From Bacteroidales bacterium (GTDB lineage: Bacteria > Bacteroidota > Bacteroidia > Bacteroidales > WCHB1-69), in assembly GCA_017961265.1 (NCBI GenBank), contig JAGCXN010000021.1, positions 4,793 to 68,792 on the forward strand: a stretch of 64,000 nt of DNA, read 5' to 3'. Of the stretch, positions 1 through 64,000 are shown piece by piece. The notes beneath the pieces were generated by a model. It did not search any database. It saw only the letters and a list, made by a program, of their open reading frames with translations, and was not told where the DNA came from. Positions within the stretch are counted from its first letter, which is position 1, and every line of letters starts with the position of its first letter. The position numbers and the translations under genes were made by a program.

Positions 1-208
1 AAGCACCAGCGTTGTCGTGGTTGACCGCGATCTTGTTGATGTCGTTGTTGACGATGGCATTCTGGAGCGCCTTGTTTTCAGGGGAACTCTTATAGGATTC
101 CTGAATTTTTTTCAACACGTCAGGAGTCAGTCCCGATTCCTGAGAGTAAGCGGAAAGAGGAACAATCATACTGATAATCAGTATAATTGCAAACTTGATA
201 CACTTCAT
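1..208 (-). CDS. secreted C1-peptidase (aminopeptidase C / PepC-like) N-terminal fragment; the gene runs off the left edge
   Basis: Absent from the ORF track because it is edge-truncated. A reverse-strand ATG at 206-208 opens 69 stop-free codons. These read MKCIKFAIILIISMIVPLSAYSQ (signal peptide), then LTPDVLKKIQESYKSSPENKALQNAIVNNDINKIAVNHDN, which resembles the N-terminus of Bacteroidales PepC-like peptidases. A -7 box lies at 232-239. Confidence 0.35.
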   Translation of the reverse strand, partial: MKCIKFAIILIISMIVPLSAYSQESGLTPDVLKKIQESYKSSPENKALQNAIVNNDINKIAVNHDNAGA

Positions 209-231
209 AGAATTTACTTTAAAAACAGCCG

Positions 232-239
232 CAAAGATA
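232..239 (-). promoter_or_regulatory. -7 box (TATCTTTG on the minus strand)
   Basis: Lies 24 nt upstream of the pepC-like ATG at 208. Confidence 0.5.
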
Positions 240-263
240 TAAAAAATATCGGAACAAAAGTCG

Positions 264-271
264 TATTTTTG
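264..271 (+). promoter_or_regulatory. Bacteroides-type -7 promoter box TATTTTTG
   Basis: Matches TAnnTTTG, 35 nt upstream of the ATG at 306. Confidence 0.5.
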
Positions 272-305
272 CCGCTCGTTTTATGTGAATAACCAAACTC
301 GGAAT

Positions 306-1259
306 ATGTACAATTTCGCACTCATCGGGGCAGCCGGATATATCGCCCCGCGGCACATGCAGGCCATCAAAGAGACCGGCAACAACCTCGTCGCCATCCT
401 TGACAAGTCAGACAGCGTCGGCATCATCGACCGCTATTTTCCCAATGCGGCTCTTTTCCTCGAAACGGAGCGTTTCGACCGCCATATCTACCGTCTTTCC
501 AAGAAGGGTGAAGGCCAGCAGGTGGACTACATCTCCATCTGTTCGCCCAACTATCTCCACGACGCGCACATCCGCCTCGCCCTCCGCAACAACGCCCACG
601 CCATCTGCGAAAAACCGTTGGTGCTGAACACATGGAATCTCGACGGCCTCGAGGATATGGAGAAGGATACGGGCAAGAAGATCTTCCACATCCTGCAGCT
701 CCGTCTCCACCCCTCCGTCCAGAAACTTAAAGAAAAAATCGACGCCGACAAGTCCGGAAAAGTCTATGACATTGACCTGACCTACATCACGGGACGCGGC
801 AAATGGTACTTCTACTCATGGAAGGCCGATATGGCAAAGTCGGGCGGCATCACCACCAACATCGGGGTTCACTTCTTCGATATGCTGACCTACATTTTCG
901 GGCAGGTGAAGGAGAACATCGTTCACTACAAGTCCGACGCCACGGCGGCGGGATTCCTGCAGCTGGAGCGCGCCCGCGTCCGCTGGTTCCTGAGCCTCGA
1001 CGTGCGCCACGTGCCCGCCGACCTCCGCGCCCAAGGCAAGACCACCTACCGCTCCATCCTCATCGACGACGAGACCTTCGAGTTCAGTGACGGCTTCACC
1101 GACCTGCACACCCGCGCCTATGAGAAAATCCTCGCCGGCGACGGCTTCACCCTCAAGGACGCCCGCAACTACGTCAGCATCTGCCAGTCCATCCGCAACA
1201 CCGACGCCGTCGGCCTCATCGGCGACTATCACCCCTATCTGAACAATATAGACAAATAA
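306..1259 (+). CDS. Gfo/Idh/MocA-family NAD-dependent sugar(-nucleotide) oxidoreductase (WbpB-like)
   Basis: Part of ORF 285..1259. It has an N-terminal Rossmann motif (FALIGAAGYIAPRH) and the family EKP motif (AICEKPL). I prefer the ATG at 306 over the GTG at 285 because the -7 box at 264-271 is only 14 nt from 285. The gene sits next to galE. Confidence 0.7.
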   Translation: MYNFALIGAAGYIAPRHMQAIKETGNNLVAILDKSDSVGIIDRYFPNAALFLETERFDRHIYRLSKKGEGQQVDYISICSPNYLHDAHIRLALRNNAHAICEKPLVLNTWNLDGLEDMEKDTGKKIFHILQLRLHPSVQKLKEKIDADKSGKVYDIDLTYITGRGKWYFYSWKADMAKSGGITTNIGVHFFDMLTYIFGQVKENIVHYKSDATAAGFLQLERARVRWFLSLDVRHVPADLRAQGKTTYRSILIDDETFEFSDGFTDLHTRAYEKILAGDGFTLKDARNYVSICQSIRNTDAVGLIGDYHPYLNNIDK

Positions 1260-1280
1260 ACCTCTCTGACATAAAGTTTT

Positions 1281-2303
1281 ATGAAGAAAATAATCGTCAC
1301 AGGTGGAAATGGCTACATCGGTTCCCACACCCTCATCCAACTAATACGCAGCGGCGAATTTGCCGTCGCCTCCGTCGATAACCTCAGCCGCTCCGCCCGC
1401 GGCACAATGGACCGCATCGAAAAAATCACGGGACAAAAAGTGGTCAATTACGAAGTCGATATTTGCGACAAAGAGGCCTTCTTTTCCGTCATTGAGAAAG
1501 AAGGTCCTGTGGACGGCATCATTCATTTCGCCGCCTACAAGTGCGTGCCCGAGTCAGTGGACAAGCCGGTGATGTATTACCGCAACAACCTCAACTCGCT
1601 TCTTAACGTGTTGGAAGCCTGCGAGAAGTACCACGTTCCGAACCTGATTTTCTCCTCCTCCTGCTCGATTTATGGCGAAGTGGAAAAACTGCCCGTGACG
1701 GAGGCCACCCCGATGGGCATCGCGGCCTGCCCTTACGCCCACACCAAACAGATCGGCGAAGGGATGATTGAGGCGTTCACGAAAAAAAACACGGATTTCC
1801 ACGCCATCCTACTCCGCTACTTCAACCCCGTCGGCGCAGACATGACCGGTCTGAACGGCGAGCTATCGCCCGACACACCCAACAACCTGATGCCCATTAT
1901 CATGGAGACAGGCATAGGCACCCGCCCCGAAATGACGGTCTATGGCACCGACTACGACACCCGCGACGGATCCTGCATCCGCGACTACATCCACGTCACC
2001 GACATCGCCGATGCGCACGTCAAGGCCCTGCAGTTCCTGCTGCGCGGCGAAAGTCCGTCCAACTGCGAAATCTTCAACCTCGGCAGCGGCAACGGTATTT
2101 CCGTTCTGGAAATGCTCAACGCTTTCGAAAAAATCACCGGACAAAAGCTGAACTACAAGCTCGGCGGACGCCGTCAGGGCGACATCCCCGCCATTTACAG
2201 CAACAGCGAAAAGGCACACCGCCTGCTCCACTGGGAATGCCAATACAACGTGGAAGACATGATCAAATCCGCGTGGGCATGGGAACACAACCGCATGAAA
2301 TAG
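1281..2303 (+). CDS. galE: UDP-glucose 4-epimerase
   Basis: 340 aa with VTGGNGYIGSH Rossmann motif, a catalytic YxxxK (PYAHTKQ) and typical GalE length and C-terminus. Confidence 0.9.
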   Translation: MKKIIVTGGNGYIGSHTLIQLIRSGEFAVASVDNLSRSARGTMDRIEKITGQKVVNYEVDICDKEAFFSVIEKEGPVDGIIHFAAYKCVPESVDKPVMYYRNNLNSLLNVLEACEKYHVPNLIFSSSCSIYGEVEKLPVTEATPMGIAACPYAHTKQIGEGMIEAFTKKNTDFHAILLRYFNPVGADMTGLNGELSPDTPNNLMPIIMETGIGTRPEMTVYGTDYDTRDGSCIRDYIHVTDIADAHVKALQFLLRGESPSNCEIFNLGSGNGISVLEMLNAFEKITGQKLNYKLGGRRQGDIPAIYSNSEKAHRLLHWECQYNVEDMIKSAWAWEHNRMK

Positions 2304-2324
2304 TCCGGAATAATTCACTGGTTC

Positions 2325-3647
2325 ATGGTACAAATCGGAAAAATCACTTTAGGTGAAGGACTGCCCATTGTGGTGCAGTCGATGACCAACACGTTCACTT
2401 CAGACGTGGAGGCGAGTATAGCGCAAGTGAAACGAATGGTAGAAGCGGGTTGCCAAATGGTCCGTCTGACGGTTCCATCAATGAAGGAGGTGGAATCGTT
2501 GCGCGAGATCAAGCGCCGGCTCCGGACGGAAGGCATTGACACACCGCTCATTGCCGATGTCCATTTTCTGCCTGAGGTGGCAAAAGCATGTGCCAGCTTT
2601 GTGGAGAAAGTACGGGTGAACCCCGGAAACTTCACCGACAAACGCAGCTTCCGACAATTAGACCTCACCGACAGCGAATATGCCGCAGCGGTGGAGGCGA
2701 TGGCACTGCGTGCCAAACCGCTGTTCGACATCTGCAAGGAACATGGGACAGCCCTCCGTATCGGTATCAACCACGGCTCACTCAGCGACCGCATCGTAAG
2801 CCGTTACGGAAACACGCCGTTCGCCATGGCACAGTCAGCCATGGAGTGGGTGGAGATCTGCGACCGCTACGGATTCCACAACGTAGTTTTCTCAATGAAA
2901 TCGAGCAATGTGAACGTGATGACCGAAGCGACGATGCTGCTACTGAAGCAGATGCGCGAAGCGGGCGCCGTCCATCCACTGCACCTCGGTGTCACCGAGG
3001 CTGGCGCGGGCGACGAAGGCCGCGTGAAGTCGGCGGCGGGCATAGGGGCGCTGCTACTCAACGGTATCGGCAGCACCATCCGCGTGTCGCTCACCGAACC
3101 GCCTGAAAACGAAGTCCCCTTCGCCAAATTGCTGACCCGCCTCAACGAGACGAAAGCCGACATCACCACCGAACGGCACGACAACTGCCTGACCATCACC
3201 TACAACATCGGTGACCGTCAGCAATGGATGGCCGTTACTGCCGCCCATGCTGGCTACGAACATTTCCGTAATCCTCTGAAAGATATCAAACTACGCAACC
3301 GTTTCTTCACAGAATCGGAATGTCAGCACCTTGCCGACCTCATCCTGCAAGCCTGCCGTATCAAGATGACCCACACAGAAATCATCTCCTGTCCCTCGTG
3401 CGGACGCACCCAGTACGATATCCAAAGTGCCTTGGCCAAAGTAAAAGCCCGCTTCGGGAACTATCCGAACCTGAAAATTGGCGTGATGGGCTGCATCGTC
3501 AACGGGCCTGGCGAAATGGCCGATGCCGACTACGGAATCGTCGGTGCCTCACACGGAAAAGTGGCCGTCTATCGACAAAAAGAACGCCTCACCCAACCGA
3601 TGGAGGTGAATGAGGCGCTTGACTATCTGGAAAAGATCATCCGTTAA
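2325..3647 (+). CDS. ispG: 4-hydroxy-3-methylbut-2-enyl diphosphate synthase (GcpE)
   Basis: N-terminal TIM-barrel motifs (VQSMTNT, VRVNPGN) and C-terminal 4Fe-4S ligands (ISCPSCGRT, GCIVNGPGE). Confidence 0.9.
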   Translation: MVQIGKITLGEGLPIVVQSMTNTFTSDVEASIAQVKRMVEAGCQMVRLTVPSMKEVESLREIKRRLRTEGIDTPLIADVHFLPEVAKACASFVEKVRVNPGNFTDKRSFRQLDLTDSEYAAAVEAMALRAKPLFDICKEHGTALRIGINHGSLSDRIVSRYGNTPFAMAQSAMEWVEICDRYGFHNVVFSMKSSNVNVMTEATMLLLKQMREAGAVHPLHLGVTEAGAGDEGRVKSAAGIGALLLNGIGSTIRVSLTEPPENEVPFAKLLTRLNETKADITTERHDNCLTITYNIGDRQQWMAVTAAHAGYEHFRNPLKDIKLRNRFFTESECQHLADLILQACRIKMTHTEIISCPSCGRTQYDIQSALAKVKARFGNYPNLKIGVMGCIVNGPGEMADADYGIVGASHGKVAVYRQKERLTQPMEVNEALDYLEKIIR

Positions 3648-4964
3648 CTACCAGTCAACCAAACAAGCATCAAGGTCGCGGGCAATAGCAGCGGTATCCA
3701 TTTTCTGTCCGATGAAGACCAGTTTCTGCATACGGTCACCGTACTCATCGTCCCAGTCTGCACGGAAGGTGGCATCGCGTTCCATCAACAACTGAAGTTC
3801 ATCGGGCGGCAATGTAGCGAACCACAAGCCAATGTCTTTTAACGAAACCTGCTTTCCCGCCTGCTCGAACATATAGCAACTATCCATTTCATTACGGAAG
3901 TAACAGATTCCCTTGATACGGATCACATTCTTCGGGATTTTGCGGGCAACAAAGTCATCGAAATCACTGAGACGGAAGGGCTTGCGACGATAATAGACGT
4001 ATGTGCCGATGCCATACTCCTCCACCTCTCCCCCTTCGTGGTCATGATGGTGGTGATGGTGGTGTCCATGCTCCTCCTCATGATGGTGAAGGTCTTCATC
4101 CTCCTCTTCATGATGGTGATGATGCTCGTGATGTTCGTGTTCGTCATCGTCATCATCCTCGTGATGGTGGTGATGTTCTTCCTCCTCGGGATGGTGGTGA
4201 TGTTCTTCCTCCTCGTGCTCGTCTTCCTCCTCACGATGGGCTTCCACTTCCTGAATCCACGTAGCGGAGGCGGCCACCTTGTCAAAATCGAACATCTTGG
4301 TATTCAATATCTTGTCAAAATCCACATCACCATAATCGCATTCGATGATTTGGGCGACGGGCTGCAAGGCGTGAATAATTTCCTTCACGCGACCCAATTC
4401 TGCCGGCGTAACCTCGGAGGCCTTGTTAAGGAGGACGATATTACAGAATTCAATCTGCTGGATGACAAGGTTTTCGATATCATCTTCTTCAATATTTTTA
4501 CGAAGAAGGTCGTTGCCGCAACCAAACTCGCTCTGCATACGGAGTGCATCCACCACAGTGACGATACAGTCAAGGACGGGAATGCCGTGCTTGGTAAAAT
4601 CGGCGCCCATTTGCGGGATGGAGCAGAGGGTCTGTGCAATCGGCGCGGGTTCGCAGATGCCGCTGGCCTCGATGACAATATAGTCAAAACGCTGTTGTGC
4701 AAGGATTTCCTGCAGCTGCTGCACAAGGTTCATCTTTAGGGTGCAGCAGATACAGCCGTTTTGAAGAGCCACGAGGCTGTCGTCTTCCTGATTGACGATG
4801 CCGCCCTTCTGTATCAGGTCGGCATCAATATTGACTTCACCGATGTCATTGACAATCACGGCGAACTTGATGCCACGGCGGTTGGTTAGGATTCGGTTTA
4901 GGAGAGTGGTTTTGCCGCTGCCGAGATAGCCGGTAAGCAGCAGGACGGGAGTTTCTTGTTTCAT
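3648..4964 (-). CDS. COG0523-family (CobW/YeiR/ZigA-like) metallochaperone GTPase with a long His/Glu/Asp-rich insertion
   Basis: P-loop GYLGSGKTT, CxCC metal motif (GCICCT) and VIEASG switch. A ~75-residue HHHH/EEEE/DDDD tract is encoded at about 4025-4255. The start codon overlaps the rluB stop (TAATG at 4962-4966). Confidence 0.85.
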   Translation of the reverse strand: MKQETPVLLLTGYLGSGKTTLLNRILTNRRGIKFAVIVNDIGEVNIDADLIQKGGIVNQEDDSLVALQNGCICCTLKMNLVQQLQEILAQQRFDYIVIEASGICEPAPIAQTLCSIPQMGADFTKHGIPVLDCIVTVVDALRMQSEFGCGNDLLRKNIEEDDIENLVIQQIEFCNIVLLNKASEVTPAELGRVKEIIHALQPVAQIIECDYGDVDFDKILNTKMFDFDKVAASATWIQEVEAHREEEDEHEEEEHHHHPEEEEHHHHHEDDDDDEHEHHEHHHHHEEEDEDLHHHEEEHGHHHHHHHDHEGGEVEEYGIGTYVYYRRKPFRLSDFDDFVARKIPKNVIRIKGICYFRNEMDSCYMFEQAGKQVSLKDIGLWFATLPPDELQLLMERDATFRADWDDEYGDRMQKLVFIGQKMDTAAIARDLDACLVDW

Positions 4965-6130
4965 TATTTGTTCGTGCCAATCATTTTCAAATAGTTAACC
5001 TCCTCTTGGGTGAGGAAGCGCCAGCTGCCGCGCGGAAGGTCTTTTTTGGTAAGGCCGGCGAAGACCACGCGATCAAGTTTTACCACATCATAACCGAGGG
5101 ATTCGAAGATACGGCGTACAATGCGGTTTCGCCCGGAGTGGATTGTAACCCCGATTTCATCTTTATGGTCACCCACGTATGCGATTTCATCAACCTCCAT
5201 CTGCCCGTCATCCAGTTCAATGCCATCGGCAATTTGCTGGAAGTCGGCATGGGTCAGGTTCTTATTCAGGGTGACGTGGTAAATTTTGCGCACACCACTG
5301 CGGGGATGTGTAAGTTTCTTGGTCATCTCTCCATCGTTGGTGAACAGCAGCAGTCCCGTGGTGTCACGGTCGAGCCGTCCGACGGGGTAGATACGTTCCT
5401 TGCAGGCCCCTTTCACTAACTGCATCACATGCTTGCGGTCGAACTCATCGTCCATGGTGGTGATATAGTCCTTCGGTTTGTTAAGCAGGAGATAGACGGG
5501 ACGTTCGCGTTGGAGAAGAGTGTCACCGAAACGCACCTCGTCGGTCGGCATCACCTTGAAACCAAGCTCGGTAACGACTTTTCCATTAACGGAGATGGCA
5601 CCGGCTTCGATGAGGGTGTCGGCTTCACGGCGGGAACAGACACCGGCATTGGCGATGTACTTGTTAAGACGGATAGGCAGGCTTTGCTGGTCTTGTTCGA
5701 GCGAGCGAACCTTCACCTTTTCGGGTGACGGGCGGCCTTCGCGGCGGCGTTTGGCCACGATTTCACTTAAAATTTCCGATTCGGCAGTCACATCGCGGCG
5801 GCGCTTTGCTGGAACCGCATCATGGTCACGGCGCGGGCGGAAATCGCCGTCCCGGTCGGGGCGGGTCTTTGAGAACGAGCGTTTGGGCGTGTCACCGCCT
5901 CTGTCACGGTCGAAAGAGCGGCGCTTGTCCCCATCAAAGGAGCGTTTCTTGTCGCTGTCAAAGGAGCGGCGTCCGCCGGTGCGTCTGGGGCGTTCATCTC
6001 CCTCCTCGTCGTCGTGCGGACGGGATCTGTAACTCTTTTTCGGAGAGGAAGCGCGTCCGAAGCCGCGTTCTTCACTCGGTTTATCTTTATGGAAAGTCCT
6101 CTTATTCTGGAATTTATCACTATTATACAT
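4964..6130 (-). CDS. rluB: RluB/RsuA-family rRNA pseudouridine synthase with an Arg/Asp/Lys-rich disordered N-terminal extension
   Basis: S4 domain (IRLNKYIANAGVCSRREAD) and catalytic PVGRLDRDTTGLL. The ORF-track start at 6151 is a TTG lying inside the -7 box (6149-6156), so the ATG at 6130 is more likely. Confidence 0.8.
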   Translation of the reverse strand: MYNSDKFQNKRTFHKDKPSEERGFGRASSPKKSYRSRPHDDEEGDERPRRTGGRRSFDSDKKRSFDGDKRRSFDRDRGGDTPKRSFSKTRPDRDGDFRPRRDHDAVPAKRRRDVTAESEILSEIVAKRRREGRPSPEKVKVRSLEQDQQSLPIRLNKYIANAGVCSRREADTLIEAGAISVNGKVVTELGFKVMPTDEVRFGDTLLQRERPVYLLLNKPKDYITTMDDEFDRKHVMQLVKGACKERIYPVGRLDRDTTGLLLFTNDGEMTKKLTHPRSGVRKIYHVTLNKNLTHADFQQIADGIELDDGQMEVDEIAYVGDHKDEIGVTIHSGRNRIVRRIFESLGYDVVKLDRVVFAGLTKKDLPRGSWRFLTQEEVNYLKMIGTNK

Positions 6131-6148
6131 ACTCTGAAAATTTTGCGG

Positions 6149-6156
6149 CAAAGATA
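6149..6156 (-). promoter_or_regulatory. -7 box (TATCTTTG) for the rluB / COG0523 operon
   Basis: Lies 18 nt upstream of the ATG at 6130. Confidence 0.5.
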
Positions 6157-6206
6157 CACGATTTTCGCTATCTGTCAGCGTAAATCCTTGAAAAATAAAT
6201 CATAAA

Positions 6207-6235
6207 AGGCGGCCCTGTTAAAACCAAAGCCGCCT
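6207..6235 (-). terminator. hairpin AGGCGGC-N15-GCCGCCT downstream of the four-helix-bundle gene
   Basis: 7-bp GC stem followed by a short T run on the minus strand. Confidence 0.4.
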
Positions 6236-6256
6236 ATAACATATGGAGCAAGAAAA

Positions 6257-6691
6257 CTAAATCATCATGTTCGGCATATCGTCCTCGCCGAGCTCCTCCC
6301 CACGAGTTCCGACACTGCGCTGCAATGAAGCCACCAACGAACCAATCATCTTGGTGAGCTCCATCAGCTGGGAACGCGAAAATTCTTTGTCCATTTCATT
6401 CATAACCTCTTCTTTAGAAGCGATTTCCGTATATACAACACACTCCCTGACCGCACTTTTGGCCATCTTAAGATAATAGACAAATTGCGCCTTGTTGCGA
6501 GCGGAACCCTCCGCAATGTTCAAGGCGATGGCTTGCGCGGATTTAACGAAAGACTCCGCAATCGTATAACGGTAACTTTCTGGCATTGCATTAGTTGCAG
6601 AGTGCACCCAATGAATATAATCAAGGGCTTTGGCATAGATTCTCAAGTCTTCAAACCTGAAAAAACTAACAGTGTTCTCTTGTTCAGTCAT
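6257..6691 (-). CDS. four-helix-bundle protein (23S rRNA intervening-sequence-protein family)
   Basis: FEDLRIYAKALDY...AQAIALNIAEGSARNKAQFVYYLKMAKSAVRE matches the family pattern. I prefer the ATG at 6691 (MTEQEN) because the -7 box lies at 6725-6732. Confidence 0.65.
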   Translation of the reverse strand: MTEQENTVSFFRFEDLRIYAKALDYIHWVHSATNAMPESYRYTIAESFVKSAQAIALNIAEGSARNKAQFVYYLKMAKSAVRECVVYTEIASKEEVMNEMDKEFSRSQLMELTKMIGSLVASLQRSVGTRGEELGEDDMPNMMI

Positions 6692-6724
6692 GTTAAAATG
6701 TTTTGTATTAGTAAAAAAGCGCGG

Positions 6725-6732
6725 CAAAATTA
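6725..6732 (-). promoter_or_regulatory. -7 box (TAATTTTG)
   Basis: Upstream of the four-helix-bundle gene ATG at 6691. Confidence 0.4.
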
Positions 6733-6840
6733 TACAAATTTTCCAAAAACACTCTTTTGTTTCTAAAAAAACATATCAAATTTAACTGAAAAAAATCGTG
6801 TTTTCAGGGGAAAATCGGCATGTGCCGCCACATTTTCACA

Positions 6841-7767
6841 TTACAAATGGGCAATGTCAACCCAATGGATGACGAAACCGGAACGCTCCATTTTCCGGAA
6901 CCACGTCATCTGCCGCTTGGAGAACTGGTGGATGGCCGTATTCAGCTTCACAAACATCTCCTCCTTGGATATTTGCCCCAAGATAAACATTGTAACAAAT
7001 TTGTATTCAAGTCCATAACGAAGAAGCTGGTTTACATTGGCCCCTTGATTGATCAACGACTCCACCTCCTCTATCATGCCATTGTCCAGACGTTCCTTCA
7101 AACGTCGGGTGATGCGGGAACGAATGAGGTCGCGGTCGCCGCAAAGCCCGATGATAACAGACGGAATTTCCCTTGTAACATCTTTCCATTCAGGATGTTG
7201 CTGGTAGTAATACTCGATTTCGACGGCCTTGATGAGCCGCGGACGCTCGCAAGTGTCGGTATGATTGTGCAACGCCCGAAACGACTTGAGGATTTCGGTC
7301 AGCTCCTCGTCGGTTTTGGCCGACAGTTCGGCATAGAGCTGCGGGTCACGGGTGACGGGCGCGAGACGGTAGCCGCCGAGCAACGCCTCGATGTACATGC
7401 CGCTGCCCCCGCACAGCACGATTTCGCGGCCGCGGGCGCGGATCTCGTCCATCGCCACGTAGGCCGCCTGCTGATACTGCGCCACATTGTACTCCATACC
7501 CGGCTCAGCGATGTCAATCAGGTGGTACGGAATCTCCTGTCCGTCTATCACATAATCCTCCAGGTCCTTACCCGTCCCGATGTCCATGCCCCGATACACC
7601 TGCCGTGAGTCGGCGCTGATGATCTCGCCACCGAAGTCACGGGCGATACGGACGGCCAGACGGGTTTTTCCCGTCGCTGTCGGCCCCAGCACGGTGATGA
7701 TCTCCTCATCCCGCTTCGACCGGACCAGCCGGCAAATATCGTCGTAACCTTTCAGCACTTCGGACAT
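6841..7767 (-). CDS. miaA: tRNA dimethylallyltransferase
   Basis: P-loop VLGPTATGKT, then ISADSRQVYRGMDIGTGK and HHLID-like motifs. 308 aa. Confidence 0.9.
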   Translation of the reverse strand: MSEVLKGYDDICRLVRSKRDEEIITVLGPTATGKTRLAVRIARDFGGEIISADSRQVYRGMDIGTGKDLEDYVIDGQEIPYHLIDIAEPGMEYNVAQYQQAAYVAMDEIRARGREIVLCGGSGMYIEALLGGYRLAPVTRDPQLYAELSAKTDEELTEILKSFRALHNHTDTCERPRLIKAVEIEYYYQQHPEWKDVTREIPSVIIGLCGDRDLIRSRITRRLKERLDNGMIEEVESLINQGANVNQLLRYGLEYKFVTMFILGQISKEEMFVKLNTAIHQFSKRQMTWFRKMERSGFVIHWVDIAHL

Positions 7768-7788
7768 AAGATTCTTTTTATCAATCTA

Positions 7789-9444
7789 TTAATAATGAAA
7801 ATTACTGCCGCCGACGAACTCCCTAATAATGGAAACGCCAGGGATGTTCTTTTCGAGGATGGGTTCGAAATAGGAGAGGAACTTCAGCAGACGGCACGCT
7901 TCGGCATATTCCGGAACCGTCTCGGGCACCTCGTTCAACACGGGCACAGCGTAGGGTTTGAGAATGCCCAACTCGTAAATAAGGGCGGTATTGATCATGT
8001 CATCGGCGTTTTCCTGATAGGGGAAAATGTTACGGACTTCGCCGTTACGCACGCTCTGCCAGCGTTTTAGCGTTTCCAGAGCGGAATAGCCGCGGTACTT
8101 GTGGTCGCGTACGATGCGACGGATCAGGCGGTTATCGCTGGTGGGTATCGGGTTCTGCGAGTCGATGGATATCGAGGTAAGCGCCGATACATATATTTTA
8201 TATTTGGCTTCGTCGGGGATGGAGGCGGTGAGACGCGGGTTCAGGCAGTGGATGCCCTCCACCACCAGAATGGAGTTTTCCTCCATCTTTATGGTTTTGC
8301 CCTCCCATTTCTTGCTTCCCGACGGGAAATCAAACGTGGGCAGCGGCATCTCCTTTCCTTCCGCAAGACCCAGCAATGTCCTGTTAAACAATTCCAAATC
8401 AATGGCTTCGAGAGCCTCGAAGTCAAATTCTCCGTTCTTGTCGCGGGGAGTTTCGTCCCTTTCTACGAAGAAGTCGTCCACCGAAATCTGCACCGGCTTG
8501 TAGCCCAGCAGTTCCAATTGGACTGAAAGTCGCTTGCAGGAGGTCGTCTTCCCCGAGGAAGACGGACCGCAGATCAGCACCATTTTCACCCCTTTGCGGG
8601 CGGCGATATTATCGGCAATTCTTGCGAAATTGCGTTCCAGATTGGCCTCCGTCAGATGGATAAGTTCAGCGATACTTCCGTCCAACACCTTGTCGTTCAA
8701 GTCCATGACATACGGTACACCGAAGCGGCTGGCCCAGTCCTTGTACTCTTTATACACGGAAAACAACTTGGGCAGCATGCGTGTGGCGTTAATCTTTTCG
8801 GGATGGGCGCGCGACGGAGCCTTCAGCAAAAGCCCGCTTTCATATTTCTCTAATTTGAAAGAGGTCAAGTAGCCCGTAGAAGGCAGCAGAAAACCATAAT
8901 AGTAGTTGATGCAATCGTCCAATCGATAGATGCTGGTGTAGATACGGCTGCGATGGCGGAACATCTTCTCCTTTTCGTCCATGCCATAGCTTCGGTACTC
9001 CTCAAGTGCCTCTTTGGTAGGAAGTTCTTCGCGTCTGAAGGGCAGATTTTTTCTCACCAATTCCATCATACGCGATTCCAGAGTGCGGGCCACCTCTTCC
9101 GTCACTCCGCCCCCCAGTCCGTCCAAGGCGCAGTATTTGCCGCTGGAGATGGAGTGTAGGATACGCAGTTTCACTCCTGGAAGCATATCCTTAACCGCCT
9201 TGAACAACAGAAAATAGAGCGAACGGCAGTACATCGCACTCCCATAAAGAGAAGTAATATCGAAAAAGTTGATTTGCGACGGCTTGTGAATCCGGTAGGT
9301 CAGGTCGCGCACCTTGTTGTTGACCAACGCGCCCAGAATCGGGTTCGGCAGTTTCACATTCTCCGCCTTGGCGATTTCCATCAGCGAAGTCCCAAAGGGA
9401 TAATCTTTCTGTGTTTTGGTATTAAGGCTAGTAATGGTTATCAT
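7789..9444 (-). CDS. uridine-kinase/PRK-family nucleoside kinase fused to an N-terminal TGS/ThrRS-like domain
   Basis: Walker A (ICGPSSSGKTT) in the C-terminal half and a beta-grasp-like N-terminus. At 551 aa it matches the Bacteroidales long udk-like proteins. Confidence 0.6.
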   Translation of the reverse strand: MITITSLNTKTQKDYPFGTSLMEIAKAENVKLPNPILGALVNNKVRDLTYRIHKPSQINFFDITSLYGSAMYCRSLYFLLFKAVKDMLPGVKLRILHSISSGKYCALDGLGGGVTEEVARTLESRMMELVRKNLPFRREELPTKEALEEYRSYGMDEKEKMFRHRSRIYTSIYRLDDCINYYYGFLLPSTGYLTSFKLEKYESGLLLKAPSRAHPEKINATRMLPKLFSVYKEYKDWASRFGVPYVMDLNDKVLDGSIAELIHLTEANLERNFARIADNIAARKGVKMVLICGPSSSGKTTSCKRLSVQLELLGYKPVQISVDDFFVERDETPRDKNGEFDFEALEAIDLELFNRTLLGLAEGKEMPLPTFDFPSGSKKWEGKTIKMEENSILVVEGIHCLNPRLTASIPDEAKYKIYVSALTSISIDSQNPIPTSDNRLIRRIVRDHKYRGYSALETLKRWQSVRNGEVRNIFPYQENADDMINTALIYELGILKPYAVPVLNEVPETVPEYAEACRLLKFLSYFEPILEKNIPGVSIIREFVGGSNFHY

Positions 9445-9525
9445 TTTTCAAGTTAAAAGTTTAGAGTTTCTAATATTTTGTTTCAAGTTAAGGAGTTAAA
9501 ATGTGAAGATGCAAAGATTTTTTAG

Positions 9526-9554
9526 GTAGAGCCGTCATAATATGGCGGCTGATC
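9526..9554. repeat. REP-like hairpin GTAGAGCCGTCATAATATGGCGGCTGATC
   Basis: Arms AGCCGTCATA / TATGGCGGCT with one G-T position. A near-identical copy lies at 15228-15256. Confidence 0.75.
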
Positions 9555-9570
9555 GGTGGGTTTGTAGAAG

Positions 9571-9654
9571 GTGATAGGTAATAGGGAATCGGTGATAGGT
9601 GATAGGTAATAGGTAATAGGTAATAGGTGATAGGTAATAGGTAATAGGTAATCG
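9571..9654. repeat. heptanucleotide tandem array (GTRATAG)n, 12 units
   Basis: Read directly as gtgatag gtaatag ggaatcg gtgatag gtgatag gtaatag x3 gtgatag gtaatag x2 gtaatcg. Confidence 0.9.
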
Positions 9655-9674
9655 TATAATCGCATCCTCTATAA

Positions 9675-9726
9675 TTTTCAATTTTCAGTTTTCAATTTTC
9701 AGTTTTCAGTTTTCAATTTTCAGTTT
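9675..9726. repeat. heptanucleotide tandem array (TTTTCAR)n, 7 units
   Basis: ttttcaa/ttttcag alternate. The array contains the uvrA stop codon (9706-9708) and its last five codons. Confidence 0.9.
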
Positions 9727-12549
9727 CCCCCGGAGGAATTGGCCTGTGTGTGATTCCGCTACGGAGGCGACCTCTTCGGGGGTGCCGGCACAGACGAGTC
9801 CGCCGCCCGCGTCGCCGCCGTCGGGACCAAGGTCAATCACCCAGTCGGCGCACTTGATGAGTTCGGGGTTGTGCTCAATCACCACGATGGAGTTCCCTTT
9901 TTCTATCAGACGATTGAAAGCCTGGTACAGCTTGTTGATGTCGTGGAAGTGAAGGCCCGTCGTCGGTTCGTCAAAGATGAAGAGCACATTCTGCTTGCTG
10001 TCCCCTTGCGAGAGGAAGAAGGCCAGCTTCACACGCTGCGACTCACCGCCGGAGAGCGTATGCGACGGCTGCCCCATCTTGAGGTAGCCCAGCCCGACAT
10101 CCTGCAAGTAGCGCAGGCGCGTGGCTGCATTGATGGCGGGACGGGGCGGATCCTGAAGCCCGTCAAGGAACTCAATGGCTTGATTGATCGTCATATTCAA
10201 GACATCACTGATGTCCTTGCCACCCACCTTCACCTCCAGAATCTCGTCCTTGAAATGCTTGCCGTGACATTCGGTGCACTCCAGGTCCACATCGGCCATG
10301 AACTGCATGCTGACGTGGATGACGCCTTCGCCTTCGCACTCCTCGCAGCGTCCGCCGGGAGTATTGAACGAAAAGAAGGAGGCCTTGTAGCCGCGCTGCT
10401 TCGACAGCGGCTGCGAGGCGAACAGGTCGCGGATGTCGTCGTAAGCCTTGATATAGATGGCCGGATTGGACCGCGACGACTTCCCTATCGGGTTTTGATC
10501 GACGATGATGACCTCCGAAATTCTGTTGAGGTCAGCATCTATACGGGTATGACGTCCCACGCGGTCACTCCCCTCCCCGAGCATTTTCTGTAAACCCGGA
10601 TAGAGGATGTCCTTGATGAGCGTGCTCTTTCCCGAGCCGCTTACGCCCGTGACGAGCGTAAGCACCTGCAACGGAATTTTCACGTTGATATTCTTGAGGT
10701 TATGTTCCTTCGCCCCGACGATTTCCACATAATTCCGCCACTTCCGTCGCAAGGTAGGCACCGGCAGACAGCGGCTGTCGGGCGCGTCGGGGTTCTCCAT
10801 CCCGCGGATGTAGGCCGCCGTCAGGTCCTCCTTCTGCTCCATCAGCTGCGGGAACGTGCCGTGGAAGACGATTTCGCCGCCCAACCGTCCGGCGCGGGGA
10901 CCGATGTCGATGATATAGTCAGCGGCACGGATGATCTCTTCGTCGTGCTCCACCACCACAACCGTGTTGCCGAGGTCTCGGAGCTGCTTCAGCACCCCGA
11001 TCAGCTGCTTGGTGTCACGGGGGTGGAGTCCGATGCTCGGCTCATCCAGCACGTACAAGGAGCCGACGAGGCTGCTGCCGAGCGACGCAGCTAGGTTGAT
11101 ACGCTGCGACTCACCGCCCGACAAAGTCCGCGACGAGCGGTTCAGCGTCAGATAACCCAGCCCCACCTCCATCAGGAAGGTGAGCCGGTTGACCAGTTCC
11201 ACCAGAATGTGCTTGGCGATTTTCTCTTCGTTCGCGCTATCGAAAGTGAAATTCTTGAAAAATTCGTAAAGCTCCGAAATCGGCATAGCCACCAGTTCCG
11301 TTACAGACTTTCCCTTGACTTTCACGTAGGTGGCCTCCTTGCGCAGACGCAGCCCCCGACATTCGGGACAGGTGGTGCGCCCGCGGTAGCGGCTGTATAG
11401 GACACGATACTGAATCTTATACTTCTGGGTATCCACAAAATCGAAAAATTGTTTGATGCCATAGACCTCGTGGTCGGGGTCGCCGTTCCAGAGGAGGTCA
11501 TACTCTTCGGGGGTGAGGTCCTCCACAGCGCGGTGGAGCGGGAAGTCCAAACGTCCGGCGGCGCGGATGAACAGCTGCTTCCACTCGCTCAACTTCTCGC
11601 CGTGCCAGCAGGCCACCGCGTCTTCAAATACAGACCGCGACGGGTCGGGGATCACGAGGTCGGGGTCGATGCCGTCCACGATGCCGGTGCCTCCGCACTC
11701 GGGACACGCCCCGTAAGGGCTGTTGAAACTGAACAGGTTGAGCGAAGGCTCCTCGAACTTGATGCCGTCCATTTCCATATTGGCACTGAAGCTTTTCTGC
11801 CGGCATTTGTCCTCCGCTTCCGTCTGCACGACGCAGACACCTTTGCCTTCGGTGAAGGCCGTCTCCACGGAGCCGGCGATACGCGCCTGCGAATCCTCCA
11901 TCGAATTGGCTTTGAAACGGTCCACCAACAGGAACAGCGCGTTCTGTTTCACTTTCTTCTTTCCTTTCGGAAAATCTTCAATATCAATAAGTTCCTTATC
12001 GTAAACGAGGCGACTATAACCCTCTTTGGCGAGGATTTCCAGCTGTTCGTCCAGGGTGCGTCCCGCAAGGATGACGACGGGAGCCATCACATAGACTTTC
12101 GTGTCGGGGGCAAGGCCTTCGATGTGACGGAGGACATCGGCGACGGTCGCGCGCCGCACCTCCTCGCCGCTGACGGGAGAAAAGGTGCGCCCGATGCGGG
12201 CGTACAGCAACTTGATATACTCGTAAATTTCCGTCACCGTGCCAACGGTGGAACGGGGGTTGCGCGAGATGACGCGCTGCGCGATGGCGATGGCGGGCGG
12301 GATGTTCTGGATGGACTCCACGTCCGGCTTGGTGATACGCCCCATAAACTGGCGGGCGTACGAGCTGAGGCTCTCCACATAGCGACGTTGGCCCTCCGCA
12401 TAGAGCGTGTCGAAAGCAAGCGACGACTTGCCGGAACCCGAAAGGCCGGTGATCACCACCAGCTTGTTCTGCGGAATCTCCACATCCACATTCTTCAGGT
12501 TGTTGACCTTCGCCCCTTTTATTATTATCTTATTTTCAGTCATATACAA
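9706..12549 (-). CDS. uvrA: excinuclease ABC subunit A
   Basis: Two ABC ATPase modules ([24 protein letters not shown]), Zn-finger Cys clusters and LSGGE signatures. The last five codons (LKIEN) and the stop lie inside the TTTTCAR heptad array. Confidence 0.95.
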
Positions 12550-12627
12550 AAAAAGACCTCACAAAAAAATCAAGGTGCGAAGTTACGGAATTTTATAGAA
12601 ACAAAAAGCATTCCCTCTGCTTCCTTG

Positions 12628-13329
12628 TTATACATATAGCAAGAAAATCGCGGGCTGCTTATGCAGGTCTATCGGCTGCTTGCGCCACTGTGCGATGGTC
12701 TTAGTCTGGATAAACTCCTCCTCCGTGGTGAGGTTAGCGGCGACACACAACCTGAGCATCGGCGAGCAGACCGTCAGTATCGAATTGAAAATATGATTGT
12801 TACGATATGGTGTTTCAATAAATATCTGCGTCTGTTTCCGTTTTAAGATGTCGTTTTCCAACTGGTGCAACTTACGCTCACGGTCGGGCTGCTCGGCAGG
12901 AAGATAACCGTGGAAAGCAAAATTCTGCCCATTAAAGCCGGAAGCCATCAGCGCAAGAATGATCGAACAAGGTCCGATAAGCGGTACAACTTTGATGCCC
13001 AGACGGTGCGCCTCCGACACCACCCGATTCCCAGGATCAGCAATACAGGGCACGCCCGCTTCCGACAAAAGCCCCACATTCTTCCCTTCCAGACAAGGTT
13101 TCAAAAACTCATTAACATTCAGATCTTTGAAATGCTTGTCCAAATGAAAGAAGGTCAACTCGTCAATCGGCTTTTGGATACCCAACTGCTTCAAGAAACG
13201 ACGTTCCGTGCGGACATCCTCCACAATATAATAGTCTATCTCATTAATTATTTGACTATTAAAAGACGGAAAAACATTTTCAAAACTGCTATCGCCTAGC
13301 GGCGAGGGAATCAAATATAAAGCGGACAT
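12628..13329 (-). CDS. tetrapyrrole-methylase-superfamily SAM-dependent methyltransferase (RsmI-like)
   Basis: N-terminal LYLIPSPLGD, GVPCIADPG and an RsmI-like fold pattern. 233 aa. Confidence 0.6.
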   Translation of the reverse strand: MSALYLIPSPLGDSSFENVFPSFNSQIINEIDYYIVEDVRTERRFLKQLGIQKPIDELTFFHLDKHFKDLNVNEFLKPCLEGKNVGLLSEAGVPCIADPGNRVVSEAHRLGIKVVPLIGPCSIILALMASGFNGQNFAFHGYLPAEQPDRERKLHQLENDILKRKQTQIFIETPYRNNHIFNSILTVCSPMLRLCVAANLTTEEEFIQTKTIAQWRKQPIDLHKQPAIFLLYV

Positions 13330-13341
13330 ATTGTTACAAAT

Positions 13342-14529
13342 TTAAAAATTCAATATCATTCCGGCAAGTCCTATCAGCAGGCCAAAGACGATGTTGGCGG
13401 CTTTCAGCATCAGGAAGCTTTTGCGGGAGTAGGCCAGCAGCGGGAGCGCGCCATGTCCGTCCTGTACAATGGAACTGGCCAGCAGGATGCTGAACGGCAG
13501 CACTCCGGCGGCATAGAGATAAATCCAAATGAACTGCGGCTGCGATTCGGGGATGATGCCCAACGCCAGAGCAAGGAACAGCAGCATCCATGTCACCCAC
13601 CGGTTGTTAGCGATAAACATTTCCAAATCAACAAAATAGTTTACAACCGCCAGAGCAACCAGCACGCCAAACGTCCATAGCAGCACTGACATAAAATGGT
13701 GTTTGATAACGTGTTCCCATAAATGTTCCTGCAAGAAATGTTCGGAACAGAACGCCACCACCAACAGGGTAATCAGCGCCAATATCCCGAAAACGAGGTT
13801 TTCGCCGTGCAAGTGATGTTCATGATGTTCCTCAATGGCCACATCAGCGTGATGATGATGGTCGTGTTCGCAGCAATGATCGTGACAATCGGCGACAACC
13901 ACTTCCTTGTTTTCAAGATTATCCATATCCGGCATAGAGCCGTGTTCATGGGAGATGGCTCCCGTGCCGAGAGCGGTGAGGTACAACACCAGTCCGAAAA
14001 TGAGGATGGCGCGGGAGAAAGACATCTTCTTGATATTCTGCCACGAAAGCTGCGCCTTTCCGTGACCGTGCTCATGCTGGTCGCCCTGATGCACCTCCAG
14101 CGTGTGGGGGTCGTCGCTGTAGAAGGGGCGGTTGCGGAAGAGCAAATGCGTCACCACGCCGGCAAAAAGGGCAATCACGAACAGAGAACCCAGCAGCACT
14201 GGCGCCGTGCGGGGGCTCATCGCAAACAGCAGGAACGCCGAATCACCGAAGGTGCTGATCATGCCCGCCACCAACGCCCCGAAAGTAAGCAGACGGTGGG
14301 TGTATAACGACACGATCGTAAAGCCGCCGATGCAGCCAGGAATCAGCCCCAGCAAGGAGGCGACCAGAACCTGCAGGTACGGCCGCTTCTGCAACTTCGA
14401 CAGCCAACGTCCGGAGGAACTGACATTCACGAACTCAATCAGCAGCATCATCACCATCACCAGGCAAGTAATGCTAACCGTGCCAGTGATGATGTCCATA
14501 AACTGATGCAAAAATGTATGTGTGTGCAT
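13342..14529 (-). CDS. polytopic inner-membrane protein, putative heavy-metal permease (ArsP_2-like) with a His/Cys-rich loop
   Basis: About 10 hydrophobic segments. The central loops read HEHGHGK and CHDHCCEHDHHHHADVAIEEHHEHHLHGE. It lies 3 nt downstream of recR. Confidence 0.45.
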   Translation of the reverse strand: MHTHTFLHQFMDIITGTVSITCLVMVMMLLIEFVNVSSSGRWLSKLQKRPYLQVLVASLLGLIPGCIGGFTIVSLYTHRLLTFGALVAGMISTFGDSAFLLFAMSPRTAPVLLGSLFVIALFAGVVTHLLFRNRPFYSDDPHTLEVHQGDQHEHGHGKAQLSWQNIKKMSFSRAILIFGLVLYLTALGTGAISHEHGSMPDMDNLENKEVVVADCHDHCCEHDHHHHADVAIEEHHEHHLHGENLVFGILALITLLVVAFCSEHFLQEHLWEHVIKHHFMSVLLWTFGVLVALAVVNYFVDLEMFIANNRWVTWMLLFLALALGIIPESQPQFIWIYLYAAGVLPFSILLASSIVQDGHGALPLLAYSRKSFLMLKAANIVFGLLIGLAGMILNF

Positions 14530-14532
14530 TTT

Positions 14533-15159
14533 CTAACTTCTTTTGATATAACTCTTTTCAAATTCTGTGCGACTGAGCAGCGAACGTCCCAGCGTGACCT
14601 CATCCGTGTATTCCAGTTCATCACCGATGCCGATACCACGAGCGATGGTGGTGATAGCAGCGACTTTTCCCTGTATATTTCTGTAAATGTAGAAGTTGGT
14701 GGTATCACCATCCACGGTGGCGGGCAGTGCAAGGATGACCTCCCCCACCCCACCGGCCTCCACACGCTGGAAGAGACTGTCGAGGTTCAAGTGCTGTGGC
14801 CCGATACCCTCCATCGGGGCAATCACCCCGCCCAACACATGGTAAACGCCATTGTACTGGTTGGTGTTTTCGATAGCCACCACATCCCGGATGTCACGTA
14901 CCACACAGACAATCTGTTTGTTACGCTTCGGATTGGCACAAATCTCACACAATTCCGTATCCGAAAGGTTATGACATTCACGGCAGTAGCACACCTTGTC
15001 CTTCAGGGCGATGATGGCATCCGATAGCAGCTGCACGTCGCCACGCTCCATCTTCAGGATGTGCAACGCCAAACGCAAAGCCGTCCGCTTGCCGATGCCC
15101 GGCAGCTTCGATATTTCGACGATCGCGTCGTCCAGTTGTTTTGAAAATCCAATCTCCAC
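14533..15159 (-). CDS. recR: recombination protein RecR
   Basis: HhH motif (KLPGIGKRTALRLALH), Cys4 finger (CRECHNLSDTELCEIC) and Toprim domain (VCVVRDIRDVVAIE). A GTG start at 15159 gives a canonical ~208 aa protein. The ORF-track ATG at 15240 sits inside a REP hairpin and would add 27 residues encoded by nonamer repeats. Confidence 0.85.
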   Translation of the reverse strand: MEIGFSKQLDDAIVEISKLPGIGKRTALRLALHILKMERGDVQLLSDAIIALKDKVCYCRECHNLSDTELCEICANPKRNKQIVCVVRDIRDVVAIENTNQYNGVYHVLGGVIAPMEGIGPQHLNLDSLFQRVEAGGVGEVILALPATVDGDTTNFYIYRNIQGKVAAITTIARGIGIGDELEYTDEVTLGRSLLSRTEFEKSYIKRS

Positions 15160-15164
15160 GGTGG

Positions 15165-15227
15165 TTACAAGTTCATAAAGTTTATAAAGTTCATCAAGTT
15201 TGTCAAGTTTATAAAGTTCATCAAGTT
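15165..15227. repeat. nonanucleotide tandem array (YRTMAAGTT)n, about 6.5 units
   Basis: cataaagtt tataaagtt catcaagtt tgtcaagtt tataaagtt catcaagtt, abutting the REP hairpin at 15228. In the recR frame it translates as LDELYKLDKLDELYKLYEL. Confidence 0.85.
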
Positions 15228-15256
15228 GTAGAGCCGTCATAGTATGGCGGCTAATC
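15228..15256. repeat. REP-like hairpin GTAGAGCCGTCATAGTATGGCGGCTAATC
   Basis: Same family as 9526-9554. Its loop supplies the ATG at 15238-15240. Confidence 0.75.
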
Positions 15257-15279
15257 AGTAGTTCCGTAATGAACTTTGG

Positions 15280-16707
15280 TTAATATATACTTGCTTGGGT
15301 TGCGGAATCGCTAACTTTCTTTTTCCAGTTGAAGACGATGCCGAACTGGAAATTCGGATTCGAGAGACGGGTGCGGTTGATGGCGGGAATGATGTTCTCG
15401 CAACTGGCGAAAATGGTCACCACTTTCAAATTGAAGCCCAAGCCAATGCCCAAGTTGTCGTAACTGTTTTTCATCAAGGTATAGGCAACACACAGATCCA
15501 CCCATTCGGTGAAGGACGCGCTGTAAGCCAATGTCAGCGACGGGACCAGTGTCCTGCCCACGCGGGCGGCCTGCACCAGAGCCGAAAAGCGGTGTTTGTC
15601 GTTCAGATTATAGTCAAACTGCACCATCAAACGGGTATTCAGTCCCGTGGTGTACCTCTTTATCATGTTGGCTTCCAGGGAGAAATAATTCAGCAAGGAA
15701 TCCACCACTTCTTCCTGATATGAGCTGTTGGACATGAAATTCTCCAATTCATCTTCATTGAATCCTGCAAACAAGAAACCGCCATCCTGGTAGCGGGCAC
15801 CATTATCTTTCACTTCACCTGAAAGTTTGTAAGCACTTGATTTCCATGAAATGAATCCGAGATCAAGCACACTTGCAGACAATGTATAGTGATCGTTGAA
15901 GCGGTATTGCACGCCAAAGTCCCAGCCCAATCCGAAATTTTTATAGATATTGCCCAGTGCAAATTCATCGGCCAACAGTTCAAAATGCTGCTCTCCGAGG
16001 GTGGGGTTAATACGGTAGGGCACGATACAGGAGCTATTCATATCCAGCTGATATTTCAATAAAATGCTGTATGAGGTGGGATCGGTGGCTATCTCTGCGG
16101 ACATTCTCCTTGTATTGATATTAGCCAATCCTATCAGGAATTTCTGCCGTGCTCCAAAACTCAGATGTTTGTTGAGCCGGTATTGAGCCCCTGCGCTCAG
16201 TTCCCGATAGGCGTTGACCTGCAGCTGCATATTGATGTCGGCAGGCTTGTCGGTATAGGCCATATTTCCCAAAAGCACCATTCCAAAAAAATCTTTTGAG
16301 GCTGAAAAAGCGGCATTGGCTTTCAGCCGGTAATCAAAAGAGAGGAACAAATTGTTCAAACGGAAACCAAAACCCACAATTTCCGTACTGAAATCGGCCA
16401 CTAACCAATTGTTACGTTTACTCAAACTATTTACAAATCTCTGACTTGTAAGATGCGTAGGATAACCATCCTGTTTTTCAAATAGTTTCCCATAGCGGAA
16501 CGTGGGGTTATACACTCCGGCTTGCAGGTTACTGATGACGGGCAAGGCGATATATGCGTCACACGGTGCGAAAGTTCCGGGCGAAGTGTAAATCTGCCAC
16601 GGATTATAGCGCATAAAATGCACCATCTCGCTGGTTTGCGCATGAATATTGGAAACCAACAAGCTCAAAATTAAGCACAATCCTATTTTAATATATCCTC
16701 TTTTCAT
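15280..16707 (-). CDS. signal-peptide protein, predicted outer-membrane beta-barrel of unknown function
   Basis: Signal peptide MKRGYIKIGLCLILSLLVSNIHAQ and alternating hydrophobic beta-strand patterns throughout. I recognise no catalytic motif. Confidence 0.4.
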   Translation of the reverse strand: MKRGYIKIGLCLILSLLVSNIHAQTSEMVHFMRYNPWQIYTSPGTFAPCDAYIALPVISNLQAGVYNPTFRYGKLFEKQDGYPTHLTSQRFVNSLSKRNNWLVADFSTEIVGFGFRLNNLFLSFDYRLKANAAFSASKDFFGMVLLGNMAYTDKPADINMQLQVNAYRELSAGAQYRLNKHLSFGARQKFLIGLANINTRRMSAEIATDPTSYSILLKYQLDMNSSCIVPYRINPTLGEQHFELLADEFALGNIYKNFGLGWDFGVQYRFNDHYTLSASVLDLGFISWKSSAYKLSGEVKDNGARYQDGGFLFAGFNEDELENFMSNSSYQEEVVDSLLNYFSLEANMIKRYTTGLNTRLMVQFDYNLNDKHRFSALVQAARVGRTLVPSLTLAYSASFTEWVDLCVAYTLMKNSYDNLGIGLGFNLKVVTIFASCENIIPAINRTRLSNPNFQFGIVFNWKKKVSDSATQASIY

Positions 16708-16725
16708 AATTCACGCTTTGTTGGT

Positions 16726-18270
16726 TTACAAATAAAGACTCCATTTCGCCGACACTTTCGTTCTCAAGTAGCGGCGGACATCCACATCAACTCTCCCATG
16801 CGTATATAGCTTAACCGAAAGAAGCAGGTTGTCACAGTTAAGCAGACGGCTGATTTCGTCAAAATCTGTCTTATGAATATAGATAGGTTCACAAAACACA
16901 GGAGCGTTGGCATATGCCCCTTGCAAAATATGAGGATTCAAAAAAGCAGAATCAACGATGGCATAGTTGTCGTCACAAAAATAAATTTGAGTCTCCATGT
17001 CAATGGGCAAATCATTTTCAAATAGTATCTGCAATGTCATATCTTTGATACGGTCGGCAGTAGGCAAATCGACGGCATTCATTTGGATAGTATCCCTGAA
17101 AGAAATGTCATTCATATTTATTTTAAGCGGTATTTTTGTTGCAATCCTCACGCTAATAGAGGAATTGCGGTCAATATGAATGGTTTCTGCAGTGGGTTCC
17201 ACTGTCACTTCCCCATCCACATGAAGAGTGGTATAATTGGTGTAAAAGTGGATGCTGGAGATGGTGGACATTTCCGAGACCTGAAAAGCATAAGGGGAAT
17301 TAGGTATCTGAATATCAACAGGAGAGGGCAACAAAGAAGCATCCGGATTACCGCCACCCGAAAAAGTGGTGGAGGACAAATGGCAATTCCCCTCCTTATC
17401 AAAAGAATTCTTCACAGAAATGTTGATAATGGGATCATATACAATCACATCACCGCCGAAACTACCATTTTGAATGTGGACATTCATATCCTTTTCGTAG
17501 GGTACTGCTATACGACTTACCTGCACCAGATCCGCTTCGCGCAGTGCCAGCGAACTTCCTGTATAATTGTAGTGGACTACTTTTTCTTCTGTGAGGTTCA
17601 CTTGCTCAGGAGTGCTAAAATCAACCGTAATATCCACCTCATTATCGTCGTGAGGACGAACAATATACCCTGCCAAATTCAAATGAATGTCGTTTTGATT
17701 TTGCGTCAATTCAACAGTATGGGAGAATGGCATTTCATCGGACGTAAAGATTTCGGAGGAACTAACGGTGAGGGTGCCTCCCCCATCAAAGCCGTGCGTG
17801 ATGACCATGTGGAGATTTCCACTTTCCATTACGCCCGAAATAAGCCGGAAGTAAGGATTACTCATTTCCAAAGTCACGGTATAACTCAACTCCGTGTTAT
17901 CACGATGAAGGCTGCTGCTTCCCGGGACAATAACCACATCATCTTCTTCGTAAATGTTGTCAAAATCAAAAAAAGAAGAGGCTTTGACAATTTCATCAAA
18001 TTCAGCATTATAAACCATGGTGAGGATATTGTCTTCCCCGACCACTAGAACGCTATTGTTGCCCAAACGACTTACAATACTTTCGATGCTATAGGTTGCA
18101 TCGGCAAGTGGAACGCCCCATTCGCTGGGGGAATCCGTCCCGTTAAAACGTGAAAAATCAAAAGCGTTTTTTTCACATGAAGCGACAAAAACTAGGATGA
18201 TTGTCATTAAAAGCATCCCCCACATTTTTTGGGGATTATAATTTCTTATCATTGGCATAAGCTTTTTCAT
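16726..18270 (-). CDS. predicted lipoprotein of unknown function
   Basis: The internal start MKKLMPMIRNY...LMTIILVFVASC carries a lipobox. The upstream part of ORF 16726..18414 overlaps smpB and is rejected. Confidence 0.4.
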   Translation of the reverse strand: MKKLMPMIRNYNPQKMWGMLLMTIILVFVASCEKNAFDFSRFNGTDSPSEWGVPLADATYSIESIVSRLGNNSVLVVGEDNILTMVYNAEFDEIVKASSFFDFDNIYEEDDVVIVPGSSSLHRDNTELSYTVTLEMSNPYFRLISGVMESGNLHMVITHGFDGGGTLTVSSSEIFTSDEMPFSHTVELTQNQNDIHLNLAGYIVRPHDDNEVDITVDFSTPEQVNLTEEKVVHYNYTGSSLALREADLVQVSRIAVPYEKDMNVHIQNGSFGGDVIVYDPIINISVKNSFDKEGNCHLSSTTFSGGGNPDASLLPSPVDIQIPNSPYAFQVSEMSTISSIHFYTNYTTLHVDGEVTVEPTAETIHIDRNSSISVRIATKIPLKINMNDISFRDTIQMNAVDLPTADRIKDMTLQILFENDLPIDMETQIYFCDDNYAIVDSAFLNPHILQGAYANAPVFCEPIYIHKTDFDEISRLLNCDNLLLSVKLYTHGRVDVDVRRYLRTKVSAKWSLYL

Positions 18271-18292
18271 TTTTATTTGCTTAATATAACGG

Positions 18293-18754
18293 TTACTCCT
18301 CATCCCCTCTTGCAGCGGCGCGACGCTGGTCCTTTTCTTTGATGCTGTCACGCTTGTCAAACATTTTCTTGCCTCGGGCAAGAGCAATGTCGAGTTTAGC
18401 ATAACCGTTCTCATTAATCCACATACGGGTGGGGATGACGGTCATGCCGCGGTCGTTGAGTTTCGATTGTATCTTTTTGAGTTCCTTTTTATTAAGAAGA
18501 AGTTTGCGATCGCGTTTGGGTTCATGGTTGTTGTAGCTCCCGTTGGCGTACTCGCTGATATGGATATTATGTGCCCACAATTCGCCATTGATGAAGGAAC
18601 AATAGGAGTCGGTGAGATTGACTTTTCCGGCACGGATGGACTTGATTTCGGTGCCCGTCAGGACGATACCCGCCGTGAAGGTGGAAAGGAGGTGGTACTC
18701 AAATTCCGCCTTGCGGTTCTTAATATTGATGTCGGCAGTCGGTTTCTTAGGCAT
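18293..18754 (-). CDS. smpB: SsrA-binding protein
   Basis: NRKAEFEY...[10 protein letters not shown]...NGELW motifs and a basic C-terminal tail. 153 aa. Confidence 0.9.
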
Positions 18755-18763
18755 AACAAGAGG

Positions 18764-20320
18764 TTAGAAGGGGAAGTCGCCCGCGCTGGACGAGGTTTCT
18801 GCATCGTCATTAAAGGAGGCGGGGATAGTGATCGTGGCCGATTCCTCTGCAGTATTCGGCGTGATGCCAGCGGTGGCGGAATCGATGAAAATGTCGTTCT
18901 CCACATCGTCGGCGAACTTGGTGAACTGGGCGTCGAAACGGACGCGCACGTCGGCAGTGGAGCCGTGACGGTTCTTGGCAATCTGAATTTCAGCCTTCCC
19001 TGCCGAGGGCGTGCCGTCGGCGAATGTCTCCATCTTGTAATATTCGGGACGGTAGATGAACATCACCTGGTCGGCATCCTGCTCAATAGAACCGGACTCA
19101 CGAAGGTCGGACAACTGCGGGCGTTTGTCGCCGCCACGCTGTTCCACCTGACGCGACAGCTGCGACAGGGCGATAACCGGCACATTAAGGTCTTTGGCCA
19201 AAGCCTTCAGCGAACGGGAGATCAAACTGATTTCCTGTTCACGATTGCCCTGACGGTTACGATCACTCTCGTTGTTGGCCTGCATCAGCTGCAAGTAGTC
19301 GATGATGATGAGGTCGATATCGTATTTGTGTTTGAGACGGCGGCACTTGGCACGGAGGTCAAAGATGGAAAGTCCAGGGGTATCGTCAATAATAAGTTTG
19401 TTGGTTTTAAGCACTTGCATCACGCTCATAAGCTGTTCCCACTCGCGGCCGTCGAGCTTGGCCTTGGAGATGCGGTCTGCGGCGATACCCGATTCGATAG
19501 CGAACAGACGGTGTGCGAGCTGGGAGGCCGACATTTCGAGGGAGAACAACGCCACACTCTTTTTGAAGTCGATGGCGGCATTGCGGGCAATGGAGAGCAC
19601 AAAGGAGGTCTTACCCATGCCGGGGCGGGCGGCGAGGATGACGAGGTCGGAGTTCTGCCAACCGCCGATTTTGTCGTCGATGGCGCGAATGCCGGTCGGA
19701 ACGCCGTTAAAACCGGAATCCATCTTCTGGATTTGGATGATCTCCTCCATCGCCTGATCGACAACCACGCTGAGTTCCTTGCTTTCGCGGCTGAAGTTAC
19801 CGTCCACGATGTTGAAGAGGTCTGTTTCTGCATCATCCAGAAGTTCAAGCACATCCTTGGGGTCGTCGTAGGCCTTCTTGCTGATATCACCGCAGATGGC
19901 GATGAGCTGGCGCAGGACGTGCCGTTCGCGGACGATGCGGGCGTGGTATTCAATATTGGCTGCGGAAGCCACCTTGTTGGTCAGCGAAGCGAGGTAGGAA
20001 AGTCCGCCTGCAGCCTCCAACTTCTTCTCCTTACGGAGCCAGTCCGAAACAGTCAGCAAATCAATAGGTTCATTCTCCTGAAAGAGCATCTTTGCTGCCC
20101 GATAAATCTCCTGATGCTGCTCCTTATAAAACATATCGGGCTGAAGGGTGTTCACCACATTGGTGATGGCATCACGGTCGAGCATCAGGGCTCCCAATAC
20201 AGCTTGCTCGAAATCCACCGCCTGCGGGGGCAATTTACCCACATTTCCCAGCGCATTCTCAATCGTCTGATAGGAAAATCTTGTTCCCGTCCTTGTCTCC
20301 GTTTTTTGTTCTTCCGCCAT
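18764..20320 (-). CDS. dnaB: replicative DNA helicase
   Basis: DnaB N-terminal domain (PPQAVDFEQAVLGALM), Walker A (ARPGMGKTSF) and a RecA-like C-terminus. Confidence 0.9.
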   Translation of the reverse strand: MAEEQKTETRTGTRFSYQTIENALGNVGKLPPQAVDFEQAVLGALMLDRDAITNVVNTLQPDMFYKEQHQEIYRAAKMLFQENEPIDLLTVSDWLRKEKKLEAAGGLSYLASLTNKVASAANIEYHARIVRERHVLRQLIAICGDISKKAYDDPKDVLELLDDAETDLFNIVDGNFSRESKELSVVVDQAMEEIIQIQKMDSGFNGVPTGIRAIDDKIGGWQNSDLVILAARPGMGKTSFVLSIARNAAIDFKKSVALFSLEMSASQLAHRLFAIESGIAADRISKAKLDGREWEQLMSVMQVLKTNKLIIDDTPGLSIFDLRAKCRRLKHKYDIDLIIIDYLQLMQANNESDRNRQGNREQEISLISRSLKALAKDLNVPVIALSQLSRQVEQRGGDKRPQLSDLRESGSIEQDADQVMFIYRPEYYKMETFADGTPSAGKAEIQIAKNRHGSTADVRVRFDAQFTKFADDVENDIFIDSATAGITPNTAEESATITIPASFNDDAETSSSAGDFPF

Positions 20321-20390
20321 AGTGAAAAAATTATCTTTAGGTTGATTCTCAACCTTTTATAAAATACAAATTATCTGATGTAAAGGGCGG

Positions 20391-20398
20391 CAAAGATA
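20391..20398 (-). promoter_or_regulatory. -7 box (TATCTTTG) for dnaB
   Basis: Lies 70 nt upstream of the dnaB ATG at 20320. Confidence 0.5.
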
Positions 20399-20461
20399 CA
20401 ATTAATTTCGGTTTTATACGTGGGTAATAAAAAGATTAAAGGATGAAAAAAGGAGGAGACA

Positions 20462-21106
20462 TCAACTCACCCCCTTATTTCTGAAAATTCCACGGTTTAG
20501 CTCCTGTAGGCGGCGGTTAGCCTCATCCAATTCCTCTTGCAAACGTGCGTTTTCCTCCATCATTTTGAAGTAGCCACTCGAATCAACAGGCTGTTTTCCA
20601 ATACGTTGTCCTACCTTGAAGGAAACAGCCGAAGAACCGTCCTGGTCGGAAATGCCGAAAATTTCATTGAGGAGGCGGCTGCACTCCTCCATCAGGTGGT
20701 GCTGTTCGGTACTATCGTCTGAAGACGCCATCTGCTGTAGTACAAAACGGAGGTCCACAATCGTGGAGTAGCTTTTCACCAGCATACGGGACAAAACGTG
20801 CGCCCGTCCGCTCTGCAACACCGTAGCCAACGTAAGCATTCCATCGGCTGTGAACGCAAAAACGGGCAATTTCGATTTCGGCACGCGGCAGAAGCGGTCG
20901 GTCTCCACCAATTTCCGATGCCAGCGGGTATCCTCCAAGAGCAACAGATCGTCACTATCGAACCGCAACAGGTTCGACTTCACCGCCTGCAAGATATCGT
21001 AGGTGGTCGTTTCCAAAAATTCGGCGACATCACAATCCAGCACCACGCGCTTTTCGCCCAAGACGGTGACTTTCGCCACCAGCAGGTCATCATTTTTTTC
21101 TTTCAT
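20462..21106 (-). CDS. ORF6N-domain protein with a C-terminal coiled coil
   Basis: The pattern VVLDCDVAEF...ILQAVKSNLLRF...PVFAFTADGMLTLATVLQS fits the ORF6N/KilA-N-like DNA-binding domain. The C-terminus (ENARLQEELDEANRRLQEL) looks coiled-coil. Confidence 0.6.
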   Translation of the reverse strand: MKEKNDDLLVAKVTVLGEKRVVLDCDVAEFLETTTYDILQAVKSNLLRFDSDDLLLLEDTRWHRKLVETDRFCRVPKSKLPVFAFTADGMLTLATVLQSGRAHVLSRMLVKSYSTIVDLRFVLQQMASSDDSTEQHHLMEECSRLLNEIFGISDQDGSSAVSFKVGQRIGKQPVDSSGYFKMMEENARLQEELDEANRRLQELNRGIFRNKGVS

Positions 21107-21132
21107 ACGCTAAAATTTTAAAATTACAGAGG

Positions 21133-21140
21133 CAAAGATA
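21133..21140 (-). promoter_or_regulatory. -7 box (TATCTTTG) for the ORF6N gene
   Basis: Lies 26 nt upstream of the ATG at 21106. Confidence 0.5.
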
Positions 21141-21332
21141 CGTTGAACACGTATGCAAGTCAATAGTAACTTCAAAAATATTTCACTGATTTTCAGCGAA
21201 ATAAATAGCAGTTTTTAAGAAATAAAATGCACTTTTTAACAAAGAAATCCACTTATCGACAAAAAACGACCGGTTCTCAGAAACAGGAGCCAGTCGTATA
21301 CAAGATGATTTTTCGGAATTTTTTCTCCAATT

Positions 21333-22112
21333 TTAGTAATAGTCAAATCTCAGATGCTTGACGGTCCAGCCTTTGTTGATGAGCTGCTTGAGGGAATCAA
21401 TGCCGATTTTGAGGTGTTCGAGGGCGTAGTTTTTGGTCACCAGTTTATCAGATTTTTCGGTTTTGATGCCATCGGGAAGCATCGGCTGGTCGGAGACGAG
21501 CAGCAGCGCACCGGTGGGGATGCGGTTGTAGAATCCCACCGAGAAAAGTGTAGCGGTCTCCATATCCACGGCAGTGGTACGGATTCGGCGCAGGTACTGT
21601 TTGAACTCTTCGTCATGTTCCCACACGCGGCGGTTGGTAGTATAGACCGTACCCGTCCAGTACTCCCGTTCGTAGTCACGGATGGTGGTGGATATGGCCT
21701 TCTGTAGGTTAAATGCCGGCAAGGCAGGCACTTCCGGCGGGAAATAGTCGTTCGATGTACCCTCACCCCGGATAGCCGCAATTGGCAATATCAGCTCGCC
21801 TAACCCGATATAGTCCTTCAGGCTGCCCGTTTTTCCAAGAAAAAGGACGGCTTTGGGCATCACTGCGGTCAGCAGATCCATAATGGTGGCTGCCATCGGG
21901 CTGCCCATCTGGAAATTCACAATCGTGATATCGTCTTTTGTCGCGCTCTGCATCGGACGATCCAAGCCGCACACCTCCGTATCCATAATCTCTGCAAAAT
22001 GATAGATATAGTCACGGAAATTTGTGAGCAACACGTATTTACCGAAATTCTCAACTGGAACGCCCGTGTAACGCGGCAGCCAGTTTTCCACAATTTCTTG
22101 CTTGCTATTCAT
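21333..22112 (-). CDS. amn: AMP nucleosidase (short Bacteroidetes form, PNP_UDP_1 fold)
   Basis: 259 aa. The N-terminus (WLPRYTG...FGKYVLLTNF) and the GSxxG/DMET motifs (VDMETATLF) are typical of this family. Confidence 0.6.
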   Translation of the reverse strand: MNSKQEIVENWLPRYTGVPVENFGKYVLLTNFRDYIYHFAEIMDTEVCGLDRPMQSATKDDITIVNFQMGSPMAATIMDLLTAVMPKAVLFLGKTGSLKDYIGLGELILPIAAIRGEGTSNDYFPPEVPALPAFNLQKAISTTIRDYEREYWTGTVYTTNRRVWEHDEEFKQYLRRIRTTAVDMETATLFSVGFYNRIPTGALLLVSDQPMLPDGIKTEKSDKLVTKNYALEHLKIGIDSLKQLINKGWTVKHLRFDYY

Positions 22113-22141
22113 AACTTTTTCTTTCTGAAAAAAAATCGTGG

Positions 22142-22149
22142 CAAAAATA
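22142..22149 (-). promoter_or_regulatory. -7 box (TATTTTTG) for amn
   Basis: Lies 29 nt upstream of the ATG at 22112. Confidence 0.5.
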
Positions 22150-22183
22150 AGACTAATTCATAGATAATTGCAGATTAAAAGTG

Positions 22184-22191
22184 TATCTTTG
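22184..22191 (+). promoter_or_regulatory. -7 box TATCTTTG for tsaE
   Basis: Lies 17 nt upstream of the ATG at 22209, divergent from the amn promoter. Confidence 0.5.
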
Positions 22192-22208
22192 CAAACTTTT
22201 TTCAAAAC

Positions 22209-22628
22209 ATGGAACTCACGATACATTCCGAAAACGAGCTGTATGAGGCGGGGCAGAAGCTCTTGTCTAAATTTCCCGATGCCCGCGTCTTTTGCTTTTA
22301 TGGAGAGATGGGTGCCGGCAAGACCACCTTCATCAAGGAGATCTGCCGCGGCCTCGGTGTCAGCGACACCACCTCCAGTCCCACTTTCGCCATCGTTAAC
22401 GAATACCTCACCGAGGAAGGCGAATCCATCTATCACTTTGATTTCTACCGGATTGAAAAACTGGAGGATGCCTACGAAATCGGCGTGGAGGATTACCTCT
22501 ACAGCGGCAACTACTGCTTCATCGAGTGGGCGGAAAACATCGCGCCGCTCGTCCAACCCGACTTCATCAAAGTCCACATTACGGTCGGCAGTGACGGCGG
22601 TCGGACCATACGCACAACATTAAAATAA
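22209..22628 (+). CDS. tsaE: tRNA t6A37 threonylcarbamoyl-transfer ATPase TsaE
   Basis: Walker A (GEMGAGKTTF), SPTFA and HFDFYR motifs. 139 aa. Confidence 0.85.
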   Translation: MELTIHSENELYEAGQKLLSKFPDARVFCFYGEMGAGKTTFIKEICRGLGVSDTTSSPTFAIVNEYLTEEGESIYHFDFYRIEKLEDAYEIGVEDYLYSGNYCFIEWAENIAPLVQPDFIKVHITVGSDGGRTIRTTLK

Positions 22629-22637
22629 TAGGATCCA

Positions 22638-23294
22638 ATGATTACCGACGACAACTATTCTCCGGAGACGCAGCGTGAGGCTGTCGGGCAGGCAACCGCC
22701 CACCGCAACTTTGCCGTCGGTTTTCTCAAAGGAAACACGCTGACACCGGCAAAAGACATCGTCATCACGCCACAATGCGTCAAAAAACTGGTTGATAGCG
22801 AAATACCCGTCTTTATCGAACGCAAATTGGGCAAAGGTGCTGACTATATCGACTTGGATTATGCCGATGTAGGCGCCACCATTGAGGAAGAACCCGCAAG
22901 GATTTTCCGCAATGCCAAAATCATCGTGTGCCTCTCTCCTTTCACAGAAACGGAAATTTGGAATCTGGCTGAGGAGCAGATCATCATCACCCCCTTCCCG
23001 GAAGATCTGACAACGCCCAAACTGCTTGCCGCTATACAGGCCCGAAAAATCACCGCCATCTCGCTCAACCTTATCCAGAATGTGGAGGGTGATGAGTTCC
23101 TTCAGGACATCATCCACACCAAGGAGGGCCCGTGGGTGGCGTCGGCAGCACTGTGCAACACCATCCTTTCGCTCATTTTCCCGCTGGTTTTCAACGATAA
23201 CCTCAGCTACGCATTGCAAGCAAGCCCGCTGTTAGGCAAAGCTCTGTACAGTTACAAAGGCACTCTAATGAACAGCGGTGAGTCTCACACCTAG
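22638..23294 (+). CDS. alanine-dehydrogenase/PNT N-terminal-domain-like protein lacking an NAD-binding domain
   Basis: Weak resemblance to the AlaDH_PNT_N fold (VGFLKGNT...RVAITP-like ITPQCVKKL). There is no GxGxxG motif. Its 3' end overlaps the convergent dgt-like gene by 4 nt. Confidence 0.3.
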   Translation: MITDDNYSPETQREAVGQATAHRNFAVGFLKGNTLTPAKDIVITPQCVKKLVDSEIPVFIERKLGKGADYIDLDYADVGATIEEEPARIFRNAKIIVCLSPFTETEIWNLAEEQIIITPFPEDLTTPKLLAAIQARKITAISLNLIQNVEGDEFLQDIIHTKEGPWVASAALCNTILSLIFPLVFNDNLSYALQASPLLGKALYSYKGTLMNSGESHT

Positions 23295-24460
23295 AACGTT
23301 CCCTTCCCGTGGCGGAAGAAAATCGGCTGCGGGATGGAAATCTCGTGCATACACTCGATAGCAAAACGGTCGGTCATTCCCGACAGATAATCCGTAACAA
23401 TTTGTTTTCCAGTATCTTCCAATGATTGTTTTTCCGCTGCGGCTTCCTGCTGGTAGAACGACCGCATCGTGCGCATGTAGTCCACAAAGTAGGTATCGAG
23501 CGTGCGGCTTGGCGTGCCGGCATACTCGCCCGAAGCCATATCGAAAGAGCCGTAAATCTTCTGTAAATGATGGAACAGGGCGACGATGATGTTCTCGCAG
23601 GCCGTCTCCACCTCCTTCAGACGGGGGTGCGCGTAAATCCGCTGGGTGTTGAACTTGATCAGCTCGAGCATCATCTCGAAGGCCTCGTCCGAGACGGCGA
23701 TGGCCGCCTCCGTGGAGTGGTCCACCACGTCGTTCACCAGAAAGTTGATGATGTTGCTGTTGGTATCCCCGATTCTGTCACGCACCTTCTGCGGGATGTC
23801 GTTGCTGCCGATGAAGCCAGCCACCATCGCGTCCTCGATGTCACGGCCGAGGTAGGCGATCTTGTCTGAAAAACGGACGATGGCGCCCTCGTAGGTGGAA
23901 GGCAGGAAGTTGCGCGTGCGGATGGCGTCCAAGTCCTTCACCGTTGGGTCGGGCGTAATGAACTGCTCGTACTTTTCGCCGTTGTGGCAGATGATGCCGT
24001 CCTTCACGGCGTAGGTAAGGTTGAGGCCACGCCCGCCGTCAATCAGCTTCTCCACCACGCGGTAGCTGTTGACCTCGTGCATGAACTTGTCCTTGCCGCC
24101 CAAGATGGTGGCGATGGCCTTCTCGCCCGAATGTCCGAACGGCGTGTGCCCGAGATCGTGCCCGAGACTGATGGCATAGGCGAGGTCCTCGTTCAGCTGC
24201 CATCCCTCCCCTTTCGAGTTGAGCCCGCGGCAGATGGTAGCAGCGATGGTAGCCACATGTAGCACATGCTCGATGCGGGTGCAGATGTGGTCGTCGTTGG
24301 GACTGAAAAAGACCTGTGTCTTGTGTTTCAGGCGGCGGAACGGCTTGGAATGGAGGATGGCGGTCTGGTCACGGTAATAGCAGCCGCGGATGTCATCGGC
24401 GCGGGGCACGGAGCGACGCTCCAAATCTTCGGAAGGTATTCTGTTTGTAATCATACACAA
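23291..24460 (-). CDS. dGTPase-like HD-domain deoxynucleoside triphosphate triphosphohydrolase
   Basis: HD motifs (TRIEHVLHVATIA, LGHDLGHTPFGH), FRRLKHKTQVF and a DRFAIE C-terminus. Confidence 0.75.
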   Translation of the reverse strand: MCMITNRIPSEDLERRSVPRADDIRGCYYRDQTAILHSKPFRRLKHKTQVFFSPNDDHICTRIEHVLHVATIAATICRGLNSKGEGWQLNEDLAYAISLGHDLGHTPFGHSGEKAIATILGGKDKFMHEVNSYRVVEKLIDGGRGLNLTYAVKDGIICHNGEKYEQFITPDPTVKDLDAIRTRNFLPSTYEGAIVRFSDKIAYLGRDIEDAMVAGFIGSNDIPQKVRDRIGDTNSNIINFLVNDVVDHSTEAAIAVSDEAFEMMLELIKFNTQRIYAHPRLKEVETACENIIVALFHHLQKIYGSFDMASGEYAGTPSRTLDTYFVDYMRTMRSFYQQEAAAEKQSLEDTGKQIVTDYLSGMTDRFAIECMHEISIPQPIFFRHGKGTF

Positions 24461-25375
24461 TCAGTTAAGGGATTTCGGTGCCGCCGGCCGCTGCACACAG
24501 AATACACCGGCGATAACCACAAGCGTCCCTAATATTTTATATAATGTAAACTTTTCGTCAATGACAAAATAGGCGGCGCCGGCCGTCACAATCGGAATCA
24601 GATTGGTGAAGATGTTGGATCGGGCCAACCCGACCTTCTGCAACGCGATGACATACAGCACAAAGGCAAGGGCCGAACAGAACACCGTAAGCAGTACGAT
24701 GTTGAGAGCCACGCCCGGCAACGCCAACGCCGCAAACTGCGCCCGCATGCCAGCCACTCCGTGCATCAGCACGAACAACGGTAGGAACAGGAAGAAGCCC
24801 ATTACGTTCTGGCACGCGACGATAAAGACGGAATGGAACCGGTCGTTGATGGTACGGATGAAATAGCTGTACCCAACCGAGGCTGCCACCGCACCGAAAG
24901 CCAGCAGGATGCCGTAAGGGTTGAACGATACATCTGAGAACTCCGGCAGCAACATCACTACGATGCCCACCACCGACAAAAAAACGCCGAACACGTTGAA
25001 GGCGGAAAGGTTCTCCTTGAAATAGAACACCGACATCAGCACCGTGAAAATCGGGATGGTGGCGATGATGACCGAAACAATGGTGGCATCGGTCACTTTC
25101 AGACTGTAAGTTTCAAAAATGAAATAGAGAAACGGCTCAAAAAAACTGAGTGCCAACAGGTTGAGCCACTCTTTTCGGGTAATTTCGCGCAACGGCTGCG
25201 GGAAAAACAGCCAGCAGCAGACACCCAACAGCACCGAGGCGAGGGTAACACGGAAAAAAATGAGAGCGATAGGGGTTACGTGGGACAGCAGCGACTTGGA
25301 GAAAATGAAAGAGAGACCCCAGAAGGAGACAGCCAGAACAAGAAAAAGATAGCTGAGTCCGTTGCGCTGCTTCAT
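24461..25375 (-). CDS. EamA/DMT-family transporter
   Basis: Ten predicted TM segments arranged as two EamA-like halves. 304 aa. Confidence 0.75.
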   Translation of the reverse strand: MKQRNGLSYLFLVLAVSFWGLSFIFSKSLLSHVTPIALIFFRVTLASVLLGVCCWLFFPQPLREITRKEWLNLLALSFFEPFLYFIFETYSLKVTDATIVSVIIATIPIFTVLMSVFYFKENLSAFNVFGVFLSVVGIVVMLLPEFSDVSFNPYGILLAFGAVAASVGYSYFIRTINDRFHSVFIVACQNVMGFFLFLPLFVLMHGVAGMRAQFAALALPGVALNIVLLTVFCSALAFVLYVIALQKVGLARSNIFTNLIPIVTAGAAYFVIDEKFTLYKILGTLVVIAGVFCVQRPAAPKSLN

Positions 25376-25387
25376 GTTACGTTCGAG

Positions 25388-25420
25388 AAAAAAAAGAGAG
25401 AACCAAAGTTCTCTCTTTTT
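25388..25420. terminator. bidirectional rho-independent terminator after secG
   Basis: A7-AGAGAGAAC-caaa-GTTCTCTCT-T4. Confidence 0.75.
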
Positions 25421-25440
25421 CTATGTTTTACAAAAATATA

Positions 25441-25722
25441 TTACTCTTCGGAAGTGGTTTGTTCGGTCTGCGCGGCTCTGCTACCGTAGCGGTCAGAGAA
25501 TTCCTTCTTGGTGATAAAAGCGCAACTGAGACAGAGGACCAGAATGGCAATGGCCAGACCCCATGTAATCTTCTCAATCAGGTCGGTAGTTTTGCGAACA
25601 CCCATAATCTGGTTGGAGCCTGCAAAGTTGGAAGCGAGACCGCCGCCCTTCGAATCCTGAATAAGGACAACAAAACCCAATGCGATGGCGGCAATGATAA
25701 TTAAAACGACAAGTATCTGCAT
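25441..25722 (-). CDS. secG: preprotein translocase subunit SecG
   Basis: Two TM helices flank LIQDSKGGGLASNFAGSNQIMG, the SecG signature loop. Confidence 0.75.
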   Translation of the reverse strand: MQILVVLIIIAAIALGFVVLIQDSKGGGLASNFAGSNQIMGVRKTTDLIEKITWGLAIAILVLCLSCAFITKKEFSDRYGSRAAQTEQTTSEE

Positions 25723-25738
25723 TTTTTAAACTGTTTAA

Positions 25739-26332
25739 CTATTGATTCTTACTATTTTTTATTTCTGAAATTTGGGCTGCAAAATAACAACTTTTTTCTG
25801 GAAAAAGCAAGGATAATTTTTTATAAATTTTTATCGCCTTCCCAGGATAGCCTTGTTGATAGTAAAGTCTTGCTAATGTTTCACTTATAATATCTGGATC
25901 TTCCACAAGGCTGGATTTGCTGTAATTGACAGTGGCATCATGCCGTTCTGGATCGAATTGAATTTTCGGGGTTTCCACATCCAATTCCTCAATCAGACTG
26001 CTGATAATGGCATTTTGGTCTGCGGGGGCGGGCTGTGGATCCTCTTCCACCACAGGCGTGGCGGTAAAAATGTGTTCCTCTGACAACTGCGTAACAGGCT
26101 CTTCCGATTCGTCAAAGCGATGGCGGGCGAAGCGGGCACGATCCGACACGTACAGCATATGCCGTGCCTTCTCACGCTCAAATTCTTCAGGATGAAGCCG
26201 TTGTAACATCTTGGCATAATAAAACGCCGTAAACGACGATGCGGGATATTTTTCACACATTGTCCGCAAATAGTCAAGGCTGCTTTCGTCCACAATTACA
26301 AAGTTGTCATTCATATTATTGAGAATTACCAA
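25739..26332 (-). CDS. hypothetical protein with a C-terminal TPR-like motif
   Basis: [26 protein letters not shown] is TPR-like. The gene keeps a conserved-looking position between the lptE-like gene and secG. The start may be the ATG at 26314. Confidence 0.35.
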
Positions 26333-26859
26333 TTTACAAATGCCTTATTGAAGATATCCTCCGTGAGTGCATCGTTGATATTCTGGACGAGGCTGCTTTC
26401 GATGGAGGTGAAGTTTTGGGTGCTGGAATAATCGACGTAGCGGGAGAAGGACTGTTCGAAGTTCTGGGTGTCGTCGAACGTGTTGGTGAAGCGCACGTTG
26501 ACGGTGATGGTGAGCCGGTTCATCGCGGCGGTTTCATCGCCTTGGATGGCCACGGGGTTGATGGAATAGCCCGTAATCTCGCCCTCTATCTTGTAGTCGC
26601 CGTTCTGGGTGTCGATAATGGTGAGCGGAGTCTGTCCTTGGATACGGTCCTTGAGGGCACTGGTGAACGCATCGCTCAGTGTAGGGTTGACCAAGGTGGC
26701 GTTATTTCGGAAGGTCTGGACATAGACGGTCTTGGCCCGTGGATCAACGTTGCCACCGGTAAGGGAAACCGAAAGCCGGCAACCCACCAGCACACAAGCG
26801 GCTACCATCACAAGAAACACCTTCTTGAAAAATCCGCAACTATTTGTTTTCCAACCCAT
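26326..26859 (-). CDS. lptE: LptE-like LPS-assembly lipoprotein
   Basis: Lipobox (VLVGC) followed by [29 protein letters not shown], which is typical of Bacteroidetes LptE-like proteins. Confidence 0.5.
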
Positions 26860-28081
26860 AATCCTTGATTTTGCGATAAAGTGTCCTTTCGGAAATGCCG
26901 AGCTCTTTGGCAGTGTTCTTCCGGCTGCCTTCGTGCTTCTTCAAAGCGGCGATGATGGCCCGTCGCTCCTGTGAGGCTAACGACTCGTCGTCCGCCGCCA
27001 CCTCCTCGTGCGTCACATCCACTGGCTCGCTCTCCACCACCCGCACAGGCGTAACGTCTTCGGGCGACGGCAGCTGCAACGGCTGCTCACGGCGCAGCGA
27101 GGAAGTATAGCCCTCCTGCGGCTTAGCGACGTTATGGCTATGTATAATCAACTCATAGACAATCTGTTTCAGGTTCGCCACCTCCACTTGCAACTTCTGT
27201 ACCTGCTGCAACAGCGACTCCTGATTGTACTGCTGGCGTTCGTCGCTACCGGCAGAGTAAAGAGTGACGGGATGAACCGGACGGTTCTCCATATCCAGAT
27301 ATTTCTGCATCACCTCGGCAGTCACGTTACGTTCCACCTCCATAAACGAAAGTTTCTCGGCGAAATTCTTGAGCTGCCGCACATTACCCGGCCACGGGAA
27401 ATTTTCCAAAAGTTTTTCCGCCTCTTCGGTGAGAGAAATGCGTTCAATCTTGTAACGTTCGGCTGTCTCCTGCGCGAAACGGACAAACAACGGGTAGATG
27501 TCGCCGCGCCGTTCGCGGAGGCTCGGCAGGTAAATGGTGATGGTGTTCAGACGGTAGTATAGATCAGGGCGGAAGCGGCCGTTCTGCATCATTGCCATCA
27601 GGTCGGCGTTGGTCGCGGCCACCACGCGCACATCGGTATGACGTTCCTCACTGTCGCCCACCCGCACGTAAGTGCCGGTTTCCAGGACACGCAGCAGGCG
27701 AACCTGCACCTTCAGCGGCATATTGCCCAACTCGTCCAAAAAGAGCGTGCCCCCGTTGGCCGACTCAAAGAGCCCGACACGGTCGGCAACAGCGTCAGTA
27801 AAGGAGCCTTTCTTGTGTCCGAAAAGTTCGGACTCAATCGTACCCTCCGGCGTGCTTCCGCAGTCTATCGTCAAATAGGCATTGCGCCGGCGATCGCTGT
27901 AGTCGTGGATGATACGGGCGATATTTTCCTTGCCTGCACCCGTCTCACCAATAATCAGCACAGGAAAGTCGGTCGGCGCCACACGGACCGCCATCCGCAA
28001 CGCCTCCTCAAAGGCGGGATCCGTCCCGACAATTCCGTAACGGTTCTTCAATGAAACTAAATCAATTTCCTTTCTCGGCAT
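26840..28081 (-). CDS. sigma-54-dependent transcriptional activator (AAA+ domain plus Fis-type HTH, no receiver domain)
   Basis: Walker A (GETGAGKE), ESELFGH, a GAFTGA-like GSFTDA, Walker B (LFLDELG) and the C-terminal [23 protein letters not shown]. Confidence 0.8.
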   Translation of the reverse strand: MPRKEIDLVSLKNRYGIVGTDPAFEEALRMAVRVAPTDFPVLIIGETGAGKENIARIIHDYSDRRRNAYLTIDCGSTPEGTIESELFGHKKGSFTDAVADRVGLFESANGGTLFLDELGNMPLKVQVRLLRVLETGTYVRVGDSEERHTDVRVVAATNADLMAMMQNGRFRPDLYYRLNTITIYLPSLRERRGDIYPLFVRFAQETAERYKIERISLTEEAEKLLENFPWPGNVRQLKNFAEKLSFMEVERNVTAEVMQKYLDMENRPVHPVTLYSAGSDERQQYNQESLLQQVQKLQVEVANLKQIVYELIIHSHNVAKPQEGYTSSLRREQPLQLPSPEDVTPVRVVESEPVDVTHEEVAADDESLASQERRAIIAALKKHEGSRKNTAKELGISERTLYRKIKDYGLENK

Positions 28082-28100
28082 ACTTTTCTAAAAAGGGGTG

Positions 28101-28108
28101 CAAAAGTA
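28101..28108 (-). promoter_or_regulatory. -7 box (TACTTTTG) for the sigma-54 activator operon
   Basis: Lies 19 nt upstream of the ATG at 28081. Confidence 0.5.
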
Positions 28109-28177
28109 CGACTTTTTTCCCATAAAAATTGAAGTGAAAAATATTTTTGAGAGCGACGAGGGTAAGGAAAAAACGTG

Positions 28178-28185
28178 TAAATTTG
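28178..28185 (+). promoter_or_regulatory. -7 box TAAATTTG for atpDC
   Basis: Lies 55 nt upstream of the ATG at 28241. Confidence 0.5.
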
Positions 28186-28201
28186 CACCCGCTTTTTGTA
28201 G

Positions 28202-29746
<1,545 letters not shown>

Positions 29747-29754
29747 CCGTCGCG

Positions 29755-29991
29755 ATGAATCTGGAAATTGTCACACCCGACAAAGAATTGTACTCCGGCG
29801 AAGCATCTCTGGTACAGCTGCCTGGCATCGATGGGTTGTTTGAAATTCTGAACAGCCACGCCCCCCTGATCTCCGCCCTCAAGAAAGGGAAAGTCAAGGT
29901 GGTGGATGCGCAGAACGAGACAAAGTTCTTCGAAGTGCGCGGCGGCGTGGTCGAAGTGCTGAACAACAAAGTGCTGGTTCTGGCAGAGTAA
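29755..29991 (+). CDS. atpC: F0F1 ATP synthase subunit epsilon (short form)
   Basis: Lies immediately after atpD and has the beta-sandwich N-domain pattern (LEIVTPDKELYSGEASLVQLPG). Confidence 0.8.
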   Translation: MNLEIVTPDKELYSGEASLVQLPGIDGLFEILNSHAPLISALKKGKVKVVDAQNETKFFEVRGGVVEVLNNKVLVLAE

Positions 29992-29994
29992 CGA

Positions 29995-30669
29995 TTGATG
30001 GGCGGACTTGATTTTGTGCTTCAAGGCAAGAAAAAGGCCCTCGTCAGTTGGCTCCGTACGCAAGGTATTGATGACGAGAACGTTCTCAACGCATTTGGTG
30101 TCGTTGACCGTCACCGTTTTATTGAAAACTCCCTTTTCTGGCACAACGCCTACGAAAACACGCCCGTCCCAATTGCGTGCGGACAGACGATGTCGCAGCC
30201 GCTCACCGTGGCGTTCCAGTCGCAGCTGCTGAATATCTGTAAAAAGGACAAGGTTCTGGAAATCGGCACCGGCTCCGGCTATCAGGCCGCTATCCTTGCC
30301 GCAATGGGCGCGATGGTCTATTCCATCGAGCGGCAAATCGAACTATTCCGCAAGACCCGTATCCTACTGAAAGACACGTTGGGCATCACGAATGTCAACC
30401 TTTTCTATGGCGACGGCTTCAAAGGGCTGCCTGATGAGGCTCCGTTCGACAAAATCATCGTCACGTGCGGTGCCCCCGAAGTACCCACTTCCCTACTCGC
30501 CCAGCTGAAAGTCGGCGGCATCATCGTCATCCCTGTCGGCGACGGCGTGCAGGAGATGAAGCGCATCACCAAGGTGAGCGACGACGAATACCATCAGGAG
30601 TCCTTCGGCGAGTTCAAGTTCGTGCCGATGCTGGAAAGTATGGTAAAGGGGAATCGGGGTAGTTTCTAA
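29995..30669 (+). CDS. pcm: protein-L-isoaspartate O-methyltransferase
   Basis: SAM motif I (VLEIGTGSGYQAA) plus the TISQP-like motif (QTMSQPLTVA). Confidence 0.85.
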   Translation: MMGGLDFVLQGKKKALVSWLRTQGIDDENVLNAFGVVDRHRFIENSLFWHNAYENTPVPIACGQTMSQPLTVAFQSQLLNICKKDKVLEIGTGSGYQAAILAAMGAMVYSIERQIELFRKTRILLKDTLGITNVNLFYGDGFKGLPDEAPFDKIIVTCGAPEVPTSLLAQLKVGGIIVIPVGDGVQEMKRITKVSDDEYHQESFGEFKFVPMLESMVKGNRGSF

Positions 30670-31340
30670 CGCTTGGAATAGTCCCTCTCCCCGAAAATGG
30701 CACTACCCACACGGATCATCGTGCTTCCCTCTTCAATGGCAATCGGATAGTCGCTGGTCATTCCCATTGAAATTTCCTTAAAATCAGGTTTTTCAGCAAA
30801 ATATTCTTCCTTCAGCTTGGTAAAAAAGCCATGAAGGGTTTGGAACTCACGACGCACCTGTGCCGTGTCGTCCGTGAAGCTCGCCATTCCCATCACCCCT
30901 TTTATTTCAACATTTTTCAAAGAAGAAAATTCCGGAGATTTTAGCATCTGCTCACATTCGTCCATTGAGAAGCCGAACTTGGTCTCCTCAGTGGCGACAT
31001 GGAACTGCAGCAGGCAGCCGACCGTGCGGTTATGTTTTGCCGCCTGCCGGTCCACCTCCTGCAACAATTTGAAACTATCAATGCTATGAATCAGGTGTAC
31101 GTATGGAATGATGTACTTGATTTTGTTGGTCTGGAGGTGCCCGATGAAGTGCCAGCGGATGTCCTGTGGGAGGATTTCGTGCTTTTCCCGCATCTCCTGC
31201 GCCCAGTTCTCGCCAAAGTCGCGCTGTCCGAGCGCGTAGGCAGCCTCCACTTCCGAAGCGGGATGCAGCTTCGATACCGCGATCAGCTTCACATTTTCGG
31301 GAATCTCCCGCAAAATTTCCTGATATTTTTCGACATTCAT
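30666..31340 (-). CDS. yggS: YggS-family pyridoxal-phosphate homeostasis protein
   Basis: LIAVSKLHP (PLP lysine), HFIGHLQTNK and MGMTSDY motifs. Confidence 0.85.
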   Translation of the reverse strand: MNVEKYQEILREIPENVKLIAVSKLHPASEVEAAYALGQRDFGENWAQEMREKHEILPQDIRWHFIGHLQTNKIKYIIPYVHLIHSIDSFKLLQEVDRQAAKHNRTVGCLLQFHVATEETKFGFSMDECEQMLKSPEFSSLKNVEIKGVMGMASFTDDTAQVRREFQTLHGFFTKLKEEYFAEKPDFKEISMGMTSDYPIAIEEGSTMIRVGSAIFGERDYSKR

Positions 31341-31352
31341 AATCGGATAGTT

Positions 31353-31385
31353 AAAAAAAGAGAACGTAAACCGAATTACGTTCTC
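31353..31385 (-). terminator. rho-independent terminator after the 31415..32134 gene
   Basis: GAGAACGTAA-accgaa-TTACGTTCTC. On the transcribed minus strand the hairpin is followed by a T7 run (A7 on the plus strand). Confidence 0.7.
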
Positions 31386-31414
31386 ACATTATATGTTAAA
31401 AGGTTTGCTTTCTA

Positions 31415-32134
31415 CTATTCGTCATCGTCGTCATCGCCGCCCATGCCGAGCATCTTCATCAGTTCGGGGTTGGAGTGGATGTCTTTCGCATCGGTGGGAA
31501 GAAGGAATTCGACGGGTTTGATTTTCTTGCTGGGAGTGACGGTGACAGCTTCAGTCAGGATAACCACATCCTCACCATTGATGTCGCGATGCTGCTCCGT
31601 ACTGAGCGGATAACCGACCAGACCAGGATGAGAGGCAAAATTGATGTCGCTGCCAGAATTAATATCCTTTGAAACATAGAGCGTAGTGGAAGTCTCTTCA
31701 TCCGTTTCCAGATTGACCATCGTTGCAATCACCTTTTCACACTCATAACCGGCGATAGTCTTCTTTTCACCCGTATAGTTATAGTCCGTTTTAATGTTTT
31801 TAAAACCCTCAGCAATGCTGTCTCCAGAGGTTTCAATGTAATACTTGCCCATTCCAGGAATATCCAAAACGACGTATGCCATCTTCGAATCGCCATTCAC
31901 TATCTGGATAATACCCAAGCCACCTTCCTGAACCTGAACCATTTTCATACGGTTACCGCAAACCATTTGAGTCATCTCACCGTTTATCTGGGCAATGATG
32001 TTGGGGTCTGTAGTTCCGGTGCAACTTGTTTTGGAAGTGATGGTGCCGGTGAAGGAGGCGGGGGCTTTTTGTGCAAAAACACTGGTGAGTCCCATAGTCA
32101 GGACTGCCATTAAAATCAAGGTTATTCTTTTCAT
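31415..32134 (-). CDS. secreted hypothetical protein with a poly-Asp C-terminus
   Basis: Signal peptide MKRITLILMAVLTMGLTSVFAQ from the ATG at 32134, with a -7 box at 32171-32178. The C-terminus reads GMGGDDDDDE. Confidence 0.4.
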   Translation of the reverse strand: MKRITLILMAVLTMGLTSVFAQKAPASFTGTITSKTSCTGTTDPNIIAQINGEMTQMVCGNRMKMVQVQEGGLGIIQIVNGDSKMAYVVLDIPGMGKYYIETSGDSIAEGFKNIKTDYNYTGEKKTIAGYECEKVIATMVNLETDEETSTTLYVSKDINSGSDINFASHPGLVGYPLSTEQHRDINGEDVVILTEAVTVTPSKKIKPVEFLLPTDAKDIHSNPELMKMLGMGGDDDDDE

Positions 32135-32170
32135 AATTCTATAAAATTTATTTGATTTCAAAACGAGCTG

Positions 32171-32178
32171 CAAAAATA
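32171..32178 (-). promoter_or_regulatory. -7 box (TATTTTTG)
   Basis: Lies 36 nt upstream of the ATG at 32134. Confidence 0.5.
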
Positions 32179-32267
32179 CACTATTTTTTTAATAGAAAGG
32201 CCATCCTGTTCTTAAAGTTTGTGAACTTTTTACTTTACAAACTTGATAAACTTGCCGAACTAAATTG

Positions 32268-32275
32268 TATCTTTG
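32268..32275 (+). promoter_or_regulatory. -7 box TATCTTTG for gcvT
   Basis: Lies 53 nt upstream of the ATG at 32329. It is preceded by AAACTTGAT AAACTTGCC nonamer-like repeats (32239-32256). Confidence 0.5.
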
Positions 32276-32328
32276 CACCCGATTTCCAAAATCGAAAATC
32301 AAATAATCTTAATAAATATATTGTAATA

Positions 32329-33417
32329 ATGAAAACAACTGTTTTTAACGAGACGCACAGAAAATTAGGTGCGAAAATGGTAGAATTTGCAGGTTTTGAC
32401 ATGCCTGTCCAGTATGAAGGCGTCACCGCCGAACACCTCCACGTGAGAAGCAAAGTCGGTGTTTTCGACGTTTCCCACATGGGTGAATTTACGGTGAAAG
32501 GTCCCAAAGCCCTCGCCCTTCTCCAATACATCACTTCCAACGACGTGGCCGCGCTCTATCCCGGCAAGGTGCAGTACTCCTGCTTCCCGAACGGCAAGGG
32601 CGGCATCGTGGACGACCTCCTCGTTTACAACCTCGCCGAAAACGACTACCTGCTGGTCGTGAACGCCGCCAACATCGACAAGGACTGGGCTTGGGTGAGC
32701 AAGCAGAACGAAGCCTTCGGCGCTGAAATCGCCAACATTTCCGACGGTATCTCCCAGCTCGCCATCCAAGGTCCCCTCGCTCTCAAGGCCATGCAGAAGC
32801 TGACTGACACTCCCGTGATTGACATGGAATACTACACCACCAAGACCGTCACTTTCGCCGGCGTGCCGAACGTCATCTTCTCCACCACCGGTTACACCGG
32901 TTCCGGCGGCTGCGAAATCTACTTCAAGAACGAGGACGCCCTCAAAATTTGGGACGCTGTCTTTGAAGCAGGCAAGGAATTCGACATCAAACCCATCGGC
33001 CTCGGTGCCCGTGACACCCTCCGTCTCGAAATGGGTTTCTGCCTCTACGGCCACGAAATCGACGACACCATCTGCCCCATCGAGGCTGGTCTCGGCTGGA
33101 TCACCAAACTCAACGCCAAGGACTGCATCGACAAGGATTACATGCTGAAACTCAAAGCAGAAGGTCTGAAACGCAAGCTCGTCGGCTTTGAAATGATCGA
33201 CCGCGGCATTCCGCGTCTGGAATACGAAGTTTGCGACGTCGAAGGCAACAACATCGGTATCGTCCGCTCCGGCACCCATGGTCCCAGCATCGAAAAGAAC
33301 GTCGGCACCGCATGGGTGAAGGCCGAATTCGCCAAGGTTGACACCGAAATCTACATCAAGGTCCGCGAGAAACTGCTCAAGGCCGTCGTGGTCAAGATGC
33401 CCTTCTATAAAGGTTAA
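32329..33417 (+). CDS. gcvT: glycine cleavage system aminomethyltransferase T
   Basis: MKTTVFNETHRKLGAKMVEFAGFDMPVQY and FDVSHMGEF motifs. The ATG at 32329 is in frame with ORF 32152..33417, whose upstream part covers the promoter. Confidence 0.9.
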   Translation: MKTTVFNETHRKLGAKMVEFAGFDMPVQYEGVTAEHLHVRSKVGVFDVSHMGEFTVKGPKALALLQYITSNDVAALYPGKVQYSCFPNGKGGIVDDLLVYNLAENDYLLVVNAANIDKDWAWVSKQNEAFGAEIANISDGISQLAIQGPLALKAMQKLTDTPVIDMEYYTTKTVTFAGVPNVIFSTTGYTGSGGCEIYFKNEDALKIWDAVFEAGKEFDIKPIGLGARDTLRLEMGFCLYGHEIDDTICPIEAGLGWITKLNAKDCIDKDYMLKLKAEGLKRKLVGFEMIDRGIPRLEYEVCDVEGNNIGIVRSGTHGPSIEKNVGTAWVKAEFAKVDTEIYIKVREKLLKAVVVKMPFYKG

Positions 33418-33423
33418 TATTCT

Positions 33424-33452
33424 GTAGAGACGTCATACTATGGCGTCTCTAC
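33424..33452. repeat. REP-like hairpin GTAGAGACG-N11-CGTCTCTAC
   Basis: 9-bp perfect arms located 7 nt after the gcvT stop, so it probably also acts as a terminator. Confidence 0.75.
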
Positions 33453-33477
33453 CAAACAAAACGATAATTACATCCAA

Positions 33478-33521
33478 GAGCCGTAGGGTCTTGCGGCATA
33501 AAAAGCAAGGTCTTACGGCTC
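33478..33521 (+). promoter_or_regulatory. plus-strand-specific 17-bp RNA hairpin immediately upstream of the rimO TTG start
   Basis: GAGCCGTAGGGTCTTGC-N10-GCAAGGTCTTACGGCTC pairs completely on the plus strand, using three G-U pairs. On the minus strand those positions would be C-A mismatches. Confidence 0.5.
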
Positions 33522-33539
33522 TCTTTAAATTCTATAAGA

Positions 33540-34820
33540 TTGAAAATCAACATTATCACGTTAGGTTGTTCCAAGAACAATGTGGATTCGGAGGTGCTGG
33601 CCGCCAGCCTTCAGCGTAAAGGTCATACCGTTTGGCACAACTCCATGAAGGAGCATGGCATCGACACTGTCATCATCAACACCTGCGCCTTCATCCAGGA
33701 TGCGAAGCAACAGGCCATTGACGAGATTCTGCTGCAAGCGGAACGCAAGAAGCACGGGCTTATCACGAAGCTGTACGTTGTCGGCTGCCTTGCCCAGCGG
33801 TACGAGGACGATTTGCGCGCCTCCGTACCCGAAATCGACGGGGTTTATCCGTTCGTCCGTCTCAACGAACTGATTGGCGACGAGGACTTTGACCTGCTCG
33901 GCTCTTCCGACCGCATCCTGTCCACTCCGCCCTACTACGCCTACCTGAAGATCTCCGAAGGCTGCGACCGCCAGTGCTCCTATTGCGCCATCCCGCTTAT
34001 CCGGGGCAAGCAGGTTTCCAAACCCGTGGAGACGCTGGTGGAAGAGGCGACCAAATTGGCGGAGAACGGTGTCAAGGAGCTGATGCTCATCGCGCAGGAC
34101 CTCACTTACTATGGCATGGATTTGTACAAACGCCGTGACTTGGAACGTCTTCTCCGCAAGATTGCTAACGTGAAAGGCATCGAATGGATCCGTCTCCATT
34201 ATGCCTACCCCATCAATTTCCCTTACGAAATTTTGGACGTAATAAACGAATATTCAAATATTTGCAGATATTTGGACATTCCGTTGCAGCACGTCAGCGA
34301 AGAGGTACTGAAAAGCATGGGACGCGGCGGCAACCGCGAGCAGATGTACCGTCTCATCGAGCGCATCCGCAGCAAGGTGCCGGGTATCGCCATCCGCACC
34401 ACCCTCCTCTCCGGCTACCCCGTCGAAACCCGCGAGCACCACAAGGAACTGCTTCAGTTTGTGAAAGATATGCGCTTCGACCGCCTCGGCTTCTTCAGCT
34501 ACTCACAGGAGGAAGGCACCCCCGCCTACCCGCTCGGAGACCCCATCAAGGAACGTGAGAAGAACCGCCGCATCGAGGAACTCATCGCCACACAGGAAGA
34601 GATCGCCTACGATCTCAACCAGCAGAAGGTGGGACAGGCGATGAAGGTCATCATCGACAGCGAGGAGAAAGACTGTTACGTCGGACGTACCGAGTTTGAC
34701 TCCCCCGAAGTCGATGACGCCGTTATCATTACCAAGGACAAGAAGTTAGAAATCGGCAACTTCTACAACGTCCTCATCGAAAAAGCCGACCATTTCGACC
34801 TGTACGGGAAAATCATCTAA
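33540..34820 (+). CDS. rimO: ribosomal protein S12 methylthiotransferase
   Basis: MTTase N-domain (LGCSKNNVDSE), radical-SAM CDRQCSYCAIP and a C-terminal TRAM domain. The start is TTG. Confidence 0.9.
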   Translation: MKINIITLGCSKNNVDSEVLAASLQRKGHTVWHNSMKEHGIDTVIINTCAFIQDAKQQAIDEILLQAERKKHGLITKLYVVGCLAQRYEDDLRASVPEIDGVYPFVRLNELIGDEDFDLLGSSDRILSTPPYYAYLKISEGCDRQCSYCAIPLIRGKQVSKPVETLVEEATKLAENGVKELMLIAQDLTYYGMDLYKRRDLERLLRKIANVKGIEWIRLHYAYPINFPYEILDVINEYSNICRYLDIPLQHVSEEVLKSMGRGGNREQMYRLIERIRSKVPGIAIRTTLLSGYPVETREHHKELLQFVKDMRFDRLGFFSYSQEEGTPAYPLGDPIKEREKNRRIEELIATQEEIAYDLNQQKVGQAMKVIIDSEEKDCYVGRTEFDSPEVDDAVIITKDKKLEIGNFYNVLIEKADHFDLYGKII

Positions 34821-34832
34821 ACCGCCTGCACT

Positions 34833-35639
34833 ATGTTCAAATGGATCGGACTTATCATTGGTGGCATTAGCTACGGCTTCATAGGAGGCCTGCTCGGATG
34901 GTTCCTCGGTTCACTGATTGACCGCCTTTTCGCACCCAAAGTAAAGATTTACACCCAGCACTACCAGCGGTCGGACTTCATCGAATCGTTGCTGATACTG
35001 ACTGCGGCGGTCCTCAAGGCCGACGGCCATGTGGAACGCTCGGAGTTCGCCTATGTGCGCGACTACCTCGTACGCTCGCTTGGCCCACAGCAGGCACAGA
35101 ACGCGATGAACCGGCTCACAGAGATTCTGGGCGAAAGCTACAATATCGAGTCCGTATGTTCGGAGCTGCGCGAAAACTCCACCATCCACGAACGGCTCCT
35201 CATCATCCAGTTCCTGTTCGGAGTAGCTACCGCCGATGGTGAACTACACCAGTCAGAAGTGGCTGTCATCGAACTGATTGCCCAATGGAGCGGAGTCAGC
35301 CGCAGCGACTACGAGTCCATCAAGGCGATGTTCACCTACAGCTACTCCAACAGCAGCAACGGTGGTTATGGCGGCGGCGGATACAGCGGCGGCGGGAGCG
35401 GGAGCGGCAGCACCGGCGGCTATCGGTCGCACACGCTCGACAGCGACTACCAGATCCTCGAAATCTCGCCCGACGCCAGCGACGACGAGGTAAAGAAGGC
35501 GTACCGCAACCTCGCCAAAAAGTATCATCCCGACCGTGTGGCACACCTCGGCGACGATATGCGGAAAGCCGCCGAAGAGAAGTTCTCCCGCCTCAGCCAA
35601 GCCTACGACAACATCAGGAAGGCGAGGGGGATGAAATAG
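34833..35639 (+). CDS. membrane-anchored TerB-domain / J-domain co-chaperone (DjlA-like)
   Basis: N-terminal TM segment, a TerB-like region, a Gly/Ser linker ([21 protein letters not shown]) and a J-domain with HPD ([30 protein letters not shown]). Confidence 0.7.
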
Positions 35640-35719
35640 TTATCCTTGTTGTGTCAGCAGTCCAACAAAGCACGGATACGGTCAATCCTCAGGATAGTAG
35701 CCTCGGTCATCTTTTGTTT

Positions 35720-35895
35720 TAGAGGAACGAACTTCCATTAACCCCAGACAAGCGGACACCCGCGATAAAAAGCGTGCTGGCGGTACGCGACTATTGCCCA
35801 ACGTCCGGTGCCTGATCCTGTCGAAGGCACCGCGGATTGCACGGATGGGGGGGGAGTAAAATTCCGATTTCTTCTCTTCAGTTCGTCTCCACCTC
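35720..35895. ncRNA. candidate structured RNA or MITE-like relic (unclassified)
   Basis: Outer helix GGAACGAACT (35724-35733) pairs with AGTTCGTCTCC (35880-35890), with one bulge. It encloses a GC-rich core with hairpins GCGG-acac-CCGC, GCGT-N9-ACGC and CCGGTGCCT-N11-AGGCACCG, closed by CCCC (35742-45) with a G8 run (35847-54). There is no coding potential. The strand is undetermined. Confidence 0.3.
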
Positions 35896-36033
35896 CAAAA
35901 CCTGTTTTGTAACAATTTTGTAGGTTTTCTGCCCAAGCATTGTCACTTTTTGTCGGAATCCTGACACTTTTTATCTTTCTGTTTTTCAGAAAAATAGCAG
36001 AAAACACCTCTTGAAAAAGCATTTCGGTTGCTG

Positions 36034-36041
36034 TATCTTTG
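36034..36041 (+). promoter_or_regulatory. -7 box TATCTTTG upstream of the PDDEXK_2 remnant
   Basis: Lies 29 nt upstream of the ATG at 36071. Confidence 0.45.
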
Positions 36042-36070
36042 CGGCTCAAGTACTACCTAAAAAAGACAAA

Positions 36071-36642
36071 ATGAAAAGGAAGAAGCAAAAGCAAGAGGTG
36101 CGGGTAGTGAAGAACCAGAACGGCGACCGTTTCATCGTGGAGATGCAGAACGGATGGCAGAAGCATTTCGGCGAGCGTGCAATTGTCTATGCGGGCCGGG
36201 CTGCCGGGCAAAGTGTGAAGAGAGGTGACAATCTGTATGAGAATGTCAAAGGCGTATATTCCTTGAACATAGTGGCTTACAATATGCCAGAATTCAAAGG
36301 AAAGAAGAAATTCTTTTGGAAAGTCTATCTGAAGGATGACCAAAACAAAATTTTTTCTAAAAAAAACGTCCTCTATTTCGTGGAATTGAGTAAATTTGCC
36401 GCCCAGTTGGGAACATTGGATATGGCCGACGAGCGTAACCATTGGCTCTATATGCTGACGCAGGCCGTGCATTTGAGCCAGGACGATGTGGAGGCGATGA
36501 CGCCGGTGTTCCAGCGGTTTTATGAGGAATGTCAGATTACAAAATTTACGGATATGGATACCTCCTTGCCTTAGGCATCCCCCTCGGTGATGTAGCCAAA
36601 GCTACAGGACTGACAGAAGACCAAATCCGAAAGCTTCAGTAG
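36071..36642 (+). pseudogene. decayed PD-(D/E)XK nuclease-family (PDDEXK_2 / Rpn-like) transposase-like gene
   Basis: The core motif RFIVEMQNGWQKHF and the later YFVELSKF...WLYML are present. The usual ~60-residue N-terminus is missing. The family-typical C-terminal tail GIPLGDVAKATGLTEDQIRKLQ is encoded at 36574-36642, in a different frame from the body, which stops at 36572-36574. Confidence 0.55.
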
Positions 36643-36726
36643 AATGTAAATACAGGAGGTTCCGTTGCTGCACTGCGCTTGCAACGGAATAGTGAGGCGT
36701 ATCACAGCACAGATGGACGCGAAAAA

Positions 36727-36759
36727 CCGTAGAGACGCCATAGCATGACGTCTCTACGG
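36727..36759. repeat. REP-like hairpin CCGTAGAGACG-N11-CGTCTCTACGG
   Basis: 11-bp perfect arms. Confidence 0.8.
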
Positions 36760-36786
36760 TTTGGAAATCAGATCTATATTGCGGCC

Positions 36787-36814
36787 GTAGAGACGATGTG
36801 CACATCGTCTCTAC
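36787..36814. repeat. REP-like perfect 28-bp palindrome GTAGAGACGATGTG/CACATCGTCTCTAC
   Basis: Read directly. It lies 27 nt downstream of the giant gene's stop codon. Confidence 0.85.
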
Positions 36815-36820
36815 CATCTC

Positions 36821-36848
36821 CTATTCACTATACCCTATACCCTATTCC
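36821..36848. repeat. heptad array CTATTCA CTATACC CTATACC CTATTCC (the complement is related to the GGTRATA family)
   Basis: Four units. The last unit contains the giant gene's stop codon (36842-36844). Confidence 0.7.
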
Positions 36849-39800
36849 TTCACCACCTTCCGCACCGCCATCACCTTGCCGCCATTCACCATTCTTACGA
36901 AATAAACGCCGGTGGCATAATGCGACAGGTCGATTTGCACGGTCTGTACGGACGCACTGCGTGCGTCCGAAATATCCACAGCATCCAACACCCTACCGTA
37001 TACATCCAACACCTGAATCTCACCAGCCCCTAATTGTACATTGTTCATTGTAAATTGTACATTGACCATCCCCGTGGTGGGGTTGGGATAGAGGGAGAGG
37101 ATGCCGTCAGCGTAGTCATCAATTCCTGATATCGTCACATCAATACATTCTGTTGTATCCGTACATTCGCCCATCGTGATGACACATGCATATTGACCTG
37201 AAATTGCTGGATTAAATCTCTGGTGCACCTCACCTTCAATTGTTTCATTGGTTTCACAATCAATCCACTGATATTCAGCACCTTCTTGCATCACTTCAAG
37301 CGACCAAGCATCTAGTTCTTCTGTTGTTGTCACCAATACTTCAGTATTAATCGTAATCACCGTCAGGTGCAACGTAACCACACTGTCGCAGCCGTTGGCA
37401 TTGGCGAACGTCTGCACATAGTCACCGGATTCTTCGTAAACCTCATCGTTCCAGACGTAACTGCCGCAAGCTGTTTCTGTGAATTCTGTGGTGTCGGCGA
37501 CATTGATGGTCAGGTGCAACGTCACCACACTGTCGCAACCGTATTGAGTTGAAAATTGAAAATTGAAAACTGAAAGGTTGGGGGTGCCAACATCGAAGGT
37601 GGTGTCGATGTCGCCGTTCACGTAGTGGTATGGAAGGTCGTTCTCGCAGAGGGTGACTTCGACAAGCTCAGTCACCGCCGGATGAATGGTGAGGTGCAGC
37701 GTAACAGTGCTGTCACAGCCATTCGCTGCCGTGAAAGTAGCGGTATAGTCCCCGGAAGACGTCAGCGTCTCGCCATTCCACTCATATTCGTCGCATGCGG
37801 TCATGTGGGTCTCATTCACTACTGGCTGGTTAATGGTGAGGTGCAGCGTAACCGTACTGTCACACCCCGCCGCATTCGTCAAAACGTCGGTGTAGTCGCC
37901 GCTTTCGGTGAGATTGGTGTAGCCGTGCCAGTCGAAGCTGCCGCACGCCGTGGCGGTGGTGTCGCCCTCGGTCGGTGTATTGATGGTGAGGTGCAGCGTG
38001 ACGGTGCTGTCACAGCCCGCCGCATTCTCTATAACGTCGGTGTAGTCGCCGCTTTCGGTAAGGTTGGTGTAGCCGTGCCAGTTGAAACTGCCGCAAGCCG
38101 TGGCGGTGGTGTCGCCCTCAGTAGGTGTGTTGATGGTCAGGTGCAACGTCACAGTGCTGTCACATCCAGCGGCATTCGTCAAAACGTCGGTGTAGTCGCC
38201 ACTCTCGGTGAGGTTGGTATAGCTGTGCCAGTTGAAACTGCCGCAAACCGTGGCGGAGGTGTCGCTCTCAGTAGGTGTGTTGATGGTGAGATGAAGTGTG
38301 ACAATACTGTCGCAGCCCTCGGCATTTTCCAAAACGTCGGTGTAATCACCGCTTTCGGTGAGATTGGTGTAGCCGTGCCAGTCGAAGCTGCCGCATGCCG
38401 TAGCGGTGGTGTCACTCTCGGTCGGCTCGTTGATGGTAAGGTGCAGCGTCACCACACTGTCGCATCCATTCGCCGCAGTAAAAGTAGCCGTGTAATCTCC
38501 CGAAGCCGTAAGTGTTTCGCCGTTCCACTCATATTCGTCACATGCCGTCATATAGGTCTCATTCTCCACCGGTTGATTGATGTTAACCGTCAGTATCACC
38601 GTGCTGTCACACCCGTATTGAGTTGAAAATTGAAAACTGAAAATTGAAAGGTTTGGTGTGCCGACTTCAAAGGTAATGTCAATGTCGCCGTCCACGTAGT
38701 GGTAAGGAAGTTCACTTTCGCACACGGTGACTGAGCTTGTCGAAGTCACCGCGGGGTGAACAGTGAGATGCAGGGTGACGGTACTATCGCACCCAAGGGG
38801 AGTTAAAAGTTGAAAGTTAAAAGTTGAGAGCTGGGGTGTACCGACCTCGAAGGTGGTGTCGATGTCGCCGTTGATGTAGTGGTACGGAAGTTCACCCTCG
38901 CAGATCTCATGGGTGAAGGAGGTGACGATGGGCGTACAGCCGCCGGTGCTGAAGTGCCACACTGCCGACCACACCGAGTTGCCCACGCCGTTGTACCCCT
39001 GTACCCGCCAATAGTAGGTGGTAGCGGGACGGAGATTGTGGATGGAGGCGGTGGTCTGTGCGGTAGTGCCCTGCGCAAACAGGGTGGAAAAATCGCTGCT
39101 GGTGCTCACTTGGTAGCGGTAACCGTTGACGTTGGCCAGCGTGTCCCATTGCAGAGCCAGAACAGATTGGAAGTCAATGTCGGAAGAGTCGTTGGCAGGC
39201 GAGACAAGCGTCGGTCCGGTGGTGAGCTGGTAAGGTGTGGTGAACCTCCAAACCGTTGACCAGCTGGAGGTGTCGGGGGCATTGCTGTTGATAGCGCACA
39301 CCCGCCAATAGTAGGTGGTGCCATATTGCAGTTCTGCCTCTGTGATATAGACACTTGCACCTGATGCGGTGAAGGTCGCAAATAACGGAGAGTTGAAGGT
39401 TGCAGCAGTGTCCCACTCCAGAATATAATGGTCGGCTCCCGTTACGCTATTCCAATAAACGGTAAGACGGGAATTGCTATAGGAGGAGAAGGCTGTTCCA
39501 TCGGCCGGTGAGGTCAGTACGGGTGCATCGCTGGTGGTGAACCTCCAAACCGTTGACCAGCTGGAGGTGTCGCTGTCGTTGCTGTTGATAGAGCACACTT
39601 TCCAGTAATAGGTGGTGCCGAAATTCAGCTCTGTGATATAAATACTTGATGCTGTGGCGGTGAAAGTCTCGTACAACGGAGAGTCAAAGGTGGGCACGGT
39701 GTCCCATGCCACTATGTAATGTCCCGCACCTGTGACGGAATTCCAATAGACGGTGGCTTTTACTGAGTTGGTATAAACGTAGCCGTCGCTGGGGGAGGTC

Positions 39801-42800
39801 AGTACGGGCACGCCATTCGTAGTGGTAAAATTCCACACCGCCGACCAATCGGTGGTGTCCACCGGGCTGGTCTCGCGCACCCGCCAATAGTAGGTGGTTC
39901 CAAAATGCAAACTAGTGACCGAGACCTGACTGGTGCCCACCGCAATCGTGCCAGTCGCAAGACTGGGTGAGTCGAAAGTGGCGCAGGTATCGTACTGGTA
40001 TTCGTATAGACTGCCGCCTCTGATGTAGTCCCAGTCCAAAGTGGTGGATGCTCCGACATTGGTGGAACCGTTGGCCGGCGATACCAACACGATTTCACCA
40101 GGTGTGTTGAAACTCCACGTCTCGCTCCACGGGGTGGTGTCGATGGCGGTGTACTCGCGCACCCGCCAGTAGTAGGTTTCACCAAATTGCAGAGGCGCGG
40201 TGATGTCTATTTGGCTGGTGCCCACGGCAATTTCCCCGTTCACCAATGCCGGTGAATCAAAGTCGGGACTGAGATCGTACTGGTATTGGTAGTTCAATCC
40301 GCCGCTGATATAGTCCCAATCCAACGTTGTATTAATGGTGCGGGAAAGAGTGGAACCGTTGGAGGGCGATACCAATGCAATTTCACCGGGCGTGTTGAAA
40401 CTCCACGTCTCGCTCCACGGGGTGGTGTCGATGGCGGTGTACTCGCGCACCCGCCAGTAGTATGTCTCGCCAAAACGCAGAGGCTCGGTGATGTCTATTT
40501 GGCTGGTGCCCACGGCAATTTCCCCGTTCACCAATGCCGGTGAATCAAAGTCGGGACTGAGGTCGTACTGGTATTCGTAGTAGTCGCCATCGGAGATATA
40601 ATCCCAGTCCAAGGTGGGCTTGATGGTACGCGAGAGGGTGCTGCCGTTGGAGGGGGAGGTGAGCGCAATGGTGCCTGCGGTGGTGAAGCGCCACACGGTG
40701 GACCAGCTGGAGGTGTCGCTGTTCAGACGGATGCGCACGCGCCAGTAGTAGGTGGTGCCGTAGCGGAGTTGGTTGAGCCGCACCTCGGAAGTGCCTGCCG
40801 CAATGGCGCCGCTCTGCAGCTCGGGTGAGTTGAACTGCGGGGTGGTGTCGCACTCGTAGTCATAATAGTCGCAGCTGGAGACGGCGTTCCAATCAAGGGT
40901 CGGACGGAGCCGCACCGCAGTAGAACCGTTGGAGGGCGAGGACAGTGTGGGGATGCTGCCGCCCGTGGTGAAACTCCACACGGTGGACCAGCTGGAGGTG
41001 TCGCTGTCATCGTTGTAGTTGGTGGCACGCATACGCCAGTAGTAGGTGGTGCCCAACTTCAGAGGACCGATGGAGGTACTATTGGAGGTTTTCGTTGTGC
41101 TGGCACACAGCGGGGAATTGAAAGTGGCGGTGGTGTCCCACTGGTAAATGTACTTTCCGACACGCGTGATGGCGGTGCATTTCAAGGTGGGGGTCGCCGA
41201 ATTAGGATAGACGTATCCATCACTGGGTGAAGTTAATATGGGCGCATCGCTGGTAGTGAAAGTCCATGCGGCCGACCAAGCCGAAGTGTCACTATCGTTA
41301 CTATTGGTAGCGCAAACTCTCCAATAGTAGGTAGTGGCGAATTTTATGGGCCAAATATTCACACTGGTCCCTGTGGTGGTGAAGCTATCGTAAAGGGGAG
41401 AGTCAAAGGTGGAAACGGTATCCCAGGCCAGTATGTAGTGGCTTGCTCCCGTAATGCTTGCCCAATTGACAGTAGGACCGACACAAGCGGTATAAACCAC
41501 ACCATCGCTGGGCGAGGTTAACGTGGGCACACCGCTGGTGACTGTAAAACTCCATGCGTCAGACCATCCGGACGTATCGGGTGCCTCATTCACCGACCGT
41601 ACCCGCCAATAGTAGGTGTCGCCAAATCGCAAATTGCTGAGCGCGTATGATTTGTAGTCGTCATTATTGGTAATGGATGATGTAACGATGATTTCACGCA
41701 GGGAGGAAGAATTGAAACCGGACGAGGTGTCCACCTGTAAGATGTATTTTGACGAACCACTGCTATTCTTCCACTGAAGGGTGGCGGAAGGAGATGCATT
41801 GGTGGTCTGATCTGCCGGACTGTACAAATAAACTTTGTCTCGGGTGTGAAACTGCCATGTGTCCGACCATCCAGAGGTGTCGGGTGCATTGTTGATGGCA
41901 CACAACCTATAGTAGTACATCGCCCCATGAAGCAGGTTATAGACCGTTGTACTCAACTCATTGGTCTCATCGTCTATGCCGTTGGAAATAACGACTTGAC
42001 GTAAGACAGATGAATTGAAATCAGGTGTAGTATCCAATTGAAGAATATATTTTGTTGAACCTCTGTTGTTTTGCCATTTCAAGGTCTGTCGGGTATAGTA
42101 GGTTTTTGTCGGGACAGTGTCGTGGATGGTATTGGACGTAGAGAAAACCTTGTCGATGGTGTGAAACTGCCATGTGGCCGACCAACCCGATGTGTCGGGT
42201 GCATTGTTTATGGCACAGACCCGATAGTAGTACATCGTACCATATAGCAGGTTATAGACTGTCGTACTCAACTCATTTGTCTCATTGTCAATATTATTGG
42301 TGGTAATGACTTGACGTAATATAGACGAATTGAAATCAGGCGTAGTGTCTAATTGAAGGATATACTTGGTTGAACCACGGTTGTTCTGCCATTTCAAGAT
42401 CTGTCGGGTATAGTAGTTTTTGGTTGAATCGGAATTGTTGAGGGTGTTGGATGTAGAGAAAACCGTGTCTATGGTGTGGAACTGCCATGTGGCCGACCAA
42501 CCCGATGTATCGGGTGCATTGTTGATGGCACATACCCGATAGTAGTACATTGTGCCATATAGCATATTATAAACCTTGGTGCTCAGCTCATTGGTGGTGT
42601 TGTCAATGGCATTTGTCGTATAAATCTCCCGAAGAATGGGCGAGTTAAAATGGGGTGTTGTATCTAATTGAAGAATATATTTTGTTGAGCCCTTGTTGTT
42701 TTTCCAGTAAAGAGTTTGGCGGGTATAGTAGTTTCGGGTTGAATCAGAGTTGTTGAGGGTATTGTCTGTATTATTTACAAAATCCGTAGTGCGGAACTGC

Positions 42801-43738
42801 CAAGTGGATGACCAACTGGAGGTGTCGGAGCCGTTATAGTTGGCAGCCCGCACCCGCCAATAATACATTGAACCATATCGCATATTGTTGATAATGACGC
42901 TTTGGTTGTCGGTCGTGGAAGTGGAGGAAGATGTGTGGTTAATCTGTTGTAAAACGGGTGAATTAAAATGGGGTGTGGTATCTAATTGTAGAAAGTACTG
43001 CGTTACGCCCCGGTAGGGCTTCCAAGTCAAAGTCTGCCGAGTAAAATAGTTGGCAGAGGAACTTGTATCATTGAAAGATACCAACGTGATACTGTCGCTG
43101 GTGGTGAAACTCCTCACCGCCGACCATGCCGAGGTGTCGCTCTCATCCGTATTGGTCGCCCTCATGCGAAGGTAGTAGGTCTTACCGAAATGCAGATTGA
43201 GTGGGTATTTTCCTCCAGAACTATATTCTGTAGTATAGCTTTTTAACAAGGGTGAATTGAACGACATGCTGGTATCACACTGATAGAGGTATTTGGTAGC
43301 ACCCACAATTTCTGTCCATTGGATGCTGGGAGATATGCTATTGGTGAGAATAGTCCCGTCAGCCGGGGCGGTAATGGTGGGCGCATCTGTGGTAGTGAAG
43401 CTCCGCACCGCCGATGCAGCCGATGTGTCGGCATAGTTGGCCGTGATGGCATAAACCCGCCAGTAATAGGTTGTGCCGAATTTCAATCCGTTCACGTTCA
43501 ATCCCGTGTACGAAGACGACATGGTGTAAGAACTGTAAGTAGCAAAAGTGGGGTCCTCCGACCAATGGAACAGATAATAACTTGCTCCTGAAACAGCATT
43601 CAGCTTCAAATTCGGCTTTACCGTGCTGGGATATACATAACCATCGGCAGGTGAGTTCAGCGTCGGTGCTGCAATCTGCGCAAACAAAACATTCATCCCC
43701 GCACACAGCAGGAAAATAAAGAAGGTGAACTTTTTCAT
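36842..43738 (-). CDS. giant (about 2298 aa) T9SS cargo / putative adhesin: signal peptide, 16 FN3-like modules, 10 Cys-pair modules and a T9SS C-terminal sorting domain
   Basis: Signal peptide MKKFTFFIFLLCAGMNVLFAQ. Sixteen repeats end in the motif TYYWRV...DTS.WS..W.FTT. The Cys-pair modules have the form C..Y.W.G.....SG.Y.......GCDS.VTLHLT(I/V). The C-terminus (LSLYPNPTTGMVNVQF...GVYFVRMVNGGKVMAVRKVVKE) is the Por_Secre_tail type. Confidence 0.85.
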   Translation of the reverse strand: MKKFTFFIFLLCAGMNVLFAQIAAPTLNSPADGYVYPSTVKPNLKLNAVSGASYYLFHWSEDPTFATYSSYTMSSSYTGLNVNGLKFGTTYYWRVYAITANYADTSAASAVRSFTTTDAPTITAPADGTILTNSISPSIQWTEIVGATKYLYQCDTSMSFNSPLLKSYTTEYSSGGKYPLNLHFGKTYYLRMRATNTDESDTSAWSAVRSFTTSDSITLVSFNDTSSSANYFTRQTLTWKPYRGVTQYFLQLDTTPHFNSPVLQQINHTSSSTSTTDNQSVIINNMRYGSMYYWRVRAANYNGSDTSSWSSTWQFRTTDFVNNTDNTLNNSDSTRNYYTRQTLYWKNNKGSTKYILQLDTTPHFNSPILREIYTTNAIDNTTNELSTKVYNMLYGTMYYYRVCAINNAPDTSGWSATWQFHTIDTVFSTSNTLNNSDSTKNYYTRQILKWQNNRGSTKYILQLDTTPDFNSSILRQVITTNNIDNETNELSTTVYNLLYGTMYYYRVCAINNAPDTSGWSATWQFHTIDKVFSTSNTIHDTVPTKTYYTRQTLKWQNNRGSTKYILQLDTTPDFNSSVLRQVVISNGIDDETNELSTTVYNLLHGAMYYYRLCAINNAPDTSGWSDTWQFHTRDKVYLYSPADQTTNASPSATLQWKNSSGSSKYILQVDTSSGFNSSSLREIIVTSSITNNDDYKSYALSNLRFGDTYYWRVRSVNEAPDTSGWSDAWSFTVTSGVPTLTSPSDGVVYTACVGPTVNWASITGASHYILAWDTVSTFDSPLYDSFTTTGTSVNIWPIKFATTYYWRVCATNSNDSDTSAWSAAWTFTTSDAPILTSPSDGYVYPNSATPTLKCTAITRVGKYIYQWDTTATFNSPLCASTTKTSNSTSIGPLKLGTTYYWRMRATNYNDDSDTSSWSTVWSFTTGGSIPTLSSPSNGSTAVRLRPTLDWNAVSSCDYYDYECDTTPQFNSPELQSGAIAAGTSEVRLNQLRYGTTYYWRVRIRLNSDTSSWSTVWRFTTAGTIALTSPSNGSTLSRTIKPTLDWDYISDGDYYEYQYDLSPDFDSPALVNGEIAVGTSQIDITEPLRFGETYYWRVREYTAIDTTPWSETWSFNTPGEIALVSPSNGSTLSRTINTTLDWDYISGGLNYQYQYDLSPDFDSPALVNGEIAVGTSQIDITAPLQFGETYYWRVREYTAIDTTPWSETWSFNTPGEIVLVSPANGSTNVGASTTLDWDYIRGGSLYEYQYDTCATFDSPSLATGTIAVGTSQVSVTSLHFGTTYYWRVRETSPVDTTDWSAVWNFTTTNGVPVLTSPSDGYVYTNSVKATVYWNSVTGAGHYIVAWDTVPTFDSPLYETFTATASSIYITELNFGTTYYWKVCSINSNDSDTSSWSTVWRFTTSDAPVLTSPADGTAFSSYSNSRLTVYWNSVTGADHYILEWDTAATFNSPLFATFTASGASVYITEAELQYGTTYYWRVCAINSNAPDTSSWSTVWRFTTPYQLTTGPTLVSPANDSSDIDFQSVLALQWDTLANVNGYRYQVSTSSDFSTLFAQGTTAQTTASIHNLRPATTYYWRVQGYNGVGNSVWSAVWHFSTGGCTPIVTSFTHEICEGELPYHYINGDIDTTFEVGTPQLSTFNFQLLTPLGCDSTVTLHLTVHPAVTSTSSVTVCESELPYHYVDGDIDITFEVGTPNLSIFSFQFSTQYGCDSTVILTVNINQPVENETYMTACDEYEWNGETLTASGDYTATFTAANGCDSVVTLHLTINEPTESDTTATACGSFDWHGYTNLTESGDYTDVLENAEGCDSIVTLHLTINTPTESDTSATVCGSFNWHSYTNLTESGDYTDVLTNAAGCDSTVTLHLTINTPTEGDTTATACGSFNWHGYTNLTESGDYTDVIENAAGCDSTVTLHLTINTPTEGDTTATACGSFDWHGYTNLTESGDYTDVLTNAAGCDSTVTLHLTINQPVVNETHMTACDEYEWNGETLTSSGDYTATFTAANGCDSTVTLHLTIHPAVTELVEVTLCENDLPYHYVNGDIDTTFDVGTPNLSVFNFQFSTQYGCDSVVTLHLTINVADTTEFTETACGSYVWNDEVYEESGDYVQTFANANGCDSVVTLHLTVITINTEVLVTTTEELDAWSLEVMQEGAEYQWIDCETNETIEGEVHQRFNPAISGQYACVITMGECTDTTECIDVTISGIDDYADGILSLYPNPTTGMVNVQFTMNNVQLGAGEIQVLDVYGRVLDAVDISDARSASVQTVQIDLSHYATGVYFVRMVNGGKVMAVRKVVKE
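37548..37577. repeat. in-frame heptad block GTTGAAAATTGAAAATTGAAAACTGAAAGG (encodes [10 protein letters not shown])
   Basis: Read directly. It belongs to the TTTTCAR family in the opposite orientation. Confidence 0.85.
37831..38430. repeat. four tandem 150-bp coding repeats (50-aa Cys-pair modules) inside the giant gene
   Basis: Unit boundaries at 37831, 37981, 38131, 38281 and 38431 each begin with (g/a)ttgatggt(g/c)aggtgca(g/a)cgt. The peptide unit is TPTE(S/G)DT.AT.CGSF(D/N)WH.YTNLTESGDYTDV..NA.GCDS.VTLHLTIN. Confidence 0.9.
38622..38651. repeat. in-frame heptad block GTTGAAAATTGAAAACTGAAAATTGAAAGG (encodes [10 protein letters not shown])
   Basis: Read directly. A third, more diverged block (gttaaaa gttgaaa gttaaaa gttgaga) lies at 38802-38829. 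Confidence 0.85.
41850..42795. repeat. three tandem 315-bp coding repeats (105-aa FN3-like modules) inside the giant gene
   Basis: The string aactgccatgtggccgacc recurs at 42165 and 42480, exactly 315 bp apart. The peptide GWSATWQFHTID...YYYRVCAINNAPDTS repeats. Confidence 0.85.
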
Positions 43739-43746
43739 AGTGAGAC

Positions 43747-43778
43747 CTTTCAATTATCAGTTTTCAATTTTCAGTTTA
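43747..43778. repeat. heptad block CCTTTCAATTATCAGTTTTCAATTTTCAGTTT in the 5' leader of the giant gene
   Basis: It lies between the -7 box (43789-43796) and the ATG (43736-43738). It is an inverted copy of 38622-38651, matching at 27 of 29 positions with a 17-bp perfect core, and of 37548-37577. Confidence 0.85.
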
Positions 43779-43787
43779 AAAGGACGG

Positions 43788-43877
43788 CAAAAGTACACAC
43801 ATTTTTTTGAATATTTATCCCTTCAAAACAGAAATGTGAACCCTCACAAAGGGATAAAGTGGGATGCGAGGATACGG
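43788..43877. repeat. left copy of a ~90-bp direct repeat flanking the ATPase cassette; contains the giant gene's -7 box
   Basis: Shared strings with 45209-45300: GCAAAAG(T/C)ACA, GAAAT(G/A)TGAACCCTC(AC/GT)(A/G)AAGGGA and ATGCG(A/G)GGATACG. Confidence 0.7.
43789..43796 (-). promoter_or_regulatory. -7 box (TACTTTTG) for the giant T9SS cargo gene
   Basis: Lies 50 nt upstream of the ATG at 43738. The intervening leader consists almost entirely of heptad repeats. Confidence 0.55.
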
Positions 43878-43965
43878 AAGTCATATCTCAACCTCCGCTT
43901 TTACAAACTTTTCAATCTAAAGTAAAAAAAAGATGTGGTTTTTTACTTTGAAAAGTAAAAAATTG

Positions 43966-43973
43966 TATTTTTG
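43966..43973 (+). promoter_or_regulatory. -7 box TATTTTTG for the AAA ATPase
   Basis: Lies 13 nt upstream of the ATG at 43987. Confidence 0.45.
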
Positions 43974-43986
43974 CAGCACATTAAAA

Positions 43987-45189
43987 ATGATAGATATGGA
44001 CCGATTATTTAAGGCGTATGGCCGTCTGTTGGCGGAAACCGATTTGAAATTCACCCGATATTTATATGATAATATCAACTGGGACAATCGGTTGATTGTG
44101 ATCAAGGGTGCAAAAGGAGTGGGTAAAACGACCTTGATGTTGCAACACATCAAGAAAGATTTTCCCAAAGCGGAAAAGGCTCTGTATGCCTCGCTTGACC
44201 ATTTGTGGTTTGCCACACACTCCATCCTTGATTTGGCAGAATATCATTATACGCATGGGGGAACGCATCTTTTTCTGGATGAGGTACACAAATACAAAGG
44301 ATGGCAACAAGAAATCAAGAATATTTATGATTCCTATCCCCAGCTACATGTTGTTGTAACGGGTTCATCCATGCTAAAAATCGACGAATCGTTATCCGCA
44401 GACCTTTCACGCCGACATCGTCTTTATACGATGGAGGGACTTTCGTTTCGGGAATACCTGAGTCTTGAGCATGTGGTGGAATTGCCGATCTTTTCGTTGG
44501 AGGAAATTCTAAACAACCATTTTGTGATGGCTTCACAAATCACATCAGATGTGAAAGTGCTACACCATTTTGAAAAGTATCTGAAGTCGGGCTACTATCC
44601 GTTTTATCGGGAAGAGGAGGATGGCTTTTTTGACAGGTTGCAACAAGTGATTGAAACTATTATCACCAATGAAATACCATCGGTTAGCAATATTGAATAC
44701 GATTCTGTATATAAAGCCAAGCAATTGCTGGCAGTATTGGCCGAGCAATCACCTTATACACTGAACATTTCATCTTTATGCAACACCTTGCAATCTTCCA
44801 GAAACAATGTGGTGAAACTGCTTGACCTGATGAGCAGGGCGGCCTTGATTCGTCGGCTTTATGCATCGTCGGATGGAATGAATATGTTGACAAAACCTGA
44901 AAAAATCCTCTTTTACAATACCAATCTGATGTTTTGTCTCACTTCGAACGTCGATGCGGGCACTTTGCGTGAAACTTATCTCGCCTCTCAGATTGGCACA
45001 GCGCACAAACTTTCCATGCCGGAAAAGGGAGATATAGTGGCAGATGGGAAGTGGCTTTTTGAAGTAGGAGGGAAAAGCAAGGGTTTTTCGCAGATCAAAA
45101 ATATTGAAGCGAGCTACGTGGTCGCTGATGATATGGAAATCGGTCACGGCAACAAAATTCCACTGTGGCTTTTCGGACTGCTGTATTGA
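43987..45189 (+). CDS. AAA-family ATPase (AAA_14 plus DUF4143-type architecture)
   Basis: Walker A (GAKGVGKTT) and Walker B (LFLDEVH). The C-terminal half is typical of stand-alone Bacteroidales ATP-binding proteins. I prefer the ATG at 43987, with a -7 box at 43966-43973. Confidence 0.65.
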   Translation: MIDMDRLFKAYGRLLAETDLKFTRYLYDNINWDNRLIVIKGAKGVGKTTLMLQHIKKDFPKAEKALYASLDHLWFATHSILDLAEYHYTHGGTHLFLDEVHKYKGWQQEIKNIYDSYPQLHVVVTGSSMLKIDESLSADLSRRHRLYTMEGLSFREYLSLEHVVELPIFSLEEILNNHFVMASQITSDVKVLHHFEKYLKSGYYPFYREEEDGFFDRLQQVIETIITNEIPSVSNIEYDSVYKAKQLLAVLAEQSPYTLNISSLCNTLQSSRNNVVKLLDLMSRAALIRRLYASSDGMNMLTKPEKILFYNTNLMFCLTSNVDAGTLRETYLASQIGTAHKLSMPEKGDIVADGKWLFEVGGKSKGFSQIKNIEASYVVADDMEIGHGNKIPLWLFGLLY

Positions 45190-45208
45190 TGCTTTAGAGC
45201 ATAAGGTT

Positions 45209-45300
45209 GCAAAAGCACAAAAATTTCCTGAAAATTCACCCTCTTCACGGCCGAAATATGAACCCTCGTGAAGGGAAAAAAGAAATGCGGGGATACGATT
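45209..45300. repeat. right copy of the ~90-bp direct repeat; its -7 box is degenerate (TGCTTTTG)
   Basis: See 43788-43877. It is followed by three GGATACGA mini-repeats up to about 45338. Confidence 0.7.
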
Positions 45301-45669
45301 ATGCGGGGATGTGGGGATACGAGGATGAGAGGATACGATTAGAATCCTTTTTTAAACACCTTGCAGCCATAAGCCGAAGAAGGGGTCATACACCATATAT
45401 GCGGACTTTTCCTGTGTTATGAAATCTTTTTGTATCAATAATTTGCCGGCAAAATACAACTTTTATCCTAGATAGGATAATCCTGATTAGGATAATTTTA
45501 CATTTTTCGGAGCGAGCCACCAGAGTTATCATGGTAATTTCTGAATATATCTGTTTCTCTATTAGTTACAAGACCTCAAAGTCAAGAAAGGTACGAAGCC
45601 GTTCCATTCTCTCTTCCGCGGCATCACCTACGGTGTTCTTCTTTACCTGTCGCCCGTGCCGCGGGCACC

Positions 45670-45710
45670 TTCGACAAGCTCAGGCCCCCGCGGTGGTTGA
45701 GCCTGTCGAA
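45670..45710. repeat. REP-like hairpin TTCGACAAGCTCA-N15-TGAGCCTGTCGAA
   Basis: 13-nt arms with one mismatch. An overlapping alternative stem is GGTGGTT/AACCACC. Confidence 0.65.
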
Positions 45711-45851
45711 ACCACCGCCTATTAAAATATCACCTCTCCGAGGTGAGTGAGAGTATGTCAATACTCACAGACATACGGCACGATTCCGAAGTCGCACGCC
45801 GCCTTGCGATTTTTGCCGTTAAGAAATCGTGTAGCGGCAAACTACTTTTTA

Positions 45852-45888
45852 CCTATCACCTTTTACCTGATACCTATTCACCTTTTAC
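45852..45888. repeat. imperfect heptad array CCTATCA CCTTTTA CCTGATA CCTATTCA CCTTTTA
   Basis: Read directly. It lies just upstream of the -7 box of the 45947 gene and is related to the complement of GGTRATA. Confidence 0.6.
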
Positions 45889-45912
45889 TTGACAAACTAT
45901 ATAATAATATTG

Positions 45913-45920
45913 TATCTTTG
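45913..45920 (+). promoter_or_regulatory. -7 box TATCTTTG
   Basis: Lies 26 nt upstream of the ATG at 45947. Confidence 0.5.
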
Positions 45921-45946
45921 CACCCGTTTTCGAAACAATTCTGATA

Positions 45947-47284
45947 ATGAGAAACCTTATCGCCCTTTTCGCCACCATTTTCATTTTAATGTCCTATTCG
46001 TTCGCGCAGACGTGCGGCTGCACCGACCCGCTCGCGACCAACTACAACGCCAATGCCACCGTAAACGACGGCAGCTGCGTGTATGCCTCCGCCACCATCA
46101 GCGCGACGGAAATCGGACAACTTGGCGAGACACTGGACGGCAGCTCCACCCTCCTCTTCTGGAACGGCGGCTACTGGACCTACAACGACCACAACGACTG
46201 CTGCCTCTACCGCATCGACAGCACCACCGCAGCCACCATCGAGACCTTGTGCATCAGCGGTATCGGAAACTACGACACGGAGGAGGTGTCGCAGGACAGC
46301 CTCTACCTCTACTTCGGCGATTTCGGCAACAACAGCGGTGTGCGACAGAACCTGCACATCCTGCGCATCAGCAAGGAATCCCTTCTAAACCAGACATTTG
46401 TCGTCGATACAATCTGGTTCTCATACGAAGACCAGACCGACTTCACCTCGCACCCGCAGGCCACCGACTTCGACTGCGAGTCGTTCATCGTCACTGCCGA
46501 CAGCATCTACCTCTTCACCAAGCAGTGGGCTTCGGAACAGACTACCATCTACGGACTGCCGAAAACCCCTGGCACGTACGTCGCCCACCGACTCGAAACG
46601 TACAACGTGGGCGGACTCGTCACTGGCGCCACCTACGTCCCCGAATACCGTCTGGCCGCCCTCTGCGGCTACGACTACAACGGCGGAAGCTACCTCTCCT
46701 CCCTCCATCCGTTCATTCTGTTACTCTATGATTTTCAAGGCGATGACTTCTTCTCTGGAAATAAAAGAAGGCTCGATTTCGGTACATTGGTCAAGGATCA
46801 GGTGGAGGCCGTCGCCACCAGCAACGCCATGGACTTCTACATCACCAACGAGCACTTCACCACCACGCAGCTGGGCATCACCATTGACCGCCCGGCGAAG
46901 CTGCAGCGGCTGGACCTCCGCGACTACCTACTCCCCTACCTCGCCACGTTCGAGACCGAGCCGGAAGACACCGTCCCGACCGACACGGTGCCGACAGACA
47001 CCATCGTCACGCCACCCGACACCACCGGCATCCCGCAGTTCGGTACCGACGGGTTCCGCATCTACCCCAATCCCGCTTCCGACCAGCTGCATATCGACTA
47101 TCCGCAGAATTTCAAGGGGGCAAACTACGAAATAATGAACCTGAGCGGACAAAAAATAGCCAAAGGCATTTTGAAAGATGACACTATTTCATTGAATAAC
47201 AAGAGATTCAATACTGGAAAATACATTTTGGTCATCAGGGGAAAAGAAGGAGTAAAATCGTTCATTTTTATAAAAAAAGAGTAA
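45947..47284 (+). CDS. T9SS C-terminal-sorting-domain protein of unknown function
   Basis: Signal peptide MRNLIALFATIFILMSYSFAQ and a C-terminal FRIYPNPASDQLHIDYP...GKYILVIRGKEGVKSFIFIKKE. A short TVPTD repeat linker precedes the sorting domain. Confidence 0.6.
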   Translation: MRNLIALFATIFILMSYSFAQTCGCTDPLATNYNANATVNDGSCVYASATISATEIGQLGETLDGSSTLLFWNGGYWTYNDHNDCCLYRIDSTTAATIETLCISGIGNYDTEEVSQDSLYLYFGDFGNNSGVRQNLHILRISKESLLNQTFVVDTIWFSYEDQTDFTSHPQATDFDCESFIVTADSIYLFTKQWASEQTTIYGLPKTPGTYVAHRLETYNVGGLVTGATYVPEYRLAALCGYDYNGGSYLSSLHPFILLLYDFQGDDFFSGNKRRLDFGTLVKDQVEAVATSNAMDFYITNEHFTTTQLGITIDRPAKLQRLDLRDYLLPYLATFETEPEDTVPTDTVPTDTIVTPPDTTGIPQFGTDGFRIYPNPASDQLHIDYPQNFKGANYEIMNLSGQKIAKGILKDDTISLNNKRFNTGKYILVIRGKEGVKSFIFIKKE

Positions 47285-47304
47285 AGGCATATCAAAATAA
47301 AGTG

Positions 47305-47312
47305 TAACTTTG
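47305..47312 (+). promoter_or_regulatory. -7 box TAACTTTG for apt
   Basis: Lies 26 nt upstream of the ATG at 47339. Confidence 0.5.
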
Positions 47313-47338
47313 CACCTTGATTTGAAAACCTAAAAATC

Positions 47339-47851
47339 ATGCTTGATACAAGTAAAATCCGTGTGATTCCCGACTTCCCTAAAAAGGGCATTCAGTTTCT
47401 GGACATCACTACGATCATGAACAACGCCGACTATTTTCAGGAGGTGTTCAATATGCTTTTGGAGATGGCGAAAGAGGTGAAACCCGACGTGGTGGTCGGG
47501 TTGGAGGCTCGTGGCTACTTTTTCGCTCCCGCACTTGCACTCGCACTCCATGTGCCGTTCGTTCCCATCCGCAAAGCGGGCAAACTCCCCTACTCCACCT
47601 ACAAGGCAACCTATCAGCTGGAGTACGGAGAAGCCTCCATTGAGATCCACACTGATGCGATGAAAGAAAACCAGCGCGTGCTCATCTTCGATGACATCCT
47701 CGCCACCGGAGGCACCGCCGAAGCCGCCATCGACCTTGTGAAACATTTCAATCCATCATTCATCGCGACGCACTTCCTTATGGAAATCAGCTTTTTGAAA
47801 GGACGCGACAGAATCACTGCAGACGACATCCGCTCTCTGCACCTTGTTTAG
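47339..47851 (+). CDS. apt: adenine phosphoribosyltransferase
   Basis: PRPP-binding motif (VLIFDDILATGGTAEA) and FPKKGIQFLDIT. Confidence 0.9.
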   Translation: MLDTSKIRVIPDFPKKGIQFLDITTIMNNADYFQEVFNMLLEMAKEVKPDVVVGLEARGYFFAPALALALHVPFVPIRKAGKLPYSTYKATYQLEYGEASIEIHTDAMKENQRVLIFDDILATGGTAEAAIDLVKHFNPSFIATHFLMEISFLKGRDRITADDIRSLHLV

Positions 47852-47890
47852 AATACAACATTTTATATCACATAACTAAAATAAAGAATT

Positions 47891-48916
47891 ATGGAAAACA
47901 TTGACTGGGGTAAATTATCCTTTGGTTACATGAAAACGAACTACAACGTTCGCTGCTACTACAGAAACGGCAAATGGGGACAGTTGGAAGTCTCCTCCTC
48001 TGAAGACATCACGATGCATATGGCAGCTTCTTGCCTCCACTACGGCCAGGAAGCTTTCGAAGGTTTGAAATGCTACCGCGGCAAGGACGGCAAGGTACGT
48101 ATCTTCCGTTGGATTGAAAACAGCCACCGCCTCCAAAGCTCCGCCGAAGCCATCATGATGGCCAAGGTTCCCGATGAACTCTTCAAAGAGGCTTGCTGGA
48201 AAGTGGTCCAGTTGAACGCCGACTTCATCCCGCCGTACGGCACTGGCGCAAGCCTGTACCTCCGTCCGCTGCTCATCGGCACCGGCGCAAAGGTGGGTGT
48301 CAGCCCCGCCGACGAATATTTGTTCATGATCTTCGTGACCCCCGTCGGACCTTACTTCAAGGCTGGTTTCAAACCCGTTCCGATGCAGATTGTGCGCGAC
48401 TTTGACCGTGCCGCTCCGATGGGCACCGGCCATGTGAAAGTGGGTGGTAACTACGCTGCCAGCCTCCGCGCCGGCGAACGCGCCCACCACGAAGGTTTCG
48501 CCGCCTCCATCTTCGCCGATGCCAAAACGAAACAGTACATCGACGAAGCCGGCCCGGCCAACTTCTTCGGCATCAAGGACGGCAAGTACATCACGCCCGA
48601 CTCCGGCTCCATCCTGCCCTCCATCACTAACAAGAGCCTCCGCGAACTGGCCGCTGATATGGGCCTGACCGTCGAGAGACGCCACATCCCGATCGAGGAA
48701 ATCGCCACTTTCGAGGAAGCCGGCGCCTGCGGTACCGCCGCCGTCATCTCCCCCATCGACTACATCCAGGATCGCGAAAACGGCAACGTCTATCAGATTG
48801 CCAAGAATGGCGAACCCGGCCCGTGGTGCGTCAAGCTCTACAACCGTCTGACCGGCATCCAGTACGGCGAAGTGGAAGACAAATTCGGCTGGTGCGACAT
48901 CATTGACGTTGATTAA
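47891..48916 (+). CDS. ilvE: branched-chain-amino-acid aminotransferase
   Basis: Fold-type IV PLP enzyme pattern: LHYGQEAFEGLKCYR, a PLP lysine in GHVKVGGNYAAS, and GTAAVISPI. Confidence 0.9.
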   Translation: MENIDWGKLSFGYMKTNYNVRCYYRNGKWGQLEVSSSEDITMHMAASCLHYGQEAFEGLKCYRGKDGKVRIFRWIENSHRLQSSAEAIMMAKVPDELFKEACWKVVQLNADFIPPYGTGASLYLRPLLIGTGAKVGVSPADEYLFMIFVTPVGPYFKAGFKPVPMQIVRDFDRAAPMGTGHVKVGGNYAASLRAGERAHHEGFAASIFADAKTKQYIDEAGPANFFGIKDGKYITPDSGSILPSITNKSLRELAADMGLTVERRHIPIEEIATFEEAGACGTAAVISPIDYIQDRENGNVYQIAKNGEPGPWCVKLYNRLTGIQYGEVEDKFGWCDIIDVD

Positions 48917-48940
48917 CAATATTTAACGATAAATTTCAGA

Positions 48941-48970
48941 AAAACCCGCTACAATCAGCGGGTTTTCTGT
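48941..48970 (+). terminator. rho-independent terminator after ilvE
   Basis: AAACCCGCT-acaatc-AGCGGGTTT followed by a T-rich tail. Confidence 0.75.
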
Positions 48971-48977
48971 ATTTTTG
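48970..48977 (+). promoter_or_regulatory. -7 box TATTTTTG for the small lipoprotein gene
   Basis: Lies 45 nt upstream of the ATG at 49023, directly after the ilvE terminator. Confidence 0.5.
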
Positions 48978-49022
48978 CCGCACAATTTTGAACAGAAAAA
49001 TAACCTTAAAAATCAAAGAAAA

Positions 49023-49232
49023 ATGAAGAAATTTTTTGCAATCATTGCCGTTAGCGCATTCTTGTTCGCCTCCTGCGGTGGCAACAACAACACCGAAGCT
49101 ACTGAAGAAGTAACTGAGCCCGCAACTGAAGAAATCGTTGCTGCTGAAGAAACTACTGAAGAGTGCACCGAAGCTACTGAAGCTGAATGCACCGAAGAGA
49201 ACGCTGAAGTTGCTGAAGTTCCCGCTGAATAA
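49023..49232 (+). CDS. small acidic lipoprotein (69 aa)
   Basis: MKKFFAIIAVSAFLFASC lipobox followed by a Glu/Thr/Ala-rich tail with two Cys residues (TEECTEATEAECTEE). It has its own -7 box (48970-48977) and a strong terminator (49257-49288). Confidence 0.45.
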   Translation: MKKFFAIIAVSAFLFASCGGNNNTEATEEVTEPATEEIVAAEETTEECTEATEAECTEENAEVAEVPAE

Positions 49233-49256
49233 GGAATTTGCACTAACACAGAAAAA

Positions 49257-49288
49257 AAGAGATGAAAGTTCTTTCATCTCTTTTTTTT
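49257..49288 (+). terminator. rho-independent terminator after the small lipoprotein gene
   Basis: AGAGATGAAAG-tt-CTTTCATCTCT followed by T7, with an A7 run upstream. Confidence 0.8.
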
Positions 49289-49323
49289 GTGCCCTACAGT
49301 CCCGTCGGTAACGAAATTATAAG

Positions 49324-49331
49324 TATTTTTG
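49324..49331 (+). promoter_or_regulatory. -7 box TATTTTTG for the SBP gene
   Basis: Lies 18 nt upstream of the ATG at 49350. Confidence 0.5.
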
Positions 49332-49349
49332 CAACAAAATAATTTCAGA

Positions 49350-51011
49350 ATGAGCCATCATCAACCAACGAAAACTTACCGTCTTCTCCTTTCCTTCACT
49401 ACCATCTTTATCTTACTTACCTTCACCTCCTGCAAACGGAACGATTCCGGTGACGGCAAGATGATCTTCCGCTACAACGAGTCCTCCGGTATCACCAGCC
49501 TCGACCCCGCCTTCGCCTCGGGCCAATCCTCCATCTGGCCCTGCAACCTCCTGTACAACGGTCTCGTCGATTTAGACGACTCGCTCCGCATTGTGCCCGC
49601 CATCGCGAAGAGCTGGGAAATCAGCACGGACGGGAAAACCTACACCTTCCACCTGCGTGACGACGTTTTCTTCCAGAATACCAGCTATTTTCCTTTCGAC
49701 ACCCCGCGGAAAGTAACTGCACACGACTTCGTCTATAGCCTCGGCCGCATCACTGACCCCGCCGTCGCCTCGCCGGGAGCTTGGATCTTCCAGAAAGTGG
49801 CCCGTGACGAAGCCGGCAGCCCCAAATTCACCGCACTGGATGACAGCACCTTCCAAATCGAACTGACCCAGTTCTTTCCGCCGTTCTTAGGCATCCTTGC
49901 CATGAAGTACTGCTCCGTGGTGCCGCAGGAAGCCATTGAACACTTCGGCAAGGAGTACCGTCGCTACCCCGTCGGCACCGGCCCGTTCCAAATGCAGCTC
50001 TGGGAAGAGGGCGTCAAACTGGTCCTGCGGAAAAATCCCGACTATTTCGAAACCGACGAGCGAGGCAACCGTCTCCCCTATCTCGATGCCGTCGCCATAT
50101 CCTTCATCGTGGACAAACAGTCTGTCTTTATGGAGTTTATGAAAGGTTCATTGGACTTCATGTCCGGCATCGAGGCCTGCTACAAGGACGCCCTGCTGAC
50201 CAAGGACGGCAAGTTGCAGACCAGCTATGCCGATGACATCGTGATGGAGACCTGCCCATACCTGAACACGGAGTATCTCGGGTTCATGTTGAAAGGCGAC
50301 GATCCGAACAACCCACTGAACATCAAGGAGGTGCGACAGGCCATTAACTATGGTTTCGACCGGGCCAAGATGATGCGCTACCTGCGGAACAACGTGGGAT
50401 ATGCCGCCAATTCCGGCTTCGTGCCGAGGGGGATGCGCTCTTTCGACGAAAACCGTGTCCGTGGCTACGAGTACAATCCAGCCAAAGCACTCGAACTATT
50501 GGCGAAGGCCGGTTTCCCGAACGGTCAGGGGCTTCCGCCGATTCCGATTTCAACCTCCGCCTCCTACCTCGACCTGTGCCAGTACATCCAGCACGAGCTG
50601 GGCGAGATCGGGATTCCCGTGACGTTAGACGTGCAGCAGGCCGCGCAGCAGCGGCAGATGATGCGCGGCTACAAACTCCCCTGTTTCCGCGGCTCATGGA
50701 TTTGCGACTACCCCGATGCAGAGAACTACCTCGCCCTCTTCTACTCCCAGAACCTGCAACCGACCGGTTCCAACTACACCCACTACGTAAATCCAAAGTT
50801 CGACAAGCTGTTCGAAAAATCACAGACCATACTGGACGATTCCGCCCGCAACGAACTTTACACCCAGCTGGATTCCATGCTGATGGAGGACGCTCCGGTG
50901 GTCGTGCTCTATTACGACCAAGCGGTGCGATTCCTGCGCAAGGGCGTAAAAAACTGCGCCCCAAATCCAATCAATATGTTGGACTTGAGGCGCACGTATA
51001 TCGAAAAATAA
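49350..51011 (+). CDS. ABC transporter substrate-binding protein, family 5 (peptide/nickel type)
   Basis: Lipoprotein-like N-terminus (LLTFTSC) and SBP_bac_5 patterns (LDPAFASGQ, LVDLDDSLRIVPAIAKSWEIS.DGKTYTFHLR). Confidence 0.75.
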   Translation: MSHHQPTKTYRLLLSFTTIFILLTFTSCKRNDSGDGKMIFRYNESSGITSLDPAFASGQSSIWPCNLLYNGLVDLDDSLRIVPAIAKSWEISTDGKTYTFHLRDDVFFQNTSYFPFDTPRKVTAHDFVYSLGRITDPAVASPGAWIFQKVARDEAGSPKFTALDDSTFQIELTQFFPPFLGILAMKYCSVVPQEAIEHFGKEYRRYPVGTGPFQMQLWEEGVKLVLRKNPDYFETDERGNRLPYLDAVAISFIVDKQSVFMEFMKGSLDFMSGIEACYKDALLTKDGKLQTSYADDIVMETCPYLNTEYLGFMLKGDDPNNPLNIKEVRQAINYGFDRAKMMRYLRNNVGYAANSGFVPRGMRSFDENRVRGYEYNPAKALELLAKAGFPNGQGLPPIPISTSASYLDLCQYIQHELGEIGIPVTLDVQQAAQQRQMMRGYKLPCFRGSWICDYPDAENYLALFYSQNLQPTGSNYTHYVNPKFDKLFEKSQTILDDSARNELYTQLDSMLMEDAPVVVLYYDQAVRFLRKGVKNCAPNPINMLDLRRTYIEK

Positions 51012-51016
51012 TGATG

Positions 51017-51703
51017 TTAGAAAGCGAACGAGACCGTGTCTTGCGCTTTCATCTTATTGATAGTGTTCTCCATCGTCTTTTTGAAAAGGCCCTTCGTCGG
51101 TTTGGCTTCAATTTTGCCAATTTTTGAAATAGGCATATCAAACGTGCGGGTCGATTTCGGAGGCACCTGCCCGACCACTTCATTGTTCACAAAAATTTCC
51201 AACGGAACTGTTTGTGTATTTTCCACCTTCAGGACATACGTAACATCCGCATTGATAAGGCTCTGCGCCAAGCTGGAAGCTAATTTCATTATAGCATCAA
51301 GATCCTCTAACTGGGCAATTTCGCGGGCCGTGGCGAGGACGATGGCTTTCTCCACATCAATCAGACGGGCTTGTACATAGAACTTCTCCTGAAACTTAGT
51401 GATGTCGGTCACGCATACCAAATCAACACCGAACTGGCGACCCAACTCGCAAATTTGGCTGTCATCCACATTACCGCCACGTTGGTAATCCTGCTCCTTG
51501 GAAATCTCCGAGAGGAACTCCACTGTTCGCTCAATGGCATTGTACTCCTTCGTAGCCACAAAAGCTGCAACCACCTCACTTCCAATAATTTTCTTAGTCT
51601 CTTTCGGAACACTTTCCGTAGCCGTCACATAGACAGCCACTTTCGTTTGTGCTGACAACAGAATCGGCACAAGAAGTATCAGAATCAAAACAATTTTTTT
51701 CAT
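51017..51703 (-). CDS. secreted hypothetical protein (possible LpoB/CsgG-like fold)
   Basis: Signal peptide MKKIVLILILLVPILLSAQ. The segment KVAVYVTA...YNAIERT resembles LpoB/CsgG-like domains only weakly. Confidence 0.3.
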   Translation of the reverse strand: MKKIVLILILLVPILLSAQTKVAVYVTATESVPKETKKIIGSEVVAAFVATKEYNAIERTVEFLSEISKEQDYQRGGNVDDSQICELGRQFGVDLVCVTDITKFQEKFYVQARLIDVEKAIVLATAREIAQLEDLDAIMKLASSLAQSLINADVTYVLKVENTQTVPLEIFVNNEVVGQVPPKSTRTFDMPISKIGKIEAKPTKGLFKKTMENTINKMKAQDTVSFAF

Positions 51704-51756
51704 AGTAAAATCTTATTAAATAATAAAATACAAAATTTCAAACGTAATTAATGGCG

Positions 51757-51764
51757 CAAAAGTA
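51757..51764 (-). promoter_or_regulatory. -7 box (TACTTTTG)
   Basis: Lies 53 nt upstream of the ATG at 51703. Confidence 0.5.
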
Positions 51765-51786
51765 CACAAAAAGAAAGAAAAAATCA

Positions 51787-51794
51787 TAAATTTG
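51787..51794 (+). promoter_or_regulatory. -7 box TAAATTTG
   Basis: Lies 25 nt upstream of the ATG at 51820. Confidence 0.5.
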
Positions 51795-51819
51795 CGACCT
51801 CATTTTCAACATTCTTTTG

Positions 51820-53529
51820 ATGAAAAAATTTATTTTCTACAACATCTTCTGCGTCGTCGCCGCTATTGGCCTTCACGCTCAAAATGATATCTTTGTTCCC
51901 ACCATTCCCCTTAACAAAAGCGTGGTTTTGGAAGAATATACAGGCGTTGAGTGCATCAACTGTCCCGACGGACACCTTATCGCCAACGAGATAGCTGAAG
52001 CGAATCCCGAACGCACCTTCATCATCAACATCCATGCAGGAAGTTATGCGGCAAACACCTACACTACCGATGAAGGTACCGTTTTACAAACAACTTTCGG
52101 CATAAACGCATACCCCAAAGCGACCATCAACCGACACACTTTCAGCGGTTTCCCGGATAATTTCGCACTCACGCGCGGGTATTGGACTGCAGCTGCCGAC
52201 ACCATTTTCAGCCAGCCTTCTCCCGTAAATATCGCTGCCCGGGGCACGTTGGATTGGACCACCCGCGAACTGAACATCACCGTACAACTCTACTACACCG
52301 CCGACGAAACCGACACCCTAAATCTGCTGAACGTGGCTATCCTGCAAAACAACGTCATCGGGGAACAGGAAGGCTACTATTACAATCCGGCACAGGTCGT
52401 CGGAAGCCAATATAGGCACATGCATATCCTGCGCCACCTGATTACCGGACAATGGGGTGACAGTATCCGCACCACTACGACAGGAAGTTTTGTTGAAAGA
52501 ACCTACAACCTCACTGTTTCCGAAATGCTCGGATCGCCCAACCCCATCTCAGCCAAGTTGGAAGACCTCACCTTCGTCGCCTTCGTCGCCCGCGGGCAAC
52601 AAGAGATTCTCACTGGTTGCGAAGTGGAAATGGAGAATATCAACCTGCCCGAAGTCGGTGCCCGTCTCAAAGAGATTGCTCCCGAACCCGTTCTTGACTG
52701 CTCCGCCCATGCTGCCATCACCGCCATTGTCCGTAACATCGGGAACGAACCGGTTACCGCACTCACATTTGAGTACAGCAATGACGCTGAAACCTATAAC
52801 TACACTTGGAACGGCCAGATTCCCTCACTCGATACAGCCAAAATCCTACTGCCACAATTCGTTACTACCCCCAACACCAATCAGAACGTAACAGCAAAAA
52901 TCACAAATGTAAACGGACAAGAAATGGACGGAGAGGAGTTTAACACCTTTCTGAAGAAAATGGTAGCGGAAGGAACCAGCACGATGACTCTCCGTATCAA
53001 AACCGACGGACATGCGCAAGAACTTTCCTATAAACTATACAATTCTAACAATGAGGTGGTACAACAATCCTCACCCAACCAGTTCACCAATAACACCATT
53101 TGTGAATTTCCTATCCACCTGACCGAGTCGGGATGCTACCGTCTGGAGGTCAGCGATGCGGGCGGCAACGGCATCACCAGCGGCTATGTCCGCCTCTATA
53201 ACAACTCCGACGAAATCATCCTCAACGCCACTGGAAACAGCTTCTCCTCCATACTATACGGTATGATTTCTTTCGAAACTGTGAACATCAGCGACATGAT
53301 TATGGATGAAAACACCTTCATCTTCCCGAACCCCACGACCGATGACATCAACATTAACTCCGAATCAGACATTCAGATGTTTGAAATCTACAATCTCCAA
53401 GGCCAGCGTGTAATTGCTGAGAACGGCAATGTCCGCACCTTCAACGTCAGCGGTCTCACCAAAGGCATGTATCTCCTGAAAGTGACCACCGAAAAGGGTG
53501 TCAGCACTTACAAGATTAGCAAACAATAG
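51820..53529 (+). CDS. Omp28-related thioredoxin-fold surface protein with a T9SS C-terminal sorting domain
   Basis: Signal peptide, then VLEEYTGVECINCPDGH (CxxC). The C-terminus reads FIFPNPTTDDININ...GMYLLKVTTEKGVSTYKISKQ. The ATG at 51820 follows a TTG at 51817. Confidence 0.5.
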   Translation: MKKFIFYNIFCVVAAIGLHAQNDIFVPTIPLNKSVVLEEYTGVECINCPDGHLIANEIAEANPERTFIINIHAGSYAANTYTTDEGTVLQTTFGINAYPKATINRHTFSGFPDNFALTRGYWTAAADTIFSQPSPVNIAARGTLDWTTRELNITVQLYYTADETDTLNLLNVAILQNNVIGEQEGYYYNPAQVVGSQYRHMHILRHLITGQWGDSIRTTTTGSFVERTYNLTVSEMLGSPNPISAKLEDLTFVAFVARGQQEILTGCEVEMENINLPEVGARLKEIAPEPVLDCSAHAAITAIVRNIGNEPVTALTFEYSNDAETYNYTWNGQIPSLDTAKILLPQFVTTPNTNQNVTAKITNVNGQEMDGEEFNTFLKKMVAEGTSTMTLRIKTDGHAQELSYKLYNSNNEVVQQSSPNQFTNNTICEFPIHLTESGCYRLEVSDAGGNGITSGYVRLYNNSDEIILNATGNSFSSILYGMISFETVNISDMIMDENTFIFPNPTTDDININSESDIQMFEIYNLQGQRVIAENGNVRTFNVSGLTKGMYLLKVTTEKGVSTYKISKQ

Positions 53530-53543
53530 AATTGGAATACCTG

Positions 53544-55331
53544 TTAATCCAGCTTGAGGACTGCAAGGAACGCTGACTGCGGCACCTGCACCGTACCAAT
53601 CTGGCGCATCCGCTTCTTACCCTCCTTCTGTTTTTCCAAAAGCTTGCGTTTACGGGTGATATCGCCGCCGTAGCACTTGGCGGTCACGTCCTTTCGGACG
53701 GCCTTGATGGTCTCACGGGCGATGATTTTCGTGCCGATGGCTGCCTGCACAGCGATGTCGAACTGCTGCCGCGGGATCAGCTCCTTCAGCTTTTCACAAA
53801 TCTTCCGTCCGAAGGGATAGGCATTGTCGAAATGGGTCAGGGATGACAACGCATCGACTGAGTCACCGTTCAACAGAATGTCCAGTTTCACCAACTGTGC
53901 CGGCTTGTAACTGGAAATATGATAGTCGAAGGAGGCATAACCTTTGGATATGCTCTTCAGCTTGTCGTAAAAGTCGAACACGATCTCACCCAACGGCAAA
54001 TCAAAAGTGAGTTCCACACGGTTGGAAGCAATATAGACCTGATTCAGCAGCGTACCGCGCTTGTCCAGACACAGCTTGATAATCGGTCCGATATAGTCGG
54101 CCTTGCTGATAATCTGCGCCCGGATGTACGGCTCCTCAATATGGTCAATCATCGTGGGAGACGGCATTCCCGACGGGTTATGCACCTCCATCAATTCACC
54201 TTTGGTGGTATAGAGGTTGTACGACACGTTCGGCACCGTGGCGATCACGTCCATATTGAATTCACGGTCAAGACGTTCCTGCACGATTTCCATGTGCAGA
54301 AGTCCAAGGAAGCCGCAACGGAAGCCAAAGCCCAAAGCCGCCGAAGACTCCGGCACAAAAGTAAGGGAGGCATCATTAAGTTGCAACTTTTCAAGGGAGG
54401 CACGAAGTTCCTCGTATTGGTCTGCTTCAGTGGGATAGACACCGGCAAACAGCATTGGCTTCACCTCCTGAAAACCCGCAACCGCCTCGGAACAAGGACG
54501 TTCCACGTGCGTGACCGTATCTCCCACACGCACCTCCTTTGAGGTCTTGATGCCGGAAATGATGTAGCCAACATCCCCCGCTTTCATTACTTGCCGCGGC
54601 TCCTGATGCATCCGGAGCACCCCGATCTCATCGGCATTGTACTCTTTGCCAGTAGCCATAAACTTCACAAAATCATTGGTTTTCAATGTTCCATTGAAGA
54701 TACGGAAATAAGAGATGATCCCACGGTATGAATTGAAGACGGAGTCAAAAATCAAAGCTTGGAGCGGTGCATCGGGGTCACCTTTCGGAGCCGGAATACG
54801 CTCAATGATGGCAGCAAGAAGCTCCTCCACACCCAAGCCGGTCTTTCCGCTGGCTTCAATAATCTCGCTCTCGTCACAACCGAGCAAATCCACAATTTGG
54901 TCTTTTACCTCCGCCGGCATAGCGGCAGGCATATCCATTTTGTTCAGCACGGGAATGATTTCCAGATTATTGTCTATGGCCAGATAGAGGTTGGATATCG
55001 TCTGTGCCTGAACGCCTTGTGTGGCATCTACAAGAAGGAGCGCACCTTCACAAGCGGTGATGGAACGCGACACCTCGTAAGAGAAGTCCACATGGCCGGG
55101 AGTGTCAATCAGGTTAAGGACATAATCTTCCCCCTTGTACTTATAATTCATCTGGATGGCGTGGCTCTTGATCGTGATGCCGCGCTCACGTTCGAGTGCC
55201 ATATCGTCCAGCACCTGATCTTGGAATTCACGCTCGTCAACTGTGCCGGTAAACTGAAGCATACGGTCAGCTAACGTACTCTTACCGTGGTCAATATGGG
55301 CAATAATGCAGAAATTTCGGATATGTTTCAT
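53544..55331 (-). CDS. lepA: translation elongation factor 4
   Basis: [21 protein letters not shown]1 motif, DTPGHVDF and the LepA C-terminal domain. Confidence 0.95.
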
Positions 55332-55338
55332 TTGGCGG

Positions 55339-55346
55339 CAAAATTA
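55339..55346 (-). promoter_or_regulatory. -7 box (TAATTTTG) abutting the lepA start
   Basis: Only 7 nt separate the box from the ATG at 55331, which implies a leaderless or near-leaderless mRNA if the box is functional. Confidence 0.35.
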
Positions 55347-55359
55347 CGGAAATTTTCGC

Positions 55360-55391
55360 AAAAAAAGAGGGGATTTCTCATCGAAATCCCC
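55360..55391 (-). terminator. rho-independent terminator after gldN
   Basis: GGGGATTTC-tcatc-GAAATCCCC. On the transcribed minus strand the hairpin is followed by a T run (A7 on the plus strand). Confidence 0.7.
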
Positions 55392-55421
55392 CCTGTTGTT
55401 ATGAAAAAAATTGGTTTCGGA

Positions 55422-56360
55422 TTAGAATTCCCAGAGGTCGTGTTCGAACTTCCGGATTTTTTCAGTGATACGATCAGACTCCAAACGCTGGTCACGCGCA
55501 TTGGTGATGTACTGCTGGATTTCACGATCGTTATAGACATTCTGTTCCTGATAGATGTAGCTGGAAAATTCGCGTTTCCAAGTCATCAGGTCATCCAGAG
55601 AGATACGCTGGGCGTTGTTCTTCTGGTTATAAACCTCCTGCTGGGCAAGGTATGGACGAAGTTCGTCGTACATGATGTAGCCAACACGTTTTTTCGACTT
55701 GATGGCACCGACGCTCTCTTCCTCTTCCTGACCGGGCTGAGGTTCACCGCTATTGGTTTCCTTTTCGTATTCAATCATCGGCTCGATTTCAAGGATGCGC
55801 ACCTCAAGGAGGGAACGTTTCTTGTCAAAGAACCAGATTTCTTTCACACGATAAAGGAGCACCTGACGGGCAGTGAATTCCTCTTCGTACTCAATTTCAC
55901 CGATTACCTCGAAAGTTTCGGGGTCAATCTGTTCAGTCCGTTTCAATTCAACCAAGCTGGCCTTGACATCTTCACGGCTCATCGGCATAGTGCAGAACTC
56001 ATCCGAATAGATGGGAAGCACACCTTCCGTATGTTCCGGATTTTTGACATCCAGTGCATCGAAAATCACTTGGGCCATACAACGCCACGTTCCGCGCACA
56101 TCCTGCGGAAAATAGAGTGGATGGTTCATTTTTTCACGAAGGTCGATGGTTCTCCAGATGGTGTGATAGTACATCACATCGGCGTTCCGCTGATAAACAT
56201 ACGGAACAGGGTCGGAGAATTCGCCCACTTCGGTCTGCTCCCACGCGAATTCGAGGGGCTTGCGAACCGGCTGGTTCATCGTGCTACCTGTCGTGTCTTC
56301 CTGGGCAAAGGCCAGAAAGCCGAGACAGAAAGCAAAAACGGACAAAACAATTTTTTTCAT
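55422..56360 (-). CDS. gldN: T9SS/gliding ring protein GldN (PorN)
   Basis: Signal peptide and the YYHTIWRTIDLREKMNHPLYFP motif. It is the last gene of the gldKLMN block. Confidence 0.85.
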   Translation of the reverse strand: MKKIVLSVFAFCLGFLAFAQEDTTGSTMNQPVRKPLEFAWEQTEVGEFSDPVPYVYQRNADVMYYHTIWRTIDLREKMNHPLYFPQDVRGTWRCMAQVIFDALDVKNPEHTEGVLPIYSDEFCTMPMSREDVKASLVELKRTEQIDPETFEVIGEIEYEEEFTARQVLLYRVKEIWFFDKKRSLLEVRILEIEPMIEYEKETNSGEPQPGQEEEESVGAIKSKKRVGYIMYDELRPYLAQQEVYNQKNNAQRISLDDLMTWKREFSSYIYQEQNVYNDREIQQYITNARDQRLESDRITEKIRKFEHDLWEF

Positions 56361-56378
56361 AACAATAAAGTTTTCAAA

Positions 56379-58058
56379 TTATTTGATACGGATGGTGATA
56401 TCACGCAACGTACGCTGGCCGGCGATGGAGGTGGCTTTGATGTCGGAGAACACCAGCACCGTTCCTGCACTTGCACTATTGATAGCTGCAGTCACGCTGC
56501 CGTCGAACTGACCGCCGGAGCAAGCCTTCGGAGCACCTTCGATACCTTTAGAGATAACGGTCAAACGGTAGGAGTTGATGGTCCATTTGAGGTCATAAGC
56601 AAAGTCATCACCCATACGTGCGGAAATGAACGGGTTGGCAAGAAGCTCGCTCTTGCTACGCTTGCCGCCCCAGATGTTGGCACCAAGGTAGGAAGTAGGA
56701 TCCGGAACCTTCTTGACACGGAATTCAGCGGAACCCATTGCCTTGGAGGAATTACCGTCGCGGGCGGTGACCGTGGCAGTCACTTTCTTACCGATAAGGC
56801 TAGCCGGAACAGTGACATCGTAGTGACCGTCACCCGTAGCTTTCATCGTGCATCCGGGGAAGTTGACGGAAAGTCTCTTTACATCAACAGAGCCACCGAT
56901 AGAGACAGGATTCGGAATACCTGCATAGAGCACGTTCATCTTATCGGCAGCAACAGTAGCTGACGGAGCAATGACGCTATAGGTATCTTTGAAACCATAG
57001 TATTTGTAACCATCGGGAGATTTCACCTTGATCAAACCAGCGAATTTGTGGTCGCCAACGCCGCCGGCAGGAATCTGCAGTTTGGCAATACCGCCAGCAC
57101 CAACAAGGTGTTCAGCAGAACCAAGCTGATCTTCCGTGAGGGTATCTGCACCAATCTTATAGTAAACTTCCAGATCGGCGGAGGAGTTGAAAGCGGCGAC
57201 GATAATGTCGGATTCATAGCTGGAACCGGAGAACACAATCTGTGACTTCGGAATGGCACGACCAGTAACAGCATCGAATTTGAAGTCGTTAGCATCAATA
57301 CCTTTGGTCAATTCATCCAGAACGAGAGTTTCAGCATTACGCACTTCACCGATCACTTTACTGAGAAGGATGACGGTACCGGCGCAGATCAAGTGATTGA
57401 AGTTGTGCATTTCCCAACTTTCAGTACCCTTGTCACCATTTCCTCTGACGTACTCCTTATCCACCTCAAGTCCGAGGTTATCCATAACGAATTTCTTGCG
57501 CTCTTTCTCCATATTGGAGGAATCAGGAAGGAGAGCCAGAATGGCAGACTTGTACTCATTGATTTTTGCACGCATAACGGAGGCACGACAATTGGGATTA
57601 TTTTCACTGATGTCGTTTCCGTTCTCATCTTGTCTCAAATAGAACCAGGTCGGTTTGTCGAAGTTGTCCTTACCGTCGATTTTTGCGACAGGAATACGGC
57701 CATTGTTAGCGGGATCATTCAGCTGTTCCATGGCCTTCTTTTCGCCATCCACATACTTGATAAGTTCGAGACGGGAATCCTCAATATATTTGACCATATC
57801 ATCGGTCAACTGGCGGAGTTGCGTTGCTTTCTCATTGGCGGTCTTAGCTTTTGCCGTGGTATCTTTCGCCAATGCTGCATATTTGAAGTCAATACCTTCT
57901 TTCACGCTGACGTTGGACTGTGCCAAGGTGTCGTCAACAACATTGAAGGCTTCCAAAATATCTTTGGACACATTCAGTGCCAACATAGCGGTCAGCACCA
58001 AATACATCATACCAATCATTTGTTGCCGGGGGGTTTCCGGACAGTTTTTTGCACCCAT
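56379..58058 (-). CDS. gldM: T9SS/gliding motor-associated protein GldM (PorM)
   Basis: N-terminal TM motif PRQQMIGMMYLVLTAMLALNVSKDILEAF. 559 aa. Confidence 0.9.
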   Translation of the reverse strand: MGAKNCPETPRQQMIGMMYLVLTAMLALNVSKDILEAFNVVDDTLAQSNVSVKEGIDFKYAALAKDTTAKAKTANEKATQLRQLTDDMVKYIEDSRLELIKYVDGEKKAMEQLNDPANNGRIPVAKIDGKDNFDKPTWFYLRQDENGNDISENNPNCRASVMRAKINEYKSAILALLPDSSNMEKERKKFVMDNLGLEVDKEYVRGNGDKGTESWEMHNFNHLICAGTVILLSKVIGEVRNAETLVLDELTKGIDANDFKFDAVTGRAIPKSQIVFSGSSYESDIIVAAFNSSADLEVYYKIGADTLTEDQLGSAEHLVGAGGIAKLQIPAGGVGDHKFAGLIKVKSPDGYKYYGFKDTYSVIAPSATVAADKMNVLYAGIPNPVSIGGSVDVKRLSVNFPGCTMKATGDGHYDVTVPASLIGKKVTATVTARDGNSSKAMGSAEFRVKKVPDPTSYLGANIWGGKRSKSELLANPFISARMGDDFAYDLKWTINSYRLTVISKGIEGAPKACSGGQFDGSVTAAINSASAGTVLVFSDIKATSIAGQRTLRDITIRIK

Positions 58059-58097
58059 AGTTAGTTATTTAAAGATTTAATGGTTAAGCGATAAGAA

Positions 58098-59003
58098 TTA
58101 TTTGTTGATGTTCATAGCGGCCAGCATATTGCCGTAAACGCTGCTCAACATAGCGACATTCTTGGTCAACTTATCGATTTCTTCTTTATATTTCTTGGTA
58201 TTCTCAAGCGTGGAGCTGAGGTTGTTAGCATAGGTGGTGATATTGGCCTCAACGAGCTTGTAGTTCTCCAACATGTCCTTAGAGTTCTTCATCTGCAACT
58301 CATACATGGAGTTGATGGAAGCGAGGTTCTGATTGAGTTTCTTGAGTTGTTCATTGTAAGCACCCGTATCACCCTGCATGGATTTGCTGGTATTTTCATA
58401 GATGCTGGTCAAGTTGGCGACGGCGGTGGCGGCCTTCTGGACATTGGTTAAGTATTGGCCGGAGATGTTGGAATCCTTCTCCAAAGAAGAGGCAGTTTTA
58501 TCATACTGCAAAGAGAGATTACGGACTGACTCGGCGGCCTTGGTCAGATTGCCAACATAATTATCGGTAACGGTAGCGGCATCAGAAACGCCAGAGAGCT
58601 TCTTGGCGTTCTCACTGAGGTTGCGCATACCTGTGGCGAGACTTTCAATCAGTTCGGGGCCAATCTTGGCTTGTTCTAACATATTATCAAGTTGCTGTGT
58701 AACAGTGCCTTCTGGGAGTTTTTTCTTATCTTTCTTGCTGGTTGGGGTTTCCGGCATATCGTCACCGGCAGCCAATTCGGGATAAACAAGAGCCCAGTTA
58801 TACTCCACATGGAGGGGTTCAAAAGCGGACATGAAGAAAATGATGGCTTCGGTGCCCATACCTAACAAAAGCATGACACCAGCACCCGGATAGTGCATAA
58901 TTTTGAACAAAGCGCCGAGAATAACGACGGATGCACCCCATCCGTACAATTTGGCCATAAAATTCTTATAGCCCTTGCTTCTTACTAATTTGTCTAAACC
59001 CAT
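58098..59003 (-). CDS. gldL: T9SS/gliding motor protein GldL (PorL)
   Basis: Two N-terminal TM helices (YGWGASVVILGALFKIMHYPGA..., GTEAIIFFMSAFEP) followed by a coiled-coil tail. Confidence 0.9.
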   Translation of the reverse strand: MGLDKLVRSKGYKNFMAKLYGWGASVVILGALFKIMHYPGAGVMLLLGMGTEAIIFFMSAFEPLHVEYNWALVYPELAAGDDMPETPTSKKDKKKLPEGTVTQQLDNMLEQAKIGPELIESLATGMRNLSENAKKLSGVSDAATVTDNYVGNLTKAAESVRNLSLQYDKTASSLEKDSNISGQYLTNVQKAATAVANLTSIYENTSKSMQGDTGAYNEQLKKLNQNLASINSMYELQMKNSKDMLENYKLVEANITTYANNLSSTLENTKKYKEEIDKLTKNVAMLSSVYGNMLAAMNINK

Positions 59004-59060
59004 AGTAATAAAATTTAAATTGGTTAATGATTTTGGTTATTTAATAAATTGATTTTCTGA

Positions 59061-60491
59061 TTAATAAACGTGTGAAGCGGAAGAGACATTATCACCACGC
59101 TGACGGCCCATATAGCTCTGGACGCAACGGAAACCCACATAGGAAGTACAGCTGTCCTGATACTCGAAAGTCTTGGCAAAAACGGTAGTATAGTAACTCA
59201 CGTCTTTCCACGAACCGCCACGGATCACCTTGCGCTTTTTCTCGACAGAGTCGGTCTTCTTTGCATAATAGGTATATTGCGGGTTAAGGTCATGAGTGAA
59301 ATTGGTAGCAGATTTATCAAAAGCATCCTCGCACCATTCAGCCACGTTGCCGCTCATATCGAACAAACCGAAATCGTTCGGGTGGTAGTGGGCCACAATA
59401 CCCGGGTAGATGTTACCATCAGCGATATAGTTACCGCGCTGGGGTTTGAAGTTGCTAAGGTAGCAGCCATTACGGTTCTGGGTGTAAGGACCGCCCCACG
59501 GATAGGTCTGCATGTCGAAATCACCACGTGCCGCCCATTCCCATTCAGCCTCATTGGGAAGACGGAATTCTTGTTCACGGGCATAATCATGGGCGGAAAG
59601 CCAGCAGTTACGGAGATGGGTTCTCCAGTAGCAGAATGCCTTGGCCTGACGCCATGAAATACCGACAACCGGATAGTGATCAAACTGCGGATGGTAGAAA
59701 TAATTCAAAGTCATCGGTTCATTATAAGAGTAAGTGAAGTCGTGCACCCAGCACAAAGTGTCGGGATAGATATTGACAACTTCATTGCGCATGAAACGTT
59801 CGCGGTTCTTGTTAAAGCTGCTCGGACGGCTGGCGAAAAGTCCGCCGTAATCATTGCCTTCCTTGTCCATTTCCTTATAAGAAGCACCATATTTCTCATG
59901 ATCTTCCGGATCCACGTAGTTGCGGTAGTCGCACCACCAGTACTCATAGTTCAGCATACTGACATTAAGCATGACTGGAGTGTAGTGGTAAAAACGTGAA
60001 TTAGCCACAAGGAAAAGCGGGCTAAGGGCGGCGCGGACCTCCTCATTGTCGGAATTCCAGTCGATATCCTCTTTCCAATTAATCATGCGGGGTTCCACAA
60101 GTTCACCCTCGTTCTCACCAGATTTATACTTCACATAGTGGCCACCATGCTTTTCAGCATCTTCGATTTCGGCATTGCCCAAAAGGACGTGTGCAATAGA
60201 GTCACGCACCCAATAAACAAACTGGCGGTACTCATTGTTCGTAATCTCTGTCTCGTCCATATAGAAAGCGGAGATGGAGACATTCCTTGACTGGTGTGTG
60301 AAGGCGAAAGGTACGTCCTCGTCACCGGCGCCCATCAGATAGTGACCTGCGGGCACATAGACCATACCATACGGCATAAGATCCAGGTAGTCAGGGCGAT
60401 CCTTCACGCCGACCAATTGTCCGTCACCATCATTCTTACATCCCATAAAAAGGATGGAGACTACTGCGAGGAATAATGCTGCTTTTTTCAT
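59061..60491 (-). CDS. gldK: T9SS/gliding lipoprotein GldK (PorK), SUMF1/FGE fold
   Basis: Lipobox (LFMGC), FGE-sulfatase-like motifs (NVAEWC, RGGSWKD). 476 aa. Confidence 0.9.
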   Translation of the reverse strand: MKKAALFLAVVSILFMGCKNDGDGQLVGVKDRPDYLDLMPYGMVYVPAGHYLMGAGDEDVPFAFTHQSRNVSISAFYMDETEITNNEYRQFVYWVRDSIAHVLLGNAEIEDAEKHGGHYVKYKSGENEGELVEPRMINWKEDIDWNSDNEEVRAALSPLFLVANSRFYHYTPVMLNVSMLNYEYWWCDYRNYVDPEDHEKYGASYKEMDKEGNDYGGLFASRPSSFNKNRERFMRNEVVNIYPDTLCWVHDFTYSYNEPMTLNYFYHPQFDHYPVVGISWRQAKAFCYWRTHLRNCWLSAHDYAREQEFRLPNEAEWEWAARGDFDMQTYPWGGPYTQNRNGCYLSNFKPQRGNYIADGNIYPGIVAHYHPNDFGLFDMSGNVAEWCEDAFDKSATNFTHDLNPQYTYYAKKTDSVEKKRKVIRGGSWKDVSYYTTVFAKTFEYQDSCTSYVGFRCVQSYMGRQRGDNVSSASHVY

Positions 60492-60541
60492 ATTCTTTGA
60501 CTTTGAATGTATTCTTAACGTAAACTGCTGTATATTATTGT

Positions 60542-61570
60542 TTAATACTGGTTTTTATAAATAGAACGTGTTGAGCCATAACCTGAGAAGACCTCCTCTT
60601 TGTATATGTCGAAACAGTAGCGGAGCATAATTTCGATGTCACCATAGCTTCGGTCTGTTTTGAAGCCCAACTTACTGGTTGTGAAGCTATAACCAAGGCC
60701 CATTTCCAATCCTTTCAGATAATTATTGGAAGAATTGAAGAACGGGCGGGCGCCGAAAAGAACAGATACAGCATCCTGAATACGGTAGGAAGCTCCGAAC
60801 CAAAGAATGCCATTATAGCGGGCAAGGAGCATCAGGTCGAACTGTGCTGCGGAAAAGTCTGTCTTGATAAGGGCCTGCGGGAGGATTTCCCAACTGGGAT
60901 CCCAAGGAAGAACCCAAGTATAACCACCGTGAATATACAAGTTGCGAGCCATTTTAAGGGTCTGCTTATCCCCGGAAAGGCGAATCTTCTCGGCTATCTG
61001 TGTAACACCGATACCTGCATTCCAGCGGTCAGCTTTATAGAAAAGTCCAAAATTGAAATCAAGGTCAAGCCATGACTCGCCACTGGCAGCCATGTTGTTA
61101 ATCAACTCGTCACCCTCCTGGGTCGGACTGAAGTGTGAAGGGTCAAGTTTCTGGCTGAGCAACTGGGCCTGCAGACCAATACCGAGACTTCCTGTCGGGA
61201 TACGCAACTTGAACGAGTAGCCGAGCTTCACCCCCACATTGTTGAAATAGCCAATCTTATCCTTAATCACAGACACACCCAAGCTACCATGCAACTTGCG
61301 GAGATAGGACTCCATGCTGAAGTAAATCTGCTGGGGAGAGGTATTATATTTCTTCTGATTACCATTCGCATCCACAATATAATCATTCCAACCGGTATAT
61401 TGCTGTCGGAAAATGCCCGTGAAACAGAGAGTATTGCTTTGTTCACCGATGGCGCCCGCATTATAATAAGGAGTGGCCCACTGAAAAAGTGTGAACTGCG
61501 CATCCTGCTGTGCAAAGACACCCGCCGTAAAAACGAACAAAACAACCGATAAGATGTAGCTTTTTCTCAT
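60542..61570 (-). CDS. porP: T9SS membrane protein PorP/SprF
   Basis: Signal peptide, then QQDAQFTLFQWATPYYNAGAIG, the PorP/SprF N-terminal signature. The protein has beta-barrel character. Confidence 0.85.
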   Translation of the reverse strand: MRKSYILSVVLFVFTAGVFAQQDAQFTLFQWATPYYNAGAIGEQSNTLCFTGIFRQQYTGWNDYIVDANGNQKKYNTSPQQIYFSMESYLRKLHGSLGVSVIKDKIGYFNNVGVKLGYSFKLRIPTGSLGIGLQAQLLSQKLDPSHFSPTQEGDELINNMAASGESWLDLDFNFGLFYKADRWNAGIGVTQIAEKIRLSGDKQTLKMARNLYIHGGYTWVLPWDPSWEILPQALIKTDFSAAQFDLMLLARYNGILWFGASYRIQDAVSVLFGARPFFNSSNNYLKGLEMGLGYSFTTSKLGFKTDRSYGDIEIMLRYCFDIYKEEVFSGYGSTRSIYKNQY

Positions 61571-61731
61571 GTTCTGATTATTCCTATTTCTTATTCATAA
61601 TAAAATAAAAACTTAGTAATCAGTATTTTGCAATCCAACACTTCTACTTTTTCCAACCTACTGAATCCCTTTTACGACCCACCTTAGAAAATGTTACAAT
61701 ACACGATACTTTATACCAAAATTTCGAGCGC

Positions 61732-61739
61732 CAAAAGTA
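61732..61739 (-). promoter_or_regulatory. -7 box (TACTTTTG) for the porP-gldKLMN operon
   Basis: Lies about 160 nt upstream of the porP ATG at 61570, within a 250-bp AT-rich spacer. Confidence 0.4.
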
Positions 61740-61824
61740 CAAAAAAAAAATTTTGGATTCACACCCTTTCTCCTTTTTTTATAAAAAAAATGGAAACAGC
61801 AAAAACGAGCCAAACAGAGTATTC

Positions 61825-64000
61825 CTAAAAGAAAGCTTTCAACTGCAAGAAACCCGTATGAATCAGCTTGCGCTCATTTGTTACCCGTCCCTCATATTGC
61901 AGATTAAGCTGTAAATACTCAAATAGTTTCGTCTGATAGGTCAAGTTCCAAAGGAGGTTGTGACCTGACGACAGTCCGTCCAGCATTTCATAGGCGACAC
62001 TGCTGTCGGTCCCCCCCTTATACAATATATTAATATATTGCACCCGCAGGTCAACCGTACCCAATTGTTTCATCCTATAGGTGGCCTCGAGTTCAGCCTT
62101 GTAACGGTTGGCCGTTTCACCATAATCCAGATTTCTCTTATAGCCCGCCTCACCCGTCACTGAAAGACTCAGGTTAAAGTCGAAATTCAGGGTGACCGAC
62201 TGTTCCAACTGATGGGAGAGAATCTGGTAGTCGCGGCCGGCAAATCCTTCCACCTGACTTTGCTTGACTGAATTCCTATACATCGCTTTCAGTATCAATA
62301 TTTTGGCAAGTTCTGAACGGGCTGTCAGCTCATGATGCTTCAAATTCATGCTTTCAAATCCATAGTAAAGCAGATTCTTCGACTGGTTGACCATCGCCAC
62401 GTAATTCAATGAGAAGTAAGAATTTGGGAGCGAAAATCCGAAATTGTTTTTGAAATTGAAACTGCGGTTCACCAACACCGAATCGGCGATACCAAACCCG
62501 TAAGGGTTCAAAATACGGAAATCCTTGCCCATCGTGCATTTCTGGCTTGTCCGCAGCATCGCGACATCGCTGAACATGGACAACGCTTTCAGAAATCCCT
62601 TCTTGTTTCGCCAGACGTTGGCGGGGCGCAACTGCAAGGTCTGGGTCGTACCGCAGTTGTAAGTGTTTATGTACTCATTTGTGGAGAGCCACACCTTCAC
62701 ATAGTCCGCTTCATTCTGGAAGACAGCCAGTTCAAACTCGTCCAGCTCTTCAATGCCGTTGCCGTTGTAGTCGTTCCAGACGTAACTCCCCTGTCCTGCC
62801 GCCACCTTCAGGAAGGTGTATTCGCGCTTCTGTTCCAAGCCGCTACCGGCTTCATAGTAGAGGCCGAGCGCCACCGCCCCTTTCCAGAAACTGCCGGCAT
62901 AATCGACATTGGCGACGAAGTTGTGCTCGGAGACAAAGTTGCGGAGTGTGTCACGGACACGGTCGTTCCGGTAGGTCACCGTCCCTTTCAGACGGTTGTG
63001 CCGCCACTTCGTAACCTCGAACGCCACCTGCGCCTCGTTGGATAACGAACGTACCGACAATACATTATTATATACGTCGTCATCGACACGGTTCTTGAAC
63101 TGGAAGAGGTAGTTGTAGCCCGTCACAGAATCGCTGTTGGCGAGATAGACCGCCGCCTCATTGAAAGCATAGCTGTTAAGCCTGAGCGAGTCGGTAGCGG
63201 TACTGCGGAAAGCGTTTTATTCCAGGTACTTCTTCAAACCAATCTTGATTTTGGAGAAGGACTTGGAAAAATCATTAACGGTTTTCACAAACTGGCTTTT
63301 CTGAATCTGCTGGTTCGAAGCGAGATACGAAGATATCGAACTCCATTGCCAACTATTGAACGTGTGGCGGGAATTGAGTTCGTGCCGGAACGCCGACAGG
63401 TCGCCGAAACGGGCGAGCCAGTTGAACGAGTAGTACGTACTTCCCTTCAGCGGATGTTCAAAGCCTGTGACAATTCCCGCCAGCTGCTCCGAAGCCGTGG
63501 AGGTGTAGTCGCTCTCCAGATTGTACTCACGGTAGTACTCCACGGGACGGAAGCTTTTCAGCGGCGTATAGTTCTTGTGCACAAATTCATAGTCAATGCC
63601 CGCACGGTAGCGCCAGAGCGTGTCGCGCACCCGCTGCCCCAGCTTCGTACGGTATTCCAGCTTCAGTTTGTAGGCGATACCGGCATTATCCTTGTCACCG
63701 CTTTTGGAAAAGAGGTTGTTGTCGGCGTATGAGAAAGCCAACTCCGTCATCGCCGTCAGCTTGTCGGAAAACGCGTAGGTAGCATGAAGCGCCATCAGTT
63801 CGTTCATCTTCGGCGTATTCAACTGAACTACAGGCTCATAATCACCTTGCGGGATTCCATTCACAGGTGCAACCCACTGATAGACTTTCCCGTTGGCGAC
63901 ACTCTGCAACAGAATGTAATTACCCTTGTTGGCTCCCACATAGCTGAACGGCACCCGGTAAACATTGTGACGGTCTGTTCCCGCATAGACATAAATTGGG
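61825..64000 (-). pseudogene. large outer-membrane beta-barrel-like protein gene interrupted by one in-frame TAA (63217-63219); the 5' end lies beyond the right edge
   Basis: ORFs 63217..63954 and 61825..63126 share one frame, since 63954 and 63126 are both multiples of 3. The 30 codons between them are all sense codons. The frame stays open to position 63999. The C-terminus (GFLQLKAFF) has the terminal aromatic residue typical of outer-membrane barrels. Confidence 0.6.

Follow-up and report, generated by a model that had tools for sequence, protein, structure and literature searches.

What kind of element fills the spacer between uvrA and a PRK-family gene in the 64-kb stretch of Bacteroidales DNA analysed here (below, "the window" always means this whole stretch)? 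Sequence inspection shows that the spacer is 261 bases long and contains a hairpin and two arrays of heptads, a combination that the initial annotation had been unable to assign to a described class. Both REPs and heptanucleotide arrays are long-known classes whose origin and function are poorly understood and which have so far been treated separately. We found that an assignment can be made for each part, with the hairpin fitting the GTAG REPs of subclass 2.4 and the arrays fitting known intergenic heptanucleotide repeats. The spacer is probably one copy of a lineage-specific, BIME-like, selfish mosaic repeat of uncultured Bacteroidales, and what is new about it is the coupling of a single-foot REP subtype with ordered arrays in a conserved mosaic. 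The spacer and its two flanking genes are composed as follows:

7789–9444, minus strand: PRK-family gene of 551 aa that follows the mosaic downstream and is the ancestral neighbour of uvrA
9445–9525, plus strand: degenerate AAGTT-type repeat module, caagttaaaagtttagagtt...caagttaaggagttaaaa; AAGTT/AAGTG-type units also lie 5' of the hairpin at comparison loci L019, L025, L073, L085, L121, L122, L125 and L130
9526–9554, plus strand: single-foot GTAG REP with GTAG, a stem of 9 bp including a conserved T.G pair, an ATA loop and a tail of GATC, not CTAC
9551–9570, plus strand: conserved linker GATCGGTGGGTTTGTAGAA (family consensus AATCGGYAGKTTCGTAAAA, from an alignment of 14 distinct core sequences)
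9569–9652, plus strand: GGTRATA array of 12 heptads (TRF period 7, 12.0 copies, score 126)
9653–9674, plus strand: spacer module CGTATAATCGCATCC(TCTATAA), a 15-mer of which is shared with another organism and locus (L128, position 7371)
9673–9726, plus strand: TTTTCAR array (TRF 7.7 copies, score 80), reading YTGAAAA on the sense strand of uvrA
9706–12543, minus strand: uvrA, 945 aa, with KIEN and a stop past the usual ...GKL end of the family

The hairpin, the 12 GTRATAG units and the seven TTTTCAR units were all found where the initial annotation had placed them. The hairpin begins with GTAG (9526–9529), followed by the arms AGCCGTCAT (9530–9538) and ATGGCGGCT (9542–9550) that pair into a stem of 9 bp, one of which is T.G; folded as DNA, it reaches −7.4 kcal/mol (z = −3.7 compared with shuffles). 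Read from 9571 to 9654, the GGTRATA array comprises 12 heptads, ten of which are GTRATAG and two degenerate (GGAATCG and GTAATCG), and on the sense strand of the genes it reads TATYACC, with neither G nor stop codons. The TTTTCAR array (9675–9726) has seven units and then TTT. On the other side of the hairpin, the AAGTT-type module (9445–9525) viewed on the minus strand is a G-poor leader that reaches the ATG of the PRK-family gene (9444). Across the spacer, GC skew of the plus strand is +0.52 to +0.56, i.e., G is strongly depleted on the sense strand, and the sense RNA of its 261 nt has almost no structure (−20.5 kcal/mol, arrays unpaired).

Further copies of these building blocks occur elsewhere in the window, including the recR nonamers with the hairpin at 15228, the hairpins at 36729 and 36787 with heptads, and the arrays at 43748–77 and 45843–88, all of which had been pointed out before and were recovered by our searches:

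15169–15227, plus strand: AAGTTYATA nonamers (AAGTT-type module), 6.6 copies, with ca. 7 nt between the array and the likely GTG start of recR
15228–15270, plus strand: second single-foot REP with linker, AATCAGTAGTTCCGTAATGAAC (core profile E = 4e-16), no heptads after it
33424–33452, no strand assigned: double-foot REP GTAGAGACGTCATACTATGGCGTCTCTAC, no nearby array
36729–36757, no strand assigned: double-foot REP (pattern match and fold)
36787–36814, no strand assigned: double-foot REP variant whose upper stem differs (GTAGAGACGATGTGCACATCGTCTCTAC; hairpin search and fold)
36820–36845, plus strand: CCTATAC heptads, 3.7 copies, GGTATAG on the minus strand, contributing the TAG stop (36842–44) of the giant gene, a T9SS gene of 2298 aa
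43748–43777, minus strand: YTGAWAA heptads, 4.3 copies (one unit being CTGATAA), located 9 nt before the ATG (43738) of the same giant gene
45843–45888, minus strand: ca. six degenerate GGTRAWA-type heptads, upstream of a gene at 45947

The window thus holds five REP copies, and fold z-scores of its hairpins range from −3.7 to −8.3. Four sites match the hairpin pattern GTAGAGMCGYCATNNNATGRCGKCT compared with 0.00 expected, and the window has nine period-7 arrays with 3.5 copies or more, whereas 30 dinucleotide-preserving shuffles gave none and reached a best period-7 score of 38 (126 in the window). Chance does not explain the arrays and hairpins of the window.

The hairpin belongs to the GTAG-headed REPs that are associated with RAYT/TnpA_REP subclass 2.4. 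Its pattern occurs in at least 116 stretches of public genomes, mostly of Bacteroidales and otherwise of non-enteric bacteria, and GTAG lies directly 5' of the stem both at 9526–9529 and in every copy matching the pattern. Counting covariation only where the search pattern leaves both sides of the stem free, we found positions 7/23 paired in 196 of 198 copies (A-T in 173, C-G in 23, unpaired in two). Positions 10/20 carry T.G or C.A in 157 copies, C-G in 41 and T-A in none, i.e., the mismatch is conserved. ORFs that carry the hairpin match the REP-associated tyrosine transposase family NF047646 of NCBIfam (E = 2e-14 to 4e-17), and the peptide encoded by the hairpin, VETPYYDVST or RDVPWRVST, follows just after the HUH motif (NH[IV]H) in 98 of 120 homologues. 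Several of these homologues carry the name RayT at JGI. The palindrome lies within the ORF and in frame at three loci of relatives, not of the window genome (L033, L094 and L106), and on a related Bacteroidales contig (L139/L140) it occurs at positions 2934 and 3629 around a gene at 3001–3648, so that the RayT-type gene of L139 has a palindrome at both ends in addition to two more within it. It is double-foot copies of other Bacteroidales and other phyla that carry this link to RayT, not the single-foot subtype of the window. An ORF search of the 64-kb window found no RayT ORF, and none was found between inverted hairpin pairs at L043, L026 and L080. Clustering of ORFs across the 116 hairpin loci gave no constant neighbour gene, and the RayT-like cluster was the sole relevant one.

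Subclass 2.4 is marked by double-foot REPs and by REPs inserted in frame between HuH and Y, and its members are abundant in Bacteroidetes and Cyanobacteria (PMC6006769). The REPs described here share with the known ones (Bertels group 4; Quentin et al. 2018, PMC6006769; Di Nocera et al. 2013, PMC3733652) the 5' GTAG foot, an imperfect palindrome of ca. 25–29 nt, the existence of double-foot (GTAG...CTAC) and single-foot forms, and, as seen in relatives, copies that flank the RayT gene or insert in frame between HuH and Y. In both, extragenic copies lie between co-directional or convergent genes and touch ORF ends, where they provide stop codons. Di Nocera et al. 2013 reported GTAG REPs from Proteobacteria, Cyanobacteria, Chloroflexi and the PVC group and only CGTC repeats from Bacteroidetes (PMC3733652). 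A search for the hairpin strings in the searchable literature returned primer matches only and did not find this palindrome. The difference from the known REPs is a fixed link to ordered heptad arrays, which neither PMC6006769 nor PMC3733652 mentions.

This link takes the form of a set order of modules: AAGTT-type array, REP, linker AATCGGYAGKTTCGTAAAA, GGTRAYA array, optional conserved spacer elements (core B, an inverted array, spacer E) and TTTTCAR array. The mosaic occurs in at least ten different gene contexts and several metagenome bins, and its hosts are uncultured Bacteroidales of gut or rumen. Module order and linker are common to the window copy at 9526 and to L019, L025, L085, L122, L123, L125, L127 and L130, and partial mosaics are present at position 15228 of the window and in L073, with different flanking genes throughout. 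GGTRATA-type units follow the linker on its 3' side also in L019, L025, L085, L121, L125, L127, L128 and L130, and a TTTTCAR-type array abuts uvrA in L117–L120 and other genes in L019 and L125. Additional modules are shared as well (CGTATAATCGCATCC and GGGnTTGTGCGTKGGAAACC). With nhmmer, we obtained E-values of 1e-12 to 3e-19 both for the core copies from which the model was built and for additional ones in L128 (four REP cores within 13 kb), L135 and L136. L019 and L125 have ca. 150 nt in common, including idiosyncratic units, between unrelated flanks, and L127 carries a tandem duplicate of 83 bp comprising REP, linker and heptad unit. Many metagenome copies precede tandemly arranged paralogues of a single gene family (L121, L124, L128 and L129) and are not independent insertions. 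Aligned copies revealed no terminal inverted repeat, target-site duplication or excision footprint, and the sole inverted repeat of the window copy is an imperfect, internal one of 8 nt that other copies lack; we therefore rejected a MITE, for which terminal inverted repeats and a target-site duplication are defining.

One might object that REPs and heptad arrays are independent and merely gather in the same AT-rich spacers, where they would have met by chance. For the whole hairpin family the census is compatible with this view, because 26 of the 139 copies have an array no more than 50 bp away, compared with 14–20 expected, i.e., 1.3–1.9 times random intergenic placement. These expectations come from exact enumeration and from a permutation that overstates them, as placements stuck on arrays were scored as near. 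A Fisher test per spacer gave an odds ratio of 1.6 (p = 0.056), and each partner also occurs alone: arrays without hairpins at 43748, 45843 and L117–L120 (5–12 kb sampled), hairpins without arrays at 33424 and at L137–L140, which are REP-rich, heptad-free RayT loci. When the family is split, however, the double-foot copies show no significant excess (nine observed near arrays, 6.1 expected, P = 0.13), and the single-foot copies do (17 compared with 7.6, P = 0.00015). Moreover, the same linker and array order always accompany the subtype of the window, across at least ten gene contexts and several genomes, together with shared non-repetitive modules and near-identical blocks of 150 nt in unrelated flanks. 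Fixed order and shared idiosyncratic units are not accounted for by chance meetings, an explanation that is very improbable overall and largely refuted for the single-foot subtype. The proposal of a single composite family consequently stands for this subtype, whose order and linker are conserved across loci and genomes, and is not supported for the hairpin family as a whole.

The history of the uvrA locus can be read from related genomes. L131 and L132, whose UvrA proteins are 87% and 84% identical, keep the gene order uvrA-PRK-IPPT with a repeat-free spacer of 27 bp, so that the mosaic of 261 bp represents an insertion or expansion. The copy at recR was considered as a second empty site and rejected, because relatives carry clpB rather than recR after the DUF5723 gene, which is a break in gene order and no clean insertion. 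Between paralogous copies and between related lineages, unit numbers differ in whole steps of 7 nt. Two paralogous copies in L121 are exactly one GGTAATA unit apart, and the arrays at the end of uvrA have 5+4, 7+7 and 7+12 units in three lineages. The unit-number polymorphism between strains that had been suggested as a check did not appear in three assemblies of the same species, where unit numbers are identical beside two substitutions, so that at this time scale the arrays do not behave as hypermutable.

As had been noted, the second array supplies the end of uvrA, with the final codons AAA CTG AAA ATT GAA AAC TGA (KLKIEN*, TGA at 9706–9708) lying within the TTTTCAR array. Most UvrA proteins of Bacteroidales end in ...GKL, ...KKL or ...SKL, and K(I/T)EN is added in the window and its two closest relatives. 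No recorded identical sequence was returned by an exact-sequence look-up of the window UvrA. At L125, another gene has its ...KTEN* end in a TTTTCAR-type array. The concern that any change in copy number would shift the reading frame turned out to be of little consequence: each YTGAAAA unit contains a TGA on the sense strand of uvrA, and all three frames stop within seven codons, so that a frame shift costs a few residues at most and overrunning the original stop is harmless. Part of the YTGAAAA array could stem from local expansion of the native coding end of uvrA, ...GAAAAA(C/T)T(G/A), rather than having been brought by the element.

These observations suggest the following scenario. The core is a REP, i.e., a hairpin of single-stranded DNA that has GTAG as its 5' foot and a conserved T.G mismatch and belongs to the type that HUH/Y1 REP-associated transposases (RAYT/TnpA_REP subclass 2.4) recognise. 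Together with its linker of ca. 20 nt, it is accompanied by AAGTT-type units on the GTAG side and by GGTRAYA followed by TTTTCAR heptads on the other, along with short conserved spacers. Copies of this mosaic may have been duplicated or moved as blocks among intergenic sites, presumably through the action of a RAYT on the REP, through recombination or through both, after which the arrays would grow and shrink in steps of 7 nt by slipped-strand mispairing. At the locus studied here, the mosaic widened the uvrA-PRK spacer from 27 to 261 bp and overran the original stop of uvrA. The data directly show the anatomy, the repeat family, the empty site, the 7-nt steps and, in relatives, the connection with RayT; we infer both this mode of spread and a mainly selfish or neutral, not regulatory, nature of the repeat.

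A regulatory reading would instead see the mosaic as a selected intercistronic module that acts at the RNA level to set the expression of flanking co-directional genes. Its hairpin would mark or protect the mRNA end, and its heptads, being poor in G, would either leave the transcript free of structure or serve as sites for a single-strand RNA-binding protein of the S1, Csp or RRM type, all in a phylum that starts translation without Shine-Dalgarno pairing. This fits the G-depleted sense RNA with its unpaired arrays, the AACTT-type units placed 0–12 nt from the starts of unrelated genes (PRK, recR, dxr and DUF58-like), and the translational roles proposed in print for TAACTGA repeats and Nostoc heptamers (PMC4679880; bioRxiv 10.1101/2022.06.06.494920). 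It also fits the orientation of the copies, whose GTAG strand is mostly antisense to flanking genes, with gene 3' ends on the heptad side (9 of 12 cases) and start codons on the AAGTT side (11 of 15); RNA-level selection could equally explain this bias, which has exceptions. However, the hairpin is weaker on the mRNA strand, where the mismatch becomes C.A (−5.4 compared with −7.4 kcal/mol), and selection on RNA should favour C-G. Array types and lengths also vary freely among copies, and relatives cope with a repeat-free spacer of 27 bp between the same genes. There is no T-run terminator and no Rfam family: searched against Rfam 15, the window gave no match at the gathering threshold, and a permissive search of 9440–9710 yielded only a chance-level hit (E = 1.5). 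We consider a selected RNA-level module rather unlikely. An intrinsic terminator was rejected because neither strand has a terminator-like site at 9526–9554, where the gene strand continues CTACCTAAAAAA, and a small RNA gene found no support. A sigma-70 promoter and terminator scan, whose model is not made for Bacteroidota promoters, detected nothing at the hairpin.

A different question is whether the REP machinery itself makes the arrays, e.g., by nicking of the hairpin, stalled replication or RAYT strand transfer that reiterates the ends of the element in 7-nt steps. In favour of this, arrays begin exactly at the edge of the core, and their units are similar to its end, with the linker ending in ...CGTAAAA before GGTAAAA or GGTRATA, and an Alloprevotella subtype behaves alike (...GAGTAGTCC beside (AGTAGTG)n). 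Hairpin-bearing loci show a spike at period 7, with 142 arrays compared with 21–27 for periods 6, 8 and 9 (called spacers contain 197 of the 291 short arrays), and heptads are almost absent from sampled relatives without the element (L131–L134 and L141–L143). Furthermore, most reports of subclass-2.4 RAYTs, and likewise of heptamer arrays, concern Cyanobacteria and Bacteroidetes (PMC6006769, PMC4679880). On the other side, double-foot REPs are not enriched beside arrays, the REP-rich RayT loci lack heptads, L117–L120 carry heptads but no REP within the 5–12 kb sampled, and no biochemical precedent is known for such a process. Heptanucleotide repeats are also common in genomes for which ordinary polymerase slippage was proposed as their origin (Mrazek 2007, as cited in PMC4679880). 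We therefore regard it as decidedly unlikely that the REP machinery makes the arrays, and as doubtful to the same degree that subclass-2.4 RAYT/REP systems and heptanucleotide arrays are mechanistically linked, with arrays arising from or maintained by single-strand processing of REPs.

How does this mosaic compare with known repeats? BIMEs of E. coli are present in many copies between co-directional or convergent genes and combine REPs with short conserved motifs in order. The repeat described here is built like a BIME in that a REP is joined by other conserved motifs in a set order, but its modules outside the REP are mostly tandem arrays of 7–9 nt with variable length, and most copies contain a single REP, whereas E. 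coli BIMEs alternate inverted REPs. Neither hairpin nor modules resemble enterobacterial PU/REP and BIME motifs in sequence; the E. coli REP consensus reads GCCGGATG... Intergenic heptanucleotide repeats share with our arrays 7-nt units that follow one another head to tail in spacers, frequently next to start codons or just behind stops, the presence of several unit types per spacer, and indels between relatives in 7-nt increments. The units found here (YTGAAAA, GGTRATA and GGTATAG) are not exactly TAACTGA, though YTGAAAA is one base away from its rotation CTGATAA, one unit of which occurs at 43748–77. Neither a partnering REP nor a fixed order of modules is known from the intergenic heptanucleotide repeats (TAACTGA, the long simple-sequence repeats of Mrazek 2007 and cyanobacterial STRR). 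A further parallel may be the small dispersed repeats (SDR) of Nostoc, very small hairpin-forming sequences that Elhai et al. are said to have described in 2008 as embedded in tandem heptamer arrays. Both would be hairpin repeats physically inside heptamer arrays, in different phyla and with different sequences. Intergenic heptanucleotide repeats, among them TAACTGA (MacGregor 2015, PMC4679880), have been reported from some Bacteroidetes.

Our results reveal no new kind of system; they extend GTAG REPs to Bacteroidales of gut and rumen and explain an annotation artefact, i.e., the C-terminal tails ...KTEN/KIEN encoded by arrays, as well as contigs that break inside such spacers. If the link between RAYTs and arrays were true, it would account for the concentration of both in Bacteroidetes and Cyanobacteria and would provide a common enzyme for the long unexplained phenomena of cyanobacterial STRR, TAACTGA repeats and SDRs within heptamers. 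With its fixed mosaic and a clean empty site, the uvrA-PRK spacer offers a concrete, dated insertion on which RAYT-type spread, seeding of 7-nt arrays and effects on neighbouring genes can be tested.

The composite structure that the initial annotation had described at the end of uvrA was confirmed, as were the remaining loci that it had named. The hairpin (9526-9554) consists of a GTAG foot (9526-9529) followed by a 9-bp stem, AGCCGTCAT/ATGGCGGCT, in which one pair is T.G, and folds as DNA at -7.4 kcal/mol (z = -3.7 relative to shuffles). The first array (9571-9654) comprises 12 heptads, ten fitting GTRATAG and two degenerate (TRF period 7, 12.0 copies, score 126), and is separated by a 22-nt spacer from the second array (9675-9726) of seven TTTTCAR units plus TTT (TRF score 80), within which the terminal codons AAA CTG AAA ATT GAA AAC TGA of uvrA (9706..12543, minus strand) fall. 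Chance is ruled out because the window holds nine arrays of period 7 with 3.5 or more copies versus none in 30 dinucleotide-preserving shuffles, and four sites matching the hairpin pattern versus 0.00 expected.

Both components of the composite, itself left unassigned to any described element class, turned out to be of known kinds. Scanning one genome per species for GTAGAGMCGYCATNNNATGRCGKCT returned at least 116 stretches which, among the matches listed, came mostly from Bacteroidales, Salinivirgaceae, Alloprevotella, and Muribaculaceae, with a minority from Chitinispirillaceae, Chloroflexia, Patescibacteria/Peribacteria, and one bin labelled Gammaproteobacteria; record names of related loci refer to rumen and gut samples. 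The majority form among these matches is a 29-nt full palindrome (GTAGAGACGYCATnnnATGRCGTCTCTAC), while other copies carry the GTAG foot on one side, as at 9526 and 15228 in the window. Covariation, scored only where both partners are free in the search pattern, gave A-T 173 times, C-G 23 times, and no pairing twice at positions 7/23 among the matches listed. Positions 10/20 held T.G or C.A in 157 cases, C-G in 41, and T-A never, which marks the mismatch as conserved rather than decayed.

At three loci from three phyla (L033, L094, and L106), the palindrome lies within an ORF bearing HUH and Y motifs that matches the NCBIfam model "REP-associated tyrosine transposase" (E = 2e-14 to 4e-17; below the 80-bit equivalog cut-off, yet clearly significant). 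It is encoded as VETPYYDVST or RDVPWRVST right behind the HUH motif in 98 of 120 homologues, some with two or three tandem peptide copies and several named RayT by JGI. The peptide is often reiterated among homologues of the L033 ORF (P0121-P0240; VETPTVETPTVETPYYDVST, VETPS at least eight times), so the REP region within the RayT gene is itself a tandem-repeat hotspot. The RayT-like gene of L139 (3001-3648), from a related Bacteroidales genome, is flanked by palindromes at 2934 and 3629 and contains two more. Such genes in related Bacteroidales (L137 3001-3690; L139/L140 3001-3648) sit within restriction-modification loci, one adjoining an MmeI-like enzyme and the other flanked by HsdS and a split HsdM. 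TnpA_REP subclass 2.4 is described as abundant in Bacteroidetes and Cyanobacteria; its REPs include canonical and "double foot" forms, and REPs are found inserted in frame between HuH and Y (PMC6006769). Judging from the match of the hairpin family and the RayT-like ORFs of relatives to this description, the hairpin is a predicted REP of that class, with the RayT-like genes behind the assignment located in other organisms' loci (e.g., L033, L094, L106, L137, and L139/L140). A 2013 survey did not include Bacteroidetes among the phyla with GTAG REPs (PMC3733652), and our literature search found no publication giving the hairpin sequence. Two double-foot REPs of the window have a transposase-like neighbor:

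36011-36574: PDDEXK_2 gene (PD-(D/E)XK nuclease family "transposase"), just upstream of the double-foot REPs at 36729 and 36787

The arrays in turn belong to the intergenic heptanucleotide repeats, in many bacteria the most frequent type of long simple-sequence repeat; among these, TAACTGA heptamers of Beggiatoaceae, Cyanobacteria, and five Bacteroidetes often share a spacer with other heptamer types and show 7-nt indels between relatives (PMC4679880; PMC4692102). Their CTGATAA rotation differs from the window's YTGAAAA by one base and is present in an array 9 nt upstream of the ATG of the giant gene, whose 2298-aa product carries a T9SS sorting domain. Among the matches listed, arrays in hairpin-bearing loci have period 7 in 142 cases and periods 6, 8, and 9 in 21-27. 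The giant gene itself contains TTGAAAA/AGTTAAA runs of ca. 27 nt (37549-37575, 38623-38649, and 38801-38825) at homologous positions of repeated domains and in the stop-free orientation; such a period of 7 nt within a coding region suggests that they arose at the DNA level.

Across the whole hairpin family, coupling to arrays is weak: 26 of 139 hairpins among the matches listed have an array of 5-12-nt units within 50 bp, versus an expectation of 20 (crude simulation) or 13.7 (exact enumeration) for hairpins placed at random in the called spacers of these loci. The excess is not significant for double-foot copies (9 versus 6.1 expected, P = 0.13) but clear for single-foot copies (17 versus 7.6, P = 0.00015), where it is due to composite families including the window subtype. 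The proposal of a single composite repeat family is thus not supported as a general rule and is right for this subtype because its mosaic modules recur, also across unrelated flanks. Every copy of the GTAGAGCCGTCATnnnATGGCGGCT-RATC subtype is embedded in the same mosaic, and pure coincidence of hairpin and arrays is here very improbable. The order is AAGTT-type 7-9-mers, TTTCATTWK, REP, AATCGGYAGKTTCGTAAAA, GGTRAYA heptads, and TTTTCAR heptads, found at 9526 and in part at 15228 in the window, in MAG CAMVOL01 (L019, L025, and L085), in L073, and on ten metagenome contigs (L121-L130), with the copies of L121, L124, L128, and L129 being non-independent, since they lie in front of tandemly arranged paralogues from a single gene family. 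Flanking genes differ for at least ten copies. Around 150 nt are common to L019 and L125, including odd units (GGTAATAAGTA, TTCTCA), with both flanks different; the non-repetitive module CGTATAATCGCATCC is shared by window position 9653 and L128, the module GGGnTTGTGCGTKGGAAACC occurs in L085, L128, and L130 with inverted GGTRATA arrays on its two sides, and an 83-bp block of REP, linker, and heptads is tandemly duplicated in L127. This fixed REP-plus-heptad mosaic of Bacteroidales is new, while its parts are of known kinds. Several public contigs end inside mosaics (L136 at position 1; ends of L025 and L128), so assemblies tend to break there and copy numbers from short-read MAGs would be underestimates. 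In a second composite family, from Alloprevotella MAGs (L003, L004, L011, L012, L064, L068, and L084), this hairpin recurs in single-foot form within a longer conserved element (...CCATGCGGGACATATAGCGAAC-REP-...AGCATGCGGGAAATTCAC...), and (AGTAGTG)n arrays reaching 16 heptads lie ca. 23 bp away.

UvrA homologues with a named source are assigned to MAG Bacteroidales bacterium, which together with the T9SS domain of the giant gene product places the window in an uncultured Bacteroidales. The order uvrA-PRK-IPPT-23S IVP is common to the window, L131, and L132 (UvrA 87% and 84% identical), where the uvrA-PRK spacer is a repeat-free 27 bp; the window's 261 bp thus represent an insertion or expansion. 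Most Bacteroidales UvrA proteins end in ...GKL, ...KKL, or ...SKL, while the window has GKL-KIEN and the two closest homologues (92% and 91% identical, from ENA metagenome assemblies) GKL-KTEN, which means that the array has overrun the original stop. In these two relatives, uvrA is followed by five and seven NTGARAA heptads, a second, CT-rich array of four and seven units, and a convergent DUF5686 gene; the REP is absent downstream of uvrA, and gene order diverges where the window carries linker and REP. In three relatives (L141-L143, 3880-4040), clpB comes next after a DUF5723 gene, where the window has REP, nonamers, and recR (15140-15320); with the uvrA site (L117-L120), two gene-order breaks coincide with a REP-bearing spacer. 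Elsewhere in the window, a direct repeat of ca. 75 nt (GAAATRTGAACCCTC...AAGGGA...GATGCGRGGATACG; 43826-43880 and 45255-45340, the second copy running into an 8-mer array) flanks an AAA_14 ATPase gene (43933-45189), and presence or absence of an AAA_14/ATPase_2 gene between L131 and L132 suggests a mobile cassette. A G+C- and hairpin-rich stretch (45560-45730) within a 750-bp AT-rich spacer gave nothing better than E = 0.8 in Rfam.

We consider it fairly probable that the mosaic is a mainly selfish or neutral, REP-centered element resembling the bacterial interspersed mosaic elements (BIMEs) of E. coli, which would spread from spacer to spacer by block-wise copying, with slippage in 7-nt steps reshaping the copies afterwards; the absence of a RayT ORF from the 64-kb window and of an insertion footprint marking out a mobile unit in the mosaic copies counts against this reading. 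The T.G mismatch on the GTAG strand becomes C.A on the mRNA strand, where the hairpin is weaker; this favors recognition as single-stranded DNA and makes a selected RNA-level module unlikely, even if the orientation bias of the copies and the G-poor, nearly structure-free sense transcript would fit one. That the REP machinery itself seeds heptad arrays seems less likely still: arrays start at the core edge with units resembling the core, and heptads are absent from sampled relatives without the element, but REP-rich RayT loci without heptads and some heptad-bearing loci without REPs speak against it. The predicted unit-number polymorphism between strains was not seen, as three same-species assemblies have identical unit numbers and two substitutions, both in one unit; the paralogous copies of L121 differ by exactly one unit.

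Any such change had been expected to shift the reading frame at a coding end. However, each YTGAAAA unit, read on the sense strand of uvrA, contains TGA, so the array provides stops in all three frames (after 6, 1, and 3 codons in frames 0, +1, and +2), and altered unit numbers change at most a few terminal residues of the uvrA product. The same tolerance holds at the giant gene, whose TAG stop is supplied by GGTATAG units, and at another gene, in L125, that ends ...KTEN*.

Follow-up and report, generated by a model that had tools for sequence, protein, structure and literature searches.

Gene and domain layout

The analyzed window is a 64,000-nucleotide stretch of DNA. On its minus strand, an open reading frame (36842..43753) runs unbroken across 6.9 kb and, read from the ATG at 43738, encodes a protein of 2298 aa. 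The gene and its main parts are as follows.

36842..43738, minus strand: whole gene, 2298 codons plus stop (stop codon 36842-36844)
43679..43738, minus strand: signal peptide, aa 1-20 (MKKFTFFIFLLCAGMNVLFA, with Q following), read by eye from the translation
38945..43678, minus strand: zone 1, 16 FN3-like modules, aa 21-1598, from Pfam matches and anchor spacing
37094..37354, minus strand: accessory region with four Cys, before the C-terminal sorting domain (CTD), aa 2129-2215
36845..37093, minus strand: type A T9SS CTD, aa 2216-2298 (PF18962, TIGR04183)

The encoded product is probably a giant surface protein that forms fibrils and consists entirely of beta modules, from an uncultured Bacteroidales bacterium of the rumen. 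The translation, inspected by eye, starts with the N-terminal Sec signal peptide of a T9SS type A cargo (MKK, a hydrophobic core, and LFA before the cleavage point and Q). Gln at position +1 of signal-peptide cleavage agrees with the Q-rule of Bacteroidota. At the other end, a Por_Secre_tail domain (aa 2216-2297) scored 45.1 bits with PF18962 (cut-off, 27) and 38.4 bits with TIGR04183 (cut-off, 23), confirming the sorting domain that a sequence-only reading of this DNA had placed at the C terminus. The domain content and the CTD match also upheld its description of a giant T9SS cargo in which FN3-like modules make up one zone and Cys-pair modules another. That reading had called the two-zone architecture unusual; however, every close relative consists of FN3 modules followed by Cys modules and the CTD.

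In zone 1, 16 anchors of the form (T/M)YY(W/Y/L)(R/K)(V/M/L) were counted with a spacing of 94 to 105 aa, compared with the previously proposed 16 modules of about 95 to 107 aa. The end motif proposed for these modules has variants (YYLRM, YYYRV, and YYWKV), and the last module (F16) lacks the DTS. The modules fell into the subtypes {F1,F2}, {F3-F7}, {F8,F9,F14,F15}, {F10-F13}, and F16. Zone 1 matched PF16656 (Pur_ac_phosph_N; 3.7e-48, 162.5 bits against a cut-off of 30, in 12 stretches), PF25788 (Ig_Rha78A_N; 3.9e-39, above cut-off), and fn3 (PF00041; 70.2 bits against a cut-off of 25). Its modules match all three families above their cut-offs, but are present here in 16 tandem copies without an attached enzyme domain.

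When the whole protein, single modules, and other family members were searched against Pfam and NCBIfam, solely FN3-like families, the CTD, and spurious sub-threshold matches were obtained, and an exact-sequence look-up returned no record of the protein. The four-Cys accessory region was found in the related proteins P0003 and P0008 and was missing from L001a, L002, and L003. Within the 64-kb window, neither T9SS machinery genes nor other genes of the two-Cys module family were found. The window does contain one further gene with a Por_Secre_tail, at 45947-47284.

Ten modules of one two-Cys family

The Cys-pair zone (aa 1601-2128) comprises ten two-Cys modules, each ending in GCDS.

38756..38938, minus strand: module A1, aa 1601-1661
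38576..38755, minus strand: module A2, aa 1662-1721, linker with the S form of a 25-nt element
38429..38575, minus strand: module B1, aa 1722-1770
37829..38428, minus strand: modules C1-C4, aa 1771-1970, four 150-nt units
37682..37828, minus strand: module B2, aa 1971-2019
37502..37681, minus strand: module A3, aa 2020-2079, linker with the E form of the 25-nt element
37355..37501, minus strand: module D, aa 2080-2128

Clustering agreed exactly with the ten modules, the types A, B, and C plus a divergent D, and the order A-A-B-C-C-C-C-B-A-D proposed from the sequence. The A modules are 60 to 61 aa long with mutual amino acid identities of 61 to 72%; B1 and B2 (49 aa) are 90% identical in amino acids and 78% in DNA; C1 to C4 (50 aa) are 84 to 94% identical in amino acids; and D (49 aa) is 45 to 55% identical to B and C.

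All four types belong to one family of 49- to 61-aa mini-modules, predicted to be five-stranded and Ig-like. With a profile derived from 54 short modules of distant members, A1 to A3 were recovered at independent E values of 1e-5 to 8e-10, and the B, C, and D modules at 1e-21 to 1e-26. AlphaFold2 predicted the same five-strand pattern in each module, with pLDDT values of 96 for B1-C1-C2 and 92 for B2-A3-D. The profile search and structure prediction that had been suggested for the module types thus agreed on a single family. Its marks, two invariant Cys, G-C-D-S, a last strand TLxLT, and a length of about 50 aa, were present in all ten modules, and the invariant and near-invariant columns were established across 63 diverse module triplets. 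The module subtypes are real and conserved across species. The possibility had been raised that the types are one homogeneous known domain in arbitrary order; this held in that they form one family whose order varies, but the family is neither curated nor homogeneous.

The family is large. At 50% identity, at least 34,232 proteins represent it, and a single protein can carry as many as 82 modules. A search gave more than 7,228 matches, with about 1,660 module copies in the best 120. None of the ten modules matched Pfam even at E = 10, and none matched NCBIfam. PDB sequences compared with the module profile and with the family member P0052 gave weak chance matches to antibody light chains or nothing, and a literature search for an earlier description of the two-Cys module returned nothing relevant. 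A curated family of similar layout is PF19081 (Ig_7, CHU_C associated), which is likewise a two-Cys "C...GC" beta module before T9SS sorting domains but has an 84-position profile that none of the ten modules matched even at E = 10. An Ig_7-like "E" module breaks up the arrays of L001a and P0008; it scored 17.4 bits with PF19081, below the cut-off of 27.3.

In the wider family, the module array is typically located directly before the sorting domain. Of the best 150 representatives, 145 were scored; in these, the last module was followed by a median of 180 aa, and by no more than 300 aa in 113. The modules often make up 60 to 85% of giant Bacteroidota T9SS cargo and are not covered by Pfam-A or NCBIfam. 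Because there is no family model, members are misnamed, for example as "PAPS reductase" or "YegP," and a curated model for the two-Cys family would tidy much annotation.

Structural comparison and proposed role

In Foldseek searches with both models, the top matches were five stem fragments of GhpA (E values of 5e-6 to 9e-4), followed at lower ranks by Rib, titin, and RTX-extender arrays. The probability for GhpA was 1.00 at an E value of 5e-6, yet the TM-scores were low (0.31 to 0.47). On these models, the fold closest to the mini-module array is predicted to be that of the GhpA grappling-hook stem. The GhpA stem has been described as 52 Ig-like repeats with disulfides and glycans (PDB 9flp, 9fls, 9flw, 9flx, 9fly). 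The present protein resembles GhpA of Aureispira, and by extension SprB-type fibrils, in that both are giant T9SS cargoes ending in a sorting domain and both have a long run of small beta modules, predicted here to be Ig-like and forming a straight stem in GhpA; disulfides and O-glycans are reported on GhpA modules and predicted here. In contrast, GhpA is a 5,898-aa heptamer with a hook and with porP/porE-like genes alongside, whereas the modules here are 49 to 61 aa long with one invariant Cys pair, and no porP/porE-like neighbors were seen in the window. A PDB sequence search detected no sequence homology to the GhpA repeats, and the SprB repeat PF13573 had no match in the protein. The stalk repeats of fibrillar adhesins (Rib, titin-like Ig, and RTX BIg extenders) share the beads-on-a-string all-beta architecture, but those systems use other secretion and anchoring routes.

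The sequons of the modules point to glycosylation. The O-glycosylation sequon of Bacteroidota is D(S/T)(A/I/L/V/M/T) (PMC8550257). A D-S-(V/T/I) sequon directly follows the second Cys in all ten modules; across the family, 1436 of 1661 modules show C-D-S after the second Cys, with a sequon-compatible residue at the third position in 97.7%. The whole protein contains 35 sequons, compared with 15.1 +/- 3.7 in shuffled sequences. We suggest that the protein would be exported by Sec and then probably O-glycosylated, with the Cys pair of each mini-module probably acting as a disulfide staple, as its invariance and strand positions imply. Export by the T9SS would follow, the CTD would be cut off, and the new C terminus would be fixed to the cell surface. 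The mini-module array, with inter-module connectors of three residues, may form a stiff stalk beside the anchor, and the FN3-like array may form the distal part, comparable to the stems of GhpA and SprB-type fibrils. From its position and sequons, the module array likely serves as an O-glycosylated stalk adjoining the cell-surface anchor, and a fixed sequon beside a conserved Cys predicts regularly glycosylated, disulfide-stapled stalks. The protein may act as an adhesin or bind carbohydrates, as had been supposed earlier; no separate adhesive tip domain was found in it.

The B and C module sequences are almost fully conserved in spite of saturated synonymous sites, which is beyond the need of a passive spacer. 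This conservation hints at a type-specific function for the B and C modules, which the stalk account leaves unexplained.

Module order in this gene and its relatives

The palindromic part of the order comprises eight of the ten modules (A2 B1 C1-4 B2 A3), with A1 and D outside. Random permutation of the ten modules or runs gave a palindrome of at least eight modules and at least three types in about 1% of trials, a value that takes no account of the post hoc choice of the sub-window or of the number of related arrays (more than 20) and is still not negligible. None of these arrays has the mirror order. A probable orthologue, L001a, which shares the upstream neighbor gene (98.6% amino acid identity) and is collinear in DNA at 88 to 91% identity, has the order AABCCCCC-E-ABA. 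Other orders were AABCCABDA (L021), AABCCABDAA (L019), AABDDADA (L002), sADDDABDAA (L026), AABCCADD (P0003), and sACCCBCCC (P0004). Arrays with the same A1-A2-B1-C-C head have very different tails, and two-type palindromes are frequent in the relatives (ACCAACCA, CCCBCCC, and ADDDA). We agree with the sequence-only reading that simple one-unit tandem duplication does not produce the order. The order differs in every homologue examined, including the neighbor-sharing L001a. The mirror order is real but, being one of many arrangements produced by recombination of old subtypes, largely ordinary. The finding as originally posed gives no indication of a new mechanism; the order is a lineage-specific result of recombination among repeat subtypes.

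The mirror could instead be functional, with antiparallel chains or a fold-back bringing like modules to meet like (A2:A3, B1:B2, C1:C4, and C2:C3). The strong type-specific purifying selection (dN/dS of 0.05 to 0.13 in the C pairs) and the permutation result of about 0.01 fit this idea, as does the DNA similarity of C1 to C4 among non-neighbors and of C2 to C3. However, no C pair is more similar than C3/C4, the symmetry is spoiled by A1 and D, and the order is kept in none of the related arrays, so that we regard a functional mirror as very unlikely.

Origin of the module order

Module-level duplication-inversion and repeated gene conversion homogenizing the paired modules had been put forward as sources of the mirror. 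B1 and B2 differ at pS 0.77 and pN 0.05, with saturated synonymous sites and a longest identical tract of 17 nt; the C pairs have pS values of 0.36 to 0.69; and A2 and A3 have a dS of 0.65 and a longest identical tract of 24 nt. The synonymous saturation of B1/B2 excludes recent gene conversion, and long identical tracts are absent from both the B and the A2/A3 pair. In favor of inversion, the linkers of A2 and A3 contain a perfect 26-nt inverted repeat with its arms 1047 nt apart inside the gene.

38725..38750, no strand: arm 1, perfect 26-nt inverted repeat, S form, encodes VTSTSSVT before A2
37652..37677, no strand: arm 2, E form, exact reverse complement of arm 1, encodes VTELVEVT before A3

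The inverted repeat, however, spans just 25 to 26 nt, and every module is a direct repeat on the coding strand, which excludes inversion; inverted module DNA contains stop codons. When the 1047 nt separating the arms were inverted in silico, 18 stop codons appeared, which rules out an alternative coding state. Both mechanisms are scarcely credible as the source of the order.

Nested growth in situ requires no outside exchange: an ancestral run of A modules would be split by a pair of B modules, which would in turn be split by an expanding run of C modules, all through tandem duplication and divergence inside this one gene. Array repeats tend to multiply in mid-array (PMC1553488), similarity is highest among the central C units (84 to 94% amino acid identity), and the FN3 zone likewise follows an X X Y Y Y Y X X scheme (F8,F9 / F10-13 / F14,F15). 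Against this, the saturation of B1/B2 and the dS of A2/A3 make the inner pair older than the outer pair. In addition, the modules nearest in DNA to B2 and A3 are not B1 and A2 but modules from other array lineages. The nearest DNA relatives of B1 are the third modules of AAB arrays (92 to 95%); those of B2 are module 7 of L026-28, the sADDDABDAA arrays (89%), and module 1 of L033 (87%); and those of A3 are L026 module 10, L005 module 6, and L002 module 8 (all 87%). The best-matching relative also switches across the S site: compared with L002, L019, and L021, the 90 nt upstream are 98.9% identical and the 150 nt downstream 78 to 81%, whereas compared with L001, identity is 80% upstream and 90% downstream. 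Together with the different tails behind the shared head, these results make nested growth alone unlikely.

Because B2 and A3 are nearest in DNA to another array lineage, we interpret the order as a recombination mosaic. Homologous or template-switch recombination at module boundaries would have reassorted four old subtypes, all strongly constrained by purifying selection, with exchange both between tandem modules and between paralogous arrays and with growth of internal runs. The present copy would be an "A1-A2-B1-C..." lineage joined to a "...B-A-D" part that is kin to another array lineage by DNA identity. A fibril protein whose module order arose as such a mosaic is, taken as a whole, the best explanation of the data, and we consider it probable.

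An assembly artifact could also have altered the order or number of the 150-nt units, since all relatives are metagenome-assembled genomes and tandem repeats are difficult for assemblers. However, the open reading frame is intact across the whole gene, and each of the junctions A-B, B-C, C-C, C-B, B-A, and A-D is also seen in independent assemblies. The repeat units differ by 11 to 23% in DNA and are therefore individually distinguishable, which leaves an artifact very improbable.

A 25-nt quasi-palindrome in the linkers

The 25-nt quasi-palindrome (GGTGACT-TCGACAAGCTC-AGTCACC) is present in the linkers before A2 and A3 and before A-type modules in relatives; A1 has no such element. It was seen in both orientations and without synonymous variation, and it is located at a recombination junction. 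Its hairpin has a 7-nt stem within the 25-mer (8 nt with the flanking base of the 26-nt arms) and an 11-nt loop, and the two arms are related by inversion of the loop. With nucleotide-level conservation, both orientations, and the junction position, the element is a concrete lead on array reshuffling.

We also considered that the element is a cis-acting recombination site, used by a trans-acting recombinase or by hairpin template switching, that drives gain, loss, and reordering of module blocks and whose facing copies could invert the segment between them. If so, inversion would truncate the protein before the sorting domain and act as an ON/OFF switch, and the surface fibrils of rumen Bacteroidales would be diversified by a shufflon-like system. 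We give this proposal only a small chance. The inverted-repeat pair within a Bacteroidales surface-protein gene recalls intragenic invertons and shufflons (PMC10028968), and the relation of the arms through hairpin-loop inversion recalls template-switch loop inversions (PMC8794818), but no inverted allele, recombinase gene, or alternative frame was found here. No interruption at these sites was seen in the assembled family genes of the fetched loci, which came from genome, metagenome, and JGI contigs. Among the annotated neighbors in the window, L002, L019, and L026, there was no recombinase or invertase gene; these neighbors encode AAA_14/DUF4143 ATPases, a Mg-chelatase-like ATPase, a subtilase, DUF2589, RNase T, and a deaminase.

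Dual coding was considered as the cause of the constancy of the 25-mer and was rejected by reasoning, because third codon positions of the S form fall on third positions of the E form. A 333-aa antisense open reading frame (37625-38626, plus strand) was dismissed as a by-product of the repeats; similar frames occur in 11 related loci, and none is in-frame after inversion.

Architecture of the giant cargo protein

The giant gene lies in an open reading frame running from 43753 to 36842 on the minus strand, with its ATG at 43738, and encodes 2298 aa. The translation begins with a typical signal peptide, followed by sixteen modules of 94 to 105 aa, each with a (T/M)YY(W/Y/L)(R/K)(V/M/L) anchor, and Pfam assigned this zone to the FN3-like families PF16656, PF25788, and PF00041, each over cut-off. 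Ten modules with two Cys apiece and a C-terminal GCDSxVTLxLT occupy aa 1601 to 2128. Pairwise identities sorted these into subtypes A, B, C, and D, with three, two, four, and one copies, respectively, arranged as A1 A2 B1 C1 C2 C3 C4 B2 A3 D. A four-Cys region (aa 2129 to 2215) and a C-terminal type A sorting domain (PF18962, TIGR04183) complete the protein. The sequence-only reading had already recognized the sixteen FN3-like modules, the four Cys-pair classes with their order, and the Cys-containing, Por_Secre_tail end, all of which the analysis confirmed; its FN3-like module length was given as about 95 to 107 aa. The FN3-like zone (38945-43678) is also built of subtypes, in the bracket order F8,F9 / F10-F13 / F14,F15 (identities of 67% for F8/F14 and 89% for F11/F12), and F4-F6 form a recent run with 69 to 82% identity.

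The two-zone architecture had been called unusual, but every close relative had its Cys-pair modules behind the FN3-like modules and ahead of the sorting domain. More broadly in the family, 90 to 300 aa usually separate the end of the array from the C terminus, and the sorting domain follows the array directly. In the P. gingivalis system, type A cargo is anchored at the surface via its processed C terminus, and on that basis the Cys-pair array is taken as the anchor-proximal part of the protein. A 333-aa ORF (37625-38626, plus strand) lies antisense to the array; similar ORFs are present in 11 related loci, and it seems to reflect the lack of stops in the repeats rather than a real gene.

A large family of Cys-pair modules

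The Cys-pair module, alone or in context, had no match in Pfam-A or NCBIfam. With the C-terminal 698 aa as the query, at least 7,228 of the best 8,000 candidates were significant matches, and the 120 best contained about 1,660 module copies. With a profile built from 63 three-module stretches, 34,232 representative proteins were detected at E <= 0.001, of which 12,952 reached E <= 1e-30; the 145 best had a median of 36 copies per protein and a maximum of 82. On such proteins, Pfam reported no more than the sorting domain (PF18962 or CHU_C) and spurious fragments, which on giant members included PAPS_reduct, TMEM181_GOLD, ZT_dimer, MHC_I_C, and others. 'PAPS reductase' and 'YegP' are among the misleading names that some members carry from their sources. 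Both problems (affecting P0026, P0057, P0058, P0085, P0125, P0127, and P0223) arise because no curated model covers the module. A profile made solely from 54 distant short modules found all ten modules of the giant protein, including those of the longer A type, in which the standard module begins with 'ELPY' and carries about 10 inserted residues.

Predicted fold, glycosylation, and function

AlphaFold2 models of B1-C1-C2 (pLDDT 96) and B2-A3-D (pLDDT 92) both showed five strands per module and connectors of just three residues. The best structural matches of both models were stem fragments of GhpA, the Aureispira grappling-hook protein, followed by other tandem Ig-like stalks, and PDB sequence searches found no sequence-level relation of the module to any chain. 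The GhpA paper describes a T9SS substrate with 52 Ig-like stem repeats that have disulfides, with glycans on all repeats.

D-S immediately follows the second Cys in 1436 of 1661 modules, and 97.7% of these continue with V, T, I, L, A, or M. This near-invariant C-D-S-(V/T/I), found family-wide (for example, at 37355-38938), fits the Bacteroidota O-glycosylation motif D(S/T)(A/I/L/V/M/T) (PMC8550257). The giant protein has 35 such sequons versus 15.1 +/- 3.7 in shuffled sequences, at a fixed place in all ten Cys-pair modules and at least once in 13 of the 16 FN3-like modules, and is probably glycosylated at them. The giant protein is a T9SS fibril of Ig-like repeats, an already known kind of system. 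Because of its architecture, fold neighbours, and motif conservation, we infer that it would act as a glycosylated, disulfide-stapled stalk with an FN3-like arm, which is possibly adhesive.

Origin of the module order

The mirror-like order noted from the sequence is real for eight of the ten modules, which form a palindrome, and the other two lie outside it. The proposed origins, duplication-inversion or repeated gene conversion, are both contradicted. Every module runs in the same direction at the DNA level. Of 49 third codon positions, 24 differ between B1 and B2 (pS 0.77, pN 0.05), whose longest identical tract is 17 nt, and the C units show pS values of 0.36 to 0.69 with dN/dS of 0.05 to 0.13. 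Direct orientation and high synonymous divergence therefore exclude inverted duplication and recent gene conversion.

The same four subtypes occur in relatives in different orders.

Order of modules in the window and in related loci (L) and proteins (P); s, divergent short module with <65% identity to any of the four types; E, weak Ig_7-like module
Window: AABCCCCBAD
L001a: AABCCCCC-E-ABA
L021: AABCCABDA
L019: AABCCABDAA
L002: AABDDADA
P0003: AABCCADD
P0008: AABCCCC-E
P0004: sACCCBCCC
P0016: sADDCBCC
L026-28: sADDDABDAA
P0019: sACCAACCA

The A1-A2-B1-C-C head is the one conserved part, and this within a single lineage. Palindromes of two module types are common in related arrays, and the three-type palindrome of the window arose in about 0.01 of permutations, a value uncorrected for multiple testing. 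A like bracket pattern recurs in the FN3-like zone (F8,F9 / F10-F13 / F14,F15). In DNA, the closest counterparts of B1 are third modules in AAB arrays (92 to 95%); those of B2 are B modules from sADDDABDAA arrays (89%) and from L033 (87%), and those of A3 are A modules from L026, L005, and L002 (87%). In a sliding comparison, the best-matching relative switched sharply between A1 and A2, where the linker carries the S form of a 25-nt element.

DNA identity around the S site
90 nt upstream: L002/L019/L021, 98.9%; L001, 80%
150 nt downstream: L002/L019/L021, 78-81%; L001, 90%

The array thus appears to be a mosaic of pre-existing, long-diverged, strongly conserved subtypes. Old subtypes would have been joined at module boundaries and the internal C run expanded; internal expansion of this sort has been described for repeat proteins at large (PMC1553488). 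The mirror order is real, yet not conserved, and is explained by recombination.

An inverted 25-nt element before A-type modules

Within the region, just one long inverted repeat occurs, with perfect 26-nt arms:
37652-37677: linker before A3 (VTELVEVT), E form
38725-38750: linker before A2 (VTSTSSVT), S form

Each 25-mer is a quasi-palindrome and the exact reverse complement of the other, with 7-nt stems (GGTGACT and AGTCACC) and an 11-nt loop, so that inverting the loop turns one linker into the other. In related genes, the two forms occur again before A-type modules (L001 14962, 16246, and 16573; L002 15995, 16616, and 16943; L026 4938, 5559, and 6219; and others). Among copies picked by peptide match alone, the eight codons of the S form showed zero synonymous variation (ten distinct copies, eight genes) and those of the E form almost zero (thirteen copies, ten genes). 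The flanking codons, which differ at most of their third positions, and the B, C, and D linkers vary freely. Double coding was rejected as the cause of this constancy, which extends across genes and species, as third positions in the codons of one form fall on third positions in the other. The predicted hairpin had -15.9 kcal/mol (z = -2.6) in the S context and was weaker in the E context.

The most economical account is a template-switch loop inversion, comparable to those described previously (PMC8794818), which would have been followed by local homogenization at a recombination hot spot. Alternatively, and less probably, the pair could be a recombinase site or an intragenic inverton of the kind described elsewhere (PMC10028968). 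No inverted allele was found in related loci and no recombinase gene among neighbouring genes. When inversion of the full 1047-nt segment was simulated, the predicted protein was cut short near aa 1674.

Genomic neighbourhood

The closest loci are from MAGs labelled 'Bacteroidales bacterium' from buffalo and sheep rumen. The giant gene is flanked by housekeeping genes and the following:
36011-36574, plus strand: truncated PD-(D/E)XK_2 gene ('transposase' or Rpn-like nuclease family), directly downstream
43933-45189, plus strand: AAA_14/DUF4143 ATPase gene, upstream and divergent
45947-47284, plus strand: second T9SS cargo gene (445 aa, Por_Secre_tail), unrelated to the giant gene

The sorting domain of the 445-aa protein is consistent with a T9SS-proficient organism. 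We treat L001a (2369 aa) as the orthologue of the giant gene because the loci have the ATPase gene in common (98.6% aa identity) and the giant genes are collinear in most of their length (88 to 91% DNA identity). The ATPases agree at 98.6% in protein, though the giant genes share only about 90% in DNA. The ATPase gene adjoins family genes in six loci at differing relative positions (L001 8563-9819; L019 8247-9590 and 9687-10913; also L020, L021, and L033). G+C is about 0.43 in 42001-46000 versus about 0.545 in 38001-42000. The low-G+C stretch takes in the ATPase gene and the intergenic region as well as the first FN3-like modules, and it may have been exchanged; L001 matches 42134-45431 at 91% identity.

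The window has one family gene only. Family genes lie side by side, two or three per locus, in L001 (9953-21494; 2369 aa, 525 aa, and at least 802 aa), L020, L026, and L028, which provides partners for paralogue exchange. In L002 (10447-12549), a 168-aa N-terminal family-gene fragment is followed by three unrelated ORFs (one DUF2589 protein and two without matches) and then the next family gene, a layout that may be an insertion or rearrangement scar.

What the first reader, a model, noticed from the sequence alone, without database searches (positions are those of the whole stretch)
43788..45340. The AAA-ATPase cassette is bracketed by ~90-bp direct repeats that duplicate the giant gene's promoter region
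Regions 43788-43877 and 45209-45300 align in the same orientation. Their shared blocks are GCAAAAG(T/C)ACA, GAAAT(G/A)TGAACCCTC..AAGGGA and ATGCG.GGATACG. Both contain a CCCT-N5-AGGG mini-hairpin.

The left copy carries the functional-looking -7 box of the giant gene (TACTTTTG on the minus strand). The right copy has a degenerate box (TGCTTTTG) and points antisense into the 3' end of the ATPase gene.

This geometry is what a 1.4-kb insertion or duplication event would leave: the ATPase gene was captured into the upstream regulatory region of the cargo gene. The conserved hairpin-containing block about 45 nt upstream of the -7 box could be a regulator binding site shared by both copies.
Basis: partly seen in the sequence, partly recalled or inferred. 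Interest (0 to 1): 0.55.

Follow-up and report, generated by a model that had tools for sequence, protein, structure and literature searches.

The report
Repeat-bracketed defence-candidate ATPase gene cassette
A 1.3-kb single-gene cassette for a putative phage-defence ATPase sits upstream of a giant secreted-protein gene, between two diverged copies of that gene's promoter region. Related cassettes in other rumen bacteria sit in unrelated places and are often bracketed in the same way, which points to acquisition by recombination, not by a classical transposon.

Summary
Window 43788-43877 and 45209-45300 are same-orientation repeats, 74% identical, with local alignment score 56 against a shuffle maximum of 26. 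They are the only two copies in the 64 kb.

They bracket a compact cassette: 2 palindromic boxes, its own promoter and a 397-aa AAA_14/DUF4143 ATPase. The ATPase matches the untested PADLOC defence candidate PDC-S01.

This is one case of a wider pattern.
- Cassettes 77-99.8% identical occur in at least 36 different contexts in rumen and gut Bacteroidales metagenomes.
- In 12 of the 36, 28-140-nt imperfect direct repeats of unrelated, mostly demonstrably local sequence flank the cassette. Nine repeat families are seen.
- Among other genes in the same loci, 13 of 289 show such repeats.
- Several of those exceptions are other single-gene candidates: PDC-S27, PDC-S05 and PDDEXK_2.

In one context, empty sites show that the outer repeat copy keeps the original flank. 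There the inner junction is a 6-nt microhomology to carried-over foreign flank.

Cassette ends are imprecise and no recombinase lies nearby. I therefore favour recombinational acquisition at an anchor gene, either homology-facilitated illegitimate recombination or a Campbell-type crossover.

For this window no clean empty site exists. The only close relative lacks the cassette, but its promoter region aligns only around the -7 box.

The parts
36842..43738 (-). Giant T9SS cargo gene (2298 aa), the 'anchor' whose promoter region is duplicated
   Evidence: The ORF is. Pfam finds fn3 / Pur_ac_phosph_N repeats and a C-terminal Por_Secre_tail. Its 5' end (43672-43738) lies inside the block shared at 88% with L071, L013 and L012.
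43788..43877 (+). Left repeat copy (DR-U). It is contiguous with the giant gene's 5' UTR. On the minus strand it carries the -7 box TACTTTTG (43789-43796) and the CCCT-N5-AGGG hairpin (43841-43853).
   Evidence: The -7 box and 5' UTR align with the promoter of the giant-gene orthologue in L091: score 49 against a shuffle maximum of 44.
43878..43906 (+). Spacer of about 29 nt between DR-U and the conserved cassette. Its origin is unknown and may be carried-over donor flank.
   Evidence: The sequence found with a 36-nt query (43877-43912) spanning the spacer and the start of box 1 is identical over its first 32 nt (43877-43908) in L071, L013 and L012, and occurs in no other locus.
43907..43975 (+). 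Cassette control region. It holds two palindromic boxes, ACTTT..AAAGTAAAAAA (43907-43931 and 43944-43962), and the -7 box TATTTTTG (43966-43973).
   Evidence: This region is conserved upstream of homologous ATPase genes in unrelated contexts, with 2-4 boxes per cassette. Reading it as a promoter rests on the Bacteroidetes TAnnTTTG consensus, which is my own knowledge.
43996..45189 (+). AAA_14/DUF4143 ATPase gene (397 aa), PADLOC candidate PDC-S01
   Evidence: Pfam AAA_14 scores 105.8 bits; DUF4143 scores 25.3 bits, below its cutoff of 28.1. PADLOC PDC-S01 gives E = 1.9e-31. Thousands of homologues are 77-99% identical, nearly all 397 aa.
45190..45208 (+). 19-nt spacer between the stop codon and the right repeat copy
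   Evidence: In other contexts the cassette's right end lies 0-93 nt after the stop.
45209..45340 (+). Right repeat copy (DR-D, 45209-45300) followed by a tandem expansion of its terminal 8-nt units (45283-45340). Its -7 box is degenerate (TGCTTTTG).
   Evidence: Homology with L071 ends inside this copy, at 45275.
45344..45500 (-). Remnant ('ghost') of a second cassette of the ATPase_2 family. The promoter with ATCCT-N4-AGGAT palindromes (45437-45499) and the last 26 codons (45344-45429) survive. About 1.06 kb of ORF is deleted.
   Evidence: L091 carries the intact 368-aa gene. L091 1814-1877 matches window 45499-45437 at 95%, and L091 2935-3020 matches 45429-45344 at 98%.

Best explanation
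**What it is.** The ATPase gene is a compact, self-promoted, single-gene cassette of about 1.3 kb, roughly window 43907-45200. It belongs to a family that is shuffled horizontally among rumen and gut Bacteroidales.

**How it got here.** It was placed in the promoter-proximal region of the giant T9SS gene by a recombination event that used that region as a homologous anchor.
- One join was by homology in the anchor.
- The other was an illegitimate or short-homology join that landed on the near side of the anchor.
- About 90 nt of promoter region therefore ended up on both sides of the cassette.

The process would be homology-facilitated illegitimate recombination of linear DNA, or equivalently a single crossover of a circle carrying cassette plus anchor copy.

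**What the two copies do.** The left copy, contiguous with the gene, still serves as the giant gene's promoter. The right copy is a decaying relic with a broken -7 box and an expanded 8-mer tract.

**Consequence.** Once bracketed, the unit repeat-cassette-repeat can be lost by recombination between the repeats. It can also be copied into any allele or paralogue that has the anchor sequence.

**Shown.** The repeats exist. The cassette has discrete though imprecise limits. It occurs in many contexts. Local-sequence repeats recur around it. One other context has an empty site and a microhomology junction.

**Inferred.** That this mechanism acted at this locus, which piece of DNA was the incoming one, and promoter function.
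For: 1. The repeats are real and there are only two copies in the window.
2. Near-identical cassettes sit in unrelated flanks. L059 and L072 are 99.8% identical from -214 to +38. L050 and L052 are 98% identical from -174 to +93. L061/L064, L050/L036, L017/L021, L035/L043 and L053/L054 have limits between -92 and -126 upstream and between -1 and +42 downstream.
3. 12 of 36 testable contexts have flanking same-orientation repeats with score >= 45. They form 9 unrelated sequence families, 28-140 nt long and 74-96% identical.
4. Controls are far lower: 2 of 150 and 2 of 144 random segments at the score >= 50 cutoff, and 13 of 289 other genes at score >= 45.
5. The repeats are local sequence where this can be read: the 3' end of the neighbouring gene (L008 group), the 5' end of a secreted-protein gene (L064), terminators (L030, L038, L073), and here a promoter.
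6. An empty site exists for the L008 context. In L097-L101 the anchor gene's 3' end runs straight into the sequence that follows the outer repeat copy in L008. The other copy stays attached to the gene.
7. In L008 the inner edge of the outer copy joins, at the 6-nt microhomology GGATGC, to the last codons and terminator of a restriction-modification S-subunit-type gene found elsewhere in L097 and L114. This is carried-over foreign flank.
8. Ends are imprecise, and L037 carries L038's upstream repeat copy without a downstream one.
9. Other single-gene candidates (PDC-S27, PDC-S05, PDDEXK_2, ATPase_2) are bracketed in the same way, sometimes in one array with the same repeat. That argues for a general host-level process.
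10. No recombinase or transposase family is among the Pfam hits within 10 kb either side of the cassette.
11. The window block 43672-45275 (the giant gene's first ~65 nt and 5' UTR, repeat, cassette, repeat) is shared at 88% with L071, L013 and L012. There the right neighbour differs and the left gene is a shorter T9SS gene. This is as expected if the bracketed unit spreads through homology in the anchor.
12. The closest relative of the giant gene (L091) has no such cassette upstream.
Against: - There is no clean empty site for this locus. L091's promoter region aligns with the repeats only at the -7 box and 5' UTR.
- Microhomology was shown at one junction in one other context only.
- For L008 the same structure could arise if the neighbouring restriction-modification module, not the ATPase cassette, was the incoming DNA.
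- 24 of 36 contexts show no such repeat, for example after pgk and after feoB. Bracketing is therefore not obligatory.
- In the L039/L045/L047 group the repeat is a multi-copy element of about 115 nt with terminal inverted repeats, separating several cassettes. This looks more like a recombination site than a one-off target copy.
- Metagenome contigs can be chimeric across multi-copy cassettes.
- Natural transformation, or another delivery route, is unproven for these organisms.
Confidence: 0.55

Rival explanations
1. The cassette is a self-mobilising element. The encoded ATPase-nuclease, or a partner acting in trans, makes widely staggered cuts, and repair produces long target-site duplications of variable length.
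For: - The same geometry recurs around one gene family in 12 of 36 contexts.
- The family is described as an ATPase fused to a PD-(D/E)XK-type domain (PMC12988326; DUF4143 is listed in PMC3424549).
- Conserved iterated palindromic boxes lie at the left end.
- The family is very abundant and occurs in many contexts.
Against: - Cassette limits differ between pairs: -92 to -214 upstream and -1 to +93 downstream.
- No conserved right-end motif or terminal inverted repeat was seen.
- Foreign flank is carried over and a junction shows microhomology.
- Unrelated gene families (ORF6N/PDC-S05, PDDEXK_2) are bracketed in the same way.
- Two thirds of contexts have no such repeat.
- In this protein DUF4143 scores below Pfam's cutoff.
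Confidence: 0.12
2. The repeats are recombination sites of an integron-like system. Cassettes would be excised and inserted at structured sites of about 60-140 nt by a tyrosine recombinase encoded elsewhere.
For: - In L039 and L047, repeats of about 115 nt with terminal inverted repeats (CTCCACCATC...GATGGTGGAG) separate 3-4 different cassettes whose order differs between contigs.
- Several repeats fold into long hairpins: L017 z = -4.8, L039-U z = -2.6.
- The length range resembles attC sites (own knowledge).
- Bacteroidales have a described integron-like system, rAID-1, with repetitive intergenic sequences (bioRxiv 10.1101/471110).
Against: - The repeat families share no motif or common fold. 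WIN-D, L008 and L064 fold no better than shuffles.
- Several repeats are demonstrably pieces of resident genes, and an empty site shows this for L008.
- Each cassette has its own promoter, and orientation varies.
- No recombinase family appears in the Pfam hits within 10 kb either side.
- There are only two copies here, one of which doubles as the promoter of a resident gene.
Confidence: 0.1
3. The two copies are promoters of two tandem paralogous T9SS genes. The ATPase cassette replaced the body of the second paralogue, leaving its promoter behind.
For: - T9SS paralogues with near-identical 3' ends (and, in L071, a matching 5' end) lie in tandem in L071 and L091.
- The block shared with L071 includes the first ~65 nt of the T9SS coding region.
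Against: - The right copy stops about 9 nt past its -7 box. It abuts the ATPase stop codon within 10-19 nt, with no trace of a 5' UTR, start codon or signal peptide.
- The same geometry with unrelated sequences elsewhere needs a general cause.
Confidence: 0.1
4. The 90-bp unit is a generic dispersed repeat or a shared regulatory module of the genome, and the cassette merely lies between two copies.
For: - Some bracketing repeats elsewhere are multi-copy: L017/L021, and L039 and L047 with 4-5 full or partial copies per locus.
- The GAAATRTGAACCCTC core is the best conserved part in all four copies examined.
Against: - There are only two copies in 64 kb.
- In 113 fetched loci the 15-mer occurs only in the orthologous loci, twice each.
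- The rest of the source genome and the public genomes were not validly searched.
Confidence: 0.06

Closest known systems
PADLOC phage-defence candidate PDC-S01 (AAA_14 + DUF4143, COG1373-type ATPases)
   Same: - The protein matches PDC-S01 models (E = 1.9e-31) and Pfam AAA_14.
- Like the family, it is a single gene, very abundant in rumen Bacteroidales, and often next to restriction-modification, McrBC or Abi genes (PMC13356809; PMC12988326).
   Different: - The papers read describe occurrence and phylogeny only. They do not describe a discrete cassette with its own operator-like boxes, movement between contexts, or bracketing repeats.
- Defence activity is unproven for the family and for this gene.
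Homology-facilitated illegitimate recombination, and Campbell-type single crossover at an anchor (own knowledge of the transformation literature)
   Same: - One side of the junction is homologous. The other is a join at a few bases of microhomology.
- Foreign flank is carried in.
- Duplication arises when the illegitimate join lands inside the anchor.
- The two copies can differ from birth.
- This fits L008 and the imprecise cassette limits.
   Different: - It is known as a laboratory and occasional natural route, not as a recurrent builder of bracketed single-gene cassettes and arrays.
- Neither the delivery route nor the enzymes were shown here.
Integron cassettes / attC arrays, and the integron-like rAID-1 clusters of Bacteroidales
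   Same: - Single-gene units are separated by 60-140-nt repeats.
- Arrays occur with shuffled order (L039, L047).
- Some repeats are hairpin-forming. See bioRxiv 10.1101/471110.
   Different: - No integrase lies nearby, and there is no common site motif.
- Repeats are derived from resident genes.
- Cassettes carry their own promoters and face either way.
Insertion sequences and transposons with target-site duplications
   Same: An inserted segment is flanked by a same-orientation duplication of target sequence, and an empty site exists in relatives.
   Different: - The duplications are 28-140 nt, variable and imperfect, instead of short and fixed.
- There is no transposase, no terminal inverted repeats and no defined ends.
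Tandem genomic islands at one attachment site, with repeated copies of a gene end between the islands
   Same: Copies of an anchor gene's end separate successive inserted modules and keep the anchor gene intact (L008, L064, L047).
   Different: - The modules are single genes of 1-1.7 kb without integrases.
- The anchors are diverse: promoter, 5' end, 3' end or terminator.

Membership tests
PDC-S01 / AAA_14-DUF4143 ATPase | AAA_14 P-loop domain above Pfam's gathering score | tested here: met
   PF13173 scores 105.8 bits against a cutoff of 27, residues 34-158. The Walker A motif GAKGVGKTT is invariant in the alignment.
PDC-S01 / AAA_14-DUF4143 ATPase | C-terminal DUF4143 (PD-(D/E)XK-type) domain | tested here: inconclusive
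   PF13635 scores 25.3 bits, below its cutoff of 28.1, and covers only part of the profile. The AF2 model was too poor to judge (pLDDT 46.8). There is no PDB sequence match.
PDC-S01 / AAA_14-DUF4143 ATPase | Match to PADLOC PDC-S01 profiles | tested here: met
   Seven PDC-S01 models match, the best with E = 1.9e-31 over residues 30-325.
PDC-S01 / AAA_14-DUF4143 ATPase | Protection against phage | not testable with these tools
   The literature read calls the family an unvalidated candidate (PMC12988326).
Insertion sequence / transposon | Encoded transposase or recombinase | tested here: not met
   The cassette's only ORF is the ATPase. No recombinase family appears within 10 kb either side.
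Insertion sequence / transposon | Defined ends with terminal inverted repeats | tested here: not met
   Limits of homology between cassettes in different contexts vary: -92 to -214 upstream and -1 to +93 downstream. No conserved terminal inverted repeat was found.
Insertion sequence / transposon | Short target duplication of fixed length | tested here: not met
   The duplications are 28-140 nt, variable, and 74-96% identical.
Integron cassette | Integrase gene and attI next to the array | tested here: not met
   None is found within 10 kb of the window cassette. Flanks of the L039 and L047 arrays were only partly visible.
Integron cassette | attC-type site: imperfect palindrome with a conserved core, shared in structure by all cassettes | tested here: not met
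   The nine repeat families share no motif. Folding beats shuffles for some (L017, L030, L038, L039-U) but not for WIN-D, L008 or L064. The conserved core was compared by eye only.
Integron cassette | Promoterless, co-oriented cassettes | tested here: not met
   Each cassette has its own -7 box and operator-like boxes. In the window the cassette is divergent from its neighbour.
Diversity-generating retroelement (template and variable repeat) | Reverse transcriptase nearby, and mismatches confined to adenines of one copy | tested here: not met
   There is no RT family within 10 kb either side. Mismatches involve all bases and both copies.
Known RNA family or tRNA-derived attachment site | Match to an Rfam model or a tRNA gene at the repeat | tested here: not met
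   No Rfam match reaches its gathering score anywhere in the window. The only tRNA is at 51091-51164.

The most novel reading that the evidence does not exclude
PDC-S01 is the most frequent 'defence' locus reported in rumen genomes, and PDC-S27, PDC-S05 and PDDEXK_2 genes behave similarly. In the novel reading, these genes are primarily selfish single-gene mobile elements. Their own ATPase-nuclease products, binding the iterated boxes at the cassette's left end, would promote breakage and copying of the cassette into new sites and leave long target duplications. That would be a new class of transposase-less mobile element, and would mean that part of the catalogued 'defensome' is mis-assigned.
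Probability: 0.1. Interest if true: 0.85.

Novelty: new variant of a known kind. Interest (0 to 1): 0.55.

Why it matters
PDC-S01 is reported as the most frequent single defence-candidate locus in rumen genomes and the fourth most common defence system across prokaryotes (PMC13356809, PMC12988326). Nothing is known about how it spreads or why it is so numerous.

The data here show three things.
- It travels as a discrete self-promoted cassette.
- It lands next to many kinds of genes.
- In a third of contexts it is bracketed by copies of local sequence, as are other single-gene candidates.

That gives a concrete, testable picture of how defence hot spots and 'embedded' genes are assembled: anchor-guided recombination that leaves readable scars, namely duplications, microhomology and carried-over flank.

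It also offers a practical signature for finding recently acquired cassettes and their empty sites in metagenomes.

For the window itself, a resident gene's promoter has been duplicated, and the working copy now lies directly next to a foreign gene's control region.

Tried and rejected
- **Faulty public-genome scan.** In one search I wrote N4 instead of N3 between CCCTC and AAGGGA, so the pattern could not match the real unit. The four hits are chance matches; the Gillisia hit examined (L002) lies in coding DNA. The error was found, and no second scan was allowed. Absence of the unit from public genomes is therefore NOT established.
- **Rfam and tRNA.** Nothing at the repeats.
- **Diversity-generating retroelement.** Rejected: mismatches are not adenine-specific and there is no RT.
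- **Classical transposon or integron.** Defining features are not met.
- **Structure of the ATPase.** The alignment was too shallow and gave pLDDT 46.8, so no fold search was run. There is no PDB sequence relative.
- **Viral contigs.** No relative of the ATPase. One phage record matches at 38%.
- **Plasmid homologues.** They are about 40% identical. The two finished records examined have no bracketing repeat.
- **Donor arrangement for L008** (restriction S gene directly followed by the cassette). Not found among the fetched loci.
- **Clean empty site for the window locus.** Only one close orthologue of the giant gene exists in the protein collection (P0121 / L091), and it is too diverged in non-coding DNA.
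- **Literature.** No paper in the library links DUF4143, COG1373 or PDC-S01 to bracketing repeats or cassette mobility.
Full report
**1. The observation**

Window 43788-43877 and 45209-45300 are same-orientation repeats.
- They align over 91 columns at 74% identity.
- The local score is 56, against a mean of 16.4 and a maximum of 26 for 500 shuffles.
- A scan of both strands of the window finds no third copy.
- The 15-mer core occurs only at these two places.
- On the minus strand the left copy reads TACTTTTG, about 50 nt upstream of the giant gene's ATG (43738). The right copy reads TGCTTTTG.
- The right copy ends in a tandem expansion of 8-nt units up to 45340.

**2. What lies between and around the repeats**

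- The giant gene (36842-43738, minus strand, 2298 aa) is a type IX secretion cargo protein with fn3-type repeats and a Por_Secre_tail.
- The gene between the repeats is an AAA_14 ATPase with a weak DUF4143 match. It matches the PADLOC candidate PDC-S01 at E = 1.9e-31.
- Nearly all listed homologues are 397 aa, so the start is ATG 43996.
- Upstream of the ATPase lie two palindromic boxes, ACTTT..AAAGTAAAAAA (43907-43931 and 43944-43962), and a TAnnTTTG-type -7 box (43966-43973).
- The window is part of an 81-kb ENA metagenome contig.
- No recombinase or transposase family appears among the Pfam hits within 10 kb either side.
- There is no Rfam match in the window, and the only tRNA is far away.

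**3. The cassette is a discrete unit that changes context**

The protein has thousands of relatives at 77-99% identity. I fetched 79 loci from metagenomes and more by exact-protein look-up.

The boxes, the promoter and the ORF are conserved in all of them. The DNA further out is not.

Pairs of cassettes that are 92-99.8% identical sit in unrelated flanks.

| Pair | Identity | Limits of homology (from ATG, from stop) |
|---|---|---|
| L059 / L072 | 99.8% | -214 to +38 |
| L050 / L052 | 98% | -174 to +93 |
| L061 / L064 | 95.3% | -92 to +42 |
| L050 / L036 | 93.4% | -103 to +29 |
| L017 / L021 | 95.1% | -126 to 0 |
| L035 / L043 | 94.2% | -98 to -1 |
| L053 / L054 | 91.8% | -122 to +28 |

The unit is therefore about 1.3 kb, and its ends are not fixed. 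Contexts include restriction-modification and McrBC islands, and also housekeeping neighbours such as pgk and feoB.

**4. Bracketing repeats recur, with unrelated sequences**

I compared the 500 nt upstream with the 500 nt downstream of each cassette. 12 of 36 testable contexts have same-orientation repeats with score >= 45.
- They fall into nine unrelated sequence families.
- They are 28-140 nt long and 74-96% identical.
- The upstream copy ends about 100-290 nt before the ATG.
- The downstream copy starts 5-263 nt after the stop.

Controls are far lower:
- 2 of 150 random 1.2-kb segments of the window reach score >= 50, all inside the repetitive giant gene.
- 2 of 144 random segments of the loci reach score >= 50.
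- 13 of 289 other genes reach score >= 45, against 19 of 50 ATPase genes.

Several of those 13 exceptions are themselves single-gene candidates:
- PDC-S27;
- PDC-S05 (ORF6N);
- a PDDEXK_2 gene bracketed by a duplicated terminator;
- an ATPase_2 gene.

One of the 13 is the same ATPase gene in L010, which the flagging missed.

In most families the repeats can be read as local sequence:
- the 3' end of the neighbouring gene (L008 group);
- the promoter and signal-peptide end of a secreted protein gene (L064);
- terminators (L030, L038);
- here, a promoter.

**5. An empty site and a junction**

Orthologues of the 401-aa gene next to the cassette in L008 are common. Downstream of that gene the region occurs in at least four states:
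- nothing;
- AbiE plus a type I-like methylase and S subunit;
- a DUF4143 fragment plus the same methylase module;
- the cassette plus a type IIG enzyme.

In L097 the gene's last 60 nt run straight into the sequence that, in L008, follows the outer repeat copy (84% over 123 nt). The other copy stays attached to the gene. This is the structure of a duplicative insertion.

The inner edge of the outer copy joins, at the 6-nt microhomology GGATGC, to the last codons and terminator of an S-subunit-type gene that lies elsewhere in L097 and L114. Foreign flank therefore came along, and the join was illegitimate.

All three occupied contigs examined share these junctions, so this was one ancestral event. 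I cannot tell whether the cassette or the neighbouring restriction module was the incoming DNA.

**6. The window locus in this light**

Contigs L012, L013 and L071 carry a 93%-identical ATPase with the same two repeat copies.
- Copy-specific differences are shared: T versus C in the -7 box, and CA(A/C)AAC versus CACGGC. The duplication is therefore older than the split of these lineages.
- Homology with the window runs only from 43672 to 45275. That block is the giant gene's first ~65 nt and 5' UTR, the repeat, the cassette and the repeat.
- To the left, L071 has a shorter T9SS gene.
- To the right, L071 has another AAA_14/DUF4143 gene and then a closer match to the window's giant gene.

The only close orthologue of the giant gene's 5' part (P0121, locus L091) has no such cassette upstream.
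- It has one promoter, which aligns with the repeats only around the -7 box and 5' UTR (score 49 against a shuffle maximum of 44).
- It also has an intact 368-aa ATPase_2 cassette.
- In the window, that cassette's promoter and last 26 codons survive at 45344-45500, at 95-98% identity, with the ORF body deleted.

The region upstream of the giant gene is thus a hot spot that has held at least two different cassettes.

**7. Arrays**

In L039, L040, L045 and L047 the bracketing repeat is an element of about 115 nt with terminal inverted repeats.
- It occurs 4-5 times (full or partial) per locus in L039 and L047; L045 shows only the two bracketing copies.
- It separates PDC-S27, PDC-S05 and PDC-S01 cassettes, whose order differs between contigs.
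- Homology between L039 and L045 ends exactly at the outer edges of the repeats.

This part of the data fits an integron-like reading, or repeated acquisition at one anchor. I could not see the ends of these arrays.

**8. Mechanism**

The following features argue against a dedicated transposase and for recombinational acquisition guided by an anchor sequence:
- imprecise ends;
- carried-over flank;
- a microhomology junction;
- repeats that differ from each other and are made of resident sequence;
- the same pattern for unrelated gene families;
- absence of a nearby recombinase.

In that model one side joins by homology and the other by an illegitimate or short-homology join that lands inside the anchor. 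Part of the anchor is thereby duplicated. A circle of cassette plus anchor copy integrating by one crossover gives the same product.

Once bracketed, the unit can be deleted by repeat-repeat recombination. It can also be copied into any allele or paralogue of the anchor. This would explain blocks whose homology ends at the outer repeat edges (window versus L071; L039 versus L045).

These steps are inferred. Only the structures are shown.

**9. Comparison with what is known**

- The gene is a member of PDC-S01. That family is an untested defence candidate described as an ATPase fused to a PD-(D/E)XK-type domain, and it is very frequent in rumen genomes (PMC13356809, PMC12988326, PMC3424549).
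- None of the papers found describes cassette limits, context changes or bracketing repeats.
- The integron-like rAID-1 clusters of Bacteroidales have a recombinase and repetitive intergenic sequences. Neither a recombinase nor a shared site motif is seen here.
- Transposon, integron and retroelement memberships fail on defining features.

**10. Limits**

- My scan of public genomes used a faulty pattern and says nothing.
- All data come from metagenome assemblies. These can be chimeric across multi-copy cassettes, so absence of a repeat is weak evidence.
- Presence of imperfect repeats in independent assemblies is not an assembly artefact (L008, L009 and L014; the window and L012, L013 and L071).
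- The protein model was unusable.

**11. Verdict**

The finding is real and its core reading holds: a cassette was inserted with duplication of the promoter region. It is one instance of a recurrent, undescribed pattern for abundant single-gene defence candidates.

- The gene itself is a new member of a known kind.
- The bracketed-cassette behaviour is a new variant of known recombinational gene acquisition.
- Interest is moderate. It would be high if the cassettes prove to mobilise themselves.

Noticed in passing
window 45344-45500 (minus strand): Remnant of an ATPase_2-family cassette. The promoter with two ATCCT-N4-AGGAT palindromes and the last 26 codons survive. About 1.06 kb of ORF is missing relative to the intact 368-aa gene in L091 (95-98% identity in the surviving parts, against 81-86% in the adjacent giant gene).
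   Followed up: yes
window 45283-45340: Tandem expansion of 8-nt units (ATGCGGGG / GGATACGA / GGATGAGA; about 5 copies) at the end of the right repeat copy. The left copy has a single GGGATGCGAGGATACG.
   Followed up: partly
window 43907-43962, and the upstream regions of L008, L092, L108 and others: Iterated boxes, partly palindromic (ACTTT-N(2-6)-AAAGTAAAAAA), occur in 2-4 copies upstream of every cassette of this family. They look like operator or iteron sites for the encoded protein. Other cassette families have their own palindromes: ATCCT-N4-AGGAT for ATPase_2, and CCCTCATTGAGGG three times upstream of a Segatella copri plasmid homologue (L112).
   Followed up: partly
L112 (Segatella copri plasmid NZ_CP137558.1), upstream of the AAA ATPase at 2992: The palindrome CCCTCATTGAGGG, repeated three times there, resembles the CCCTC...GAGGG / CCCT-N5-AGGG hairpin inside the window's repeat unit. 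This may be coincidence, or a hint that the unit once belonged to a cassette control region.
   Followed up: no
window 36011-36574: A short PDDEXK_2 (Rpn-like 'nuclease family transposase') ORF lies just past the 3' end of the giant gene. It has no bracketing repeat here, but a full-length PDDEXK_2 gene in L073 (1775-2728) is bracketed by a duplicated 51-nt terminator.
   Followed up: partly
L047 3337-8021; L039 832-6311: Arrays of single-gene candidates (PDC-S27, PDC-S05/ORF6N, PDC-S01) are separated by a repeat of about 115 nt with terminal inverted repeats CTCCACCATC...GATGGTGGAG. Cassette order differs between contigs. In L047 a half copy lies in the 5' end of a dihydroorotate dehydrogenase-like gene.
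   Followed up: partly
L008-L011, L014, L095-L106, L114-L121 (downstream of a conserved 401-404-aa gene next to rtcB): A defence hot spot with at least four states: empty; AbiE plus methylase and S subunit; DUF4143 fragment plus methylase and S subunit; PDC-S01 cassette plus a type IIG enzyme.
   Followed up: yes
L059 3560-3625 / L072 4793-4858: A perfect 66-nt palindrome lies at -208 to -143 upstream of a 99.8%-identical cassette pair, inside the part that travels with the cassette.
   Followed up: no
window 43748-43777: A tandem 14-nt repeat (TTTCAATTATCAGT, 2.1 copies) lies in the 5' UTR of the giant gene, between its -7 box and its start codon.
   Followed up: no
L071 6291-7646 and 913-1090: The contig with the closest relative of the window cassette carries two further AAA_14/DUF4143 genes or fragments within 5 kb. 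One is convergent with the cassette, directly after the right repeat copy.
   Followed up: partly

Follow-up and report, generated by a model that had tools for sequence, protein, structure and literature searches.

The window, by which we mean the whole 64,000-nt stretch of DNA analysed here, closes with a large minus-strand gene whose reading frame is interrupted once. Read from 63999, the frame contains no stop before the TAA at 63219-63217; past it lie 30 sense codons (NAFRSTATDSLRLNSYAFNEAAVYLANSDS) and then a GTG at 63126-63124, from which 433 codons remain open up to the TAG at 61827-61825, giving a product that ends in ...LQLKAFF. The remaining two minus-strand frames are stop-rich and closed. 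The original prediction had described two ORFs in one frame, split by a TAA plus 30 sense codons, with the upstream piece open to the window edge, and translation confirmed these coordinates, the intervening peptide and the open edge, the first stop in frame from 63999 being the TAA at 63219-63217. It had also described the downstream piece as beginning at a GTG and having no ATG; the GTG is indeed the first possible start after the stop, but internal ATG codons are present in this piece. The features of the split gene and of the genes downstream are as follows, with porP and gldKLMN identified from their ORFs and from the Pfam matches of identical or near-identical sibling products.

63220..63999, minus strand: N-terminal fragment of the barrel gene, in-window part, 260 codons, equal to codons 425-684 of the 1148-codon intact allele
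63229..63231, minus strand: codon 681, AAG (Lys), which is GAG (Glu) in six near-identical contigs
63217..63219, minus strand: premature stop TAA at codon 685, which is TAC (Tyr) in the near-identical contigs L001-L006 and Tyr in 87 of 120 homologues
63127..63216, minus strand: 30 sense codons from the stop to the first possible restart, identical to the intact allele, ordinary coding sequence
61825..63126, minus strand: C-terminal fragment, 433 codons from the GTG to the natural TAG stop at 61827-61825, sequence as in the intact allele
61571..61824, minus strand: AT-rich spacer of 254 nt before porP, from reading of the sequence
60542-61570, minus strand: porP (PF11751)
59061-60491, minus strand: gldK (FGE-sulfatase)
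58098-59003, minus strand: gldL
56379-58058, minus strand: gldM
55422-56360, minus strand: gldN

The N-terminal fragment is deposited in NCBI as a separate 684-aa CDS, J6Y35_03270 (MBP5400632.1), and the C-terminal fragment as J6Y35_03265 (MBP5400631.1). The latter has an aromatic end and a weak match to the porin model BBP2_2, and nothing more. Cluster look-up showed that both fragments are on record from a single contig, an NCBI metagenome-assembled genome (MAG) sequence of 80,682 bp.

Homologues were searched with the concatenated 724-residue in-window translation, carrying an X at the stop position. This query recovered 874 homologues. Of the best 120, three (P0023, P0040 and P0075) are contig-end fragments and were set aside from the length range; each of the remaining 117 is one protein of 1119-1179 aa that covers the whole query (100%) and aligns colinearly over the stop. 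Identity is 94% to P0001, at 100% coverage, and ranges from 39% to 90% for the rest of these full-length proteins. In a MAFFT alignment of these 120 sequences, the stop column holds Tyr in 87, and the 16 closest homologues all read LEYN at the site, in the context ...LEYN(A/V)FR.... The codon-681 position is occupied by Glu in the 14 closest homologues, and the 30 codons that separate the stop from the GTG correspond to conserved coding sequence. Since single proteins align colinearly over the stop at up to 94% identity, the same-frame ORFs are not chance neighbours. The annotation of two hypothetical proteins of 684 and 433 aa favors two genuine adjacent genes that share a frame by chance; however, every orthologue is one protein across the junction, the 30 intervening codons are conserved coding sequence, and the intact allele differs by just two bases, so that the likelihood of two genes is practically nil. 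A comparison with orthologues for a sense codon at the stop site had been proposed at the outset, with two separate genes in the orthologues named as the outcome that would overturn the prediction; the opposite was found, the orthologues being single genes with Tyr at the site.

In the 80 species-representative genomes with a family member that were compared, the Y685 site is never a stop; 79 of them have an uninterrupted barrel gene, and L020 alone has an internal stop at any position. The window gene departs from the single uninterrupted ORF of the family through the TAA at codon 685. An exact search with a 54-mer across the stop, its third codon base set to N, gave no match in the species-representative genomes, among which the source MAG is not included. 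Collectively, these comparisons show the two ORFs to be one gene for a predicted outer-membrane beta-barrel protein of ~1148 aa, cut by a single base change that is private to this sequence.

Full-length colinear homology places the gene in an unnamed Bacteroidota family of outer-membrane beta-barrel proteins of ~1150 aa (the P0001 cluster). The profile search of the concatenated protein that had been suggested for naming the family was carried out, and neither Pfam nor NCBIfam recognised one: scans of this protein and of full-length homologues returned sub-threshold noise alone (BBP2_2 and phage tail models), P0001 had no Pfam family at E <= 0.01, and a profile search against PDB sequences matched no chain. 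For P0001, AlphaFold2 was run on an alignment of 80 sequences; the model (mean pLDDT 80.7) has a helix and a small region at its N-terminus, followed by ~40 long beta-strands that span residues 130 to 1152. The last residue of the family consensus is F, invariant at F1153, and together with the window product's ...KAFF terminus this agrees with the earlier remark that the final F is typical of an outer-membrane protein. Tyr685 of the window gene corresponds to Tyr690 of P0001 and lies inside a predicted strand (680-695). The family is represented by at least 587 matched loci in species-representative genomes, and its carriers include Bacteroidales, Flavobacteriales (Crocinitomicaceae, Vicingaceae and Fluviicola), Marinilabiliales and others.

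The recency of the stop was assessed using the window's exact PorP protein as a handle, which retrieved nine contigs from other assemblies. Six of the nine (L001-L006) cover the stop site and all read TAC; over 4.3-11.5 kb they are otherwise 100% identical to the window, barring position 63231 and changes private to the individual contigs. For L003-L006, comparison over 4.3-8.5 kb leaves exactly two sites of difference from the window, namely 63217, where C>A on the gene strand (G>T on the plus strand) converts TAC to TAA (Y685*), and 63231, 14 nt upstream of the stop, where G>A converts GAG to AAG (E681K) at the conserved Glu. Two private window differences in 11,459 nt would fall 14 nt apart by chance with a probability of ~0.0024, and this spacing points to one local event behind both changes. 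The 684-aa product, including 424 off-window residues (P0123), equals the intact allele except for E681K, and the remaining 1146 codons of the gene equal the intact allele with no secondary decay; from the off-window and in-window comparisons together, the whole gene is the intact allele plus two base changes. The stop is accordingly derived, replacing a conserved sense codon in an orthologous gene that is otherwise intact, and, as the sampled contigs and genomes show, is private to one MAG and common to no relative.

Could the split nevertheless be functional, with readthrough or recoding of the TAA yielding the full barrel, or a restart at GTG 63126 yielding two cooperating products? In its favor are the preserved frame and the GTG 30 codons past the stop, and nothing else, and the frame is kept simply because the lesion is a single substitution. 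The stop occurs in 0/120 aligned homologues, 0/80 species representatives and 0/6 near-identical contigs. TAA ends 22 of the 33 window genes (long ORFs) and is therefore not reassigned, while Gln-ttg is the only tRNA in the window, with no suppressor tRNA found in its 64 kb. The stop also interrupts a predicted strand (680-695) of a continuous barrel. The N-terminal piece would have no C-terminal beta-signal and would be short of ~20 predicted strands, whereas the C-terminal piece would be without a signal peptide. Readthrough is rejected on three counts, namely that no orthologue has the stop, that most window genes end in TAA and that no suppressor tRNA is encoded in the window, and reinitiation because the resulting pieces could presumably not work; the commonness of TAA as a window terminator and the position of the stop inside a predicted strand also speak against the two-gene reading. 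Such a split is highly improbable, and it is hardly credible that anything in it is functional. Of the four explanations initially offered, a recent nonsense mutation and a sequencing or assembly error survive, whereas reinitiation and readthrough fall with an unconserved stop and TAA as the main terminator. What is left is an assembly error or a null mutation of very recent date, and no designed feature.

Downstream of the gene, the T9SS core genes at 55422..61570 are intact and have no private differences from L003-L006. In the spacer, TACTTTTG at 61739-61732 fits TAnnTTTG, the consensus of the Bacteroidetes -7 motif. Judging from this candidate, porP-gldKLMN may have its own promoter, in which case the polar effect of the upstream stop would be limited. 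A sigma-70 and terminator scan of the spacer gave no match of note, the sigma-70 model being uninformative for a Bacteroidetes genome. The gene order barrel gene-porP-gldK-L-M-N is kept at protein identities of 94%, 57% and 40%, with different genes further upstream. Of the 80 species representatives, 17 have this order; the majority are labelled as Bacteroidales MAGs, and several derive from ruminant gut samples. In most of the remaining representatives, no porP was found within the available flank (<=3 kb downstream); these include members of Flavobacteriales, Crocinitomicaceae and Vicingaceae at 31-37% identity. Judged by synteny, the porP-gldKLMN adjacency is restricted to one Bacteroidales clade. 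The AlphaFold barrel and the synteny agree with the original prediction that a large outer-membrane-protein gene lies directly upstream of porP-gldKLMN; given that position, the status of the gene may bear on secretion biology, as had been suggested at the outset.

Further genes of the window are related to the same secretion system. The minus-strand ORF at 36842-43753 encodes 2303 aa with repeated Pur_ac_phosph_N/fn3/Ig-like domains and a C-terminal Por_Secre_tail, and is a very large T9SS cargo protein gene, 12 kb from the T9SS core operon. On the plus strand, the sibling-contig product of 51817-53529 carries Omp28 and Por_Secre_tail (569 aa) and that of 45947-47284 carries Por_Secre_tail alone (445 aa); both are additional T9SS cargo genes on the flank of the operon. 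Look-up of a 418-aa ORF at 43933-45189 returned no record. In the spacer between the ORF ending at 45189 and the ORF starting at 45947, a 22-bp stretch (45856-45877) is present in the window and absent from the otherwise near-identical 81-kb contig L105. In the sister lineage, L104/L106 carry at 11462-14542 a 1026-aa MmeI-type restriction-modification gene between aminotransferase and SBP_bac_5 genes, which is absent from the window (equivalent position ~49100-49330) and from L103.

Other disrupted alleles were observed in sibling and related assemblies. L001/L002 (equivalent to window 63599-63540) contain E578* (GAG>TAG) among four or five C>A/G>T changes, accompanied by P570T and S573I in both and by G558V in L002 only. 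L098/L099 contain E364* with R370G in the barrel gene, L100 contains a barrel-gene frameshift near residue 743, and the species representative L020 contains Tyr>TAG near residue 617. In L007, gldK (equivalent to window 60228-60207) contains seven substitutions in 22 nt, including Y88* (TAC>TAG), and the far end of this contig switches to a divergent strain; the L007 assembly appears to be chimeric or error-bearing within a core T9SS gene. The samples for E578*, E364* and gldK Y88* are SAMN15830195, SAMN15830190 and SAMN15830150, respectively.

For variant classes, ~60 kb of the window was compared with near-identical contigs, and the mutational spectrum was drawn from private or single-sample variants of the siblings and the window (window 14461-35375 and 52542-64000 against L001-L013). 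Private non-synonymous and nonsense variants are transversions in 18 of 21 cases, 11 of these being G:C>T:A, whereas synonymous polymorphisms are transitions in 16 of 22 (Fisher p = 1.7e-4 for transition versus transversion between the classes; p = 0.003 for G:C>T:A versus the rest). The stop-creating change is itself G:C>T:A and falls in the private non-synonymous class. Synonymous variants often occur in tracts of three or four, and two such tracts are private to the window, each with four synonymous substitutions in 34-67 nt, at 28864-28930 (ATP synthase beta) and 33279-33312 (a GCV_T gene); they resemble short segments brought in from a related strain by recombination. The synonymous class has the look expected of genuine polymorphism and recombination under purifying selection, while the spectrum of the private non-synonymous class suggests artefact-like variants in these metagenome assemblies. 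Another window-private pair lies 4 nt apart at 9586 and 9590 in the spacer 9444-9706, where the window reads G and C and L109/L110 read T and A.

Two templated or targeted origins were considered and dropped. For a quasi-palindrome or local gene conversion, no mutant k-mer of >=8 nt had a nearby template, the exceptions being trivial 8-mers and one self-palindrome in L001/L002. For a diversity-generating retroelement, the changed bases are G or C, not A-directed, and no reverse transcriptase was seen among the called genes of the sibling contigs.

We consider it probable, at roughly 0.55, that the TAC>TAA change is an error or a minority-read path in the consensus of a short-read MAG. An uncorrected local error or minority-read path would have been carried into the consensus, with the neighbouring E681K produced by the same event as the TAA; the change would have arisen in sequencing or assembly instead of in the cell and would serve no function. 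The clustering of the two changes and the excess of transversions, especially G:C>T:A, among private non-synonymous changes lean towards error, which is further supported by the clustered changes with stops in sibling assemblies (E578*, E364* and gldK Y88*), by the lack of decay elsewhere in the gene and by the occurrence of the allele on one contig. The labels of the sibling assemblies (XIEF21-1_SAMN1583...) suggest the NovaSeq/MEGAHIT ruminant gut study of Xie et al., which used NovaSeq 150-bp reads, PCR-free libraries and MEGAHIT single-sample and co-assemblies (PMC8199421). We infer a tie between that ruminant study and the window's MAG as well. In two-colour chemistry, spurious green signal would yield both C>A and G>T. 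Several observations run counter to an error: outside this site the consensus of the window looks good, eight of its ~14 private differences being synonymous transitions in the two tracts; the 80.7-kb contig implies reasonable depth; MEGAHIT normally requires k-mers to be seen at least twice, so that singletons are filtered; the companion G>A is a transition, outside the transversion class; and the E578* cluster is present in two assemblies (L001 and L002), implying read support for that lesion.

A genuine and very recent nonsense mutation in a strain or subpopulation, giving a null barrel allele and a pseudogene at its very beginning, is quite possible, if short of probable. On this account TAC>TAA and E681K may represent one multi-nucleotide event, and the loss could be tolerated or even favored, large surface barrels being common phage or host targets. 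The derived stop at a conserved Tyr has accumulated no further lesions, the consensus is otherwise clean with mostly synonymous private differences, and independent disrupted alleles exist in closely related contigs (E578*, E364*, the frameshift near 743 and the Tyr>TAG of L020), although some broken alleles were found by seeking truncated proteins, which biases their count upwards. The G:C>T:A change also fits the in vivo signature of oxidative damage, and the family, whose linkage to the T9SS core is not universal, may be dispensable. However, the allele is on one contig only, and one change suffices for loss, yet the stops here and in the siblings come with nearby non-synonymous changes. 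The private spectrum is transversion-rich and unselected, unlike the transition-rich synonymous polymorphisms in the same data, and gldK, a core T9SS gene, is struck by the same kind of lesion. A broader scenario, in which the null alleles (Y685*, E578*, E364* and the frameshift at ~743) are real and barrel loss has been selected recurrently in near-clonal populations, is improbable; if true, recurrent loss might be an escape from a phage or host factor that uses the barrel as a receptor.

Under the favored reading of a consensus error, as under a recent mutation, J6Y35_03270 and J6Y35_03265 are to be read as one disrupted gene, not as two genes or a case of recoding. The finding is of little importance in itself, and the downstream T9SS core genes are intact. 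The recurrence of private, clustered, transversion-rich, stop-creating changes in sibling assemblies calls for caution over nonsense codons seen in a single MAG. The most useful by-product is an unnamed, widespread giant-barrel family with a clade-specific linkage to the T9SS core operon, which can be tested experimentally. No relevant literature was found on a protein encoded upstream of porP.

Comparison with known systems bears on both the protein and the lesion. Foldseek searches of the PDB with the P0001 model ranked SprA first (E = 4e-11), followed by LptD, SusC-type transporters, TbpA and SlpA, with TM-scores of 0.12-0.25 across the matches. The SprA/Sov translocon of the T9SS (PDB 6H3I and 8GL8) is likewise a very large single-chain Bacteroidota outer-membrane beta-barrel, and the barrel gene described here is linked to the core genes of the system that SprA serves as translocon. 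However, the TM-score to SprA is 0.21-0.25, SprA has ~2400 aa whereas the barrel protein has 1148-1153 aa, half the size, and SprA_N (PF14349), a domain of SprA, has no match in the barrel protein. The idea of a "mini-SprA" that replaces the translocon was dropped, given that a canonical SprA of 2420 aa and a T9SS plug protein are both encoded elsewhere in the sister lineage (L103/L104). LptD, the SusC/TonB-dependent transporters and TbpA have the general large-barrel fold in common with the model (E = 1e-8 to 1e-6) and, like the window barrel, end in an aromatic C-terminal residue, but TM-scores to them are 0.12-0.17 and sequence identity 6-10%, and the barrel protein, unlike this class, has no plug or TonB-box domain and no Pfam match. 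From the predicted fold, the protein is read as a very large outer-membrane barrel and not as a member of the SprA, LptD, SusC, TbpA or SlpA families.

The lesion itself belongs to an already-known class: this is an ordinary disrupted gene in a MAG, in which a single nonsense substitution or consensus error fragments a CDS. As in the fragmented CDSs and unitary pseudogenes of draft genomes and MAGs, one derived stop takes the place of a conserved sense codon, the reading frame is kept, the orthologues are intact, and the pieces are annotated as two hypothetical proteins. Unusual for that class are the second substitution 14 nt away and the similar clustered lesions in sibling assemblies.
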